Shown here: positions 1-64,000 of the stretch, piece after piece
Position numbering within the stretch: position 1 is the first letter of the stretch
Layout of the letters: every line of letters starts with the position of its first letter
Source of the DNA: an uncultured delta proteobacterium
GTDB taxonomy: Bacteria > Myxococcota > Myxococcia > Myxococcales > Anaeromyxobacteraceae
DNA length: 64,000 bases
Reading direction: 5' to 3'
Assembly: GCA_963828255.1 (NCBI GenBank)
Contig: CAWHDZ010000030.1
Location: forward strand, 142,574-206,573
Notes under the pieces: model-generated
Databases searched by the model: none
Told to the model about the DNA's origin: nothing
What the model saw: the letters and a program-made list of their open reading frames with translations, nothing else
Translations under genes and position numbers: made by a program

Positions 1-1660
1 GGTTGCTGCGCATGCGGCGGCGGGCCCGGCCGGCGAAGATTTCCAGGATGGCGAGCTCCTGCGCCGCGCCCTCCTCCCCCCTGGCCTCGACGGCGGAGTT
101 GACGCGCGAGAGCACGGTGGAGAGGACGAAGAGGTCGATGAGGATGTCGGCCAGCCGGTGGGTGGCGAACTGCTTGCCCACCACCTTGCCCCCGTGCTTG
201 CGGAGGATCCGGTCGGCGGCCAGCGCCACGTCGCGGGTGCCCTCCTCGACCACGGTGGCCGCCTTCTTCACCGCCGGTACGAGCAGGGTGAAGCTGCGCC
301 GCTCGCCCACCAGGCCAGTGGCCAGCGAGGCCCGCTTGCGGGCGTAGCCGGAGAGGACGCCGAAGCCCTTGATGGGGTCGGCCACCCCGCTCTTCACCAC
401 CCCGGCGATCTCCTTCAGTTGCTGCCCCACGTCGTTCATCGCCATGAGCGCGATGAAGAGCCGCAAGATCTCGTTGGTCCCCTCGAAGATGCGGTTGATG
501 CGGCTGTCGCGCATCGCCTTCTCGTAGGGGAACTCCCGCATGTAGCCGTTGCCGCCGGCGACCTGCAGGGCCTCGTCGGAGGTGCGCCAGAGGGCCTCGG
601 TGGCGAAGACCTTGGAGATGGCCGCCTCCACCGCGTAGTCCTCGTACCCCTGGTCGATGAGGCCGGCCACCATGCTCACCACCGACTCGGCGGCGAAGGT
701 GTCCACCACCATGATGCCCACCTTCTCCTTGATCATGCCGAACTCGGAGATGGGGCGGCCGAACTGCTGCCGCTCCACCGCCTGCTTGGCCGAGAGCGCG
801 ATGAGCCGCTTCATGCCCCCCACTGCGCCGCCACCCAGGCCGGTGCGGCCGGAGTTGAGGATGCGCATGGCGGCCTTGAAGCCCTGCCCCACGCCACCCA
901 GGACGTGGTCGCCGGGGACGCGCACCTCGTCGAGGCGCACCGTGGTTGTCGAACTGGCCCGGATCCCCATCTTGTCCTCGTGGGGGCCGGTGGAGACGCC
1001 GGGCAGGTCGCGGGTGACGACGAAGGCGGTCAGCGCCGCCTTCCCCTTCGACTGCACGTCCGGGGTCTTGGCGAAGACCGTGAAGAAGTCCGCCATTCCC
1101 CCGTTTGTGATCCAGATCTTCTCGCCGTTCAGGATCCAGTCGTTGCCGTCGCGCCGCGCCGTGGTGCGGACCGCGGCGGCATCGGAGCCGGCGCCCGGCT
1201 CGGTGAGGCAGAAGGCGGCGATCATCTCTCCGGTGGAGAGCTTCGGCATCCAGCGGGCCTTCTGCGCGTCGGTGCCGAAGAGGAGCAGGCCGCGCATGCC
1301 GATGGAGCTGTGTGCACCCACGGTGAGGGCCACCGAGCCGTCGAACTTGGCGATCTCCTGGAGCACGCGGGAGTAGGCCGTGGAGCCGAAGCCGATCCCG
1401 CCGTGGGCCTCCGGGATGACGAGGCCGAAGAGGCCGAACTGGCGCAGCTCCTCGAGGAAGGCGCCGGGCATCTCGGCCTTCGCGTCCCACTCCCGGAACT
1501 CCTTCTCCCGGCCGCCGAGCAGCTGCCGCACCGAGGCGAGCACCTGGCCGAGCGTCTCCTTCTCCCCTTCGGCCATCTCCGGGAAGGGGACGATGATCTC
1601 TTCCTCGATCTCCCCCATGCAGAGGGACTGGACGTAGCTGGCGGTCTTCCGGTCGGGCAC
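1..1660 (-). CDS. Acyl-CoA dehydrogenase (long VLCAD/ACAD9-like form), 3' end runs off the window
   Basis: Absent from the ORF track (no stop in window). Hand translation from GTG at 1660 (AGGAGG RBS) gives ACAD motifs: AFCLTEPGAGSD, LNGEKIWITN, KMGIRAS, RQQFGRPI, LQVAGGNGYM, RINRIFEGTNEI. Confidence 0.92.
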   Translation of the reverse strand, partial: MPDRKTASYVQSLCMGEIEEEIIVPFPEMAEGEKETLGQVLASVRQLLGGREKEFREWDAKAEMPGAFLEELRQFGLFGLVIPEAHGGIGFGSTAYSRVLQEIAKFDGSVALTVGAHSSIGMRGLLLFGTDAQKARWMPKLSTGEMIAAFCLTEPGAGSDAAAVRTTARRDGNDWILNGEKIWITNGGMADFFTVFAKTPDVQSKGKAALTAFVVTRDLPGVSTGPHEDKMGIRASSTTTVRLDEVRVPGDHVLGGVGQGFKAAMRILNSGRTGLGGGAVGGMKRLIALSAKQAVERQQFGRPISEFGMIKEKVGIMVVDTFAAESVVSMVAGLIDQGYEDYAVEAAISKVFATEALWRTSDEALQVAGGNGYMREFPYEKAMRDSRINRIFEGTNEILRLFIALMAMNDVGQQLKEIAGVVKSGVADPIKGFGVLSGYARKRASLATGLVGERRSFTLLVPAVKKAATVVEEGTRDVALAADRILRKHGGKVVGKQFATHRLADILIDLFVLSTVLSRVNSAVEARGEEGAAQELAILEIFAGRARRRMRSN

Positions 1661-1732
1661 GGGATCCTCCTGATTCGAGAATCAACATTTTGACGCGACG
1701 CGGTAGCCGATGCAACTGGGAAACAGGCCGGG

Positions 1733-2674
1733 TCACATCAGCTTGTAGACCAGGACCAGTTCCGTGAAGGTATCCCAGGGGTTGGCCAGCGGCTGGTAGC
1801 CGGCCGCCCAGGAGAACCCGGCCGGCGGGGGCCTCGGCGCGGGTGCGGAGTCGTAGAGCGCCCGGAAGCGGAAGCCCATGCTCCCGTCGCCGAAGATCTT
1901 CCAGGTCACGCCCAGCTTCCCGACGGCCCGGTTGTCGCCGAACGCGCCCACGCGGCCGGTGGGGGTGTTCTGCTCGCTCAGGTTGCCGAGGTACTCGACG
2001 CTGGCGTTGTAGGAGAGGTCCTTGGTCGGGTTCCCCAGGTAGCCCAGGAAGGCGCGGACCGCGGCGAAGTTGATGGAGTTCGGGTCGCCCACCACGTAGC
2101 GCTGGTACGAGTAGTCGAGGCCGGCCTCGCCGATGAGCTCGCCCGTGGCATTCCGGAACAGGACGCGTGAGTAGCCGGCCTGCACGCTGCCCACGAACTG
2201 CTTGCCCGCCGGGATGTCGCCGCCCGCGAGGATGAGCCCGTACACGCCGTTCATCGGGTCGAAGAAGTGGTCGTAGCGGAGCCGGGTGCCCCAGGCCTCG
2301 GAGACCGACTGGGTGATGTCCAGGACCTCGTTGGGAGTGATCACCCCGTCCGCCGGGTCGTTGTCGACGGCGGTCTGCACGGTGCTGCGCTGGAAGGCGA
2401 CCGTGGCGTCGAAGGTCAGGAGGTCGCTGTCCCCGAAGCGGTGCGAGACCATCCCCGCGCCGGTGAAGTTGACGCTCTGTGCGTTTCCCGTGGTCATGCC
2501 GAAGCCGGCCGTGACCGACGCCGCCCAGGGCGGAAGCTTCGCCACGTCGTCGGCCTTCCCGTGAGCGAACTTGGGGTCGTCGGCCCGTGCGGGGGCGGGG
2601 ACGAGGTGGAGAGCCGCGGCCAGGGCTCCGAGCAGGAAGAAACGGCCGGACTTGGTGGCTGGTTGGAATCGCAT
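1733..2674 (-). CDS. DUF481-like outer-membrane beta-barrel protein
   Basis: Signal peptide (..PARA), TTGNAQS motif, amphipathic beta strands, C-terminal LVLVYKL. Confidence 0.7.
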   Translation of the reverse strand: MRFQPATKSGRFFLLGALAAALHLVPAPARADDPKFAHGKADDVAKLPPWAASVTAGFGMTTGNAQSVNFTGAGMVSHRFGDSDLLTFDATVAFQRSTVQTAVDNDPADGVITPNEVLDITQSVSEAWGTRLRYDHFFDPMNGVYGLILAGGDIPAGKQFVGSVQAGYSRVLFRNATGELIGEAGLDYSYQRYVVGDPNSINFAAVRAFLGYLGNPTKDLSYNASVEYLGNLSEQNTPTGRVGAFGDNRAVGKLGVTWKIFGDGSMGFRFRALYDSAPAPRPPPAGFSWAAGYQPLANPWDTFTELVLVYKLM

Positions 2675-2726
2675 TTTCGAACCCCTCCGGGAAAAGGACG
2701 CCGGGGATGGTAGTCGAACCGGCTCG

Positions 2727-3623
2727 CTAGCGCTCCTCGATGTCGATGCGCCAGCCCATCTGCTCCTCGGCGTCGGCAGCCAGCGCCCGGCCCGGCGCTC
2801 CGCCGGAGAGGCCGGCCCGGACGCGGACCCAGGCCGAGAGCGCCCAGAGCTCCTCCGGGGGAACGGCGGCGTACGACGGCATGGGGGTCCCGTCGAGGCC
2901 GGTCGCGAGGGTGAGCCAGAGATCGGGGAGCGAGTTCCCGCGCCGGAAGCGCCCCGCCGAGAAGGGCAGCGGCCGGATGGGGGTGCCTCCGTCGCGGCGC
3001 AGCGTCGGCGCCGACGGTCCGTCCCCCTCGCCGGCCTCCCCGTGGCACTTCCCGCACCCGTTCTGGACCCAGGCGGCCGCCCCGAGCGCGACGAGCGCCG
3101 GGGTCTCGGCCGGCGCCGGCGGGACCACCACCGGATCTCCCGCCCCCTCCTCCCGGAAGCGCGGCGAGAAGGACTTCACGTGCTCCACCACCGCCCAGCG
3201 CTCGGCGTCCCCGAGCCAGTTCCAGGGGATCATGGCCGTGCCGTGCACGCCCCGGGAGACGGTGCGGAAGAGGTCCAGGTCGGTGGGCAGGGCCCCGGTC
3301 GGGGTGGAGCGGAACCCGTATACACCCTTGGTGAAATCGCGGGCCGGCACGGTGAGGCGCGCGGCGTGGATGCCCTTGCCGTTGCCGTTCACGCCGTGGC
3401 AGGGGATGCAGCGGAGCCGGTAGACCTCCGCGCCCAGCGCCAGGAAGCCCCGGTCCACCGGGGGGCGAGCCGCGGCCGGTGCGCCGTCGGGGGTGGCCCC
3501 GGCGAGCCAGAGGCGCACGCCGTCCTGGGCTGCCGGGGGGATGCCGCGGGTGGCCGGGGGAGGCCTCTCGCAGGCGCAGAGGGCCGCGGAGAGCAGGAAG
3601 GGGATGGCGAACGGTCTGCGCAC
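2727..3623 (-). CDS. Di-heme cytochrome c, probably a lipoprotein
   Basis: Two heme motifs (CIPCH, CGKCH), each followed by G-G-GxG and a later GTxMP axial Met motif; N-terminal LCAC lipobox-like signal. Confidence 0.85.
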   Translation of the reverse strand: MRRPFAIPFLLSAALCACERPPPATRGIPPAAQDGVRLWLAGATPDGAPAAARPPVDRGFLALGAEVYRLRCIPCHGVNGNGKGIHAARLTVPARDFTKGVYGFRSTPTGALPTDLDLFRTVSRGVHGTAMIPWNWLGDAERWAVVEHVKSFSPRFREEGAGDPVVVPPAPAETPALVALGAAAWVQNGCGKCHGEAGEGDGPSAPTLRRDGGTPIRPLPFSAGRFRRGNSLPDLWLTLATGLDGTPMPSYAAVPPEELWALSAWVRVRAGLSGGAPGRALAADAEEQMGWRIDIEER

Positions 3624-3740
3624 GCGCCGAGTCTAACCGGCCCCGCCGCCCTGCGCGGCCCGGGGAGCCCGGCGTCAAACCCGATCGGGGGTGCCGTTTT
3701 GGGGGGGCGCTCCTCGACGAGACGCACTACATTTCGCGAC

Positions 3741-3905
3741 ATGCGCCCTGTCCGCCGCCTGATCAAGACGGAGATCGTGCTCCCGCAGTCTCGGGCGGGA
3801 CGGGCGCTCGTCATCGGCGGCCTCGTCGCCGGGGGCACGGTAGCGGTGATGATGGTCGCCCTCTTCACGGCCTTCATCTTCGAAACGGTCCGTACGTACA
3901 GGTAG
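3741..3905 (+). CDS. Small single-TM hypothetical protein (54 aa)
   Basis: ATG at 3741, host-like codon usage, one hydrophobic segment. Confidence 0.45.
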   Translation: MRPVRRLIKTEIVLPQSRAGRALVIGGLVAGGTVAVMMVALFTAFIFETVRTYR

Positions 3906-3972
3906 CGACCCGTTCCGCTGGCGGGGAATTGCCGCCGCCTGCTAGTGTTCCGGGACCGAGGGGAGCGTCTTC

Positions 3973-4950
3973 GTGTCGAACGTCGGGGCCTTCGTCCAGA
4001 ATCCGCGCAAGTTTCCGAGGGTCCAGGCCAGGTACCGCGTGGTGGTGAGCCACGCGGGCGCCGGGTGGTCCGCGGAGACCTACGACATCTCGGCCACCGG
4101 CTGCCAGATCGTCACTCCCCGTCTCCTCCAGATCGGCTCGGCGACCAAGCTGGTCATCGAGGTCCCGAATCTCCCCCCGCCGCTCTCGGTGTTCGGCTCG
4201 GTGGCCTGGGTGGCCGACCAGGGGCGCATCCGCGCGGGGATCGTCTTCGCCGAGCGGCAGCCCGACGGGGACCCCTCGGCGTGGTTCAAGAAGCTGCTCG
4301 CCAGCCAGCCCGGCATCGAGGGCTCGATGCGGAAGCTGCCCGAGCGGCTCCCCATGGAGACGAAGCTCTTCCTCCGGCCGCCTCCGCAGTTCATCTTCGA
4401 CTTCGGCCCGGACGAGGTGGGGCTCCTCAGGGCGCTCGGCGACGGGACCACCATCGCCAACCTGGTGCGCGCGGGCCCCTTCACGGCGACCCAGGTGGCG
4501 CGGATGGTCTTCGCGCTGCTCGAGCAGAAGGTCATCACCCTCTCGCTCGGCGAGGCGGCCCCGGCCTGGAAGTGGAAGGCCGCGCTCGCCGACTTCGAGT
4601 CCCAGGGTGGCGAGCGGCAGCCCGCGTCGGCGCCTGCCCCACGGCCGGCACCTCCGCCCCCACCGGCTCGCGCTGCCGCCGCAGCCGTGGCAACTCCCGC
4701 TCCCGCCCCGGTCGCTCCCGCTCCCGCAGCCGCGCCGTCAGCCCCCGCTGCAGCGCCACGCCCCCCGGTGGTCCGCACCCCGGAGGCCCAGGAGTGCCTC
4801 GATCTCGCCGTCTCCGCGGTCTCGATGGGGGAGATCTCGACCGCCATCGGGCTCCTGCGCCGGGGCCTCCAGCTCTCGCCACGCGACCCGGAGATCTCCG
4901 CCCTGCTCGGCCAGCTCGCCTTCCGCGACCGTCAGGTGGGGCAGAAATAG
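3973..4950 (+). CDS. PilZ-domain protein with DUF4388-like middle region, Pro/Ala linker and C-terminal TPR
   Basis: RKFPR and DISATG PilZ motifs; C-terminal TPR-like AIGLLRRGLQLSP. Confidence 0.8.
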   Translation: MSNVGAFVQNPRKFPRVQARYRVVVSHAGAGWSAETYDISATGCQIVTPRLLQIGSATKLVIEVPNLPPPLSVFGSVAWVADQGRIRAGIVFAERQPDGDPSAWFKKLLASQPGIEGSMRKLPERLPMETKLFLRPPPQFIFDFGPDEVGLLRALGDGTTIANLVRAGPFTATQVARMVFALLEQKVITLSLGEAAPAWKWKAALADFESQGGERQPASAPAPRPAPPPPPARAAAAAVATPAPAPVAPAPAAAPSAPAAAPRPPVVRTPEAQECLDLAVSAVSMGEISTAIGLLRRGLQLSPRDPEISALLGQLAFRDRQVGQK

Positions 4951-4961
4951 TCCCGTCCGGC

Positions 4962-5609
4962 ATGCCATCGCTCCCCTTCGACGCCACCTGGCGGAGGGCC
5001 TGGGCCGATCCTGGGTTCCGCTGGCGGCTGCTGCTCACCCCGCCGGCGCTCGTGGCCACGCTCTCGGCGCTGGCCGCGCTGGTGAAGTGGGTGGAGCGAA
5101 GGCCCGGCGCGATCCTGGCCGACCCGGTGCTGGCGCTTCTCCCCCCGCGCGACGTCACCTGGCCCATCTTCACCCTGATCTACGTGGGCATCCTGCTCGC
5201 GGTCTCCCTGCTGGTCCGCATGCCGGTGCGCCTCCTCCTGGGCGTGCAGGCCTACGTCGTGATGGCGCTCCTCCGGATCGTCGTGATGTGGGCCACCCCG
5301 CTCGACCCGCCGCCCGGGATGATCGTGCTCGAGGACCCGCTGGTGCAGCTCTTCGGGGGCGCCTCCCTTCCTCTCACCCGCGACCTCTTCTTCTCCGGCC
5401 ACACCTCCACGATGTTCCTGCTCTTCCTCGCCGTCCCCGGGAGGCCCGCCAAGGCCTTCTTCATGGCCTGCACCGCCAGCGTGGCCCTCCTCGTCCTGGT
5501 GCAGCACGTCCACTACGCGGTGGACGTGCTCGCCGCCCCGGCGTTCGCCTATGCCGCCTGGCGGATCGCCCGGAAGGGTTGGCCCTCGGCGGGGGGCGCC
5601 CGGAAGTGA
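4962..5609 (+). CDS. PAP2-superfamily membrane phosphotransferase, sphingomyelin/IPC-synthase-like
   Basis: ATG at 4962; about 6 TM segments; DLFFSGHT and HVHYAVDV motifs. Confidence 0.72.
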   Translation: MPSLPFDATWRRAWADPGFRWRLLLTPPALVATLSALAALVKWVERRPGAILADPVLALLPPRDVTWPIFTLIYVGILLAVSLLVRMPVRLLLGVQAYVVMALLRIVVMWATPLDPPPGMIVLEDPLVQLFGGASLPLTRDLFFSGHTSTMFLLFLAVPGRPAKAFFMACTASVALLVLVQHVHYAVDVLAAPAFAYAAWRIARKGWPSAGGARK

Positions 5610-5646
5610 GGTTCCCCCGTGATCCCTGGCCGCGTAGGATCCGGGG

Positions 5647-6045
5647 ATGCCAGAGGGTTCGACTCCTGTCCCGGGTTCCCGGCCCCGCGTCCTCGTCGTG
5701 GACGACGAGAAGGTCGTGCGCCGGGCGCTGCAGCGGATCCTGGAGCGGGACGGCCACAAGGTGACGCTGGCCGAGTGCGGCCAGGAGGCAATCGACCTCT
5801 ACGGCGCGCACTGGGAGGAGATCGACGTGGTGGTGCTCGACGTCATGATGCCCGACGTCGATGGGCGCGAGGTGCTCCGCCGCATGCGCGAGCTGAATCC
5901 GGACGTCCGGGTCATCCTCTCCTCCGGCTTCACGGTCGAGAGCGATCCCACCCTCTCGGTGGCCGGGACCTGGGTCCTGCAGAAGCCCTACACGCCCGAC
6001 CAGGTGCGGGCTTCCATCGCCGACGCCGCGGCCGGGACGAAATAG
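5647..6045 (+). CDS. Single-domain response regulator
   Basis: VLVVDDE, LDVMMP, SG and KP receiver motifs. Confidence 0.9.
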   Translation: MPEGSTPVPGSRPRVLVVDDEKVVRRALQRILERDGHKVTLAECGQEAIDLYGAHWEEIDVVVLDVMMPDVDGREVLRRMRELNPDVRVILSSGFTVESDPTLSVAGTWVLQKPYTPDQVRASIADAAAGTK

Positions 6046-6089
6046 GCCGGAGGTCCGTGCGTAGGCACTGGAACCCCGGAGGTTCCACC

Positions 6090-6611
6090 TTGCGTCCGTC
6101 CGCCCCGCTCGCCATCCTCGCCGCCCTGGCTCTCCTCGCCGCGACCCCAGCCCGCGCCGGTGACTGCAACGTGGAGGTCGGGCCCAACGACCGGGTGTCC
6201 CGTGGGGAATCGCTGGTCATCCGCTCCGGCGAGCAGGTGGAGAATGCCGTCGCCCTCCACGGCGATCTCACGGTCGAGGCGGGAGCGGTGGTGGAGAAGG
6301 CGGTGGCCGTGGGTGGCTCGGTCACCATCCGCTCCGGCGGGCGGGTGAAGCAGGATGCGGTGGCCCTCGGCGGGGACGTCGTCGTCGAGGCCGATGGAAG
6401 GGTCGGGAAGGACGCGGTCTCGCTGGGCGGGCAGGTCCAGGAGTCGAAGGGATCGCGGATCGAGGGCAGCGTGGTCGGGCTGGCGTTCCAGGGGGGCAAG
6501 TCGTCGCTCTCCAAGGAGATCCTCAAGGGCCTCACCTCGATCAAGGGCTGCAAAATCGAGTTGAAGGGCGGGACCGGGGGGAGCGACGCGATTACAATCC
6601 GCCGTCCATGA
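6090..6611 (+). CDS. Exported beta-helix repeat protein (bactofilin/polymer-forming-like)
   Basis: TTG start after GGAGG; signal peptide ending PARA; repeated AVALGGDVVV..GRV units; stop overlaps the ltaE start (ATGA). Confidence 0.6.
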   Translation: MRPSAPLAILAALALLAATPARAGDCNVEVGPNDRVSRGESLVIRSGEQVENAVALHGDLTVEAGAVVEKAVAVGGSVTIRSGGRVKQDAVALGGDVVVEADGRVGKDAVSLGGQVQESKGSRIEGSVVGLAFQGGKSSLSKEILKGLTSIKGCKIELKGGTGGSDAITIRRP

Positions 6612-7672
6612 GCACGACACCGGACGGGCGGCGGCAGTTCGCGAGCGACAACTACGCAGGCATCTGCCCGGAGGCCTGGGAGGCCATGGCCCGCGCCAAC
6701 GTGGGGCACGTGCAGTCCTACGGCGACGACCCCTGGACGGCCCGGGCGGCGGACCTCCTGCGGGAGCTCTTCGAGACCGACTGCGAGATCTTCTTCGTCT
6801 TCAACGGCACCGCGGCCAACTCGCTGGCGCTGGCCTCGATGTGCCAGAGCTACCATTCCATCGTCTGCAGCGAGACCGCCCACGTCGAGACCGACGAGTG
6901 CGGCGCCCCCGAGTTCTTCTCCAACGGGACCAAGGTCCTCACCGTCGAGGGCAAGCTCGGCAAGATCGACCCCGCCGCGGTGGACTGGGCGGTGCGGCGC
7001 CGCACCGACATCCACTACCCCAAGCCCCGGGTGGTGAGCCTCACCCAGGCCACCGAGCTCGGCACGGTCTACGCGCCCGACGAGCTGAAGGCCATCTGGG
7101 CCCGGGCCAAGTCCCACGACCTGCGCATCCACATGGACGGCGCCCGGTTCGCGAACGCCGTGGCCTCGCTGGGGTGCGCCCCCAAGGAGATCACCTGGCA
7201 GGCCGGGGTGGACGTGCTCTGCTTCGGGGGCACCAAGAACGGCATGGCGGTGGGCGACGCGGTGGTCTTCTTCGACCGGAACCTGGCCCGCGAGTTCGAC
7301 TACCGGTGCAAGCAGGCCGGGCAGCTCTCCTCCAAGATGCGCTTCCTGGCCGCGCCCTGGGTGGGCATGCTGGAGGGGGGCGCCTGGCTGCGCAACGCCC
7401 GCCACGCCAACGCCATGGCCGAGCTGCTGCACGGGCTCGTGAAGGACGTCCCGGGCGTCGAGGTGCTCTACCCCCGGCAGGTGAACAGCATCTTCCTCAA
7501 GCTCGCCCCGGCGGTCCGCGACGCCCTGCACGCGCGCGGCTGGCACTTCTACGACTTCATCGGCTGGGGCGGGGCGCGTCTCATGTGCTCCTGGGACACC
7601 ACCGAGGAGGACGTGCGGGCCTTCGCGCGCGACCTCTCCCAGGCCGCGGCGAAGAACCCGTCGGTGCCGTGA
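6608..7672 (+). CDS. ltaE: Low-specificity L-threonine aldolase
   Basis: FASDNYAG, YGDD, HMDGARFANA, PLP lysine in GGTKNG. Confidence 0.92.
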   Translation: MSTTPDGRRQFASDNYAGICPEAWEAMARANVGHVQSYGDDPWTARAADLLRELFETDCEIFFVFNGTAANSLALASMCQSYHSIVCSETAHVETDECGAPEFFSNGTKVLTVEGKLGKIDPAAVDWAVRRRTDIHYPKPRVVSLTQATELGTVYAPDELKAIWARAKSHDLRIHMDGARFANAVASLGCAPKEITWQAGVDVLCFGGTKNGMAVGDAVVFFDRNLAREFDYRCKQAGQLSSKMRFLAAPWVGMLEGGAWLRNARHANAMAELLHGLVKDVPGVEVLYPRQVNSIFLKLAPAVRDALHARGWHFYDFIGWGGARLMCSWDTTEEDVRAFARDLSQAAAKNPSVP

Positions 7673-8808
7673 CGGTGGGGCCAGAGGCGCAGGCCTGAAT
7701 CACTACGGGTGAACTCCGCCGCGCCGTCCCCGAAGGCCCCGGCCACCTCCTCGTTCTCCTCGCGGCGCAGCGTGCAGGTGGCGTAGACGAGCCGCCCGCC
7801 GGGCCGGACGTGCCGGGCGGCCCGCTCGAGGATCGAGAGCTGGAGCGCTGGAAGCGCGGCGAACGACGCCGGGTCGATGCGAAAGCGCAGGTCCGGGCCC
7901 CGCCGGAGCGTGCCCAGCTCGGAGCAGGGGGCGTCCACGAGGACCCGGTCGGCGAGGAGGCCCACGGGCGCCTCCGGGCCGTGCACGGTCACGACCGCCC
8001 CGGCATGGGCGGCCCGGGTGCGCAGCCGGGAGAGGCGGGCCTCGTCCGGGTCGCAGGCGTGGACCGTTCCGGCCGGACCGACCGCCGCCGCGAGCTGGAG
8101 TGTCTTCCCGCCGGCGCCGGCGCAGAGGTCGAGCACCGTCTCGCCGGGAAGCGCCCCCACCGCCTCGCCGACGAGCTGGCTCCCCTCGTCCTGCACCTCG
8201 AGCAGCCCCTCCCGGTAGGCGCGGAGGGCGAGCAGGTTGGGGCGGGGGGAGAGCACCTCCAGGCCGTCCGGGGCGACCAGGGTCGGGCGGGTCGCCACTC
8301 CTTCCGCGGCAAGGCGGACGGCGAGGTCGTCGCGCGAGGTCCGGGCGCGGTTCACCCGCAGGAAGATCGGACCGGGGAGGGAGAGCGCGTCGGCGAGGAG
8401 CGGGGCCTCGTCGCCCACCTCGCGCACCAGGATGTCGGCGAGCCAGCCGGGCAGGGAGTGGCGGGTCGCCAGGTCCGCGGGCGGCGCGACGGGAGGCGGC
8501 AACGCGCCGGAGGGGAGGGCGCAGAGCCGCTCGGCGTCGTCGCGACCGGCCAGGTCGCGCAGGAGCGAGGCGAGGAGCAGGAGCGGGGGCGCCGGGTCGC
8601 CAGCGTGGAAGCGGAGCCGGCGGCGCCAGAGCCCCACGCCGAAGATCGCCTCGGCGGCGGCCTGCCGGCCCCGCGCATCGAGGTCGCGGCGGGAGCGGAG
8701 GAAGCGGTCGAGGACCCGCTCGGCTGCAGCCCCGGAGAGCACCGCGCCGAGGGGCGCCGCGAGCGCGGGGGCGAGCCGGGCCAGCGCATCCCAGGGGAGG
8801 GCGCGCAG
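7549..8808 (-). CDS. RsmB/NOP2/Sun-family RNA m5C methyltransferase (start uncertain)
   Basis: VQDEGSQ, LDLCAGAGGKT, LVDAPCS, YATCT, TDGFFAA motifs. Confidence 0.85.
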   Translation of the reverse strand: MRALPWDALARLAPALAAPLGAVLSGAAAERVLDRFLRSRRDLDARGRQAAAEAIFGVGLWRRRLRFHAGDPAPPLLLLASLLRDLAGRDDAERLCALPSGALPPPVAPPADLATRHSLPGWLADILVREVGDEAPLLADALSLPGPIFLRVNRARTSRDDLAVRLAAEGVATRPTLVAPDGLEVLSPRPNLLALRAYREGLLEVQDEGSQLVGEAVGALPGETVLDLCAGAGGKTLQLAAAVGPAGTVHACDPDEARLSRLRTRAAHAGAVVTVHGPEAPVGLLADRVLVDAPCSELGTLRRGPDLRFRIDPASFAALPALQLSILERAARHVRPGGRLVYATCTLRREENEEVAGAFGDGAAEFTRSDSGLRLWPHRHGTDGFFAAAWERSRAKARTSSSVVSQEHMRRAPPQPMKS

Positions 8809-8834
8809 CCGGGACGCGGCCCGATCGGGCGGGG

Positions 8835-9386
8835 CTACTTCGCCGCCTCGACCCAGAGGAAGCCCCGGAAGTCGCCCTCGGCGTAGCCCACGGCGCGGTC
8901 GGCGGGGTAACGGGCCGCGATGGCCTCCTTCACCGTGGGTTGAAGGGATGCGGCCGGGCCGTGGCAGCCCAGGCAGGCCGACCCGACCGTGATGGGGAGC
9001 AGCACCCCGACCTTCCCGCCCAGGTCGACCGCGACGGGCTTCACCTCGGCGCCCTTCTTCCCGGCGGCGGCCTCGAGGGGCGCGCGGGTCCAGTCGGGTG
9101 GAACGTTGGCGGGGTTGCGCAGCCGGTCCGAGGTGCGCCCCATCTTCACGCCGGCGGAGGCCGAGGTCTCGCCGGCGATGCGCGCCGCGTCCCTGGCGCA
9201 GACGTCGATCGCGGCCGGGGGTCCACCCTGCTTCATCGCCTCGCCGAGGCGCGCCTGGAGCGCCTTCTGGAAGGCACGGCCAGACTCCTGGGCTTTCTCG
9301 ATGGCGGAGCCCCACGCGGCCGGGGCGTCGGAGAGAGGAACGGCAGGAGCGGCCAGGACGGTGGTGAGGACGAGGGCGACGAGCAA
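8835..9386 (-). CDS. DUF3365/Tll0287-like monoheme c-type protein
   Basis: Signal peptide, AIDVC, RTSDRLRNPAN, CLGCH, YPADRAVGY..GDFRG. Confidence 0.8.
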   Translation of the reverse strand: MLVALVLTTVLAAPAVPLSDAPAAWGSAIEKAQESGRAFQKALQARLGEAMKQGGPPAAIDVCARDAARIAGETSASAGVKMGRTSDRLRNPANVPPDWTRAPLEAAAGKKGAEVKPVAVDLGGKVGVLLPITVGSACLGCHGPAASLQPTVKEAIAARYPADRAVGYAEGDFRGFLWVEAAK

Positions 9387-9482
9387 GGGAGCCTCCGGGG
9401 CGGGTGACGGAGAAGGACTCTAGCCCAGTGGCGGCGGCCCGGGGAGTTGCCTCGGGGGGCCCTCTCTGGGACAACGGGGTCC

Positions 9483-9965
9483 ATGTCGATCGCGCTCTAC
9501 TTCGCCGGTGTCGTGCTCCTCGCGGCGGGGGTGGCCGGACTCGTGCTGCCGGTCCTCCCCGGCGCGGTTCTGCTCGTCGCCGGCGTCGTGGCGCTGGCCT
9601 GGGCCGGAGACTTCGCCATCCTGGGATGGGGCACCGTGGCCTTCGCCGGCGTGATGGGGCTCGCCATCACCGCGGTGGACTGGGCCGCGAGCATCCTCGG
9701 GGCCAAGGCCTTCGGCGCCTCGAAGTGGGCGGTGATCGGCTCGGCAGTCGGGCTCGTGGTGGGGCTCTTCCTCGGCCTGCCCGGCATCATCCTGGGGCCG
9801 GCGGTGGGAGCGCTCGCCTTCGAGTACGCCAAGGACCCGAACTTCGAGCGGGCGCTCAAGGCGGGCGTGGGGGCCTTCCTGGGCTTCGTGCTGGGGAGCG
9901 TGCTCAAGGTGACGCTCGCCTTCGTGCTCGTCGGCGTCGTGGCGCTGCGCTACCTCTTCCGCTGA
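9483..9965 (+). CDS. DUF456-family membrane protein
   Basis: GLVLPVLPG, GAKAFGASKWA, GIILGP motifs; all hydrophobic. Confidence 0.8.
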   Translation: MSIALYFAGVVLLAAGVAGLVLPVLPGAVLLVAGVVALAWAGDFAILGWGTVAFAGVMGLAITAVDWAASILGAKAFGASKWAVIGSAVGLVVGLFLGLPGIILGPAVGALAFEYAKDPNFERALKAGVGAFLGFVLGSVLKVTLAFVLVGVVALRYLFR

Positions 9966-9974
9966 GGGCGCCGC

Positions 9975-10382
9975 CTACCGCCGTGTGCCCCTGCCCCTCC
10001 CGCCCGCGAGCCCTGCGCGGAGCAGGGCCCCTCCCACGCCTCCGATCGCGACGACGACGCCCGTGAACCCCGCCAGCTGGGCGATGGAGGCCCAGGTGCT
10101 GGGGTGCTGCGCATCGGTCAGGCCGATGGCCAGCTTGATCACGTGGGGTGCGGGCAAGGCGGCCCAGACGATGGCCGCGGCCGGCCACCCCGAAAAGCCC
10201 CAGAGGCCGCCGATGGCCGCCGACGCCGCCAGCAGCAGGGCGACGACGACGACCGGGCTCACCTCGCCCCCGTTCGCGAAGCCGTCCACCAGGGCGATGC
10301 CGACCCCGCAGGCGATCCCGAAATCGAGGCGGGTCGGGTGGGAGATGGAGAACCTCACCCCGACGACTCTAGCGCCTTGCAC
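9975..10382 (-). CDS. Hypothetical membrane protein (start uncertain)
   Basis: About 4 hydrophobic segments; fills the gap between flanking genes. Confidence 0.5.
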   Translation of the reverse strand: MQGARVVGVRFSISHPTRLDFGIACGVGIALVDGFANGGEVSPVVVVALLLAASAAIGGLWGFSGWPAAAIVWAALPAPHVIKLAIGLTDAQHPSTWASIAQLAGFTGVVVAIGGVGGALLRAGLAGGRGRGTRR

Positions 10383-10411
10383 CCCTCCGCGCCCCGGGGC
10401 AGAGTGCGCCG

Positions 10412-11227
10412 GTGCGCGACACCCTCTACGACAGCGTTCCCTTCCGCGTCCCCGAGATCGAGCATCGCTACGGGGCCAACGTCCACCTGCTCGCCGATCC
10501 GCTCATGCTCGACCTTCTCGCCAAGCTCGCGGCCAGGGAGACCGAGCAGCCCACGGTGAACAACCTGGTGGTGGACATCTACCGCGGCCTCTCCCGCGTG
10601 GTGCTGAACGCCGAGTTCCCGCGGAAGATCGTCGAGGTCCCCACCCGGATGATCGAGCACACGCCCGAGGGCGTCTGGCGCGGCCAGATCCTCGAGCCCG
10701 AGACCCGTGCGGTGACCGTGAACATCGCCCGCGCCGGGGCGGTACCGTCGCACACCGTGTACGGAATCCTCAACACGGTGCTCGTCCCGAGGCTGGTCCG
10801 GCAGGACCACATCATCATGAGCCGCATGCTGGGCGACGCCGAGCAGGTGGTGGGCGCCGGCATCGGGGGCATGAAGATCGGCGGCGACGTGGACGGGGCC
10901 TTCCTGCTCTTCCCGGATCCCATGGGTGCAACCGGGTCGTCCCTCTCCATGGCGCTCGACACCTACAAGAAGAAGGTGCCGGGCACGCCGCGGAAGATCA
11001 TCGCGCTGCACCTCGTGGTCACGCCCGAGTACCTGAAGCGCATGCGGAAGGACCACCCGGAGGTGGTGGTCTACGCGGTGCGGCTCGACCGCGGGCTGTC
11101 GCCCGAGAAGGTGAAGGGCACCGTCCCCGGGACGTTCTGGGACGAGGAGAAGGGCTTGAACGACCACGACTACATCGTCCCCGGGGCCGGCGGCCTCGGC
11201 GAGGTGATGAACAACGCGTGGGTTTGA
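10412..11227 (+). CDS. upp: Uracil phosphoribosyltransferase (extended variant)
   Basis: IARAG, PRPP loop PDPMGATGSS, C-terminal LNDHDYIVPGAGGLG. Confidence 0.82.
   Translation: MRDTLYDSVPFRVPEIEHRYGANVHLLADPLMLDLLAKLAARETEQPTVNNLVVDIYRGLSRVVLNAEFPRKIVEVPTRMIEHTPEGVWRGQILEPETRAVTVNIARAGAVPSHTVYGILNTVLVPRLVRQDHIIMSRMLGDAEQVVGAGIGGMKIGGDVDGAFLLFPDPMGATGSSLSMALDTYKKKVPGTPRKIIALHLVVTPEYLKRMRKDHPEVVVYAVRLDRGLSPEKVKGTVPGTFWDEEKGLNDHDYIVPGAGGLGEVMNNAWV
11170..11227 (+). repeat. Direct repeat copy 1 (3' end of upp, 58 bp)
   Basis: CTACATCGTCCCC...GCGTGGGTTTGA is identical to 11879-11936; both copies are followed by the hairpin GCGCCGGCTTCAGCCGGCGC and then CCACTCAC. Confidence 0.95.
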
Positions 11228-11321
11228 CGGCGCCGGCTTCAGCCGGCGCAGGAACCACTCACGGAACCGTCTCCGGCCAGCCCTGCTTCCACTCCCACGC
11301 GCCTGGGCCTACAATTCGTCC

Positions 11322-11612
11322 GTGCGTCGTGCCGATGCCATCGCGTTTTTCGCCTCCCACCGGGACGACCTGCGCCGGCTCGGGATCAGCTCGCTCCTCG
11401 TCTTCGGCTCCGTCGCGCGAGACCAGGCCCGGCCCGACAGCGACATCGACCTCATCGCCGAGTTCGACCATCCGGTCGGCTACCTCGGTCTTGCCCGGGT
11501 CCAGCATGAGCTCGAGCGGCTCCTCGGCCGCAGCATCGACCTGGCCACGCCCGGAATGATCCGCCCGGAATTCCGTGACCGGATCTACGGGGAGGCCGTG
11601 CGTGCCGCCTAG
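11322..11612 (+). CDS. MntA-type minimal nucleotidyltransferase antitoxin
   Basis: 96 aa with VFGSVAR...SDIDL motif and C-terminal GRSIDL. Confidence 0.88.
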   Translation: MRRADAIAFFASHRDDLRRLGISSLLVFGSVARDQARPDSDIDLIAEFDHPVGYLGLARVQHELERLLGRSIDLATPGMIRPEFRDRIYGEAVRAA

Positions 11613-11852
11613 AGAGTCGATGCCGTCAGCTACGCCATCGTCGTCATCGGCGAGGCTGCCAACGCGCTGAAGGACATGGGTCCCAGGCTGGCACCCGAGA
11701 TCCCCTGGCCCGACATCCGTGGGATGCGGAACCAGGTCGCGCATGAGTACTTTGGAGTCGACGTGAAGGTCCTCTGGCAAACCGTGCGAGAGGACCTGCC
11801 GCCGTTGCTCGCATCCCTTCGAGCTCTTTCCGCGCGTTCCGATCCGGCTTGA
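11602..11852 (+). pseudogene. HepT/DUF86 HEPN ribonuclease toxin, internally deleted and frameshifted
   Basis: Overlapping GTG at 11602 reads MPPRE and then leaves frame. The body VDAV..IGEAA..EIPWPDIRGMRNQVAHEYFGVD (Rx4HxY) is in another frame (11613-11852) and lacks the usual N-terminal helices. Confidence 0.8.
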
Positions 11853-11878
11853 AACAGCTTCCTTGAGCAAGCTTGCTG

Positions 11879-11936
11879 CTACATCGTCCCCGGGGCCGGC
11901 GGCCTCGGCGAGGTGATGAACAACGCGTGGGTTTGA
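11879..11936 (+). repeat. Direct repeat copy 2 (duplicated upp 3' end)
   Basis: Identical to 11170-11227. Confidence 0.95.
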
Positions 11937-12017
11937 GCAGCGCCGGCTTCAGCCGGCGCAAGAGCCACTCACTCATCCGCTTCCGGGATCACGAAGATCC
12001 CACCCCCTGACGCACGA

Positions 12018-12048
12018 AGGCCCCGATCGCTCGCGCGACCGGGGCCCC
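12018..12048. terminator. GC hairpin, near-copy of the hairpin downstream of mdh
   Basis: AGGCCCCGATCGCTCGCGCGACCGGGGCCCC matches 16556-16586 at 29 of 31 positions. Confidence 0.7.
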
Positions 12049-12060
12049 ATCACATCACGA

Positions 12061-15000
12061 TCACTGCCGGGTGAGAGTGACCACGGGATAATGGATCACG
12101 ATCGGGGACTCGCTCTGAAGGTCATAGAAGAGCATCCGCAACTCGTTCCCTGTGGACCCGAAGTACGGGCGCAGCGGTTCGAAGGCCACCCCGTTCCAGC
12201 CGCAGATGGGCGTCAACAGGAGCTGGGAGCCCGACACCTGATAGGCGGTCGTGCTGCGCACTTCGCCCACTCCGCTGCGCCAGTCCACGACCTGCATGGT
12301 GCCCGACTGCAAGGAATAGGCGCTCCTCGCCGTCCAGGAAGTGGGGCCCGACGGTCCTGCCGGGCTGGAGTAGATGTTGCTCCCGGTCAGGATGTACGTA
12401 CCCTCCACGATCGAGGCCGCCCCCAACGCCGATGTCGGCGGGCTGGACGGCACATACACTGGCTGTACTTCCGTGGCGGCGTTCACCAGGTCGTTGCACG
12501 CGCAGGCGCCGCCGGCGCAGACCATCGGGCTGTACGCGGCCAGTTCCGAGGTGGTCGTGGCCGAGGGAGTCGCCACGGCATACGTCAACGACTTCACCCG
12601 TCCCACCCCGGGCGCATACCAGGCGATGAAAACTGACGACGGGGCGTTCGAAAAGGCGATGAGGGTCGTCACCTTGAGTGCCGAGAACGTTCCAGCCGGC
12701 ACGGTGACGGACTCGACTCCATTGACCGTCAGGTTCCGGGTCTGCGTGGCTACTCCCGGCGAGACGGTGGACGTCCTCGAAGCCGTCGCTCCCGGGAAGA
12801 TGTCGGGCGGTAGGAGCAACGCCGGTGGGCTGTAGGCAAAGCTCGAGGTCAGCGATCCGGTTGCCGAATAGAGCAAGGAACTGACCACACCCAGGCCGCC
12901 GCCATCGGACGTCAAGGAGGAGACCTGGTAGGGGCCTTGATCGTAACGAGCCACGCCCGTCGCCTGGTTGGTGCTGGTGATTCTCCTGGTGAAAGAGGGC
13001 AGGGTGTACCCGACTGCTTCATCGGTCTGGATGGTGGGAGTGCCAGTAGAAGGCGTGACGACATAGCTTCGCGCAACAGAAGCCCCAGCCAGGTCCGGTG
13101 AGCCCGAAAATCCGCAGGCGCCCGTCGAGCAGGTGAGGCCGTTGCCGCAGCTGGTGCCGTCGGGTTGGTTGCCGGACACGCCGCAGGTCAGGAACCCGTC
13201 TGCGTCGCAGGTGGTCGCGTAGGTCTTGCACGGGTTCGCGGTTCCGGCAGGTGTGCAGGCGGTACCGGCGGCGCACGCCTGAGGTTGGCAAGTTCCGGTC
13301 GAGCAATTCATGGGGGCGTATCCCGAGAGTTCCGAGACGGTGCTACTCGACGGAGTGGCGTTCTCGAAGTTGAGCGATTTCACGAGCCCGAACCCTCGCA
13401 CGAACCAGGCCACGGAGGTTCGCGGCGTGGTCGTTCCCGTGATGGTCGTTCCCGTGATGACGGTCGTGATCTTGAGGGCGGAGAACGTGCCGGCGGGTAC
13501 CGATACCGACTCGATTCCGTTGACCGTCCAGGAACGGAGCTCCGTGAAGGTCGTCGTCCCGCTCGCACCTGTCCGGGTGACGGTCGACTGGGTTGTACGA
13601 GTGACGCCCGGCGTCGTGTCCGCGGGGACGATCGGTGCTGGGGGATCGTACGTGTAGGTGGAGACCGTCTCGGTGCCGCCAACGACCTCGTGCAGGACGT
13701 ATCCACTCATCGAGACCGCCCCACCGGACTGGACGAGGGTCATCACCGAGTAGTTGGCGCGGTTACTCGCGGTCGACTTGATGGTCCAGGTCGGTGGCGT
13801 GTACGTGAGCGGCACGACGTCCTCGGTGAAAGCAACACCGGGGGAGGGAGGAGTGGCGCGATACCGTGACGCCATGCCGATGGGGAAGTAGTCGGTCGAA
13901 CCGGACGAGCCGCAGGTCCCGGCCTGGCATGTGAGGCCCGTGCCGCAGCTGGTGCCGTCGGCCGCATTTCCGGACACGCCGCAGGTCTGGACGCCGCTCG
14001 TGTCGCAGGCGGTCGCGTAGGTCTTGCAGAGGTCGGGCGTGGTGGGGGGAGTGCAGGTCTGGCCGGAGGTGCAGGCTGGTGCTTGACGTAGCGTGTACAC
14101 CATCAACGTCCCCATCGAAGGGCCACTCGCAGCGAGGGTGCGAAGTTCGGTCGCCGTTGCCGTGTAACCCAACGTGTATCCCACCTCCCCGCCTCCGCAG
14201 ACCGAGGATGTGACCGTGTAGGTGGTCCCCACGAGGGAGTAGGTGACAACGGTCGGCGTCACCGGCTGGGAAGGACTTTGGCCGTAAGCGATCACGGCCT
14301 GCAGTGTTCCTCCGGAGATCACATTCATCCCGGCGTAAGGGCTTGGCTGGGTTCCCGTGATACCGCCGGGCCCGGTGTAGATGATGCGGGCCGTCAAGTC
14401 GTAGACGCCATCGATGATGGTGCCCCCAAGAGGCGTCGGTGGGGCAGCCGCCACCCTGGTTTCCTGGATCTGCGTGAACGTGTTTGCGACCGGGCTGCAA
14501 CTCAGTGGGGTGCAGGTTCCTGCCGTGCACGTGTTGCCGCTGCCGCACGGTGTGTAGTCGGTCTCGTTGCCAGACACGCCGCAGGTCTCGAGCCGCTCGT
14601 GTCGCAGGCGGTCGCGTAGGTCTTGCAGGAGTCGGCGTCCCGGTCGGCGTGCAGGTCTGGCCCGCGGTGCACTGCGTGCGCCGCAGACACCGGCGGTGCA
14701 CACGTTGACGCCGCCGCACGCGGCCCCATCCGCCACGACTTCGCCGCCGTGTCCGCGCACGCCGGCGTCCCGTTGCAGGTGGTGCGCCGACATGACAGGC
14801 GTTCGCCGGCGTGCAAGCGGTGCCGACGGCGCAAGCCGCGCCCACGAAGCCGATGCTGAAGTGGGTGACCTGGGGCGAGCGGTCGTACCGCTCACCGTGG
14901 CGGGCAGGACGTCCCACTCGGTCGTGCTTCCGGGCTTGGTCCAGTAGACGGCGACGTCGGCGGACCTGGTGCCGGCCGGAACCGGGAAGCTCACCGTCAC

Positions 15001-15286
15001 GGGAGCCGCGAAGGTCGTGCCAGCGGGTCCGAACTGATAGAGCGAGGAGACCGCACCGGCCGGAGCGGTGGCGGTGGACGCCGCGACCGTGATGGTGGTG
15101 TTCGCGGAAAGTGCTCCGGCAGGCACGGTGACCGTGGGGCCGCTCGCCATCGGACGGTTCCGCCCGCCGTCCCGACGGTGCCGGGGTCCGGAATCGGGAT
15201 CGGCGCTCGCCGCCACATCCGGACAGGCTCAATCCACAAAGAAGGGCCGCGCAGGCAGCGGCGAACATCGCTCTCGAACGTCGCAT
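12061..15286 (-). pseudogene. Large Cys/Thr-rich modular lipoprotein (ZU5-like N-terminal domain, disulfide repeats, repeated VPAGTF beta domains); multiply frameshifted at the 5' end
   Basis: Lipobox LSGC in the ORF from 15286. Coherent protein switches among three frames across ~14550-15250, then stays open to 12061. Three CKTYAT.CD..G..TCGVSGN repeats and two ESV.VPAGTFSALK domains. Confidence 0.72.
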
Positions 15287-15391
15287 CGGTGGTCTCCCCC
15301 AAGAGCGCCCACGAAGGGGGGCGCTACCAAGTGGGGAATCCTGCCAGGACGGCTTACACGGAATCTCTGGGGGAAACCCCAGAACGAACGC

Positions 15392-16435
15392 TTACCTGCC
15401 CGCGTCGGTCCAGAACCGCGCCACCAGCTCCGCGCGCCCCTCGACGTCGTACCGGCGGAGCAGTGCGGACACGTGCTGCTCCACGGCGCTCTCGCTGCAG
15501 GAAAGCGTTCCCGCGATGACCCGGTTGGAGTGGCCCTGCGCCACGAGCTCCAGGACCTTCCCCTGGCTCCGGGTGAGCGCCATCCGGGCCACGGCCAGGG
15601 CCGCGCGCGGACCGGGGTCGCACGGCGGAGCACGGCGCATCGCCAGGTAGTGGTCCGGTCCGTCTACGTCGGAGAGCCGCTGGACGATCCAGGTCCCGTC
15701 CCCACGCCCGGCGATCTCCTCCCGGAGCCCGGCGAGCAGAGCCGCCCGGTCGGACTCGAGCAGCGCTCGCGCCGCGGGGTTGCAGTGCAGGAGGCGAAGG
15801 GGGCGGCGGAAGACGACCGTCGCGGCGCCCGTCGCGGAGAGCGCAGCCTTCATCGCCGACTCGGCCCATTGCACGGCGGCGAGCCGCCCCTGGAGCGTCA
15901 GCCGATCGCGCAGCGGCCTCAGCAGCCGTGCGACGTGTTCGCGCTCTCGCCCGCCGAAGGGGCGGTCGCGGAAGGCGCCGAACCAGGCGAGGAGGACCGG
16001 CCCGTCGCAGAGGAGCGTCCGGACCACGTCGGAGAGCGAAAAGCCGCTGTGGAGGAGGAGCTGACCCACGGGGGTGCTGCGGACGGACCGCCCGGTCATC
16101 CGCTGGAGGTCCGCGAGGGAGAGGACGACGTTCCGCTGGGCGGGATCGGGAGCGGTGGGGTCGAAGGTCGCCCCGCTCCGTGGATTGCGCTCGACCAGCT
16201 CCCGCAGCCGGCGCTCGACCCGGACCGCGCCATTGAACGGGGATCGCACGGAGGCCAGGGAAACGCCTCCGTCCGAGACGTCGAGCCGGAACCCGACGGT
16301 CTGCTCGGTGTCGAGGACCGGGGCGACCTCGCGGGCGGCGATGTCGAGGACGTCCGCACCCTTGGGCGCCCCGCTCCGGATGAACTCGGCGAGGTCGCGT
16401 GTGCGCTTGCGCGCGGCTGTGACACCGAGGCTCAT
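15392..16435 (-). CDS. LuxR-family transcriptional regulator
   Basis: C-terminal LTRSQGKVLELVAQGHSNRVIA..SESAVEQHV HTH. Confidence 0.82.
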   Translation of the reverse strand: MSLGVTAARKRTRDLAEFIRSGAPKGADVLDIAAREVAPVLDTEQTVGFRLDVSDGGVSLASVRSPFNGAVRVERRLRELVERNPRSGATFDPTAPDPAQRNVVLSLADLQRMTGRSVRSTPVGQLLLHSGFSLSDVVRTLLCDGPVLLAWFGAFRDRPFGGREREHVARLLRPLRDRLTLQGRLAAVQWAESAMKAALSATGAATVVFRRPLRLLHCNPAARALLESDRAALLAGLREEIAGRGDGTWIVQRLSDVDGPDHYLAMRRAPPCDPGPRAALAVARMALTRSQGKVLELVAQGHSNRVIAGTLSCSESAVEQHVSALLRRYDVEGRAELVARFWTDAGR

Positions 16436-16555
16436 GCGAACCGCATATCTTCAAAGACGGACCAGGAAGGAATTCCTGACCGGGATCACGAACGAAATCT
16501 TACCCCCCAAAAAGGCGACGATCAGGCCGCGCCCATGACGTGCCCGGACACGACG

Positions 16556-16586
16556 AGGCCCCGGTCGCTCGCGCAACCGGGGCCCC
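16556..16586 (-). terminator. Probable terminator of the icd-mdh operon
   Basis: GGCCCCGGT..ACCGGGGCC hairpin about 30 bp downstream of the mdh stop. Confidence 0.65.
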
Positions 16587-16614
16587 TGGATCAACCGGAA
16601 GTCGCAGCCGGGAC

Positions 16615-19992
<3,378 letters not shown>

Positions 19993-19997
19993 CTAGA

Positions 19998-20022
19998 CAC
20001 CAAGTCTGGTGGACCCTGTCAA
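19998..20022 (-). promoter_or_regulatory. Possible icd promoter: -35 TTGACA plus an adjacent inverted repeat
   Basis: Minus-strand TTGACA at 20022-20017; CACCA-N4-TGGTG at 19998-20011; no convincing -10. Confidence 0.3.
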
Positions 20023-20100
20023 GGCGAAATGGGACATCCACTGGCCGCAAACGATGCGTCGTGGACCCGATCGGTCACTGATCCCCCGAAGGTCGGAGAA

Positions 20101-20685
20101 TCAGCTTCCTCTCATCCAGGACGCGGCGCTCCGGAGTGCACCCCAGGCCGCCCGCGCGAGGAGGAAGAGCAGGACGAGCAGGGTGAAGGCGGCGGCCAGC
20201 GCCACCCACGGATGGCTCCAGACCAGCCAGGCCATCCCGGCGACGGTGGAGAGCTCCGCGCCGGTGGCCACCGCGTTCGAGACCGGCTCGGGCGAGGCGT
20301 CGATGGCGGTGCGGAGCTTGAGCTTGGTGGCCGTGGTCACGGCGCCCAGCGTCCCGCCCAGGAGGCCGGCCACCACGACCAGCACCGGGTTCGCGCCCCA
20401 GGTGGCGAGGACGGCGAGGGCCGCCGCGGCGACGGGGCGGATGGCGGCGTGGAGGGCCTCCCAGGCGGTGGCGATTCCCGGAACGAGCGTCGCGGCGACC
20501 TCGACGCCGGTGAGGAGGAGGGCGATCCCGATCACCCAGGAGCTCTCGAGGACGTGCAGGCCGTCCGGGAGGGCCACCCAGCCGAGCCGGCCGGCCAGGC
20601 CGGTGAAGGCCACCGTGGCGTAGAGGCTGACGCTCGACGACCAGGCGATGCCGAGGGCCGAGGCGAGCGCGGTGAGGGTGACCAT
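20101..20685 (-). CDS. DUF4126-family membrane protein
   Basis: SSVSLYA..G, W..LHAAIRP, KLRTAIDASPEPVSN. Confidence 0.78.
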   Translation of the reverse strand: MVTLTALASALGIAWSSSVSLYATVAFTGLAGRLGWVALPDGLHVLESSWVIGIALLLTGVEVAATLVPGIATAWEALHAAIRPVAAAALAVLATWGANPVLVVVAGLLGGTLGAVTTATKLKLRTAIDASPEPVSNAVATGAELSTVAGMAWLVWSHPWVALAAAFTLLVLLFLLARAAWGALRSAASWMRGS

Positions 20686-20814
20686 GTGGGGAGCATGCAG
20701 CGACGCCTTCAGGCGGCGCAATGGTCGTGTCCGGAACCCGTCCGGGGTGGGTCCGATTCCGTCCTACCGGTAGGACGCCCCCGGGCGCCCCCAGCGCACG
20801 GGCGCTGCGGCTCG

Positions 20815-21780
20815 CTATGCAGGAATTCCCTCGAACAGGATCGACGACAGGTACCGCTCCCCCGCATCCGGGAGCACGGTGACGAGCAGCTTCCCCTGGT
20901 TCTCCGGGCGCGACGCCACCTTCACCGCGGCCGCCACCGCCGCGCCGCAGGAGATGCCGCAGGTGATCCCTTCCTCCCGGTGAAGCCGCTTGGCCATCTC
21001 CACCGCCTCGTCGTTCGTCACCTGCGCCACCTCGTCCACGACCGAGAGGTCGAGCACGTCCGGCTTGAACCCCGCCCCGATGCCCTGGATCTTGTGCGGC
21101 CCGGGCTTGGGCGGCTCTCCGGCGCGGATGGCGGTGAGCACCGGCGAGTGGGTGGGCTCGACGGCCACCGACCAGACCGCCCTCTTCTTCTCGTTCTTGA
21201 GGTAGCGGGTGACGCCGGTGATGGTGCCGCCGGTGCCCACGCCGGCCACGAAGATATCCACCTTGCCGTCGGAGTCGCGCCAGATCTCCGGCCCGGTGGT
21301 CTCGAAGTGGATGCGCGGGTTGGCGGGGTTCTCGAACTGGCCGGCCAGCCAGTACTTCTTCGGGTCGCTGGCCACGATCTCCTTGGCCCGGGCGATGGCG
21401 CCGGCCATGCCCTTCGCACCCTCGGTGAGAATCAGCTCGGCCCCGAAGGCGCGCAGCATGCGGCGGCGCTCCACCGACATGGTCTCCGGCATGGTGAGGA
21501 CGACGGGGTATCCCCGCGCCGCGGCCACGAAGGCCAGCGCGATGCCGGTGTTGCCCGAGGTGGGCTCCACGATGGTCACGTCGCGGGAGCCGGGCTTGAG
21601 GATGCCCTTCTGCTCCGCGTCCCAGATCATGGCCGCGCCGATGCGGCACTTCACCGAGTAGGCCGGGTTGCGCCCCTCGATCTTGGCCACGATGGTGGCC
21701 GGGAGCCCCTTCGAGATGCGGTTGAGGCGGACGAGCGGGGTGTTCCCGATGGAGCGGCTGTTGTCCTCGAAGATCGGCAT
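20815..21780 (-). CDS. cysK: Cysteine synthase A
   Basis: [16 protein letters not shown] (PLP Lys), [22 protein letters not shown]. Confidence 0.96.
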
Positions 21781-21809
21781 GGCGTTCTCTCCTGGGCGCC
21801 GGGCGCCCG

Positions 21810-22259
21810 TCAGATGCTGAAGTCAGGTACGCCCGAGGATTCCTGGACGCGGCGGGTGAGGTCCTCGAGCGAGACCCCGTCGAGCGACGCCGCCAGGGCG
21901 CGCTCCGCCTCCGTCCAAGTCTGGTGAAGTACGCGGCTGCTGCCGGCGGCGGCTCCGGGCGACGGGCGCCGCCGGACCGGGCGGACGGCCAGCCCCTCTG
22001 GCCCCTCCACGGCGCGGACCACATCGCCGGCGCCGATTCGCGACGGGGCGAGGGCGAGCCGGTGGCCGCCCCGGGAGCCGCGCTCGCTCTCCACCAGGCC
22101 GGCGCGGCGAAGCTGGCCGAGGACGGTCTCGAGGAACTTGGCCGGGGCGCCGGTGCGGCGGGCGACGTCCGAGGTCCGGGCGAGCTTCGAGGCCGACGCG
22201 TGGAGCGCGAGGTCGAGGGAGGCCAGGAGGGCGTATTCGGATTTGAGGCTGAAGCGCAC
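21810..22259 (-). CDS. Rrf2-family regulator, CymR-like (no Fe-S cysteines)
   Basis: GTG at 22259; [26 protein letters not shown]; no Cys; ends PDFSI; directly upstream of cysK. Confidence 0.85.
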
Positions 22260-22262
22260 GGT

Positions 22263-22288
22263 TAATCCATATAAAGCTGATAGGATTA
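22263..22288. promoter_or_regulatory. AT-rich palindromic operator upstream of Rrf2-cysK
   Basis: TAATCCATATAAAGCTGATAGGATTA (TAATCC..GGATTA dyad) in GC-rich surroundings, 3 bp from the start codon. Confidence 0.65.
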
Positions 22289-22399
22289 CTACCATCGGTT
22301 CGGTGGACCTGCAAGCCCCGACAGGGTACAGGGAGTCCAAGGTCGTGAATTCGCTCCCCGGGCGGATTCCCAATAGGATGCCGTGGTTGGAGGGATCTC

Positions 22400-23959
22400 G
22401 TGCGTTTCACCTGCCAGAGCTGTGGCCGTGCCTACGCCGTCGCCGGCGAGCTGGCCGGTCGCTCCTTCAAGATGAAGTGCAAGAGCTGCGGTCACATGAT
22501 CGTGGTGCGCCCCTCCACGCCCGCCGAGGGGGCTCCGCCGTCCCCGCCTCCGTCCCAGCCACCCACTCCGAGGGCCGAGCCGCCGGCCGAGCGCCATCCC
22601 CTCTCGACCCCGCTCGTCGAGGTCGCGGGGGCTGCCGGGGTCGTCATCACTCCCCACCCGCCGCCGCTTTCGGACTTCACCCCGACACCCCCGCCGGTGC
22701 AGCCGCCTACGCCGGGCGCCGCACCGCCGGTCGCCGCCGCGCCGAAGCCGGTTCTTCCCACGGTCATCGACGACGGGAACGATCCGTTCTCTGGGCTCAT
22801 GGAGCTGAAGACCGCGGAGCTGCAGCTGCTCCGCCGCGCCGCCACCCCGGAGCCACCTCCCGCGCCGCCACCTCCGGCGGAAGCCCCTCCCGAACCCCCT
22901 CCGGCCCGCGCCGAGGCCGCCCCGAAGCCCTCACCCGGCGCTGCGGAGAAGTCCGCGACCAAGCCCGCCCCCGACACGGCTCCCGCGCCTCCCGAGGGGC
23001 CTCGTCGGGTGATCGCGCTCCCGCCTCCGCGCTTCTCGCCGCTCCAGGTCGCGGTGGCGGTCGTGGCGGTGCTCCTCATCGTCGCCGCTGCCGGGTACTG
23101 GTTCGTCGCGGGCAAGAAGGAGCCCGCCAACCGCACCGCGGCATCCCCGGTCGAGGCGCCGCAGCCCGAAGCGGCCGCCCCGGCGATCCCTTCCGCCGGA
23201 AATGCGCCGGAGCCCGCCGCGCCCGCTCCCCAGCCGGCGCCCCAGCCGGCGAGGGTCGAGGCGCCCCCGCCTCCGGCGCCAGCCGAGCCCAGGGCGTCCC
23301 CTGCTCGCGCCGAACGGGCGCCGCCCACCCGGGGCGCGGCGCCAGCCCCCGAGCCCTTGCTGCCGCCGACCGCCTCGCTCCCCGCCACCGCGCCCCCGGC
23401 GCGCACCGAGCCCAGGCCCGAGCCCAGGCCGGAACCAGCTCGCGAGGTCAGGCCTCCACCGGTGGCCGCGACCGTAGCCGCACCGTCGATCCCGGCCCAG
23501 GCAGCCGCCCCGCCCCCCGCGAATCCGCCCGTGGAGGCGGCCCCGCCCCCGGATCCCGTCGCGGCCCCGCCCCAGGTCGCAGCCCCGGTCCCCGTCCCGG
23601 CCGCCACGCAGCCTGCCGCCACGCAGCCGGCGCCCCCGGCCGAGTCCGCGGCGGACGGTCCGCGCTACGTGGGCGACGGATTCCTCTCGCCGAAGCTCAT
23701 CAGCCGGACCTGCATCTCGGAGAACCTCCGGCTCCCCGCCCAGCTGACGGGCGCCGTTCCGGACACGGTCACCGCGCGGATCGCGGTCTCCGCGACGGGG
23801 CAGCCGTCGGCAGTCCAGGTGATGGGACAGGTCGCCGACCCCCGGATCTCCGAGGCGGTCCGGCGCGCCGTGCAGGCCTGCGACTGGGTCCCGGGAGCGG
23901 ACGCAGAGGGCAAGCCCACCGCGCTCTGGGTGGTGCTGCCCATCCGGCTCACGCAGTAG
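22400..23959 (+). CDS. Zinc-ribbon / Pro-rich / TM / TonB C-terminal protein (AgmX/PglI-like architecture)
   Basis: N-terminal CQSC..CKSC, one TM, long Pro/Ala linker, C-terminal TonB_C-like fold. Confidence 0.72.
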   Translation: MRFTCQSCGRAYAVAGELAGRSFKMKCKSCGHMIVVRPSTPAEGAPPSPPPSQPPTPRAEPPAERHPLSTPLVEVAGAAGVVITPHPPPLSDFTPTPPPVQPPTPGAAPPVAAAPKPVLPTVIDDGNDPFSGLMELKTAELQLLRRAATPEPPPAPPPPAEAPPEPPPARAEAAPKPSPGAAEKSATKPAPDTAPAPPEGPRRVIALPPPRFSPLQVAVAVVAVLLIVAAAGYWFVAGKKEPANRTAASPVEAPQPEAAAPAIPSAGNAPEPAAPAPQPAPQPARVEAPPPPAPAEPRASPARAERAPPTRGAAPAPEPLLPPTASLPATAPPARTEPRPEPRPEPAREVRPPPVAATVAAPSIPAQAAAPPPANPPVEAAPPPDPVAAPPQVAAPVPVPAATQPAATQPAPPAESAADGPRYVGDGFLSPKLISRTCISENLRLPAQLTGAVPDTVTARIAVSATGQPSAVQVMGQVADPRISEAVRRAVQACDWVPGADAEGKPTALWVVLPIRLTQ

Positions 23960-23979
23960 GGACCAGCCCGCCCGTACCC

Positions 23980-24423
23980 TCAGCGGACCGGCAGCACCTT
24001 GCGCATCTTGACGTGCGGGACGCCCTCCTCGAGGAAGGTCTCTCCCTCGGCGACGTAGCCGCGCCGGGTGTAGAACCCCACCGCCGGCAACTGGGAGTGA
24101 ACCACCACCTCCCGCAGGCCGCGCAGCTCCGCCATCCGCTCCAGGGCCTCCAGCACGGCGCCGCCCACGCCCGCACCCCGCTGCGTGGGCGACGTGGCCA
24201 TGCGCCCGATCTGGCAGGTCCGGGTGTCGAGCCGGACGGCGCGGCCGGTGCCCACGCAGGCGCCACCCTCGTCGAAGACCACCGCGTGATCGGCGTTGAA
24301 GTCGTAGGCGTCCCGGTCGAGAGGACGCGGCACCCCCTGCTCCACCTCGAAGACGAGGCGGCGCAGCTCGTAGGCGAGGTCTCGATCCTGGGTCGTGGAG
24401 GCGAACCGGACGGTGTGGGCCAT
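23980..24423 (-). CDS. GNAT acetyltransferase (ElaA/YjcF-like)
   Basis: LRRLVFEVEQGVP, QRGAGVG, FYTRRGY, FLEEGVPHVKM. Confidence 0.88.
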   Translation of the reverse strand: MAHTVRFASTTQDRDLAYELRRLVFEVEQGVPRPLDRDAYDFNADHAVVFDEGGACVGTGRAVRLDTRTCQIGRMATSPTQRGAGVGGAVLEALERMAELRGLREVVVHSQLPAVGFYTRRGYVAEGETFLEEGVPHVKMRKVLPVR

Positions 24424-24497
24424 CCGGGATCCTTAACCGAAACCGGGTCGGTGATGCCAGGGGGGCGCACCGGACGCGGCCGTGCTACCAAGGCGGG

Positions 24498-25277
24498 ATG
24501 CAGCCCTGGGAGACGGTGGACCGCGCAAAGGTCGCCGGCGGCACCGAGCTCGTGCTGGCACGGCGGGGCGACGAGTGGGTGGTGCGCAACGACGGGCGCG
24601 TGCTCATGTCGAGCCGGCAGCACGGCTCGGAGGACGCGCTGGCGGCGCTGGCGCTCGAGAAGGTGGAACGCACCGGTGGCGCACGCACGGTGCTCATCGG
24701 CGGGCTCGGCCTGGGGTACACGCTGCGGGCCACCCTCGATCGCATCGGCCCTGAAGCCCGGGCCGTCGTCGCCGAGATCTCGCCGGAACTGGTGGGCTGG
24801 AACCGGGGGCCGGTGGCCCACCTGGCCGGGCGCCCCCTCGACGACCCACGCACGCGGCTTCAAGTGGGCGACGTGGTGTCTCGCATCGCCGAGGCCACGG
24901 GCGCCTTCGACGCCATCCTGCTCGACGTGGACAACAGCCCCTCCTCGATGGTGCTGGCCGGGAACGACCGGCTCTACGGCCCGAAGGGCGTGCGCGCCTG
25001 CGCCGCGGCGCTCTCCGCGGGAGGGGTGCTGGCGGTCTGGTCGGCCGGACCCGACGACCCGTATCTGGAGAGGCTCGAGAAGGCCGGCCTCCGGGCCCGC
25101 GCCGTCGTCGTCCCCGCCCGCGGCGTCGGCGGGGGCGGGGCGCGCCACGTCGTCTTCCTGGGAGTGAAGAAGGCGGCTAACCCTCGCCGCCCCGGAAGAG
25201 GCGAACCCCCAGCGCGAAGCCCGCCAGCCCCACGAGGACGAGCACCGCGAGCGGCGTCGCCATCTCGGCGGCGCTGA
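24498..25277 (+). CDS. Spermidine-synthase-like SAM-dependent transferase
   Basis: LMSSRQHGSE, VLIGGLGLG, FDAILLDVDN. Confidence 0.8.
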   Translation: MQPWETVDRAKVAGGTELVLARRGDEWVVRNDGRVLMSSRQHGSEDALAALALEKVERTGGARTVLIGGLGLGYTLRATLDRIGPEARAVVAEISPELVGWNRGPVAHLAGRPLDDPRTRLQVGDVVSRIAEATGAFDAILLDVDNSPSSMVLAGNDRLYGPKGVRACAAALSAGGVLAVWSAGPDDPYLERLEKAGLRARAVVVPARGVGGGGARHVVFLGVKKAANPRRPGRGEPPARSPPAPRGRAPRAASPSRRR

Positions 25278-26457
25278 AGCCGCGCCAGGTCGCCCCCTCC
25301 AGCGCCACGATCCCCCACTTCACCGGGGAGAGGTTGCTCACCGTCTGCATCCAGGAGGGCATGACGAAGAGCGGGATCATGCCGCCGCCGAACATGGAGA
25401 GCGGCATCATGATGGCCCAGCCCAGGCCGCCGGCCGACTGCTCCGTCTTCCCCAGCACCGCCACCGTCATCATGATCCCCACGAAGCAGGCCGCGACCGA
25501 GAGCGTCGCCGCGGCGAGCAGGAGCCAGGATGCCGGGCGGATCCCGAAGAAGGCCACCCCGAGCAGGAGCAGCATCGACTCCACCGCGGCGATGGCGACG
25601 AAGCAGGCGAGCGCCTTTCCCACCAGCACGTCGAGCCGGGAGAGCGGCGAGGTCTCGAGCCGCAGCAGCGTCCCGCGGGTCCGCTCGGTGACGAGGGAGA
25701 GGGCGAAGCCCAGGGCGCTCCCGATGACGCCCCAGAGGATCCCCTGCGGGAAGGTGAAGTCGAAGGCGGATCGCGGCCCGACCTTCTCCCGGCGCACCTC
25801 GCGCCGCTCGATCTCGAGCGGCTTCCAGCCCGGGCCCGCTCCCTCGCCGGCCTGCGCCTGACGGGGACGCTCCACGAAGCTGCGCAGCTCGCCCAGGAAC
25901 TTCCGCGTGGAGTCGCGCCCCTCCGAGTCGGAAGCCGATCCCAGGTCCGCGATGGACCGGTCCACCATGCCGATGGTCTTCGACGGATCGGTGAAGAGTT
26001 CCTGCATCGACTGCATCGCGGCGCCGGTGAGGATCCCCTCGATCATCGCCCCCTCGGCGGTGCGCGCCGGGTCCACCTCGAGCTCGAGCTTCCGCGGGGC
26101 CCCGTGGAAGAGCCGGCCGGCGGCCTCGCCGTAGCCCGGAGGCACGATCACCGCCGCCGAGCGCTTGCCCTGCCGGACGAGGCGCGTGGCCTCCTCGCGC
26201 GGAGCGGCCGTGATCTCGAGCCCGGCGGTGGCGGTGAGCCGGGCGACGAGACGGGCAGATTCGCCGGTGCGGTCCTCGTCCACGACCACGACCGGGATCC
26301 GCCCCTTCTCCCCGCCGCCCCCGAAGACGTAGCCGAAGAAGAGGGCCATGAGGACCGGCCAGGCCAGCGCGAAGAAGAGCGTGGCCCGGTTGCGGGAGAG
26401 CAGGCGCAGGTCCTTGCCGGCGAGCGCCAGGACGGCGCGGGTGCGGGAGGCGCTCAT
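25177..26457 (-). CDS. ABC-2 type exporter permease
   Basis: ATG at 26457 coupled to the ATPase stop; ERTRGTL.RL..SP motif; 6 TMs with a large periplasmic loop. Confidence 0.88.
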   Translation of the reverse strand: MSASRTRAVLALAGKDLRLLSRNRATLFFALAWPVLMALFFGYVFGGGGEKGRIPVVVVDEDRTGESARLVARLTATAGLEITAAPREEATRLVRQGKRSAAVIVPPGYGEAAGRLFHGAPRKLELEVDPARTAEGAMIEGILTGAAMQSMQELFTDPSKTIGMVDRSIADLGSASDSEGRDSTRKFLGELRSFVERPRQAQAGEGAGPGWKPLEIERREVRREKVGPRSAFDFTFPQGILWGVIGSALGFALSLVTERTRGTLLRLETSPLSRLDVLVGKALACFVAIAAVESMLLLLGVAFFGIRPASWLLLAAATLSVAACFVGIMMTVAVLGKTEQSAGGLGWAIMMPLSMFGGGMIPLFVMPSWMQTVSNLSPVKWGIVALEGATWRGFSAAEMATPLAVLVLVGLAGFALGVRLFRGGEG

Positions 26458-27302
26458 TCGTCGCGCAGCCTCCGGCCGGTGAGGTGGAGGAAGACCGCCT
26501 CGAGGTCGGCCCGCTCGACGCGAAAGTCCTCCACGCGCCCGGCGGCCAGGATCCGGGACAGCTCGCCGGCCGGGTCGCGGGTGGAGATGCGCCGTTCCAC
26601 GCCCCCCTCGACCACCACCAGCGTCGGGTCGCCCCCGTGGCGGGAGACCAGGTCGGACACCGTGCCGAGCGCCAGCATCCGCCCTTGGTCCACGATGGCG
26701 ATGCGGTCGCAGATGCGGGCCGCCTCGTCCATGTAGTGGGTGGTGTAGACGACCGCCCGGTCCGCTCCGCGCAGCTCGACCACGCGGTCCAGGATGGCGT
26801 TGCGCGACTGGGGGTCCACGCCCACGGTTGGCTCGTCGAGCAGGATGAGGGCCGGGTCGTGGACCAGCGCAGCCGCCATGTTGAGCCGCCGCTTCATGCC
26901 CCCGGAGAGCGCGGCGGTCCTGTCGCGGCGGCGGTCGGCGAGCGCGGCGAAGTCGAGGGCCCATTCGACGCGTCCCGCGAGGGCCGCCCCGGAAAGTCCC
27001 TGGACGCGCCCGAAGAATCTGAGATTTTCTTCGGGAGTGAGCGCCTCGTAGAGTGCGATGGCCTGCGGCGCGACGCCGAGCATCCCTCGGACGGCCGAAT
27101 TCCGCGGAGATCCGCGCCCGTCCACGTCCACCTCGCCCCGATCCGGGTCGAGGAGCCCCACCGCCATGTGGATGGTGGTGCTCTTTCCCGCCCCGTTGGG
27201 GCCGAGCAGGCCCAGGATCTCCCCGCGCCGGACCTCGAGCGAGAGCCCGTCGACCGCGACCCGCTCGCCGAACCGCTTGTGGAGGTCGCGGAGGGCAAGC
27301 AC
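26454..27302 (-). CDS. ABC transporter ATP-binding protein
   Basis: GPNGAGKST, LSGGMKRR, LLDEPT, TTHY. Confidence 0.94.
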   Translation of the reverse strand: MLALRDLHKRFGERVAVDGLSLEVRRGEILGLLGPNGAGKSTTIHMAVGLLDPDRGEVDVDGRGSPRNSAVRGMLGVAPQAIALYEALTPEENLRFFGRVQGLSGAALAGRVEWALDFAALADRRRDRTAALSGGMKRRLNMAAALVHDPALILLDEPTVGVDPQSRNAILDRVVELRGADRAVVYTTHYMDEAARICDRIAIVDQGRMLALGTVSDLVSRHGGDPTLVVVEGGVERRISTRDPAGELSRILAAGRVEDFRVERADLEAVFLHLTGRRLRDE

Positions 27303-27413
27303 CGGGCCATCCTAGGGAAGGGGCGGGGGCGGGGCAACGCCGCGCCACCCGTTCGTGTCGTTTCGTTAAGCGGAGACGGCGTGTCCGCCGGTCGGATACA
27401 TTCGGGTGGCGCC

Positions 27414-27845
27414 ATGCTCACCAGCTCGCCCAGGATCATGGTCGTGGACGACCTCGTCGATCACCGCGAACTGCTCTCGCAGGTGCTGGTGGACCTCGGT
27501 TACGCGGTCGACACCGTCGGTGACGCCCACACCGCGCTCGACGCTATCCGGCGCGGTCCGCGGCCCCAGCTCGTCCTGGTGGACTTCTGGATGCCGGGCA
27601 TGGGCGGCAACCAGTTCCTCGCCATCCTGCGCGCCGACTCCGATCCCGAGCTGTCGCGCATTCCCGTCGTGGTCATGACCGCCGACGCCGACGGGGTGGC
27701 CGAGCTGCTCGCGTCGACACCCCCCGACTTCCTCCTCGAGAAGCCCTTCGGCCTGCGGGAGCTCCGGCGCGTGGTGGTCCGCTTCTGCGGCCAGGGCGCG
27801 GGAACCCACCGCTGGGGCGCCTCGACGAATCACGATCCGGCGTAG
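27414..27845 (+). CDS. Single-domain response regulator
   Basis: IMVVDD, LVDFWMP, MTA, EKPF. Confidence 0.85.
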   Translation: MLTSSPRIMVVDDLVDHRELLSQVLVDLGYAVDTVGDAHTALDAIRRGPRPQLVLVDFWMPGMGGNQFLAILRADSDPELSRIPVVVMTADADGVAELLASTPPDFLLEKPFGLRELRRVVVRFCGQGAGTHRWGASTNHDPA

Positions 27846-28597
27846 CCCGCGGCCCGGTACACCATCCGTCCGGCCAGCTCCCGCAAGGCAGCGGTGCTCC
27901 GCTCGAGCGACTCCACCCGCGGCAGCCAGCCGCCGTCCTTGATTCCGTACCGGTGGTCCACCGGCAGGACGTCCACCTCGAGACCGGCCCTGCGGAAGGC
28001 GGCCGCGGCCCGGGGCATGTGCATGGCGCTGGTGACGAGGAGCAGCGTCTTCCACCCCCGCTCCCGGACGACGACGGCGCTCCGCTCGGCGTTCTCCCGC
28101 GTGTTCCGGCTCTCGCGCTCGAGCACCACCCGATCCCCCGGCACGCCGAGACGAAGGTAGAGCGAGGCGCCCCAGTCGGCCTCGACCGGCTCGCCGGGCA
28201 CGGGGCCGCCGGCGGAGAGCAGGAGGTTCCGCACGCGCCCGGAGCGGAACAGCTCGTACCCGGTCACGACCCGGTCGCCTCCGGCGTTCAGCTCGATTCC
28301 CCCGCTCCCCCTCGACGCGGCGGGGTCGATGCCCCCGCCCAGCACGATGGCCGCGTCGTAGACCACCTCGGGGCGCAGCGTCGATCGCACCCCGGCCTCG
28401 GCGTGCCGGCTGAGCGCGTTGGCCACCGGCTCGACCGAGAAGACCCAGAGCACCGCGCCCGCCGCGGCGACGAGCCACGCCCCGGCGGGGCGCCTCCGGG
28501 AGAGCAGGCCGGCCAGGACGAGGAGCAGCGTCCAGGTGAGCGGGGCGAGGAGGAGGTCGAGGACCTTGGAGAGGAGGTAGAACACCGAATGGATCAT
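27830..28597 (-). CDS. YdcF/ElyC-family (DUF218) protein
   Basis: AIVLGGG, ERESRNTRENA, LVTSAMHMPRA. Confidence 0.88.
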   Translation of the reverse strand: MIHSVFYLLSKVLDLLLAPLTWTLLLVLAGLLSRRRPAGAWLVAAAGAVLWVFSVEPVANALSRHAEAGVRSTLRPEVVYDAAIVLGGGIDPAASRGSGGIELNAGGDRVVTGYELFRSGRVRNLLLSAGGPVPGEPVEADWGASLYLRLGVPGDRVVLERESRNTRENAERSAVVVRERGWKTLLLVTSAMHMPRAAAAFRRAGLEVDVLPVDHRYGIKDGGWLPRVESLERSTAALRELAGRMVYRAAGYAGS

Positions 28598-28631
28598 AGC
28601 CCCACCGGCGGTGGCCGCTAAGATGTGGCGC

Positions 28632-29842
28632 ATGAGCAGACCCGCCGCCGGGGGCCCTCGCGGCGCCTTCCAGAGCTTCTTCCACTCCGAGGCCTCGGGG
28701 AGCGTCCTGCTCCTCCTCTTCACCGGGGCGGCGCTCCTCTGGGCCAACTCTCCCTGGACCGCGTCCTACGAGCGCATGCGGCACGCGCCCATCGGGGTCA
28801 GCGTCGCTGGATGGGACTTCTCCATGTCGGCGGCCCACTGGGTCAACGACGGCCTGATGGCGATCTTCTTCTTCGTGGTCGGGCTGGAGATCAAGCGCGA
28901 GCTCTCGGTGGGCGCGCTCTCCACCTTCCGGAGCGCGCTCCTCCCGGTGGCGGCGGCGCTGGGCGGACTGGCGGCGCCGGCCCTGATCTACGCGGCGCTC
29001 AACGCCGGGGGCCCGGGGCGGCGGGGTGGGGCGTGCCCATGGCCACCGACATCGCCTTCGCGCTGGGTGTGCTGGCGCTGCTGGGGCCGCGGGTGCCGCT
29101 GGGGCTCAAGATGTTCCTGACCGCGCTGGCCATCGCCGATGACCTGGGGGCCGTGCTGGTCATCGCCGCCTTCTACACCGAGCGCATCAACCCGGTCGCT
29201 CTGGCCGTGGCGGCCGGGAGCCTGGGACTGCTCTACCTGGCCACCCGGCTCTCGGTGCGCCGGTACGGGGCCTATTTCCTGCTCGCCTTCGCGGTGTGGG
29301 CCGCCACGCTCGCCTCCGGCGTCCACGCCGCCGTGGCCGGGATCCTGATCGCGCTGACCGTGCCGGTGCGATCCGGCATCGAGCCCGGCGCCTTCCTGGC
29401 CACCCTGCGCGGGAGGCTCCAGGAGCTGGAGCGGGGAACCCTGACCCGCGAGAGCACGGTGCACCACCCGGAGCAGATGGCGGCCGTCGAGGAGATCGGG
29501 ATCGCCACGCTCGACTTCCTTCCCAACGGCTTCGCGATCGAGCGCTACCTCCACCCCTTCACGGCCTTCTTCGTGCTGCCGGTCTTCGCCCTCTTCAACG
29601 CCGGGGTGCGGCTCGACGGACGGATCCAGGAGACGCTGCTCCAGCCGGTCAGCCTGGGCGTCGTCCTCGGGGGCATCGGCTTCACCATGTCGATCTTCGT
29701 GGCCGGCCTGGCCTTCCCGGAGGGACCGCTGCTCGCCGCGGCGAAGCTCGGCATCCTGGCCGCCTCCTCCGTCTCGGGGGTGGTCGGCTTCGCCGTGCTG
29801 AAGGCCATCCTGGCCCGGGCGCCCGACCCCAGTGCGCCGTGA
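28632..29842 (+). pseudogene. nhaA: Na+/H+ antiporter NhaA, frameshifted and internally deleted
   Basis: WVNDGLMAIFF..GLEIKRE in one frame; GWGVPMATDIAF and LAIADDLG in another (shift near 29020). LGVVLG joins directly to GIGFTMS, so the GK-containing helix is missing. Confidence 0.82.
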
Positions 29843-30258
29843 CCAACGAGCGCCCCGACCTCTGCGCCGCCTGCGGCGAATGCTGCCGGACGCGCCCCGG
29901 GGCGGAGGAGCCCGCCCGCTTCCTCGCCGCTCCCGACCCGGCCGGAGCCCTGGCGCGCGCGCTCCGGTCCGGCGACTGGGTGCTGGCCAGGCTCGCCGGC
30001 ATCCGCTACCCGCGCCCGGCCACGGTGGCGGAGCGGGCCGCCGGGACGGTTCATCGAGGCGCGGAGGCCTCCCCCTGCGTCTTCCTCGGGGAATCGGGGT
30101 GCAGGCTGCCCTTCGCGGACCGGCCCCGGATGTGCCGCGAGCTCGAGCCATGGGCGAACGGCGAATGCCAGGCCGGCTGGGACCTGCCCGAAGCCACCCG
30201 AGCGTGGGCTACCTGCCAGGGGCTTGTCGATGACGCACTACGGGTCACGAGCCCGTGA
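29839..30258 (+). CDS. YkgJ-like cysteine-cluster (Zn/Fe-chelating) protein
   Basis: GTG overlapping the nhaA stop; CAACGECC...CVFL..GC....RPRMC. Confidence 0.75.
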   Translation: MTNERPDLCAACGECCRTRPGAEEPARFLAAPDPAGALARALRSGDWVLARLAGIRYPRPATVAERAAGTVHRGAEASPCVFLGESGCRLPFADRPRMCRELEPWANGECQAGWDLPEATRAWATCQGLVDDALRVTSP

Positions 30259-32124
30259 AGAACCGCTCGTCTGCTGGCGCCGGCCGCCATCGTCCTCGCC
30301 GGCGCCCTCGCCTACGCGAGCGCCTTCCCGGGCGCCTTCGTCTTCGACGACGCCTTCAACGTGGCCGGGAACCGTGGGCTCGACCGGCTCCCCGACTTCC
30401 TTCCCGGCGGGCCGGGCTGGTCGGCCCAGCCCAACCGGGCCTTCACCTTCGCCACCTTCGCGCTCGACCGGGCCGTCGCCGGCAACGACCCAGGCTTCCA
30501 CCGCGCGGTGAACCTGGGCATCCACCTCGCCGCGGCGCTCCTCGTGTTCGCCCTGGCGGTGGCCGCCTTCCGGGCGCCCCGCCTGCGCGGCTCGGCGCTG
30601 GCGCCGGAGGCCTGGGCGGTCGGGCTCGTGGCCGGCCTGCTCTTCGTCGCCCACCCCGTCCAGACGCAGGCGGTGACCTACGTCGTGCAGCGGCTCACCT
30701 CGCTCGCGGCCCTCCTCTACCTCGCCTCGGCCCTGCTCTACCTCCGCTGGCGGGTCGCCCGGGAGGGGGGCGCCTCCGGATGGCGCTCCTGGATCCCCTA
30801 CGCCGGCGCCTTGCTCGCCGCCCTGCTCGCCATGCGGTCGAAGGAGATCGCCTTCACCCTGCCGGTGGCGCTGCTCCTCATCGAGGCGGCGCTCCTCGAC
30901 GGACCGTGGAGGCGGCGCCTCCTCGGCCTCGTTCCCTTCGCGGCGACCATGGTCCTCATCCCGGCGACGCTCCTCCTCGCGGCCGCGCCCTCCGGCGCAC
31001 CCCAGGTGAACCTGATCGAGCCCCTGCGCGTGCAGACCGACATGGCACGCCTCGACTACCTCCTCACCCAGGCCACGGTGGTGGTCCGCTACCTCGGCCT
31101 CCTCGTCCTGCCGGTGGGGCAGACCATCGACCACGACGTCCCGCTGCGGACGTCGCTCGCCGACCCGGCCGTGCTGGCCGCGGCCGCGGTCCTTCTCGCC
31201 CTGGCCGGCGCGGCCGTGGGCCTGCTCCTCGCCGCGTCGTCCCGACGGGCCCGCCCCGCCGACCCGGCACTCCGCCTCGCCGCCCTGGGGATCGGCTGGT
31301 TCTTCCTCGCGCTCTCGGTCGAGTCGAGCCTCATCCCCATCGTGGACCTCATGGTGGAGCACCGGGTCTACCTGCCCTTCGCCGGGCTCTCCCTCACGGT
31401 GGCCACGCTCCTGGCCCTGGGCGCGCGCCGCCTCGTCCCTGGCCGCGCGGCGGTGTTCACCTTTGGTGTAGGCCTGCTCCTCGCCGCCCTGCTGGGCGGG
31501 GCCACCTGGAAGCGGAACGGGGCCTGGGCGAGCGAGGTGGCGCTCTGGACCGACGCCGTGGAGAAGGCGCCGGCCAAGGCCCGCCCCCGCCACAACCTGG
31601 GCGTGGCCCTGAACGCGCTGGGGCGGCGCGCCGAGGCGATGACGCTCCTGCAGGAGGCCGTCCGGCTCGACCCGGGCTACGCCCAGGGGCACGACAGCCT
31701 GGGGGTCGCGCTCGCCGACGCGGGGCGCCCCGCCGAGGCCGAGGTCCACTTCCTCCGCGCCATCGAGCTCGACCCGAGGCTCGCCACCCCCTGGTTCGAC
31801 CTGGGGACCCTGCGCTTCGAGTCGGGGCGGTACGCCGAGGCCATCCCGCTCCTCGAGCAGGCCATCGCGCGCCACCCCGACCACTCCGCCGCCTACGCCA
31901 ACCTGGGCGCCTCCTGGAACGCCCTGGGGCGCCCGGCCGATGCGGTGCGGGTGCTGCAGGGGGCGCGGGAGGTCATCCGCGACAGCGCGCTCGCCCGCGC
32001 GCAGCTGGCGCTCGGGCTGGCCCAGCTCGGCGACCTGGCCGCCGCGCGGCGCGAGGCGGACGCCATCCGGCGCCTCTCGCCGGGAATCGCCGCCCAGGTC
32101 CAGCGTTACATCGAGACTCCATGA
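30255..32124 (+). CDS. TMTC-like membrane glycosyltransferase (GT-C) with C-terminal TPRs; start probably affected by a 1-nt shift
   Basis: The frame upstream of the tracked ORF carries TM1 and FVFDD; then HPVQTQAVTY, SKE, EHRVYLP and about 4 TPRs. Confidence 0.78.
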
Positions 32125-34223
32125 CCCCCGCACTCCTCGCCCTCGCTCTCGCCGCCACGCCCGCATCCCCCCCGCCGGGCGCGAACCCGCTCCTCACCGC
32201 GTGGACCGCGCCCTTCGGGCTGCCCCCCTTCGGGGAGATCCGGTCCGAGCACTTCCGCCCGGCCTTCGACGCGGCCATGGCCGCGCACCGCGCCGAGGTG
32301 GAGGCCATCGCGGCGAACCCCGACGCCCCCACCTTCGCGAACACGGTGGCGGCGCTGGGGATTTCGGGAGAGCGGCTGGCCTCGGTGCAGGCGGTCTTCG
32401 GGACGCTCGTCTCCGCCCAGTCCACCGAGGAGATCCAGGCCATCCAGCGGGAGATGGCGCCACGCCTCACCCGCCACCGCGACGACACCATGCTCGACGA
32501 CCGGCTCTTCCGCCGGGTGAACCTGATCCGGGAGTCCCCCGCGGCGCAGGCGCTCGAGCCCGACCAGAAGGTGCTGCTGGAGCGGACCTGGAAGGGCTTC
32601 GTCCGGTCCGGGGCCGGGCTCGACCCGGCCCGCAAGGAGCGGCTCAAGGCGCTGAACGGGGAGCTCGCATCACTCGGAGTGAAATTCGGCGACAACCTGC
32701 TGGCCGCCACCAACGGGTGGAAGCTGGTCCTCGACCGGGAATCCCAGCTGGCCGGGCTGCCCCCGGGCCAGGTGACGGCCATGGCCGAGGCGGCGGGCAA
32801 GGCGGGGCTCCCGGGGAAGTGGGTGGTGACCCTCCACGCGCCCAGCCTCTGGCCCTTCCTGAAGTACGCCGATGACCGGGAACTGCGCCGCCGGGTCTTC
32901 GAGGCCTACGCCTCCCGGTGCGACCAGGGCGGGCCCACCGACAACAAGGCCGTCGTGTCGCGCACCGCGGCGCTGCGGGTCGAGAAGGCCCGGCTGCTCG
33001 GCTACCCGACCTGGGCCGACTACGTCCTCGACGACCAGATGGCCGGGAACCCGGCGGCCGCCTACGGGCTCGTGACCCAGCTCTGGGGTCCGGCCAAGGG
33101 GGCGGCGGCGCGGGAGGCCCAGGTCCTCGAGGAGGCCATCCGCGCCGACGGGAAGAGCCACCCGCTCGAGCCCTGGGACTGGTTCTACTACACCGAGAAG
33201 GTGAGGAAGAGCCGCTACGACCTGGACGAGAGCGAGCTGCGCGCCTACTTCCCCATCGACAGGGTCCGCGACGGAGCCTTCGGCGTCGCCACCCGGCTCT
33301 ACGGCATCACCTTCACCGAGCTCCGCGACGTCCCGCGCTGGGATCCGGAGGTCCGGGCCTTCGAGGTGAGGGACCGCGACGGCTCCCACCTGGCCGTCTT
33401 CCTGGTGGACTTCCACCCCAGGCCCGGGAAGCGGTCGGGCGCATGGGCCAGCGGCCTGCGCGGACAGTGGGTGAAGGACGGCAGGGAGGTCCGCCCCATC
33501 GTCACCAACACCTGCAACTTCACCCGGCCGGCAGGCGACGCCCCGGCGCTGCTCTCGCAGGAGGAGGTGGAGACCCTCTTCCACGAGCTCGGCCACGGGC
33601 TCAACTCCATCCTGGCGCGGCGGCGCTACGAGGGCTACGGCCCCATGCCGCGCGACTTCGTGGAGCTCCCCTCGCAGATCATGGAGAACTGGGCCTTCCA
33701 GCCCGAGGTGCTGGCCTCCTACGCGCGCCACTGGAAGACCGGGGAGACCATCCCGCCGGCGGTCGTCGAGAAGATCCGGCGCAGCGCCCGGTTCGACCAG
33801 GGGTTCAAGAACACCGAGTACCTGGCGGCCGCGCTGCTCGATCTGGAATGGCACACCCTCTCCGCCGCCGGCGAGCCCGATGCCGCGGCCCTGGAGCGGA
33901 TCGCGCTGTCGCGCATGGGAATGCCGTCCGCCATCCTGCCGCGCTACCGCACCACCTACTTCCAGCACGCCTTCGGCCCGGGCGGGGGCTACGCGGCCGG
34001 GTACTACAGCTACAAGTGGGCCGAGGTGCTCGACGCCGACGCCTTCTCGCTCTTCGAGGAGAAGGGGCTCTTCGACCCGGCCACCGCGCTGGCCTTCCGG
34101 CAGCTGCTCGAGAAGGGGCGCTCGGTGGACCCCATGGAACTCTACGTGAAGTTCCGCGGGCGGGCGCCCTCGGTGGAACCGCTCAAGCGGAAGCTCGGGC
34201 TGGAGGCGCCGGCGGCCCGCTGA
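32121..34223 (+). CDS. dcp: M3-family metallopeptidase (peptidyl-dipeptidase Dcp-like), exported
   Basis: ATG at 32121; NPLL..PFG, FHELGH, DFVELPSQ, YAAGYYSY.WAEVL. Confidence 0.9.
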   Translation: MTPALLALALAATPASPPPGANPLLTAWTAPFGLPPFGEIRSEHFRPAFDAAMAAHRAEVEAIAANPDAPTFANTVAALGISGERLASVQAVFGTLVSAQSTEEIQAIQREMAPRLTRHRDDTMLDDRLFRRVNLIRESPAAQALEPDQKVLLERTWKGFVRSGAGLDPARKERLKALNGELASLGVKFGDNLLAATNGWKLVLDRESQLAGLPPGQVTAMAEAAGKAGLPGKWVVTLHAPSLWPFLKYADDRELRRRVFEAYASRCDQGGPTDNKAVVSRTAALRVEKARLLGYPTWADYVLDDQMAGNPAAAYGLVTQLWGPAKGAAAREAQVLEEAIRADGKSHPLEPWDWFYYTEKVRKSRYDLDESELRAYFPIDRVRDGAFGVATRLYGITFTELRDVPRWDPEVRAFEVRDRDGSHLAVFLVDFHPRPGKRSGAWASGLRGQWVKDGREVRPIVTNTCNFTRPAGDAPALLSQEEVETLFHELGHGLNSILARRRYEGYGPMPRDFVELPSQIMENWAFQPEVLASYARHWKTGETIPPAVVEKIRRSARFDQGFKNTEYLAAALLDLEWHTLSAAGEPDAAALERIALSRMGMPSAILPRYRTTYFQHAFGPGGGYAAGYYSYKWAEVLDADAFSLFEEKGLFDPATALAFRQLLEKGRSVDPMELYVKFRGRAPSVEPLKRKLGLEAPAAR

Positions 34224-34331
34224 CGCAGCGGCGCGCGGGCCCTCCTGGAGGACGCCGGGCCCGGGACGGGGCCAGCGGCGAACCTGGGGGGAAATGCAAC
34301 AAGATCCCGGGTATCATGCTGCCCCAGCGCC

Positions 34332-35609
34332 ATGGCCCACCACGGCTCCCGATCCGTCTACGATCGCCTCACCGAGCGGCTGAACCGCTTTCCCCAGGGT
34401 GCGCCCCCGTCGGAGAGCCTCTTCGAGATCCTGAAGATCCTCTTCAGCGAGCGGGAGGCGGCGCTGGTCTCGACGCTCCCCATCCGCCCGTTCACGGCGT
34501 CCCGCGCGGCCGGGATCTGGAAGATCCCCGAGGCGGAGGCGCGCCGCACGCTCGAGGAGCTCGCCGGGAGGGCGCTCCTCGTGGACTGGGAGGGGGAGCA
34601 GGGGACCGAGTACGTCCTGCCGCCGCCCATGGCCGGCTTCTTCGAGTTTTCGATGATGCGGGTGCGCACCGACGTGGACCAGAAGGCCCTCGCCGAGCTC
34701 TTCCACCAGTACCTCAACGTGGAGGAGGACTTCGTCCGGGAGCTCTTCGCCGGGGGCGAGACCCGGCTCGGGCGGGCCTTCGTGCAGGAGGAGGTGCTCT
34801 CCCCGGAGAACGCGCTCCACGTGCTCGACTTCGAGCGGGCCAGCGAGGTGGTGCGCACCGCCACCCACCGGGGCATCTCGCTCTGCTACTGCCGCCACAA
34901 GATGGAGCATGTGGGCAAGGCCTGCGCCGCGCCGCAGGACATCTGCATGACCCTCAACGCCTCGGCATCGGCGCTCATCCGGCACGGGCACGCCCGGGAG
35001 GTCGGGGTGGGGGAGGCGCTCGAGCTGCTCCATCGGGCCCAGGAGCGCGACCTCGTGCAGTTCGGCGAGAACGTTCGCGAGGGCGTGAACTTCATCTGCA
35101 ACTGCTGCGGGTGCTGCTGCGAGGCCATGATCGCGGCCCGCCGCTTCGCCGCCGCCCACCCCATCCACACCACCCCGTTCCTCCCGGTGGTGGACGAGGG
35201 CGCCTGCACGGGGTGCGAGCGCTGCGTACGCAGGTGCCCGGTGGAGGCCCTCGCGGCGGTCTCGGCCAACGATCCGAGACGGCCGAAGCGAACGGTGGCC
35301 CGGCTGGACGCGGAGCGGTGCCTGGGCTGCGGGGTCTGCGTCCGGGCCTGCCGCGAGGAGGCGCTGCGGCTCGAGGAGCGCGGGAGGCGGGAGCTCACGC
35401 CCCTGAACGGCGCCCACAGGGCGGTGCTCATGGCGCTCGAGCGCGGCAAGCTCCAGGACCTGGTCTTCGACAACCGGCTGCTCTGGAGCCACCGGGCCCT
35501 GGCCACCTTCTTCGGGGCCGTCCTCTCGCTGCCGCCGGTGAAGCGGCTGGCGGCGACCGAGCAGGTGCGGTCCCGCTACCTGGAGGCGCTGGTGCGAAGG
35601 GTGGGATAG
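34332..35609 (+). CDS. Multi-[4Fe-4S] ferredoxin-domain protein with N-terminal wHTH-like region
   Basis: CYCR, ICNCCGCCC, two Cx2Cx2Cx3C motifs. Confidence 0.82.
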   Translation: MAHHGSRSVYDRLTERLNRFPQGAPPSESLFEILKILFSEREAALVSTLPIRPFTASRAAGIWKIPEAEARRTLEELAGRALLVDWEGEQGTEYVLPPPMAGFFEFSMMRVRTDVDQKALAELFHQYLNVEEDFVRELFAGGETRLGRAFVQEEVLSPENALHVLDFERASEVVRTATHRGISLCYCRHKMEHVGKACAAPQDICMTLNASASALIRHGHAREVGVGEALELLHRAQERDLVQFGENVREGVNFICNCCGCCCEAMIAARRFAAAHPIHTTPFLPVVDEGACTGCERCVRRCPVEALAAVSANDPRRPKRTVARLDAERCLGCGVCVRACREEALRLEERGRRELTPLNGAHRAVLMALERGKLQDLVFDNRLLWSHRALATFFGAVLSLPPVKRLAATEQVRSRYLEALVRRVG

Positions 35610-35647
35610 AATCCCTGCACGGCGCCGGTGCGCGCACGGAGGAAGCG

Positions 35648-35839
35648 ATGCCCGTCAGCAAGAAGCGCAAGAAGGATGGCAAGCCGGTCCACCGCAGCGT
35701 GGCGCCGCCCCCGGCGGCAGCCGCTCCCGACGATCCGGCCACGCCGGTCGTGGAGGCCGAGGCTCCCAGGCGCTTCGGGAAGCCCTCGAACCCGTTCGTG
35801 GCCCGCAAGACCGGCCGCTCTGCCCAGCGGGGCCGCTGA
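35648..35839 (+). CDS. Small basic hypothetical protein (63 aa)
   Basis: GGAGG RBS, ATG, MPVSKKRKK N-terminus. Confidence 0.6.
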   Translation: MPVSKKRKKDGKPVHRSVAPPPAAAAPDDPATPVVEAEAPRRFGKPSNPFVARKTGRSAQRGR

Positions 35840-35846
35840 GCCGGCC

Positions 35847-37271
35847 GTGGCCGCGGCGCGCCGGGGCTGGCACGTCTACCTCCTGCGCTGCGGCGACGGA
35901 ACCCTTTACGCCGGCGCCACCAACGACCTGGCCGGCCGCCTGGCACGCCACGCCGCGGGCAGGGGCTCCCGCTACACGCGTTCGCGCCTCCCCGTGGAAC
36001 TGGCCTGGTCGGCGCGTGCCAGGGGGCGCGGGGGAGCGCTGCGGCGGGAGGCGGCCTTGAAGAGGCTCTCCCGCGCCGAGAAGCTCGCGCTGGTGGAGGG
36101 CGCGAGCCTCCCGGGACGGAAGCCGACCCGCAATCCGGCCACGGACCTCCGTGGCGCGACCCGGCTCGTCGTCGACGCCACCCAGGGCGTGGCCGGCATC
36201 GTCGAGGACATGCAGGGGCCGACCTTCGGGATCGCCGGGCTCGTCCACCTGGGCATCCGGGGAGTGACCCGGCTCGTGGGCGGAGGGGTGGATGCGCTCC
36301 TCGCCCCCTTCGTGCCGCTCCTCGGCGAGACCCGCTCGCGCCCGGCCATGGAGGCCGCGCTGGCGGTGCTGAACGGGGTCGTCGGGGATCACCTGGCCGA
36401 GACCGGCAACCCGCTCGCCATCCCCATGCGGCTGCGGCGGGAGGGCGAGCCGCTCACGGTGGAGCGCCGCGCGCTGGCCGCGGCGCTCCCCGAGGCCACC
36501 GGGAAGGTGCTGGTCCTCGTTCACGGATCGTGCATGAACGACCTCCTCTGGAGCCGCCGCGGTCACGACCACGGCGCCGCGCTGGCCCGCGACCTGGGCT
36601 ACACCGCCGTCTACCTCCACTTCAACAGCGGCCTCCACGTCTCGGTGAACGGGCGCGAGCTGGCGGCGCTGCTCGAGCGGCTGGCCGCGGCCTGGCCGGT
36701 GCGGCTGGCCGAGCTGTCCGTCGTCGCCCACAGCATGGGCGGGCTCGTGACCCGGAGTGCATGCCACCAGGCGGCGCAGGCCGGGATGCGCTGGCCCCGC
36801 AGGCTCCGGAAGCTGGTCTTCCTGGGGACGCCCCACCACGGAGCGCCGGCCGAGCGCCTGGGCAACTGGGTGAACGTGGTGCTCGGTGCGGCGCCCTTCA
36901 CCGGGCCGCTGGCCCGGCTGCCGCGGATCCGCAGCGCCGGCGTCACCGACCTGCGCCACGGGAACCTCCTCGAGGAGGACTGGCGGGGATCCGACCGGTT
37001 CGGGGCGGGGCCGGATCGCCGGCGCCCGGTGCCGACTCCACCTGGGGTGAAGTGCCTGGCCGTGGCCGCCTCGGCGTCGAAGGGTCCTTGCGCCCGGCCC
37101 CGGGGCGACGGGCTCGTGCCGGTGGACAGCGCGCTGGGCCTGCATGCCGATCCGGCGCGGACGCTCGACCTCCCCCCTGAAGGTCGCTTCGTCGTCCACG
37201 GGGCGGGGCATCTCGACCTGCTCGATCAGCCGGAGGTGTACGGGCGGCTGCGGGAGTGGATGGGCGGCTAG
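35847..37271 (+). CDS. GIY-YIG nuclease (UPF0213-like) fused in frame to a PGAP1-like alpha/beta hydrolase
   Basis: WHVYLLRCGDGTLYAGATND..R...H...YTRSR.P, then HGSCM, AHSMGG, GTPHHGA, DGLVP, HLDLL with no intervening stop. Confidence 0.75.
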   Translation: MAAARRGWHVYLLRCGDGTLYAGATNDLAGRLARHAAGRGSRYTRSRLPVELAWSARARGRGGALRREAALKRLSRAEKLALVEGASLPGRKPTRNPATDLRGATRLVVDATQGVAGIVEDMQGPTFGIAGLVHLGIRGVTRLVGGGVDALLAPFVPLLGETRSRPAMEAALAVLNGVVGDHLAETGNPLAIPMRLRREGEPLTVERRALAAALPEATGKVLVLVHGSCMNDLLWSRRGHDHGAALARDLGYTAVYLHFNSGLHVSVNGRELAALLERLAAAWPVRLAELSVVAHSMGGLVTRSACHQAAQAGMRWPRRLRKLVFLGTPHHGAPAERLGNWVNVVLGAAPFTGPLARLPRIRSAGVTDLRHGNLLEEDWRGSDRFGAGPDRRRPVPTPPGVKCLAVAASASKGPCARPRGDGLVPVDSALGLHADPARTLDLPPEGRFVVHGAGHLDLLDQPEVYGRLREWMGG

Positions 37272-39115
37272 GAGGCGAGCGGCGGCACGGGGCAGCCGAG
37301 CGACGCGGCCACCGCCCGGACGATCCCGCCCTCGCCCGGGACCACCTGCCGGTCGGCCAGCGCGCAGGCTGCACAGGCGGTGAGGATCCGCTCCTTGAGC
37401 GCGGGCGCCGCCTCGTCGAGGCGGGCCAGGACCTTGTCGAGCCGGCCCCCGTCCACCCGGTCGCCCGGGAGCAGGCGCCAGGAGGTGGGGACGCCCAGGG
37501 CCGCGAGCCCGGCCTGGAGCGCACGCTGCGCACCCGCCGGATCGGCCGCGCCCGTCCAGGCCAGCGCGGAGAGGAGCTCGAGGCACTCCACCTGCACCTC
37601 CTCCAGCGTCCAGGCCCGGACCGGCGCCGACCGGCGCCCGCCCAGCAGCGGCGTGAGCCTCCGCTCGATCACCCGGCGGACGGCCCAGCGGAAGAGCTCC
37701 GGACGGGCCTGCAGGGAGGCGAGGGCGTCCAGGTCCCGGAGCAGCTCGCCGGCCTGTCCGGGGGACAGGTGGTCGAGCGCCGGCAGCGCCAGGTCGAGGA
37801 GGGCGAGTCGCGCCGACGGGTCCAGGATCCCGACGGCGGAGGCGAGCGCGCGGATCCCGGCCGCGATGGACGGGTCGCGGTCCAGGGCCAGGAGTTGCCG
37901 CTCCAGGACTCCCGGATCGCCGTCCAGGAGCAGGGCGCAGGCCACGCCGCGCGCGCCCAGCGGCTCGCGCGCGCGGTCCACCAGCCCGGGTGGGAAGGTC
38001 GCCAGGATCACGACGGCCCGCTCGATGTGCTCCGGCCCCGGGCGCCCCACCGTCGCCGCGGCGGCCAGCACCGGGGCCGGAAGGGGGGCGCCGCCCTGCA
38101 CCCGAGCGAGCCGGGCCGCAGGACGCGGCTCCACGGGCGGGGATCCTGGTTCACCCTGGGTGATCCTCCGGATCCGCTCCTCCAGGGGCGGGTGGGTGGC
38201 CATCATGCTCCCGAGGAAGCCGCCCACCCCCTCGGCGAAGAAGAGGTGCGAGGCCTCCAGCGCCTCGGGCGAGGAGAGCCGGGAGCCCTGCTTCTCGATC
38301 TTCGCGAGCGCGCGGGCCAGGCCGCCCGGGTTCCGGGTGAACTGCACGGCCGCCGCGTCGGCCAGGAACTCCCGCTGCCGCGAGACCGCGAGCCGGATGA
38401 GCCGGCCGAAGAAGGCCCCGATCGACCCGGCCACCAGGAGCGAGAGCCCGGCGCCGAGGATCACGCCTCCACGCCCCTTGCCCCGGCCGTCGCCGCCCCG
38501 GAGGAGGATCCTTCCCAGGAGCGCCAGCACGGTGAGGCCGCCCACCATCGCCATGAGCCGGGTGCTGAGCCGCGTGTCCGCGTTGAGGACGTGGGAGAGC
38601 TCATGGGCCACCACGCCCTGCAGCTCGTCCCGGTCGAGGCCGTCGAGTGCGCCGCGGGTGACCGCGACCACCGAGCGCTCCGGGGTGAAGCCGGCGGCGA
38701 AGGCGTTCATCCCGGGCTCGCCGTCGAGGACGTAGAGGCGCGGAACCGGGAGCCCCGATGCGATGGCCATCTCCTCGACGACGTTCACGAGCCGTCGCTC
38801 GGCCGGATCGGTCGTCTGCCGGTCGACCGCCCGGCCCCCGAGCATCCGCGCCACCGCGTCGCCGCCGCCGGCCGCCAGGCGCACGGCGTGGAAGGCGCTG
38901 CCGCCGAGGACCACCAGCGTCACCACCCCCGCCATCGGCAGGAGGAGGGCGACCGGGTCGAGCGAGAACGCCAGCGCGAAGCCCACGTCGGCGAGGACGA
39001 TGGTCGCGAGCCACGCGAAGACGAACAGGAAGACGAGGAGACCCGTGTTCCGGCGCGCCCTCGATTGGGCGGCGAAGAAGTCGAGGGTCCTCCGCGCGGG
39101 GAGCGGAGCGGGCAT
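37268..39115 (-). CDS. M48-family (HtpX-like) Zn metalloprotease with C-terminal extension
   Basis: NAFAAG, AHELSH, SRQREFLAD, THPP..ERI. Confidence 0.9.
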   Translation of the reverse strand: MPAPLPARRTLDFFAAQSRARRNTGLLVFLFVFAWLATIVLADVGFALAFSLDPVALLLPMAGVVTLVVLGGSAFHAVRLAAGGGDAVARMLGGRAVDRQTTDPAERRLVNVVEEMAIASGLPVPRLYVLDGEPGMNAFAAGFTPERSVVAVTRGALDGLDRDELQGVVAHELSHVLNADTRLSTRLMAMVGGLTVLALLGRILLRGGDGRGKGRGGVILGAGLSLLVAGSIGAFFGRLIRLAVSRQREFLADAAAVQFTRNPGGLARALAKIEKQGSRLSSPEALEASHLFFAEGVGGFLGSMMATHPPLEERIRRITQGEPGSPPVEPRPAARLARVQGGAPLPAPVLAAAATVGRPGPEHIERAVVILATFPPGLVDRAREPLGARGVACALLLDGDPGVLERQLLALDRDPSIAAGIRALASAVGILDPSARLALLDLALPALDHLSPGQAGELLRDLDALASLQARPELFRWAVRRVIERRLTPLLGGRRSAPVRAWTLEEVQVECLELLSALAWTGAADPAGAQRALQAGLAALGVPTSWRLLPGDRVDGGRLDKVLARLDEAAPALKERILTACAACALADRQVVPGEGGIVRAVAASLGCPVPPLAS

Positions 39116-39139
39116 GACGGGGCGCGTGCCGGCGGCCGG

Positions 39140-39721
39140 CTAGAAGGAGACCTTCACCGGCTCCCGCTCGGCCGGGACCTCGACGGCGAAGGACTGGGCG
39201 GCCGGGAAGCCCCCGGCCAGGATCATCCCGGGGAAGGTCTCGCGGGAGTTGTTGTAGGCCATCACCGCGTCGTTGTAGGCCTGCCGGGCGAAGGAGATGC
39301 GGTTCTCGGTCGAGGAGAGCTCCTCCATGAGCTGCGCCATGGTCTGGTTGGCCTTGAGGTCCGGGTAGGACTCGGCCACCGCGAGGAGGCGGGAGAGGGT
39401 GCCGGTGAGGGCGCCCTCGGCGCTCGACAGGCCCTGCATGGCCTGTGGGTCGCCGGGGTTGGCGGCCGCGGCGCGCACCGCCGTGACCGCCGTGTTTCGG
39501 GCCGACACCACGGCCTCGAGCGTCTCGCGCTCGTGCTTGAGGTAGGCCTTGGCGGTCTCCACCAGGTTGGGGATGAGATCGTGGCGCCGCTTGAGCTGGA
39601 CGTCGATCTGGCTGAAGGCGTTCTTGTAGGCGTTCCGGCCGGTGACGAGGCCGTTGTAGATGGAGATCACCGCGAACACGACCGCGGCGGCGATGCCCAG
39701 CAGCAGAAGGAAGGCGACCAT
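39140..39721 (-). CDS. lemA: LemA family protein
   Basis: YNGLV, QIDVQLKRRHDLIPNL, ESYPDLKAN. Confidence 0.93.
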   Translation of the reverse strand: MVAFLLLLGIAAAVVFAVISIYNGLVTGRNAYKNAFSQIDVQLKRRHDLIPNLVETAKAYLKHERETLEAVVSARNTAVTAVRAAAANPGDPQAMQGLSSAEGALTGTLSRLLAVAESYPDLKANQTMAQLMEELSSTENRISFARQAYNDAVMAYNNSRETFPGMILAGGFPAAQSFAVEVPAEREPVKVSF

Positions 39722-39809
39722 GTGTCCCCCGGGGGCGCAGTCGGGATCCGCGCGCGGAGCAAGGATGGCACACCTGGAACCGGATGGGCCGGGATATCCT
39801 CCCCGGATC

Positions 39810-40709
39810 ATGAAGGAGCTCGCCGGAAGGACCGCAGTGATCACCGGGGCAGGGAGCGGCCTCGGCCTGGAGATGGCGCGCCGCGCCCACGCGCTGGGCA
39901 TGCGCCTCGTCCTCGCCGACGTGGAGCCGGGACCCCTGGCCCGCATCGTCGGGGAGGTCCAGGCCGCCGGGGGATTCGCCTTGGGTGAACCGACCGACGT
40001 CGCCGACGACGCCCAGGTGGCCCGCCTCGCCGACCGCGCCTTCGCCGAGACCGGCGACGTGGGGCTGCTCGTCAACAACGCCGGCGTGGGAGGCGGCGGC
40101 TACGTCTGGGAGACCAGCGAGAAGGAGTGGCGCTGGGTGCTGGGCGTGAACGTGATGGGCGTGGTCCACGGGCTCCGCCGGTTCGTGCCCCGCATGCTCG
40201 AGGCCGAGGCGCGCGGCCGCACGTCACACGTCGTGAACACCGCCTCCATCGCCGGCTGGCTCGCCCCGCCCATGTTCGGCGTCTACAGCGTGTCCAAGCA
40301 CGCGGTGGTGGCGCTCACCGAGACACTCTTCCACGACCTGCGGATGGCCGGGTCGGGGATGGGCGTCTCCCTGCTCTGCCCGGCCTTCGTGCCCACCGGA
40401 ATCTCCCGCTCGGAGCGGAACCGCCCCGCCGACCTCTCCGACGCGGCGCCGGAGACGGCGTCCCAGGCCCGGGCCCGGGCGGCGGTGGAGAAGGCGGTGG
40501 CCGGCGGGAAGATCGGCGCCGCGGACGTGGCCCGGATGACCTTCGACGCGGTGGTGGAGGACCGGTTCTACGTCTTCACCCACCCGCAGATCCTGCCTTC
40601 GGTGCGGGCCCGCCACGAGGCTGCCCTCTCCGGGGGCCCGCCCGCCGATCCCTACGGCCAGCGCCCGGAGCGGCGACCCGGCGCGGCGCGGGAAACGCCC
40701 AAGGGCTAG
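39810..40709 (+). CDS. Short-chain dehydrogenase/reductase
   Basis: TGAGSGLG, NNAG, YSVSK. Confidence 0.92.
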   Translation: MKELAGRTAVITGAGSGLGLEMARRAHALGMRLVLADVEPGPLARIVGEVQAAGGFALGEPTDVADDAQVARLADRAFAETGDVGLLVNNAGVGGGGYVWETSEKEWRWVLGVNVMGVVHGLRRFVPRMLEAEARGRTSHVVNTASIAGWLAPPMFGVYSVSKHAVVALTETLFHDLRMAGSGMGVSLLCPAFVPTGISRSERNRPADLSDAAPETASQARARAAVEKAVAGGKIGAADVARMTFDAVVEDRFYVFTHPQILPSVRARHEAALSGGPPADPYGQRPERRPGAARETPKG

Positions 40710-41419
40710 CGTCCGGCCCGGGCCGCCCGCCCCGACTCCACCCACTCCCGCAGCACCCGCTCCATCTCCTGCGCGAAGACGAGGCGCACCGCCTCGAGCG
40801 CGATGGGGCGGAGCTGGCGCAGCGCGACGCCGAGGGGAGGTGCGCGGCCGGCGGCGGCCCGGCGGGCCCGGCGGGCCAGGAAGGGCTCGGCCAGCTCCTC
40901 GGCGGTGCGGGAGAGCCGCTTGCGCAGCGTGCGCTGCAGGCCGGCCACCGCCTCGAGGTCGATCCCTGCGGCCTCGAGCCGGACGGCGAGCGCCAGCATG
41001 GCCACGCTGGGGACCAGGAAGTCGGCGCCCCGGCGGGTCACCAGGCCGTGGCGGACCAGGTCGGCGAGGCGGCCGGGCCTGAGCTCCCCCGCCAGCGCGG
41101 AGAGCTCCTCCGTATTCACGATCCGTGACTGGTCCTCGGCCCATGGCTCCCGCAGCCGGTCCTCCAGGCCCAGCCACTCCTCCAGGCGGGTCTCGCCCCG
41201 CTCGACGCGACCGAGCAGCTCCTGGATCGCCTTGATCTTGAGGCCGCGGTCCTGGAGCTGCGCGATCCGCCGGAGCCGCTCGACGTGTCCGGGGCCGTAG
41301 TGGGCGACGCGGCCGCGCATCTCCGGCCGGGGCAAGAGCCCCTTGGTCTGGTAGAAGCGCACGGTGCGGCTGGGGATCCCGGCCTCGCGGGCCAGGTCGT
41401 CGATGGTGAGGTCGCTCAC
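40706..41419 (-). CDS. MerR-family transcriptional regulator
   Basis: GTG at 41419 coupled to the upstream stop; TIDDLARE..SRTVRFYQTKGLLP. Confidence 0.88.
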   Translation of the reverse strand: MSDLTIDDLAREAGIPSRTVRFYQTKGLLPRPEMRGRVAHYGPGHVERLRRIAQLQDRGLKIKAIQELLGRVERGETRLEEWLGLEDRLREPWAEDQSRIVNTEELSALAGELRPGRLADLVRHGLVTRRGADFLVPSVAMLALAVRLEAAGIDLEAVAGLQRTLRKRLSRTAEELAEPFLARRARRAAAGRAPPLGVALRQLRPIALEAVRLVFAQEMERVLREWVESGRAARAGR

Positions 41420-42075
41420 CGGGCCACCGGGAGGACGAGCAGCACCACCGCCAGGAAGTGGCAGGTGCTCCCCCCGAGGACGAAGCCGTGCCACACCGCG
41501 TGGGCGTAGCGGACCCGCTTCATCACGTAGAAGACGGTCCCGAGGGAGTAGAGAAGCCCCCCGGCCACGAGCAGGGGGAGCGCACCGGGCGGGAGCGCGT
41601 CCACGAGCCGTCGCCCGGCCAGCACCACCATCCAGCCCATGGCCAGGTAGACCACCGCCGAGACCCACTTCGGGCGGTAGACCCAGAAGGCCTCCATGCC
41701 CACGCCGGCGAGGGCGAGCACCCACACCGCGGCGAAGAGCCCCCAGCCCACGGGCCCGCGCAGCGCCAGCAGGGTGAAGGGGGTGTAGCTCCCGGCGATG
41801 AGCAGGTAGATGCTGGCGTGGTCGAGGACCTTGGCGACGTGGCGCGCCCGGGGGGACGAGGAGGCGTGGTAGGCCGTCGAGGCCGTGTAGAGGAGGATCA
41901 TCGTGGCCCCGAAGATGGCGGTGCTGGCGACGTGCCAGGCGTCCCCGAACCAGGTCGAGAAGACCAGCAGGACGGCCAGCCCGGCGCCGCTGGCGATGGC
42001 GCCCAGGCCGTGGGTGGCCACGTTGGCGGCCTCCTCGCCGGGGGAGTAGGGGGAGATCTCCGGGTGGCGCAGCAT
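41416..42075 (-). CDS. Hemolysin III / PAQR membrane protein
   Basis: EEAAN..THG, STAYH, LDHASIYLLIAGSYTP, HAVWHGFV. Confidence 0.92.
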   Translation of the reverse strand: MLRHPEISPYSPGEEAANVATHGLGAIASGAGLAVLLVFSTWFGDAWHVASTAIFGATMILLYTASTAYHASSSPRARHVAKVLDHASIYLLIAGSYTPFTLLALRGPVGWGLFAAVWVLALAGVGMEAFWVYRPKWVSAVVYLAMGWMVVLAGRRLVDALPPGALPLLVAGGLLYSLGTVFYVMKRVRYAHAVWHGFVLGGSTCHFLAVVLLVLPVAR

Positions 42076-42086
42076 ATGATGTGACA

Positions 42087-42115
42087 CCTATAACCGTTAC
42101 ACCAAACGATGTCAA
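42087..42115 (-). promoter_or_regulatory. Sigma70-type promoter of the PAQR-MerR operon
   Basis: Minus strand TTGACA-N17-TATAGG, 11 bp upstream of the ATG. Confidence 0.55.
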
Positions 42116-42166
42116 TACGGACGGACCGGGAAGCAATCCTGCCGCACCGCGTTATGATCCTCCGCG

Positions 42167-43321
42167 ATGCTGGAGATCCTCGAGACACCCGTGAAGCTGA
42201 GCCTGCCCCTCGGGCAGCACCCGCACTGCCTGCTGGCCCAGATCCCCGACCACCTGGTGCGCGGCGACCTGGGCTACGTGGTGCCCGGGCCGGAGGAGCA
42301 GTGGGCGCGGGTCCGGTCGGTGCTGGACCTGGTGACCGAGGGGAACGGCGGCTTTCGCAAGCTCCACTTCCTGGTCTTCCCCGAGGGCTGCCTGCCGCTC
42401 TCCCACCTCGACGACATGCTGGGCGCCATCGAGCGGCAGATCCAGGCCAGCACGGTGACCATGTTCGGCCTCGAGCACGTCCCGCTCGAGACCTTCCACG
42501 GGCTCCTGATGCGCTTCCGCGACGACAACGCCCGGGCGCTCGCGCTGGTGGAGGAGGACCTGGAGTCGGGGAGCGACCCGGCCATGCCGGTGAACCTCTC
42601 CTGCGTGGTGGTCCGGGAGGACGACGGAAAGGTCCGGGTCTTCCTCCAGGCCAAGGGGCACCCCTTTCACGGGGAGGAATACCTGGACAAGAGCCACGAC
42701 CTCTACCGGGGGCGGATCGTCCACCACTTCCGCGGGACGTCGTCCTTCAACTTCATGGTCCTCATCTGCCTCGACTACCTGTACCGGGACCTCTTCTCCT
42801 CGAACATCCGGCGCATCGTGGACCACGCCAACCAGAACTTCTTCCGGACCCGCCAGGGCCTGGACGCACTCTTCGTCATCCAGGCCAACCCCAAGCCGGA
42901 GCACCGGGCCTACCGGGAGGTGCTCTCCGGCTTCTACGGGGAGTACCTGGAGGACACCCCGGGGGTGCGCGACACCGTGACCGTCTTCGGGAACTGCTCC
43001 GACGAGAGCCACATCGAGGGCGGCGAGGGGCACGGCGCCTACGGCGTGTCGTCGGCGGTGATCGGCCCCCGGCACAACCTCGTGAGCGTGGCGCTGTCCG
43101 AGTTCTCCACCGACGACTTCGGCGGAGCCCCGCTGTGCCGGCTGCGCTTCGGCACCGCCACGCGCCTCTACTACTTCAACCTCCCGCTCCACCACGAGCT
43201 CGACCCGCGGTCGTCCCGGCTGCCCCTCAAGGTGCACGGCATCTACTGCCCGACGCCGGAGGGAGGGTGGCGGAAGATCTCGGGCGACGAGATGGTGCAG
43301 GGGGTGGGCGCGGCCGGGTAG
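42167..43321 (+). CDS. Hypothetical protein with nitrilase/C-N hydrolase-like motifs
   Basis: Long ORF with host codon usage; LVFPE, QAKGHP and LICLD in E-K-C order. Confidence 0.65.
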   Translation: MLEILETPVKLSLPLGQHPHCLLAQIPDHLVRGDLGYVVPGPEEQWARVRSVLDLVTEGNGGFRKLHFLVFPEGCLPLSHLDDMLGAIERQIQASTVTMFGLEHVPLETFHGLLMRFRDDNARALALVEEDLESGSDPAMPVNLSCVVVREDDGKVRVFLQAKGHPFHGEEYLDKSHDLYRGRIVHHFRGTSSFNFMVLICLDYLYRDLFSSNIRRIVDHANQNFFRTRQGLDALFVIQANPKPEHRAYREVLSGFYGEYLEDTPGVRDTVTVFGNCSDESHIEGGEGHGAYGVSSAVIGPRHNLVSVALSEFSTDDFGGAPLCRLRFGTATRLYYFNLPLHHELDPRSSRLPLKVHGIYCPTPEGGWRKISGDEMVQGVGAAG

Positions 43322-43370
43322 GCCGTCGGCCCCTGTGCCGCGGCCGCGCCTTGGTCTACAAGTGCTGCTC

Positions 43371-44472
43371 GTGACCCGCGAGCCCTACATCCTGCGCCAG
43401 CGGTCGGAGCACGGCCGCAAGTCCGTCGCGGTCCTCCCGGTCCACTACCCGAAGGAGCTCCTCACCGCGCTCGACCTGCTCGCCGTCGAGGTCTGGGGAC
43501 CGCCGGGCGCGCCGCGCGGGGACGACGCCGGTCGCGATCCAGACCTACGTCTGCGCGGTGGTGCGCAACGCCCTCGGGTTCCTGGCCTCGGGCGGCGCGG
43601 ACATGGTGGACGCGGCGCTCTTCCCCCACACCTGCGACTCGATCCAGCAGCTCGCCACGCTGGCCCCGGACTTCGGGGGCTGGAAGAAGCCTTCGATCAC
43701 CTTTCTCCACCCCAAGGATCCCGGCCGCCCCAGCGCCCGTACCTTCGCGCTGGCCGAGCTTCACGCCCTGGCCGGGAAGCTCGAGGCCGTGGCGGGAAGG
43801 AAGCTCGAGCCCGACCGGCTCGCCGCCGCCATCCGGCTCCACCGCGAGATCGACGCCTGCCGCGCGGCACTGCTCGACGGGCGCGCCTCGTTGCCCCTCG
43901 ACGACCGCGAGCTCTACGCGCTGCTGCGGCGCGGCGAGTGGCTCTGGCCCGAGGAGCACCTCTCCGAGCTCCGCGACGCCCGGGCGCGCCTCGGGACGGG
44001 GAAGCCGCAGGCGGGAGTCCCGGTGCTCGTGACCGGCTACGTGCCCGAGCCGGCGGCGTTGCTCGGGATCCTGAACGGCGCCGGCGCCTTCGTGGCCGCC
44101 GACGACTACGCCGCGGTGGGGCGCCGTCTGGTGCGCGAGGCCGATCTTCCCGTCGCCGACCCCTGGGCGGCGCTCCTCGACAGGTACCTCGCGGCGCCTC
44201 CCTGCCCGACCCGGTCGGCCGACCAGGGCGCCCGGATGCGCCACCTCGAGACCCTGCTCGACCGCAGCGGTTCACGCGGAGTGGTCATCCACGTGGTGAA
44301 GTTCTGCGAGCCCGAGCTCTTCGACGTCCCGGCCATCCGCCGCACCTTCGCGTCCCGCGGCGTCCCGGTGCTCCACCTGGAGGGCGAGCTGGAGCGGCAG
44401 CTCTCCGGTCAGGTGGAGACCCGCATCGAGGCGTTCGCCGAGATGATCTCCGGCCCGGGAGGTGCGGCGTGA
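43371..44472 (+). CDS. 2-hydroxyacyl-CoA dehydratase / BcrC-like subunit (1-nt frameshift near 43535)
   Basis: HYPKELL..VEVWG in one frame; IQTYVCAVV, PHTCDS and KFCEPE in the next. Confidence 0.8.
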
Positions 44473-45782
44473 TCCTGCGGCGCGCGCAGTACGAGCTGGC
44501 GCATCGCGCGGTGGGCCCCTTCCTGGCCGCGCTCGACGACTGGCAGCGGCGGCGCACGAAGCGACCGGCCCGGGAGAGCCCGTTCGCCCCCCCGCTCGAG
44601 TCGCTCCACGCCCTCAAGAGCTTGATGATGAAGCACTACTTCGAGGGGCGGTACGCCGACGGCGCCGTTCCCGTGGCCTGGGTGACGAGCGGGTTCCCGG
44701 TGGAGTTCCTGCGGACCCTGGGATTCCACACCGTCTACCCCGAGAACCACGCGGCCATCTGCGGGGTGGGCCGGCTCGTCCCGGCGCTCTCCGATGCGGT
44801 GGAGGCGGAAGGCTATTCGCGCGACCTGTGCAGCTACGTCCGCTCCGATCTCGGCTCGATCGCCACCGGCAAGTCGCCGGTGGGGCGGCTCCCACGCCCC
44901 GACCTGCTCGCCTGCTGCACGAACATCTGCCAGACGGTCCTCTACTGGTACCGGGACCTGGCCCGCCACTTCGGGGTTCCGCTCGTCCTCGTCGACACCC
45001 CGTTCGTCTACGGCGAGCCGTCCGCCCACCAGACGCAGTACGTGGTCGACCAGCTCGAGGAGGGCATCGCCATCGCCGAGCGGGTGGCGCGTCGGCCGCT
45101 CGACCGGGAGAAGCTCTCCGAGACGGCGCGCCTCTCCCGCGAGGGGAGCGAGCTCTGGGGACAGTGCCTGGAGACCGCCCGGACCCGCCCCGCTCCCTGG
45201 ACCGGCGTGGACGGATTCTTCCACCTGGGACCGGTCGTGGCGCTGCGCGGTTCCGAGGAGTGCAACGCCTACTACCGGGTTCTGCTCGACGAGCTGCGCG
45301 ACCGGGTGGCGAAGGGAATCGGGGGGCTCAAGGGCGAGGAGAAGCACCGCCTCCTGTGGGACAACCTGCCCATCTGGTACGCGACCCGCGAGATCACGAC
45401 GCTGCTCGGGAGCCAGGGCTTCAACTTCGTCTGCACGACCTACACGAACGCCTGGGCGGAGGCCTCGAGCGGCATCGACCCGGCCGATCCGGTTCGCTCG
45501 GCGGCCACCACCTACTCGCAGATCATGCTGAACCGCGATCTCCCCAACAAGCTCCGGCTGATCTCGCAGATGGCGCGGAAGTTCGAGGCCGACGGGGCGG
45601 TCCTCCACAGCGACCGCTCCTGCAAGCCCTACTCGATCGGGCAGATCGACCTGAAGGACAGGCTTTCGAGCGACCTGGGGATCAAGGCGCTGCTCCTCGA
45701 GGCCGACCACAACGACCCCCGCTCCTGGGCCAGCGAGCTCTCCCAGAACCGGCTCGGCGCCTTCATGGAGAGCTTCGGATGA
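44469..45782 (+). CDS. 2-hydroxyacyl-CoA dehydratase / BcrB-like subunit
   Basis: YPENH, YSRDLCSY, TNICQT, HSDRSCKPYS, LEADHNDPR. Confidence 0.85.
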   Translation: MILRRAQYELAHRAVGPFLAALDDWQRRRTKRPARESPFAPPLESLHALKSLMMKHYFEGRYADGAVPVAWVTSGFPVEFLRTLGFHTVYPENHAAICGVGRLVPALSDAVEAEGYSRDLCSYVRSDLGSIATGKSPVGRLPRPDLLACCTNICQTVLYWYRDLARHFGVPLVLVDTPFVYGEPSAHQTQYVVDQLEEGIAIAERVARRPLDREKLSETARLSREGSELWGQCLETARTRPAPWTGVDGFFHLGPVVALRGSEECNAYYRVLLDELRDRVAKGIGGLKGEEKHRLLWDNLPIWYATREITTLLGSQGFNFVCTTYTNAWAEASSGIDPADPVRSAATTYSQIMLNRDLPNKLRLISQMARKFEADGAVLHSDRSCKPYSIGQIDLKDRLSSDLGIKALLLEADHNDPRSWASELSQNRLGAFMESFG

Positions 45783-46546
45783 GCGGGGCCGCGGCAGTCG
45801 GCGTGGACGTCGGTTCGACCACCTGCAAGGTGGTCGCCATCGACGGCGCGGGAGCCATCGTCGCCCGGCGCGTCGAGTCGACCGATCCGCGGATCGAGCG
45901 GCAGGTGGAGCGGCTCCTGGGGGAGCTGCTCGGCGAGGCGGGGCGCGGGCTTCCGGTCGGCGCCACCGGGTACGGCCGCAAGCGGGTTCCCGGCGCCCGG
46001 GCCCTCACCGAGATCACCTGCCACGCGCGCGGCGCGTTCGCGCGGGCCGGCCGGGCGGCCGTGCTCGTGGACATGGGTGGCCAGGACACCAAGGTGATCC
46101 GCATCGGCGCCGCGGGGGACGTGGTGGACTTCGCCATGAACGACAAGTGCGCCGCAGGCACGGGTCGGTTCCTCGAGGTGGTGCTGGGACGGCTTCACGT
46201 TCCGTTCGAGGGGCTCGCCGAGATGGTGGCCGCCGCGCCGCGCGCCGTCCCGGTCTCGAGCACGTGCACCGTCTTCGCCGAGAGCGAGGTCATCTCGCTC
46301 GTCGCCGCCGACGAGCCCGTCGAGGGGATCGTGAAGGGGCTGCACGTCGCGCTGGCCTCCCGGGTGGCGTCGCTGGCCAGGGGTTCGCTCGGCGGTGAGG
46401 AAGTCCTCATGAGCGGTGGGGTGGCGCTGAACGGCGCCATGGTTGCGGCGCTGCGGGACGCCCTGGGCAGGCCCATACGGGTGCTGCCCGAGCCGCAGCT
46501 CACCGGGGCGCTGGGGGCTGCGCTGTCGGTGCTCCCTGGTCGGTGA
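45779..46546 (+). CDS. ATP-dependent dehydratase activase (HgdC/BadF-G, ASKHA)
   Basis: GVDVGSTTCK, ATGYGR, TEITCH, DMGGQDTK, MNDKCAAGTG, STCTVFAESE. Confidence 0.93.
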   Translation: MSGAAAVGVDVGSTTCKVVAIDGAGAIVARRVESTDPRIERQVERLLGELLGEAGRGLPVGATGYGRKRVPGARALTEITCHARGAFARAGRAAVLVDMGGQDTKVIRIGAAGDVVDFAMNDKCAAGTGRFLEVVLGRLHVPFEGLAEMVAAAPRAVPVSSTCTVFAESEVISLVAADEPVEGIVKGLHVALASRVASLARGSLGGEEVLMSGGVALNGAMVAALRDALGRPIRVLPEPQLTGALGAALSVLPGR

Positions 46547-46789
46547 CGCGGGCCGGGGCGGGGCCGCTGCGAACGCTCCGCATCATCTGGCATGCCAGGA
46601 TTTGCGTGAAAATGTGTCAAGTTAAATCAATAAAATCATACATGTAAGCGATTTCTCGAAATCTCTCATCACGCTTGCGCCGGTGCTTGACTGCCTACAC
46701 GGACTTCTGTCCGTATGCGTCAATGTCACATGAATATGTGTCGTTGGTTCATGGGACATTTTCAGTCAGCCCAAACCAGGAGCGTGCAA

Positions 46790-48700
46790 ATGAGAAAGAC
46801 ATCATGGTCCGTCGGGATATCGCTTGTGGTGAGCGTCATCGTCCTCGGCTGCGGCGGTTCAAGCGGTAGTCAAAGCTCCACCGCGCCAGCAAGCCTGGCG
46901 GGCATCGCCTCATCCGACTCCCCGGTCGCCTCGGTGTCCCTGAAGGATTCGGCGTCGCCTCGGCGCCACGTCGTGACGACCCCTGACACCAGCGGGAGCT
47001 TCTCCTTCGACGTGGCGGATTTCACCCCGCCGTTCGCCCTGAAGGCGAAGACGGCTTCCGGAGCCGAGTACGCCATCGCGGCGAAGAGCGGTGTCGCCAA
47101 CGTCAACCCGATCACCACCGTTGCAGCCTACGCAGCCTACGAAGCCGATGATGACGATGATGACGACGATGCCGAGGAGTCCTGGTCGGGCGGCAGCGCC
47201 GGGTCATCCAAGGACATCGAGCGGGTGATCAAGAGCCTCAGCACGGTGCTCCGGCCGCTCTTCGACCTCTACGGGATCCGGCGCATCGGGGAGGACGACG
47301 AGGGCTGGAGACTCCGTGCCCTGCTCCGCGACGTGAGCTTCCAGGTGAAGTCTGGCGTGGTCACCGTGACGAACAGGGCGACCGGCGGCATCATCTTCAC
47401 CGGCAAGATCAGGGACCTCTCCTCGGGCACGTTCTACCCCGAGAACATGCCCGCTGGACCCGGCGGGGGCACGCCTTCGACCTGCACCGGGTTCACGTAC
47501 AACCCCTGGGGCGCCTGCCAGTCGAACAACACCCAGACCCGCACGGTGGCGTCCTCGTCCCCGAGCGGCTGCACGGGCGGGACGCCGGTCCTCACCCAGG
47601 CGTGCACCTACGTGCCGCCTCCGCCCGCTGCCTGCCAGTACACCTACACCAGCTGGGGCGCCTGCCAGTCGAACGGGACGCAGACCCGCACCGTGGTCAC
47701 GTCCGGCCCCACCGGATGCACGGGTACCCCGGTCCTCTCCCAGTCCTGCACCTACGTGCCTCCTCCGGTGACCTGCAGCTCCTTCACCTACTCGGCGTTC
47801 GGAGCCTGCCAGTCGAACAGTACGCAGACGCGCACCGTGCTGACCTCGTCCCCGACGGGCTGCACGGGCGGGACGCCGGTCCTCACCCAGGCGTGCAACT
47901 ACGTGCCGCCGGTGGTGACCTGCAGCTCCTTCACGTACTCGGCGTTCGGAGCCTGCCAGCCGAACAACACGCAGACGCGCACCGTGCTGACCTCGTCCCC
48001 GACGGGCTGCACGGGCGGGACGCCGGTCCTCTCCCAGTCCTGCACCTACGTGCCTCCTCCGGTGACCTGCAGCTCCTTCACCTACTCGGCGTTCGGAGCC
48101 TGCCAGTCGAACAGTACGCAGACGCGCACCGTGCTGACCTCGTCCCCGACGGGCTGCACGGGCGGGACGCCGGTCCTCACCCAGGCGTGCAACTACGTGC
48201 CGCCGGTGGTGACCTGCAGCTCCTTCACCTACTCGGCGTTCGGAGCCTGCCAGCCGAACAACACGCAGACGCGCACCGTGCTGACCTCGTCCCCGACGGG
48301 CTGCACGGGCGGGACGCCGGTCCTCACCCAGGCGTGCAACTACGTGCCGCCGACCTGCACGTACACGTACTCGGCGTGGAGCACCTGCTCCTCCAGCGGG
48401 ACGCAGACCCGCACCGTCGCGTCGTCCACGCCGGCCGGCTGCGCGGGGACCCCGGTCCTGACGCAGACGTGCACGCCTCCGACGCAGTCGTGCAACACCT
48501 GCCACGGGGTCCCTCCCTCCACCGGGGCGCACTCTTTCCACGGGAACACGTGCGGCAATTGCCACTCCGGATACACCTCGACGAGCGCCAACGCGGCGAC
48601 GCACATGAATGGCACGAAGGATGTGAACGGGACCCGGATCACCGCCTGGGATGCGTCGACCAAGCAGTGCACGGGGTGCCACGGCTCGGCTACCTGGTAG
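46790..48700 (+). CDS. Outer-surface lipoprotein triheme c-type cytochrome with seven Cys-rich tandem repeats
   Basis: AGGAG RBS, lipobox VLGC, C-terminal CNTCH, CGNCH and CTGCH with interspersed His ligands. Confidence 0.82.
   Translation: MRKTSWSVGISLVVSVIVLGCGGSSGSQSSTAPASLAGIASSDSPVASVSLKDSASPRRHVVTTPDTSGSFSFDVADFTPPFALKAKTASGAEYAIAAKSGVANVNPITTVAAYAAYEADDDDDDDDAEESWSGGSAGSSKDIERVIKSLSTVLRPLFDLYGIRRIGEDDEGWRLRALLRDVSFQVKSGVVTVTNRATGGIIFTGKIRDLSSGTFYPENMPAGPGGGTPSTCTGFTYNPWGACQSNNTQTRTVASSSPSGCTGGTPVLTQACTYVPPPPAACQYTYTSWGACQSNGTQTRTVVTSGPTGCTGTPVLSQSCTYVPPPVTCSSFTYSAFGACQSNSTQTRTVLTSSPTGCTGGTPVLTQACNYVPPVVTCSSFTYSAFGACQPNNTQTRTVLTSSPTGCTGGTPVLSQSCTYVPPPVTCSSFTYSAFGACQSNSTQTRTVLTSSPTGCTGGTPVLTQACNYVPPVVTCSSFTYSAFGACQPNNTQTRTVLTSSPTGCTGGTPVLTQACNYVPPTCTYTYSAWSTCSSSGTQTRTVASSTPAGCAGTPVLTQTCTPPTQSCNTCHGVPPSTGAHSFHGNTCGNCHSGYTSTSANAATHMNGTKDVNGTRITAWDASTKQCTGCHGSATW
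47480..48480 (+). repeat. Coding tandem repeat, 7 units of ~147 bp (49 aa); the central four are near-identical
   Basis: GTGACCTGCAGCTCC recurs at 47768, 47915, 48062 and 48209 (147-bp period, largely A-B-A-B). Confidence 0.95.
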
Positions 48701-48742
48701 CGGAAAGCTAGACCGGAGCCTGTCACCCGACAGGCCTCCCAC

Positions 48743-48781
48743 GGGGCACCCCGTCCTCCGGGACGCGGTGCCCCTTCTCTT
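48743..48781 (+). terminator. Probable intrinsic terminator after the cytochrome gene
   Basis: GGGGCACC-CCGTCC..GGACG-CGGTGCCCC hairpin followed by TTCTCTT. Confidence 0.55.
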
Positions 48782-49141
48782 GCCCGTCGTCCCCGGGCCC
48801 GGCGCGCCTCCTCGATCTGGTTGCGAAGCCACTCGATCCCATCGATGCTGGCTGTCGTCTGCCCATCAGGGAAGCAAGCGTCCATCCACGCCCTCGGCTC
48901 CGTCGCGCACTTCCCGGCCAGCCCATGGCTCCCGTGCTCGCTGCGCACAAGATGAACCGTGACGCCAAGCAGCGCGGCGACCTGCATGTCCTTGAGCGAG
49001 GCCAGGGAGACCTGGCGGTGGGACCGTCACGCTGGCGGGATTCACCGCGACCGCAATGGTCCGGAAAACGAGAAGGGCGGAGGCGCCTGCGCGCCCCCGC
49101 CCCATTTTCACGGAGAGTCGGTGCTCTCCGTCCCCGTCAGG

Positions 49142-50003
49142 CTAGGGGATGGTCGACGCCGCGTCGATGATCGTCTGCCGGCCGTTCTCGAACGTGGTCG
49201 GCACCCAGCCCTGGCCGTAGGCGTGGATCCGGAGACCGAACTGCGTGGACTGCACGCCCGACTGGTGGCAGCTCATGCAGGAGGCCGCAGTCGCGCCCAT
49301 GAGCACGTCGTCGAGCTGGTTGCCCCACGGCGCGGCGCCCGGGTCGGTGATGAGGGCGACGCCCTTGGTGGCGTTCACCGTCTCCTGGACCCAGCCGTCG
49401 GAGTGGCAGGCCGCGCAGTTGTTGATGGCCTGCGGGTAGTGCACCTCGATGAAGTTGTGGTTCTTGGTCACCTGGGTGGTGATGGCGGTGTTGCACTGCG
49501 TCCCGGTGGCGGAGCTGGGAGCGCCCGACCCCGCGACGATCTGGCAACCCGAGCCCGGCCAGCTGGCGACCGCGTCGAGGGCTTCCTTGGTCCCGAAGAA
49601 GTAGATCCCGTTCGTCCGGTAGTAGACGAGCGCCATGCCGTTCTGGGCCGAGTGGATGGCGTGGACCATGTTCCGCATGTCATAGGACTCACCCACCTTG
49701 CCGTCGTAGGCCTCGGCGGCGGTGACGCCCATGTTGACCCGTACGTTCTTCTCGCTGGACGCCGGGTTGTGGCACTCGACGCAGAGGTTCACGTTGTCGA
49801 CGCGGTTGCCGCCGTGCTGGTACATCGAGCCCAGGTGGCAGTCGATGCACTTCGCGGTGTCCACGATGGAGCGGCGCAGGTCGGCCGGGGCCGGCAGGGC
49901 GCCGTCGGTGAGCAGGTACTCGCGGACCGGGCTCTTGGCGCGGACCTGGATGACCGAGAGTCCCGGCTTCCCGGCGTCCACGGCAGGCTGGAAGAAGACC
50001 TGC
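49142..50003 (-). pseudogene. C-terminal remnant of an OmcA/MtrC-family multiheme cytochrome
   Basis: RRSIVDTAKCIDCH, HGGNR, CVECHNP, MVHAIH, YPQAINNCAACH, CMSCH; no signal peptide or N-terminal half. Confidence 0.8.
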
Positions 50004-50463
50004 GGCGCTGCATGCTCTCCATGGCAGGGCGTGCAATGTCGAGCACCGCCATGACCGTGCCCGACATGTCGGCCGGGTTCAACCGGGTCATGACGGTCTG
50101 CACGGTGTGCACCGAACTCATCTCATCACCGTGCACACCGCTGGTCAGGGTGATGCGCTTGCCAGGCTTGGCTCCCTTGGCCACGATCACCGACACGCAC
50201 CAGTACTGTCCCGTGGACATCTGCACACCCTGGAAGTAGAGCAGGTGTTTCCTGCCAGGCTCCAGGTCATCGGTGCTCAGCGAGCTCACCACCTTCTTGC
50301 CGTTGATCACGTCGCCGGTGTAGACCGTGCCGATCCTGGCCGGGGTTGCAGGGGCGCTGACTTGGGCCTGCGCCATGCCGACGCCGGTCAGTGCAATCGC
50401 GGTGACGAGCAACGATTGCATGAGACCGAGGCGCCTGCCGCCAACCAGGAATTCTCCGAGCAT
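50004..50463 (-). pseudogene. N-terminal remnant of an AstE/AspA (M14) desuccinylase-family peptidase
   Basis: GAGGAG RBS, signal peptide, SGVHGDE Zn motif; similarity ends at MQRR, where the cytochrome remnant begins. Confidence 0.75.
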
Positions 50464-50774
50464 CGTCAGCTCCTCGCTGAAGGTGCGAGATTTCAAGTCG
50501 AAGGATGACATGACAGTTGAACCGCAAAAGTCCGCACTCAGGTGCCCGATCAGCCGCCCCCTTGGCGGGCATCGTGAATGGCGACCCTGGTGGCGGCGCT
50601 TCCACGCAAAGGCTCCCCAGGAACCTGATCATCCACTAGGCTCCTGCGGAGATGAAACGCCACTGCTCGACGACAACTAGACCTCCCCTCAGCCTTTGCA
50701 ATCCCGACGGATCCGCTCCCCAAAAAGTTGCCCGAAAGGTGGCTGGGGCGCAGATCGCCGCCGGCTGGTGCTGT

Positions 50775-52082
50775 CTAGCGCGGGCTTGAAGCCGCCGGGG
50801 CCGGCGTGAACAGCCGTTGCACGCGGTCCTTGAAGTCCGGCGGAAACGTCCAGTAGCGCGTGCCTTGGGGACCCTCCTGCGGCTCCAGGCCGCGGCGCTG
50901 CGGTTCGGCGCCCAGAAGCAGCAGCCCGAGCAGGTCGCCACTGACCCAGGGATCCTCGAACCAGAAGCCGTGCGAGCGCGGCGGCAGATTCGGAATGGCC
51001 GTGGGGTCCACCTTGATGATGTCGAAGCCGAGCTTGCGCGAGGCGTCGACGAGGAAGCCGGTCTGTTCCGCATCGAGCTCGGTCGGGTTGGCGCTGCCGG
51101 CGCGTGACGCGCGGTTCACGACGGCGGAAAAGCGCAGCGCCGAATCGTTCAGGTTGGCGGCGAGGCTCACCCGCCCGACGATGTCGATGTATTGCGCCAG
51201 TTCGCCGGCGAAGCGCCGGGTGTCGATGTCGGGCGCGGCGAAGTAGACCTGCGACAGCCGCAACCGCTGGCGCAGTTGTTCACGCGTTTCACCCGGCCGC
51301 GGCGTGGCCAGCTTGACCAGGCCCGGGCTGACGATCTGTGCACCCGCGCTGAACGCCACAACCTCGATCGACGACGCCTTGGTGTTCTCGGCCAGCGCCT
51401 CGATCATGCGAGCAAAGGGATCCACCGAGGCCGCAGCATTGCCGACGTCGGTGAAGTAGCGCAGGATCGACCCCGTCGATGGCCACAGGAACGACACCAT
51501 CACGACGCGCCGGCCGGTGAAGTGGCGCAACTGCGCGGCTTGCGCCGAGGCCTTCGCCACCGTGTTGTTGGCGCCGTGCACGTAGACCACCAGCTCCCTG
51601 TTCTTGCTGGCGGCCAGCGCCTTGTTGACCGAGGCGAAGAAGGCCTGCGCGTCGGCCGATCCCGCCACGCCGTCGCCCGGGCCCAGGGCGGCCATCTGCT
51701 CCAGGCCCTTGAGATGGACGATCGGGCGTTCGTCGGGGTCGTCGCTGGTCGACAGCCGGTGCAGGGTCTCCCAGTCCAGCGTGTCGTCGCCGATGCGCAT
51801 GTGGGCCACCCCCATGCGCAGGCGCTCGCTGGGCAGCAGGGTGTGCAGCGGTTCGGGCTTCTCGACCACGGCGCCGCGGTTGGTGACGTAGAACACGGGC
51901 AAGTCGGTGCCCTGCACCTGGTAGCCCGCACTCTCGAACGGGTCGACATCGCCCGAGCGGAAGCTCAACGGCGTGGGCATCAGCCGCACCGGCGATTCAC
52001 AACCGGCGAGCAGCAGGAGGACGCACAGCGCCGCCGCCCAGGATGTCGTGCCGCGCGGGCGGCCTGGCGGCTGTGTCAGCAT
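50775..52082 (-). CDS. DUF900-like alpha/beta hydrolase lipoprotein
   Basis: LAGC lipobox, FYVTNR, VYVHGANN, FLWPS, AFSAG, AAPDID. Confidence 0.8.
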   Translation of the reverse strand: MLTQPPGRPRGTTSWAAALCVLLLLAGCESPVRLMPTPLSFRSGDVDPFESAGYQVQGTDLPVFYVTNRGAVVEKPEPLHTLLPSERLRMGVAHMRIGDDTLDWETLHRLSTSDDPDERPIVHLKGLEQMAALGPGDGVAGSADAQAFFASVNKALAASKNRELVVYVHGANNTVAKASAQAAQLRHFTGRRVVMVSFLWPSTGSILRYFTDVGNAAASVDPFARMIEALAENTKASSIEVVAFSAGAQIVSPGLVKLATPRPGETREQLRQRLRLSQVYFAAPDIDTRRFAGELAQYIDIVGRVSLAANLNDSALRFSAVVNRASRAGSANPTELDAEQTGFLVDASRKLGFDIIKVDPTAIPNLPPRSHGFWFEDPWVSGDLLGLLLLGAEPQRRGLEPQEGPQGTRYWTFPPDFKDRVQRLFTPAPAASSPR

Positions 52083-52163
52083 GCCTCATTCTGCCGCAGT
52101 TCAGTCGTGCCGAGGTGTCCGTGATCTGGACCCGAGAAGGGCGGCTCGAGCTTCCGGCCTGTG

Positions 52164-53378
52164 TCACGGACGGATGAGTCCGTATCGCCAGACGTCGTTG
52201 TCGACGCGCAGGTAGTTGGTGAGGTCCGTGAAGTCGAAGGTCTCCCGATCTCCCCCGAACGTGTAGATGGCCGTGGGCACCCCGTGGATCTCCTCGGTCA
52301 CGGAAAGGGCGGCGAAGTCGTACTTGATCTGATCGGGCGAGGTCGCGTTCCAGGGCGGGGTGGGCAGCCGGACCCAGCGGGCTCCGTCGAAGCTGGCCCA
52401 CATGTCGACGGGATTCTGGAGCAGCCCGAAGCCCCCGAAGCACACGATGTGGAAGGCCGCGACCACGCAGGCGTGGCCGGGGCGCGGCGACCAGCCCGCG
52501 GCAGGCGTCACCAGTTCCCAGGTGACGCCGTCGCGGGTCCGCCACACGTCGTTGAAGTAGGGCGGGTTGCAGAAGGGGAGCGGCTCGCAGACGAAGCCGT
52601 TCTCTCCCCCGAGCAGGTAGATATAGCCGCCCTTCGTCACCGCAGCGGCGCCGGCCCGCGGCGACCAGGGCGCATGGTCGGCGAGCTTCTTCCAGGTCCG
52701 GCCATCGCGCGACTTCCATACGTCGTTGAAGTAGATGCGCTGCGGCGGGCCGCCGATGACCGCCGAGTCGTCGTTCTGGGACCCGCCAAAGACGTAGATC
52801 TCGTCGCGAAGAACGACCGTGCTCAGCCCGGCCCGCCCGGCCCACGGCGCGTGGTCGGTCATCTGCGTCCAGCGGACGCCGTCCCGGCTCCGCCATACGT
52901 CGTTGAAGAACGTGGACCTCGAGACGAAAGGCGGGCAGTCGGGAACGAAGGGGGGGCAAGCGTTGGGGACCACGGCGTAGTCCTGGCCGCCCAGGACGTA
53001 CATGGCCTCGCCCTTGGTGACCGCGCCGAAGTACGCGCGGGGCGCCCAGTGGCCGGGCTCGTCGCTGGCGAGGAGCTGGTTCCAGGTCGAGCCGCGGTCC
53101 TTGCTCGTCCACACGTCGCCCCAGATGACGCTGTCACCCGGGACGGGAGGGAAGGTCGGAGGGTTGGGCGTGCGCCCGCCCATCAAATAGAAGCGGTCGC
53201 CGAGGGACATGACCTTCAGGCCGGCTCGGGGGGACCACGGAGCCGACGGCTGGACCTCCGCCCACCCCACCGACGGCTTCTGCCCATGTTCACCGCCGGT
53301 TGCATCTGCGATCCGCGGCAGCGCCGTCCCTGCAAGCGCTGCGGTGAACCCGAGGATCACGAACGGTTGCCTTGTCAT
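52164..53378 (-). CDS. Secreted Kelch-repeat beta-propeller protein
   Basis: GGAGG RBS, signal peptide, repeated W.PR.G...Y.LGG...NDVW.SRDG..W units. Confidence 0.82.
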   Translation of the reverse strand: MTRQPFVILGFTAALAGTALPRIADATGGEHGQKPSVGWAEVQPSAPWSPRAGLKVMSLGDRFYLMGGRTPNPPTFPPVPGDSVIWGDVWTSKDRGSTWNQLLASDEPGHWAPRAYFGAVTKGEAMYVLGGQDYAVVPNACPPFVPDCPPFVSRSTFFNDVWRSRDGVRWTQMTDHAPWAGRAGLSTVVLRDEIYVFGGSQNDDSAVIGGPPQRIYFNDVWKSRDGRTWKKLADHAPWSPRAGAAAVTKGGYIYLLGGENGFVCEPLPFCNPPYFNDVWRTRDGVTWELVTPAAGWSPRPGHACVVAAFHIVCFGGFGLLQNPVDMWASFDGARWVRLPTPPWNATSPDQIKYDFAALSVTEEIHGVPTAIYTFGGDRETFDFTDLTNYLRVDNDVWRYGLIRP

Positions 53379-53549
53379 GTGGACCTCCCGGGTGACGCCT
53401 AGTCGGACCGGCGCCCTGGCGCAACCCAGTACCGGGAGCGAAGACGGGCCTGGGGCGGCAAGCGATCGTTGACTGCCGAACGCTCGCCCAACCGGCCCTG
53501 GCCCCGCTCCAGGCTGCCGAGGTGGACCGGCGGCTTCGCTTGTTCGTGG

Positions 53550-53729
53550 ATGCACGACTGGGCGCGAACCGGGCTCGTAGGATCGTCGATCCGGGAGGCG
53601 TCGGGCCGCGGGGCGCGTCGTGTTTACTCATTCGAGGATGTGGTGGCGCTCCGCGTCGTCGCGGGGTTGCTCGGCGCGGGAGTGTCCCTAGAGGCCGTGC
53701 GCCGCGCGGTCGGATACCTTCAGCGCCAC
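53550..53729 (+). pseudogene. MerR-type HTH fragment
   Basis: DWARTGLV..GRGARRVYSFEDVVALRVV..L..GVSLEAVRRAV; lacks the first HTH helix and the C-terminus. Confidence 0.6.
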
Positions 53730-53749
53730 ACCATCACTCCGCGCGGAAG

Positions 53750-53835
53750 TACGCCGGTGCTACGGGCGGTGCCGGGAGAGACAAGAAGGGCCGGAGACTC
53801 CTCGAAGAAACCCGAGGAGTCTCCGGCCAGTGGAC
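53750..53835 (+). pseudogene. Remnant 3' tail of an older integrase gene
   Basis: TPVLRAV-x16-SPA is colinear with the intact integrase tail at 63921-63998. Confidence 0.75.
53789..53828 (-). terminator. Element-supplied terminator downstream of the tRNA 3' end
   Basis: Perfect 16-bp stem GGCCGGAGACTCCTCG/CGAGGAGTCTCCGGCC followed by CTTCTTGT on the minus strand. Confidence 0.75.
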
Positions 53836-53880
53836 TGGAGCGGGAAACCGGATTCGAACCGGCGACCCTCAGCTTGGGAA
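53836..53880 (-). repeat. att core: 3' half of tRNA-Gly(CCC), not a complete tRNA
   Basis: Reverse complement TTCCCAAGCTGAGGGTCGCCGGTTCGAATCCGGTTTCCCGCTCCA runs from the anticodon loop to CCA; the 5' half is absent. Confidence 0.92.
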
Positions 53881-54023
53881 CGGTTTTCACCGAAAGTCCT
53901 ACCACGTGCAGGGATGTGCAACCCTTTGCAATCCCTACGGATCCGGTCTCGGACGCCGTCCAGCGGTCCCGCGAAAACCCACTCCTTTTCGAGGATTTTG
54001 CTACGCCCTTGCTACGGAGAAAT

Positions 54024-54248
54024 ATGACCGTGGGTACGACTCCGGAGGGGTTCCTGACCGTCCGGGAGGCGGCCAGGCGGCTCAAGGTCTCGACGGCGAC
54101 GGTCTACAAGGCCTGCGCACGGGGGGAGATGCCCTGCGTGCGGGTGCTGAACGTGCTGCGGATACCCGAGGGAGGGTTGGGCGGAGGACGCTCGTCCTGC
54201 CTCACCGTGGAGACCCCGCGCCACCGCCATGTTCCGCGGGACGGTTGA
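54024..54248 (+). CDS. Excisionase-like HTH (HTH_17) domain; probably the detached C-terminus of the integrase
   Basis: FLTVREAARRLKVSTATVYKACARGEMPCVRV..LRI; the frame is open upstream through the att core. Confidence 0.75.
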   Translation: MTVGTTPEGFLTVREAARRLKVSTATVYKACARGEMPCVRVLNVLRIPEGGLGGGRSSCLTVETPRHRHVPRDG

Positions 54249-54279
54249 TGGGGCGTCTTGCGTGGGAGATCCTGTGCCG

Positions 54280-55893
54280 ATGACTCGGGAGAGGGAACTC
54301 GAAAGGCTTCGGGCCTGGATGGAGACGGTCGAGGCGGAGCGCCTCGAGTTCAAGGAAGCCAAGAACAACTTCGACTTCGAGAAGCTCCTCAAGTACTGCA
54401 TCGCGCTCGCCAACGAGGGTGGTGGCGTGCTGGTGCTCGGCGTCAGCGACAAGAGGCCACGCAGGGTCGTCGGTACCCGAGCGTTCGAGGACATTCAGCG
54501 GACGAAGGTCCAGCTCGTCGACAAGCTGCGCCTGCGCGTCGACGTCGACGAGATCCAGCACGGTGACGGCCGGGTGCTCGCCTTCACGATACCTTCCCGT
54601 CCGATCGGCATGCCCCTGAGCTTCGACGGCGCGTACCTCATGCGCGCGGGCGAGTCGCTCCTGGCCATGACTCCGGACCGGCTCCGGCGGATCTTCGACG
54701 AGGCGTTGCCCGACTACTCCGCGGAACCCGTGATCGGGGCTCGAGACGAGGAGCTCGACCCGGTGGCGATAGAGAAGCTCCGCGAGCTCTGGCGAAGGAA
54801 ATCCGGAAATCCTCAGATCGAGAGGATGTCGCGGGAAGAGCTTCTCCGTGATTCGGAGCTCGCCCCGGATGGAAGGATCACCATCGCGGCCCTGGTCCTC
54901 CTTGGGACGAGAGCCGGGCTTGGTCGGCACCTGGCGCAATCGGAGACCGTGCTGGAGTACCGGTCTTCGGACACGACGATTGCCCCGCAGCAGCGCGTGG
55001 AGTTCCGGGAAGGGTTCCTTCTCTACTTCGAGAATCTTCTGCGAATGATCATGGCGCGCAGCGAGGTCCAGCAGTTTCGCAACGGCCTCATCATCCGAGA
55101 CATCCCGACCGTCAACGAGGCAGCGACCCGGGAAGCGATCCTGAACGCTCTCAGCCACCGCGACTACCGTCAACTCGGGTCGGTCTTCATTCGACAGTTT
55201 CCCCGGCGCATCGAGGTGGTGAGTCCGGGCGGATTTCCCCCCGGCGTGACCGAAGAGAACATCCTCTGGAAGCAGGCCCCCCGGAATCGGCGCCTTGCCG
55301 AGGCGCTCTCCAGGTGCGGCTTCGTCGAGCGCTCCGGGCAGGGGGCGGATCGCATGTTCGAGGAGTCGATCCGAGAGGGAAAGCCACGTCCCGACTTCTC
55401 CGGAACGGATGAGTACCAGGTGTCGGTAGTCCTTCGCGGAGAGGTGCAGGACGAGGCATTCCTGCGCTTCCTTGAGCGAGTCGGGCAGGAAACCCAGGCG
55501 GCATTCTCGACGACCGATCTCGTAGTCCTCGATCTGGTTCATCGTGCCGAGCCTGTCCCGAGGGCGCTCGCACTCCGAGTTCCGCTTCTCTTGGAGAAGG
55601 GTGTCCTCGAGAAGCGGGGCCGGGCGAAGCTGATGCTGTCGAGCCGCTTCTATGATTTCGTGGGGAAGCGTGGCGAGTACACCCGGCGCCGTGGCCTCGA
55701 CAAGGCCCACGCCAAGGCATTGCTCGTGCAGCACCTGAAGGAGTTCGAATCGGCGACCATCCAGGAATTCGAGCAGGCGCTACCGGGCCGAAGCCGGGAT
55801 TCGATTCACAGGCTGCTTCGGGAACTGAAGGCTGAGGGGAAGGTCGAGGTTACCGGGAAGAAGCGCGGAAGCCGCTGGGTCCCCAAGGGTTGA
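54280..55893 (+). CDS. Schlafen/AlbA_2 domain + RecG-C/HATPase_c_4-like domain + wHTH protein
   Basis: EAERLEFKE, ALANEGGG.L.LGVSD, REAILNALSHRDY, SPGG, PRNRRLA, VERSGQG. Confidence 0.85.
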   Translation: MTRERELERLRAWMETVEAERLEFKEAKNNFDFEKLLKYCIALANEGGGVLVLGVSDKRPRRVVGTRAFEDIQRTKVQLVDKLRLRVDVDEIQHGDGRVLAFTIPSRPIGMPLSFDGAYLMRAGESLLAMTPDRLRRIFDEALPDYSAEPVIGARDEELDPVAIEKLRELWRRKSGNPQIERMSREELLRDSELAPDGRITIAALVLLGTRAGLGRHLAQSETVLEYRSSDTTIAPQQRVEFREGFLLYFENLLRMIMARSEVQQFRNGLIIRDIPTVNEAATREAILNALSHRDYRQLGSVFIRQFPRRIEVVSPGGFPPGVTEENILWKQAPRNRRLAEALSRCGFVERSGQGADRMFEESIREGKPRPDFSGTDEYQVSVVLRGEVQDEAFLRFLERVGQETQAAFSTTDLVVLDLVHRAEPVPRALALRVPLLLEKGVLEKRGRAKLMLSSRFYDFVGKRGEYTRRRGLDKAHAKALLVQHLKEFESATIQEFEQALPGRSRDSIHRLLRELKAEGKVEVTGKKRGSRWVPKG

Positions 55894-56010
55894 TTTGCCG
55901 CAGAGGTCGGTGAGCGCGGCAAATCGCTGCGGCAAAAGACCACGTAACTGCCTGAAATTCGGTCGATCGGCATCCGGCGCTCCTCCGCAAAACACGACAC
56001 CCCGGCCAGA

Positions 56011-56412
56011 TCATCCACTTCGGGGCCGTGCCCTGCGCCTCGAGCCGGTGCCGGCTCGCCGAGTCGCTCGTCTCGCGGCGGGCGCCGTGCCCCCGGACCA
56101 TCGCCGGGTGAGCCTTCCGAGGTCCCCCTGGGCTGGAGGGTGCAGGGAGAAGAGCGCTCGAAGGTAGAGGTCGAGGGAAGCGCCCGGGGCCCCATCCTCG
56201 AGCTTGGCGACGCGCGACTGGCTCGATCCCATCCGCTCTGCCAGGGCCTCCTGGGAGAGGCCGCGCCGTTGGCGAAGTGACCGGACCGCATCGCCGAGGG
56301 CGAGCTTGGTGGTGACCAGCCCAGACTCCAGGTGGGAGAGCCCCAAGAACTGGTCACCAGTCCCGAGCTTCCATCCCGCCCTCACGAGTCGCTTTCGTCG
56401 CATCCGGTCCAT
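56011..56412 (-). CDS. XRE/HigA-like HTH protein (orphan antitoxin)
   Basis: GWKLG...FLGL, LRQRRGLSQEALAERMGSSQSRVAKLE. Confidence 0.8.
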   Translation of the reverse strand: MDRMRRKRLVRAGWKLGTGDQFLGLSHLESGLVTTKLALGDAVRSLRQRRGLSQEALAERMGSSQSRVAKLEDGAPGASLDLYLRALFSLHPPAQGDLGRLTRRWSGGTAPAARRATRRAGTGSRRRARPRSG

Positions 56413-56494
56413 TTGCTCCCATTCATCATGTCCGATTCGACATGCGTCAAGCTCGTGGACGAGGTGCCGTGCGCGACGCCCTTCCCCGTGGTAG

Positions 56495-56995
56495 ATGCGA
56501 AAGGTGTTCACGCTCCGATGCACGGGGAAGCTGCTCAGACGACTCGGGGCGTCGCCTTCCACGAGCGTGGAGCAGCCCACCACCGTGCTCGGGGACTGGT
56601 ACGCGACACTCATTCACGCGCCCCGACTCCAGGTCGTCCTGGTCGTGAGCGAGAGGACGCTCCTTCCGGTCGTGGTTCCCGCACGGGAGGCAAGGACGCT
56701 CCTCCCCCGCTTCCGTGTCGCGCTCGCGGCCATGCTCATCAAGCTCGATGTCCGGCCGTCGGTCGTGGAGCGGGAAATGCACGCGATGGATTCCGTCGCC
56801 GTCGGGAAGACGCGAAGCCGGACCGTCCTCGGATCGATGAACGACTTCATCCGGATGAGCAAGGGGCAGCCTTGGCCGCCTCGCTCCCTCGAGGATCTGT
56901 CGCTGGAACTGGCCTGTGCGCCCTGCGGTCCCATCGGCATGAGGAGCCCGGACGGCCTGACCCGAGACCTCCTGAACTCGGAGGGACTCCAGTGA
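56495..56995 (+). CDS. DUF6933-like hypothetical protein
   Basis: LRCTGKLL, LGDWYA, SERTLLPV, KTRSRTVLGSMND. Confidence 0.65.
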   Translation: MRKVFTLRCTGKLLRRLGASPSTSVEQPTTVLGDWYATLIHAPRLQVVLVVSERTLLPVVVPAREARTLLPRFRVALAAMLIKLDVRPSVVEREMHAMDSVAVGKTRSRTVLGSMNDFIRMSKGQPWPPRSLEDLSLELACAPCGPIGMRSPDGLTRDLLNSEGLQ

Positions 56996-57001
56996 GCCAC
57001 C

Positions 57002-57178
57002 GTGGAGACGCTGGCGCTGTCCGGCGGCTACTCCGTGAGCGTGCCCGAACTTCCGGAGTGCTTCACGGAAGGGGAGACCGCCGTGGAAATCCGCAGGATG
57101 GTCCGGGAAGCGATCGGGCTTTGGCTAGAAGCCGCCAGTACGCCGTCCGCAGCCCGGCGGCGGGAAGGCTCGCGGTGA
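57002..57178 (+). CDS. HicB-like antitoxin domain (short, possibly truncated)
   Basis: Hand translation GGYSVSVPELPECFTEGET..EAIGLWLE; below the ORF-track size cutoff. Confidence 0.68.
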   Translation: METLALSGGYSVSVPELPECFTEGETAVEIRRMVREAIGLWLEAASTPSAARRREGSR

Positions 57179-57786
57179 GTCGGTGCTGCCAGTTGGTCCA
57201 CGACCAGCGAGGGGGTCGTCGCAGAAAAGAGCGTCCTGGTCCGCGCGGACCAGAGCACCGAAATGCGACCCGCGGGAGGCACCGCACGCGGCACCCGGGC
57301 GAAGTCCGACGCTCGGGCCTCTCAAAAAGGGGCCGCCTGGTCCGCGCGGACCAACGAGCGAAATTCCGAAGATCCAGCGTTCTGGGGTGCCCTCCGGGGT
57401 GCCCTGCGGAGAGGGCAGGATTGGGGACGAGGCCGCTGGCAGGATTGAAGGCAGGGATGCGCTCGTAACTCCGCGAAACTCGTGCCCCAGCCCCGCCACT
57501 CTTCACCTGGCGTGCACACCGACGAACGGGGTGCCATCCGCCCGACCCCTCACCCCCAACCACTGGGGAGAGGGGTCGGGCAGCTGGCACCAAAGCAAAT
57601 GAAAGAGAGATGGGTGGCGGGGCTGGGGCGAGTTTTCGGGGAAGGAAGGGAGACCCTGGACAGAGCGGGAACGAGGAAGGGAAGAAAGGTTCAGGGGTAA
57701 GGGGAAAACGGAGATCTGAGGTCGACCGGATTGGAATGGAATGCAGAAATGGGGTGAGTGATCAGAGCGCGGCCGTAGGTACGGAC

Positions 57787-57828
57787 CGGATACATGGGTA
57801 ACGAAAAGCGCTGGAGACATAGGTGACA
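57787..57828 (-). mobile_element. Isolated IS481-like terminal inverted repeat (no transposase)
   Basis: Minus strand TGTCACCTATGTCTCCAG-N8-GTTACCCATGTATCCGG: TGT terminus with a repeated subterminal motif. Confidence 0.5.
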
Positions 57829-57989
57829 ACGAACTGGCGATGTCGGGGACGAGCAGTCGAGAGATCGGGGAGTCGTCGTCCTGCAGATGGGAGAAGAGCG
57901 GCCCGGAGATAGGTGACTGGAGCTCCAGGAGAGGGGTGACGGCCGGTCGCGACATCGGTGACTGCCCTACCACCTCGTTGGGGCAGGAC

Positions 57990-58268
57990 GAGGTCGAGAC
58001 GGTAGTTCCAGGGCTCGCGACGGCGCTTCAGGCGAACCCGCAACGGGACATCATCTCTGCTGTGGACCTGGAGACATGGGTCGCGTCCCTACCCGACGCG
58101 GATCAGGAACTCCTGGCGATGCGGCAGGCGGGCTCCACCCTCACCGACATCGCCGAGCACCTCGATGTATCCATCTCGAAGGTCTTCTCGCGGATGAGGT
58201 CGCTGGGACTGATACTGGCCGACCGGGCGGGTCTGCCGGTCGCGGGGACGACACCGTCGGTGGCGTAG
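57990..58268 (+). pseudogene. Sigma region-4-like HTH C-terminal fragment
   Basis: LPDADQELLAMRQAGSTLTDIAEHLDVSISKVFSRM; upstream sequence looks non-coding. Confidence 0.55.
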
Positions 58269-58550
58269 ATGCAGTTGGGGACGGCCAGGGTGGCCGCTTC
58301 CCCCTTAGCCTTCATTCCGGGCGACGTTCAAGGGCATCGCTACCCTGTGCGAAGTGGTCGGTGGCGGAGCAGGACGCGGTTCGTTGGGCTCACGCCGTGG
58401 TCGAAACGGCGAAGGCCCCGCCCGCCACCGTTGGCAAGGGGGCCTCCATCCGGCCGAACCTGTGCGGCGTCGGTGGACCGGACTCGGCGGACACTACGCC
58501 CACCCTTGAGGCAAGAGGAAAGACACCGCCCCTATCCGCAGGGCAAGGTT

Positions 58551-59810
58551 CTACTTCTTCGCTTTGTTCACTGTCGGCACAGGAAACTTTCCAGTCTGGA
58601 TGTCCTCATCGCCGCCATACATGCGGAGCAAAAGATAGAAGTTTTCCTTGGGGACCGGCAGGAAGTTGGTGTCCTCAGCCTTGCCCTTGGTGTCATGGCT
58701 CAGGCGGAGCGTGACGGTACCATCGGGGTTCAACTTCACATGGCGGTCGCCCCGGCTATGGCGATTGAGATCGTTGGCGATCATCAGCTTGGTTTTCGAC
58801 CCGTAGGCGGTCACCGACCAGAACTGGGAAACCTTGGGCGGGGTGAAGGTGACGGAGTAGTCATTCGCGCCGTTCAGGATGTCGCCGTTCTGGTCCTTGA
58901 CCATCTGTACGTAGGAGGCTTCGACAGGCGGAGCCCCCCACTGACCAATGTAGGTGGCAACCTGGAACGGTATGCGGTCAGCGTGTCCAAGACCTTCGCG
59001 GGTGCCGAGTGCGTTGCTGGCGTTGGTCAGTGTCGGGAGAGTTTCCTTGAGCTTCGCAATCACGTGCTGCTCGGCGATCTCCGCGGCGGCCAACTGCTCG
59101 GGGGTGAAATCCTTCTTGCCCGCGCCGATGCCGGACGCCTCCAGCCCCTTGAGCCAATGGGCGTCTGCTGTGGCCATGGTGCCGTCCGCCAGCACGAAGT
59201 TCACGCGCTCGAGCCAGGAGTTGCCAGCGGGGGGGACAAACTGTCGAACCTTGGGCTTGGGCCCGCCTTGTCCCAGGAACTCGCTCAGGGTGCGGATGTT
59301 CCAGTCGTCCACGTAGGTCAGGGCTTTCTTCTCGTCCTCCACGCCAGTCGCCATCACTCTTCCCATCAACTTGATGAAGTTGCTTTCGACGCGGACGACC
59401 TCCGTGACGCCGTCCGGGACCTCGCCCTTCCAGGCTTGGTTCGCGAACATGAAGCGGCCCCCCTTGGGGCCGCGCGTCCGCTTGCCAAAGAGTGTGGTGG
59501 TGTAGTGCCCCATGTCCATGGTGTGGAGCACCCAGTAGCGCCCGTCGTCGTGGTCGGGCACGGAGACGATCACCGGCTCGGCCGCGACATCCAGCCAGCC
59601 CATCAGGTGCAGGGTGTCGTTGTTGATGCTCACGTGCGCCGTGTATTTGTCGTCGGCGAGGTGACGGATGATTTGAAAACGGTTGGCCGGAGAATCCGGT
59701 TCCACCAGTGTCTTGTAGAGATGCTTGTAGGCTTCGTCTATGCCGTAGGCATACAGGTACGCGCGGTCGGCGATGGCCTGAAGTTCAGGTGAGACTTGGC
59801 GAGCTTGCAT
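58551..59810 (-). CDS. DUF1254/DUF1214 domain protein
   Basis: AYLYAY, NNDTL, EPVIVSVP, FWSVTAY, NFLPVP, LRMY. Confidence 0.85.
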   Translation of the reverse strand: MQARQVSPELQAIADRAYLYAYGIDEAYKHLYKTLVEPDSPANRFQIIRHLADDKYTAHVSINNDTLHLMGWLDVAAEPVIVSVPDHDDGRYWVLHTMDMGHYTTTLFGKRTRGPKGGRFMFANQAWKGEVPDGVTEVVRVESNFIKLMGRVMATGVEDEKKALTYVDDWNIRTLSEFLGQGGPKPKVRQFVPPAGNSWLERVNFVLADGTMATADAHWLKGLEASGIGAGKKDFTPEQLAAAEIAEQHVIAKLKETLPTLTNASNALGTREGLGHADRIPFQVATYIGQWGAPPVEASYVQMVKDQNGDILNGANDYSVTFTPPKVSQFWSVTAYGSKTKLMIANDLNRHSRGDRHVKLNPDGTVTLRLSHDTKGKAEDTNFLPVPKENFYLLLRMYGGDEDIQTGKFPVPTVNKAKK

Positions 59811-59879
59811 GTGTGGCTCCTACATGACGGTGGGTCGGTGGTTCAGCCCGACGGTGGTACTGACGCCCCGGTTGCTTTT

Positions 59880-61775
59880 CTAGTGTTCCAGGACGTCGGG
59901 GTACTTCGCCTTGTCCCTGGGTTCGAGCGCGGCCGGCGGATGGGCCGACGGGCGCAGGAGGTGGCTGCGATCCAGCAACTGGCCGAGCTCGGCCAGCGCC
60001 TCGCTCCCCTTCGCGGGGAGGCCCTTCCCCAGGACGAAGTCGGCCAGCTCGCGTCGCGACACCTCGACGTGCGCGGGGCCCTTCGCCCCGGCCTCGGAGA
60101 TCACGAGCACGCTGTTGCGCAGCTCGACGCGGCGAATGCGCGGATCGCCCTCGGCAGCGATGGTGAACACCTGCCGCTTCCCCTCTGCCTTGCGCGGGTC
60201 CAAGAGGTAGCGAACGAACTGTAGATTTTCGTCCACGGACGCCGCGGCCAGCTGCTCGGCGCTCGGGGTCCCGACGACCGCGCGGATCGCGTCCAGCGTC
60301 ACCGGCTGTCCCTCGGCCATCATCCGACCCTCCAGTTGCAGCGCCTCCGTGATGTAGAACCCGCGCGCGTTGGCGGAGGTCGTGCGCTGTCCGAGGGCGC
60401 GCGCCGCGGTGGCCCGCGTCTTGCGCGCGCCGGCGTCCGCGGGGTCGAGCCTCAGGAGCAGGGAGGTGAGCTTGAGGCTCCAGCGCCAGTTCGCGAGCCC
60501 GCCCTTCCGGGCCGCTGCTGCCGCGGCCTTCCGCACCGCGCCGTTGCCTCCCATCATCTCGACGGTCCGGGCGGCCTCCTCGCGAAGCGAGAGCGGGTTG
60601 ATCTCGTAGACGTCCCCGCCGAACCAGCCCAGGTTCCCGTTGACGACCTGGCGGACGTGGCTCTCGACCTGCCCGTACGTCTCGCGCCCCTCGCGCATGT
60701 GGGGCGGCATGTAGAGCTTCTCGGCCGCCTCCCTCCCGTCCATGCCCCGGGCCATGAGGCGCAGGGTCTGGTCGTTGATGAGCTGGACCTGGTCGACCGA
60801 CAGCTCGACCGCCTCCCGCACGGCCTTCTCGCCCTTGAGGGTCGGCCCGTGGACGTCGAGGAGCACCTCGGCGTTCTTCGACTCGATCCAGCGCGCGTCG
60901 TCGACGAAGGTCACCGGGTCGCGGTACCGCCCGCCCCGGAGCGTGTAGATGTTGAAGACGGTCTCCGCCACCATGAAATTCGTCACGAGCAGGCGGTGAC
61001 GGGGGAAGTAGAAGCCGACGCTGTCGGACGCGTCCGAGCGATTGGGAGCGACCTGGACGGGCTCCCCGGCGATCACGAGGTCGAGGATCTTGCCGTTCTC
61101 GAAGAGGCGGGTGGGTGGCTGGTAGCTCGACTCGGCCAGGAGCTTCTCCGGCGTGAACCCGAGCAGGTTGGGGAAGGCGTCCGGGCCTGTCGGAGGATGG
61201 AAGACCCCGAACTGGGCCACCGCCCGCGCCTGGTACAAGCCGCTCAGGACGCTGACCCCGGTCGAGGTCCGGCGGTTGCGGTCGAGGAACTCGTGGCCCC
61301 AGATCTCGGTTCCCGCGTCCAGCCAAGCCCCGGTACCGTCGGCGTAGTGCCAGTGCGTGAGCAGGATGGCCGCGACCTTGATCTTCTTGCCCAGGGTCCG
61401 CTCGAGCATCTCCCGCATCTCGGCGGCTGCGCGCGTGGAGTCGCCCGTGTCGACGACGATCCAACCGCCCGGGGCCTCGATGGCGAAAGTGTTCGCGATG
61501 CCCCAGCCTCTTAGCGCATACACGCCTGGGATGACGGCTTCCGCGACCTTCTTGTCGGTGATGCCCCACAGCGCGTTGGCCCGGAGCGCCGCAGGGGTGG
61601 TGATGACGCCATTCGGCCCGGTGACGGTCTCCATGGTCAAGGACGGGCTGTGCCAGGAGGTTTCTGCCGCCGCGGCGCGGTCCCTGCTCACCGCGTCATC
61701 GGCGCGGGCAACGGGAGATGTTCCCAGCGCCAGCACGGCTACGGCGCAGAAAGTCATCACAGTCTGACGGTGCAT
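59880..61775 (-). CDS. Alkyl/aryl-sulfatase-like MBL-fold protein (SdsA1/BDS1 family), exported
   Basis: Signal peptide; VVDTG, NIYTLRG.YRD, DQTLRLM.G, YGQV, GWFGG, SANARGFY. Confidence 0.78.
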   Translation of the reverse strand: MHRQTVMTFCAVAVLALGTSPVARADDAVSRDRAAAAETSWHSPSLTMETVTGPNGVITTPAALRANALWGITDKKVAEAVIPGVYALRGWGIANTFAIEAPGGWIVVDTGDSTRAAAEMREMLERTLGKKIKVAAILLTHWHYADGTGAWLDAGTEIWGHEFLDRNRRTSTGVSVLSGLYQARAVAQFGVFHPPTGPDAFPNLLGFTPEKLLAESSYQPPTRLFENGKILDLVIAGEPVQVAPNRSDASDSVGFYFPRHRLLVTNFMVAETVFNIYTLRGGRYRDPVTFVDDARWIESKNAEVLLDVHGPTLKGEKAVREAVELSVDQVQLINDQTLRLMARGMDGREAAEKLYMPPHMREGRETYGQVESHVRQVVNGNLGWFGGDVYEINPLSLREEAARTVEMMGGNGAVRKAAAAAARKGGLANWRWSLKLTSLLLRLDPADAGARKTRATAARALGQRTTSANARGFYITEALQLEGRMMAEGQPVTLDAIRAVVGTPSAEQLAAASVDENLQFVRYLLDPRKAEGKRQVFTIAAEGDPRIRRVELRNSVLVISEAGAKGPAHVEVSRRELADFVLGKGLPAKGSEALAELGQLLDRSHLLRPSAHPPAALEPRDKAKYPDVLEH

Positions 61776-62171
61776 GTGGTTTTCCCGCTCCCCAGGCGCC
61801 AAGGCCTGAAGCCCTTTTCTAACGCCGTCGCCTCACCATGCAACGACTGGCAGACGCTCGTGGGAGCGGGGTCGAAGGAGTGGCCGAGGCCGTTGCCCAA
61901 ACACTGCCCAATGGGCGACCGAGGCTGCCCTCCTGGAAGTGTCAGCAGTGACCACGCCCCACCGCCAGGTGCCCGAGATGACTACGCCTGACCACTGGGA
62001 TCGGCCAGGCGTGTTCACTCCTGGGCGATCCCGGCTTACTGGGCTGCACCCGTCTGGGAAGTGCTGCCGCCGGATGTCCAGGCAACAGGGCCTTCGAGTC
62101 TAGACTTGACGAAGTAAGCACCCGTTGCCCTTGATCCGGGATTGCGTTTGGTATAGACGTTATAAGTACGT

Positions 62172-62504
62172 ATGGCATACTCGCGCCGACCCCAAGAGCC
62201 CGAACCCTTCTCCACGACCACCGAGAAGCTGATGCAGACGTTCCGGATGTCGCGAGACCTGGTCTCGTTCCTGAAAGGGGAGGCCAGCGCCAGGGGCAGT
62301 GACCTCACCGCCTACGTCACCCGCGTGCTGGAAGGCCTGCGCAACTTCTACGGGCTCCCCTTGCCCGCCGCGCAGGTCCTCGAGGAGGACCGCAAGGCGC
62401 TCGGCGTCGATCGCGCGGACTACCTCCACCACCTGCTCTACGAGCGCAGCATCGCCGTCCGGGAGAAGGGCCCAGGCTTCGACTCCCCACGGAAGAAGAG
62501 GTGA
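62172..62504 (+). CDS. Small element-encoded DNA-binding protein (RHH-like)
   Basis: QTFRMSRDLV..LK.EA...GSDLTAYV strand-helix-helix pattern; first gene of the xis-int operon. Confidence 0.55.
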   Translation: MAYSRRPQEPEPFSTTTEKLMQTFRMSRDLVSFLKGEASARGSDLTAYVTRVLEGLRNFYGLPLPAAQVLEEDRKALGVDRADYLHHLLYERSIAVREKGPGFDSPRKKR

Positions 62505-62507
62505 CCC

Positions 62508-62723
62508 ATGATCGACCTCGCACCGGACGGCTTCGAGACGCTGTGGGACGCCCGGGACGTGGCTCGCTACCTGAAGGCGAGCCGCTCCTGGGTCTACCAG
62601 AAGGCCGAGTCAGGCTTGCTGCCGTACGTGAAGGTCGGCGGGCTCGTCCGGTTCGTGCCGGGGCGCATCCGCGAGATCGCCATGGCCTCGGCAGGAACGC
62701 CGGGCCCGGGGCAACAAGGGTAG
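62508..62723 (+). CDS. Excisionase (HTH_17/AlpA-like)
   Basis: LWDARDVARYLKASRSWVYQKAESGLLPYVKVGGLVRF; directly upstream of int. Confidence 0.85.
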   Translation: MIDLAPDGFETLWDARDVARYLKASRSWVYQKAESGLLPYVKVGGLVRFVPGRIREIAMASAGTPGPGQQG

Positions 62724-62738
62724 GGGAAGGAGCCCGCC

Positions 62739-64000
62739 GTGGCGTCGCCATACCTCAAGGACGGGAAGTGGTACCTGCGCTGGAAGGACGACTCCGACCT
62801 CTGGCGAGGGATGGTCTCGACGGCGCGCACGAAGGCAGAGGCGCGGCGGCTCCAGGCCGAGCTCGAGCGGAGGGCCGAGCGGGTTCGCCTCGGCGTCGAG
62901 GCTGCGCTTCCCGAGGACGGCGGCGGCTCCCTCGCCGAGCTCATGAAGTGGTGGCTGAAGAACTACTCGAAGCCGCTCGCCTCCCACGTCACGAACGAGA
63001 GCGCGATCCGGACCCACATCCTCTCGTCCGACCTGGCGCCGCTTCCGCTCACCGCCATCACAGCCGGCCGCATCGAGGCCTTCCTGCAGGCGAAGAGCAC
63101 CAAGGTCTCGCCGCAGATGGTGAACCACGTCCGCGGGTACTTCTCGCGGGCCTTCAACGCCGCGCGCCGGGCTGGTCGCTTCCCGGGAGCGAATCCCACG
63201 CTCGACGTGCGCAAGCGGAAGATCCCGAAACGGAAGCCCGACTACCTGCGCCCCCACGAGGTCCCGCTCCTCCTGTGGGCGCTCGACCCGCGCTGGAGGC
63301 CGCTCTTCGCCACGGCCGTCTACACCGGTCTACGCAAGGGCGAGCTGCTCGCGCTGCGGAAGTCGGACGTCGACCTCCCGCGCCAGATGCTGATGGTGGC
63401 CCGATCCCACGAGCGCGACACGACGAAGGGCGGCCACGCCGACGGCATCCCCATCGCGACCGAGCTCCTGCCCTTCCTGCGGATCGCCATGGCGGCCTCT
63501 CCCTCGGGGCTGGTCTTTCCGCGTCCCGACGGAACCATGATGCGACGGGACGTGAACCTCGAGATGACGCTCCGCCGGGCGCTGGGCCGCGCGGGAGTGG
63601 TGGAGGGGTACCGGCACAAGTGCCGTCGCCAAGGCTGCGGACACGAGGAGGCGGCCGCCGACCAGGAGACCAGGCGCTGCCCGAAGGATCGCCGGAAGCT
63701 CTGGGTGAAGCCGGTGGTGCGCCCCATCCGCTTCCACGATCTGCGCCACACGACGGCGAGCCTGCTCATGATGAACGGCGCGAACCTGCCGGCCGTGCAG
63801 CGCATCCTTCGCCACAGCGACCCGAAGATCACGACCGAGCTCTACGGGCACCTCGCTCCGGAGTACCTCCGTGCGGAGGTCGATCGCCTCAGCTTCGGGC
63901 CGGCGGTGGCGCGATTTGCTACGCCGGTGCTACGGGCGGTTTCAGAACAGAAGAAGATGGCCGGAAATGCCTCGCAGAATCGCGAGTCATCTCCGGCCTG
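62739..64000 (+). CDS. int: Tyrosine integrase (Mx8/Mx9-like), open to the window end
   Basis: Absent from the ORF track. GTG at 62739 after AAGGAG; TGLRKGE, TTK, HDLRHT, LRHSDPKITTELY; no stop before 64000. Confidence 0.95.
   Translation, partial: MASPYLKDGKWYLRWKDDSDLWRGMVSTARTKAEARRLQAELERRAERVRLGVEAALPEDGGGSLAELMKWWLKNYSKPLASHVTNESAIRTHILSSDLAPLPLTAITAGRIEAFLQAKSTKVSPQMVNHVRGYFSRAFNAARRAGRFPGANPTLDVRKRKIPKRKPDYLRPHEVPLLLWALDPRWRPLFATAVYTGLRKGELLALRKSDVDLPRQMLMVARSHERDTTKGGHADGIPIATELLPFLRIAMAASPSGLVFPRPDGTMMRRDVNLEMTLRRALGRAGVVEGYRHKCRRQGCGHEEAAADQETRRCPKDRRKLWVKPVVRPIRFHDLRHTTASLLMMNGANLPAVQRILRHSDPKITTELYGHLAPEYLRAEVDRLSFGPAVARFATPVLRAVSEQKKMAGNASQNRESSPA

Follow-up and report, generated by a model that had tools for sequence, protein, structure and literature searches.

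The integrase of a small genomic island at the right end of the window (the whole 64,000-nt stretch of DNA that was analyzed, from an uncultured member of the Myxococcota) is read through the island's own attachment site, a copy of tRNA-Gly(CCC), and the balance tips, if only slightly, towards an explanation in which a 438-residue protein made in the integrated state becomes a 559-residue protein with an added helix-turn-helix (HTH) domain upon excision, the tethered HTH likely biasing the circle towards integration. The island (≈10 kb, from 53836 to about 64050) is thus predicted to have its integration site within its own integrase gene, the circular state giving the form that ends in an HTH_17 domain. 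At the sequence level, the core duplication, the open frames, two matching arm repeats, the catalytic residues upstream of the presumed crossover and a separate xis gene are all in place.

The gene encodes a tyrosine integrase (Int) that starts at 62739 on the plus strand and, as originally noted, has no stop before 64000, the end of both the window and contig C30. Its catalytic set (R199, K230, H333, R336, H359 and Y369) showed little or no variation among 58 relatives, as expected for a lambda-type integrase, and lies entirely upstream of the att site and crossover, so that only the C-terminus would be swapped, as in the myxophages Mx8 and Mx9. Structure prediction was carried out on P0001, which at 97% identity is the natural long form nearest to this Int. 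Its model has three strands and a helix at residues 1–50, corresponding to an N-terminal three-stranded domain, and an overall fold like that of lambda Int, which was the best Foldseek match (E = 4e-10); the best fold matches were the lambda and Tn1549 integrases. The model indicates the lambda-type domain set, with N-terminal arm-binding, core-binding and catalytic domains.

Five bases following 64000 are absent from the assembly. Contig C28 of the same genome (G000) opens with a tRNA-Gly(CCC) on the minus strand, the only one found in the assembly, and its first 45 nt (C28:1–45) are 100% identical to window positions 53836–53880. In all seven close relatives, with int matches of 89–98% identity, the spacer from GGCC to the core is 7 nt long and stop-free (beginning with TGT in four), which predicts a 5-nt gap here and a core beginning at 64006, in agreement with the position of about 64006 given in the original prediction. 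The same int end followed by tRNA-Gly(CCC) was also found at locus L061. When the ends were joined in silico with N in the gap, the product was 559 residues long, with 122 new residues in place of one, matching the ≈120 extra residues foreseen; other gap lengths gave no HTH fusion. The 438-residue short form is the common form within the same 90% protein cluster. Among related int genes, 93 of 98 are open into the tRNA, a class that the window copy would join across the 5-nt gap. A terminator-like hairpin on the minus strand (63959–63998; −30.8 kcal/mol) lies just downstream of the restored tRNA, within the int frame, and hairpins with z below −2 were present at 58 of the 98 related ends.

At the other end of the island, the left att core (53836–53880, plus strand) reproduces the 45 nt at the 3′ end of tRNA-Gly(CCC) in antisense orientation. 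Its identity to the tRNA stops at the anticodon loop (53874–53880), as it does in most relatives, and we infer that this loop is the crossover region. The core is followed by the tail-side att arm (53881–54023, plus strand), which would also encode the linker in the long Int, and by a tail (54024–54248, plus strand) resembling the winged HTH of Xis and BldC. The frame through the core does remain open into an HTH_17 match (54051–54170; E = 3.6e-9), as had been claimed. The tail HTH scores above the curated cut-offs of both HTH_17 (37.2 vs. 27 bits) and TIGR01764 (34.7 vs. 28.8 bits), and its most conserved columns are the DNA-contacting positions. The domain had been described as complete, which it is not: the window copy matches only profile positions 1–40 of 51, and a Gly-rich run replaces the last helix, which is present in the P0001 model and in most relatives. 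This degenerate helix and a GGAG plus ATG at 54024, a possible separate start in this copy, both count against our preferred explanation. The best solved relatives of the tail are Pukovnik Xis and BldC. A Xis-like fold would ordinarily favor excision, not integration, and counts against an integration bias.

A tandem repeat of arm type occurs on each side of the core on the plus strand: one in int (63915–63935, translated FATPVLR) and a matching one in the tail-side arm (53997–54017, with TGCTACG twice), at the same position as in related elements. These matching repeats lie on opposite sides of the anticodon loop, each at a distance of ≈125 bp. Element-specific arm repeats at about −91 and +161, together with the 45-nt core duplication, correspond to the arrangement of lambda-type systems. 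Short family-wide repeats near 53896, 53916, 53958 and 53967 are candidate binding sites for Xis, the tail HTH or IHF; those near 53916 may resemble a host IHF site and could equally be one, which would weigh against the preferred explanation.

The fusion geometry had been predicted correctly, and it extends beyond this island. Of the 33 related Myxococcota elements for which both ends were recovered, an HTH tail is present in 30, and joining it to the respective Int gave an in-frame, stop-free fusion in 27; in the other three, the usual peptides are shifted by single-base indels. Such joins occur with several different tRNA targets and in each of three reading frames; 58, 12 and 20 of 90 Ints read the tRNA in the respective frames. 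The tail frame equals that of its own Int in 25 of 28 elements, compared to a mean of 16.7 for shuffled tails, and none of 20,000 shuffles reached 25, although related elements are not independent. Read in the HTH frame, the linker contains a stop in one of 30 elements, vs. 16 and 21 elements for the remaining frames. The arms of Int and its own tail match in 30 of 31 elements vs. 17% of foreign pairs, and tail identity co-varies with Int identity (rho = 0.58, n = 24). The suggested search for integrases ending in HTH_17 found 14 protein clusters with Phage_integrase and a C-terminal HTH_17 domain, of which six have matching arm peptides on both sides.

In eight elements that target tRNA-Gly, pN/pS was 0.29 for the HTH and 0.25 for the catalytic region, vs. 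0.95 for the linker. By this measure the tail HTH is under purifying selection, and the linker, also judging by its column conservation, is conserved only as DNA and not as protein; in the P0001 model it is disordered. A start codon with a Shine–Dalgarno motif was found within 12 codons of the HTH in none of 27 related tails vs. seven of 22 xis genes, while some ATG or GTG lies within that distance in 13 of the 27. Myxobacterial starts need not have a Shine–Dalgarno motif.

Tandem arrays of such islands are common, and some of their inner junctions yield hybrid long Ints. P0001 is itself a tandem-junction hybrid with non-matching arms. We considered P0001 as proof of excision and rejected it: its tail arm fits a different Int encoded in that genome, and it is followed by new cargo. 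Ten internal tandem junctions without a tRNA comprised five fused ORFs, four that were out of frame and one with a stop. Since half of these tRNA-less junctions also give fused ORFs, long forms in the databases are no proof of excision; the arm repeats separate true attP joins from tandem hybrids. No excised circle was found, and the terminal-overlap test for circular contigs was positive in none of seven. In four pond and sediment runs (contigs only), 63997 was joined to 53836 with eight letters between them and in frame. This joint consists of nothing but the 45-nt core, so that an attP and an integrated end are indistinguishable in it. A search of viral contigs with the tail profile gave four weak matches, and one with Mx9 Int found no relative; the fused HTH was present in none of the four loci (L099–L102) that were close enough among 80.

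Between the tail and the recombination genes, the cargo (54229–61802; Pfam and PHROGs scans) consists of a Schlafen/AlbA_2 plus RecG-C-like ATPase, an XRE-type HTH protein, a DUF6933 protein, a HicB-like fragment, a sigma70-region-4-like HTH protein, a DUF1254/1214 protein and an alkyl-sulfatase-like MBL hydrolase. The same scans found no virion or packaging genes, such as would mark a temperate phage (Mx8/Mx9, Myxoctovirus), among the island's 11 main ORFs, and neither relaxase or type IV secretion genes, such as would mark an ICE or integrative mobilizable element, nor phage structural, replication or transfer genes among the ORFs scanned. The separate xis that had been placed at 62508 was recovered (62508–62723, plus strand; HTH_17 and TIGR01764 above cut-off), and a xis-like gene is found upstream of 56 of 67 full-length related int genes. 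It is preceded by a 110-residue Myxococcota protein (62172–62504, plus strand) that usually lies directly upstream of xis-int, with homologues at 35 retrieved loci and in six places in this genome. It has no Pfam match, and a high-confidence Atlas lead to RHH_9 makes it a possible ribbon-helix-helix regulator. Promoter scans found no sigma-70-like promoter.

The C-terminal swap of the Mx8 and Mx9 integrases has been known for decades, and the role of the lost segment stayed vague. The original prediction had drawn an analogy to both phages. Both do carry attP inside int, but only Mx9 has an HTH_17 domain after it; no HTH match was found in the Int C-termini of Mx8 or Mx4. Mx9 Int (AAP78666.1, 548 residues) is 39% identical to the island Int over 197 residues of the catalytic region, and likewise contains an antisense tRNA-Gly(CCC) core in the 3′ region of int, with the same anticodon loop, followed by HTH_17 at 489–537. 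This HTH fits the tail profile better, with 52 bits as against 40 for the profile of xis. Mx9 differs, however, in being a phage, in having a core that corresponds to the 5′ half of the tRNA (the 3′ half in the islands) and is read in another frame, in an HTH that follows closely upon the core (the islands have a long linker), and in lacking an annotated xis-like gene beside int, whereas the islands carry a separate xis. The gain of an HTH is therefore not new to non-phage islands, as had been proposed, since by sequence the Mx9 phage Int already has one after attP; the non-phage character itself is consistent with the lack of phage structural genes among the ORFs scanned.

Mx8 resembles the island in having an HTH_17 excisionase (Uoi/Xis) just upstream of int and tandem arm-like repeats flanking the core on both sides, but it is a phage and a distant relative, and its C-terminal segment has no HTH_17. 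Mx8 nevertheless swaps its Int C-terminus, which shows that systems of this kind can do without the HTH. The swap reportedly replaces 112 residues with 13, and excision is said to need xis. In Mx8, attP lies inside the gene for Int (IntP/IntR; AAK94421.1), and integration gives it a new 3′ end, the integrated form being still active with altered specificity (PMC6070905). The lambda-type heterobivalent systems (lambda, L5/Pukovnik, ICE RdfS) share with the island the N-terminal three-stranded domain, arm-like repeats and an HTH_17 directionality factor. To our knowledge, int is not cut by att in these systems, and the directionality factor is never part of Int itself but a protein of its own. 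In the archaeal suicidal integrases (SSV1, pTN3, pT26-2), att lies inside the integrase gene, with a tRNA target (PMC8371274). There, the split parts off the catalytic portion and inactivates Int, whereas the short form of the island keeps all catalytic residues, and integration does not separate its catalytic domain from the N-terminus. Integration-dependent immunity in mycobacteriophage BPs likewise involves an attP in a coding sequence and a protein C-terminus set by the integration state, as in the island. The BPs swap differs in that no DNA-binding domain is added to Int; the gene is reportedly a repressor, and the swapped piece is said to be a degradation tag. Among the papers searched, which included neither the original J. 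Bacteriol. reports of Mx8 and Mx9 nor the TIGER paper, none described integrases of this type with an HTH tail.

In our preferred explanation, short Int and Xis would excise the island, and the circle would join int to the tail. The HTH of the long Int, carried on a flexible linker of roughly 100 residues made of translated attP DNA, would bind the short repeats located between the core and the arm, and bend attP or keep Xis off, thereby favoring attP × attB; integration would then strip the HTH from Int again. Such a built-in switch toward re-integration is likely, its function being read from conservation only. The HTH could, alternatively, be a transcription regulator, the fusion being real and selected, and the long Int of the circle would then repress or activate the operon of the 110-residue gene, xis and int, sensing the integration state instead of acting on the intasome. 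This fits all the frame and selection evidence equally well, the tail is as near to the transcription regulator BldC as to Xis, and HTH_17-type RDFs are reported to double as regulators (PMC11963761). We nevertheless consider it unlikely, given the conserved candidate sites inside attP beside the tail, the separate candidate regulator already present upstream of xis and the negative promoter scans. That the HTH is instead encoded by an independent gene, a second one for directionality or regulation that has a start of its own and whose in-frame fusion is incidental or secondary, would agree with the GGAG and ATG in the window, the GTG at that place in G039, the ATG or GTG codons near other tails and a linker not conserved as protein. 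The start position is not conserved, however, G033 has the same tail and no start at that place, the Shine–Dalgarno motif is missing from all 27 tails, and a free gene would not need a frame held in three frames over a variable linker of 170–330 nt, which makes this quite unlikely.

There is a slim chance that the tethered HTH has some other role in the free form (self-oligomerization, Int stability or protease targeting, or resolution of tandem arrays) and leaves the direction of recombination unchanged. The frequency of arrays with hybrid long Ints would suit such a role, as would the head-to-tail filaments formed by HTH_17 proteins (PMC11963761), but the inner junctions are often out of frame or interrupted, unlike cognate joins, and conservation is concentrated at the DNA-contacting positions. 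It is very improbable that the join is broken in this genome by a TGA or frameshift, or that C28 is not the continuation, so that this copy makes no long Int. The gap does lie outside the sequenced contigs, only one gap length gives the fusion and three of 30 relatives are frameshifted; against this stand the uniform stop-free spacer of the close relatives, the single tRNA-Gly(CCC) in the assembly and the arrangement at L061.

Under the preferred explanation, with its integration-biasing long Int, the segment that is swapped across this large family of small islands is a DNA-binding domain that can be recognized as such and is under selection. If true, directionality would here be controlled naturally through the assembly and disassembly of a domain fusion, which would bear on the development of one-way integration tools for use in myxobacteria. 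For annotators, "orphan xis" genes at island ends and 438- vs. 544-residue forms would be two states of one gene. A wider proposal, possible but on balance doubtful, is that of a Myxococcota-wide family in which a directionality factor is stored at the island's far end and placed covalently on Int only upon excision, with attP DNA as the linker; the tethered Xis paralogue would drive integration and antagonize free Xis, and tandem arrays would create hybrid Ints with a neighbor's HTH.

Left of the core, 53750–53835 (plus strand) is a relic of the 3′ end of an older related integrase, with an arm repeat, a hairpin (53789–53828) and a 7-nt spacer; 53750–53828 and 63920–63998 form a 79-nt pair with 76% identity. 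The colinear tail that had been assigned to the element at 53750 is thus real as a match to the int end, but it belongs to an older island: lying outside the excisable unit, it never enters attP, and we rejected it as part of the element. A joint from 63919 to 53750 in contigs of the four pond and sediment runs was likewise rejected, since it arises where the int tail of a strain maps to the relic. In these runs, coverage was lower at 52.3–53.7 kb than at 54.2–57 kb, which we did not take as evidence. A decayed MerR-like HTH frame (53469–53749, plus strand; MerR_1 match to profile positions 19–65 of 69 only) is joined to the int relic, also outside the element. Farther left, a 26-nt repeat of 53923–53948 (50693–50718, plus strand; 92% identical) is what remains of the tail arm of an older element and likely marks the left end of a decayed neighbor island; no att core was found upstream of it in the sequence. 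The combination of relic, core and the same tail also occurs in G030, G033 and G039, and relics adjoin the tRNA in G028, G031, G036 and G040.

The int reading frame from 62739 remained open to position 64000, as had been noted. Position 64000 is the final base of contig C30; another contig of the same genome, C28, opens with a minus-strand tRNA-Gly(CCC), the initial 45 nt of which recur identically at 53836–53880, the left att core, with the match ending at the anticodon loop. The assembly break is therefore most likely located at the att repeat. The codon at 63999, a potential TGA, is cut off by the end of the window, but the spacer from a conserved GGCC to the core was 7 nt long and stop-free in all seven close relatives, four of which begin it with TGT. 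With the predicted 5-nt gap after 64000 filled with N, in silico joining yielded a predicted 438-aa integrated Int, terminating in the antisense tRNA, and, in agreement with the original prediction, a predicted 559-aa circular-form Int carrying the helix-turn-helix (HTH). A length of 438 aa was the most frequent full-length form among the 15 listed of 31 cluster members, and all six catalytic residues are upstream of the core.

The left end differed from what had been proposed. The TPVLRAV..SPA stretch at 53750–53835, previously taken as a colinear tail of the element, is situated left of the left core and is thus no part of the predicted circle; it is what is left of the 3′ terminus of a related, older integrase. 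It comprises an arm repeat, a hairpin and a spacer, and its resemblance to the int end is due as much to these DNA elements as to protein. The same relic–core–tail junction was found in three related-genome stretches (G030, G033 and G039), and relics alone adjoin tRNA in four (G028, G031, G036 and G040). The ORF at 53469–54248 joins a decayed MerR-like piece to the int relic and the tail. The HTH_17 domain (54024–54248) had been considered complete, but covers 40 of 51 profile positions, and its last helix is missing in the window copy. The region at 50693–53835 resembles a decayed neighbour island with a tail relic, a hydrolase-like ORF (50775–52082), a Kelch-repeat ORF (52164–53555), a MerR fragment and the int relic.

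We examined the same layout in 101 loci obtained by scanning metagenomes, genomes and viral sequences (L002–L102; 76 distant viral loci were excluded), 60 related-genome stretches and six stretches of the window's genome. An antisense tRNA was present within 500 nt of 119 of the 158 integrase C-terminal matches, representing 98 distinct ends, and the int frame entered the tRNA in 93 of these. An upstream core copy was located for 33 ends, the other 65 having none inside the fetched DNA. A profile built from natural tails detected an HTH after the upstream core in 30 of the 33 elements, and 27 of these had a stop-free, in-frame Int–HTH join, two with partial HTHs (L006 and L223). In the three failing joins the usual peptides were present, displaced by single-base indels that may reflect decay or sequencing error. 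The targets include tRNA-Gly, -Arg, -Pro, -Met and -Asp, and the elements span 3.1–18.3 kb, the upper size being bounded by the length of DNA examined. Depending on the Int, the tRNA is traversed in one of three frames (58, 12 and 20 of 90), and the tail followed the frame of its own Int in 25 of 28 elements (two were omitted for a missing landmark), compared to a shuffled expectation of 16.7; none of 20,000 shuffles reached this value, although the significance is overstated because the elements are kin.

Stops interrupted the linker in the HTH frame in one of 30 elements, compared to 16 and 21 in the other two frames. In eight Gly-targeting elements the linker had a pN/pS of 0.95, compared to 0.29 in the HTH and 0.25 in the catalytic region. 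Some ATG or GTG occurs within 12 codons of the HTH in 13 of 27 tails, and the window tail has GGAG and an ATG at 54024, which would suit a free-standing HTH gene; this codon is GTG in G039, and G033 has no start there. Start codons accompanied by a Shine-Dalgarno motif in the same range were found in 0/27 tails vs 7/22 xis genes. We consider a free-standing gene, one of the two main rivals to a role in directionality, unlikely. Because the domain is conserved while the start is not, and its frame with Int is kept across att, the HTH most plausibly forms the C-terminus of the circular-form Int, and we are highly confident in the fusion as a genuine feature kept by selection. Many Myxococcales tails also have a short LRxLxGG-like motif before the HTH (L029, L085, L214, L225, P0048 and P0141), suggesting translation from upstream.

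Relative to the 3′ end of the tRNA, every element carries a tandem repeat near positions −91 and +161 (63915–63935 and 53997–54017 in the window). Its sequence is element-specific, matching in 30 of 31 own pairs and 17% of foreign pairs, and the repeats are likely arm-type sites for the Int N-terminal domain. Downstream of the restored tRNA lies a hairpin, with z below −2 in 58 of 98 ends, and short family-wide repeats with ≈10-bp spacing between core and tail arm are candidate Xis, tail-HTH or IHF sites. A separate xis (62508–62723 in the window) precedes 56 of 67 full-length ints; tail and xis within one element share just 34% identity. Family integrases decay by internal deletion with retention of the tRNA-adjoining arm and hairpin (L017:32–400, L246, L247, L248 and L249), the hairpin perhaps serving as tRNA transcript terminator. 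ARAGORN called the target at L034:11261–11358 tRNA-Pyl(cta), probably a miscall on a junction, as the core resembles tRNA-Gly(CCC).

Int homologues ending in HTH_17 form 14 protein clusters with Phage_integrase N-terminal to HTH_17; excision is not thereby proven. P0001, a natural long form 97% identical to the window Int, was rejected as proof of excision: its arms are mismatched and its tail arm fits another Int of the same genome, indicating a tandem-junction hybrid. Its predicted structure has a lambda-like Int, a disordered segment (395–492) and a folded HTH. Among solved relatives, the tail comes closest to Pukovnik Xis (E 1e-5) and to BldC, with weak Foldseek support. Ten inner junctions without tRNA included five fused, one with a stop and four out of frame. 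In six long forms the arm peptides on the two sides match, and these forms could represent circles, tandem copies or assembly paths; metagenome contigs mapped to the window contained no informative attP join. Near-invariant H293, C295, C300 and C314 in a β-strand insert of the catalytic domain (residues 293–314; 63615–63680), also present in the Ints of phages Mx9 and Mx4, look like a zinc site. One cluster member, P0133 (496 aa), has xis fused to the Int N-terminus, through either deletion or assembly error.

The Mx8 literature describes attP inside int, with integration leaving Int active, its end replaced and its specificity altered, and a similar principle for Mx9 (PMC6070905; PMC11610982; PMC4383910). 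This precedent held, but the HTH tail is not new to a non-phage island: Mx9 Int has HTH_17 at 489–537, downstream of a tRNA-Gly(CCC) core, whereas a domain scan found none in Mx8 Int. The int–att–HTH layout therefore already occurs in the genome of a true virion, publicly available since Mx9 was deposited in GenBank. The main text of the Mx9 genome note does not discuss Int domains (PMC10281127), the literature searched, which did not include the primary Mx8/Mx9 papers, has no description of the tail on these integrases, and passages of PMC5861418, PMC10111431 and PMC12884075 add nothing on this point. The system is of the Mx8/Mx9 kind, the islands being a further variant. It differs from archaeal suicidal integrases because their catalytic part is split off (PMC8371274).

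We lean towards a role of the fusion in directionality. Short Int and Xis would excise the island; the circle would then encode Int with a tethered Xis-like HTH, which would act on attP to favor integration, and integration would remove the HTH from Int again. RdfS, Pukovnik Xis and BldC, all of the HTH_17 family, oligomerize on DNA (PMC11963761). A tail acting in transcriptional control instead, the other main rival, is possible but unlikely. As expected of a non-phage island, no phage, replication or transfer gene was found among the element ORFs scanned.

An unannotated 110-aa Myxococcota protein (62172–62504), possibly ribbon-helix-helix and a candidate operon repressor, is found upstream of xis–int in many elements, with six copies in the window's genome and homologues in 35 fetched loci. 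Four further family integrases in this genome are located at other tRNAs (C34:143331–144506; C17:53936–55045; C3:87759–88817, with an HTH-less element tail; and C7:246474–247172). Directly after the tail, a Schlafen/AlbA_2 and RecG-C-like ATPase gene (54229–55893) is possible defence or regulatory cargo. Elsewhere in the window, a long Cys/Thr-rich protein (46791–48701) with C-x-S-F-T-Y-S-A-F-G-A-C-Q repeats and CxxCH motifs at its end adjoins a reverse-strand multiheme-like ORF (≈49140–50030).
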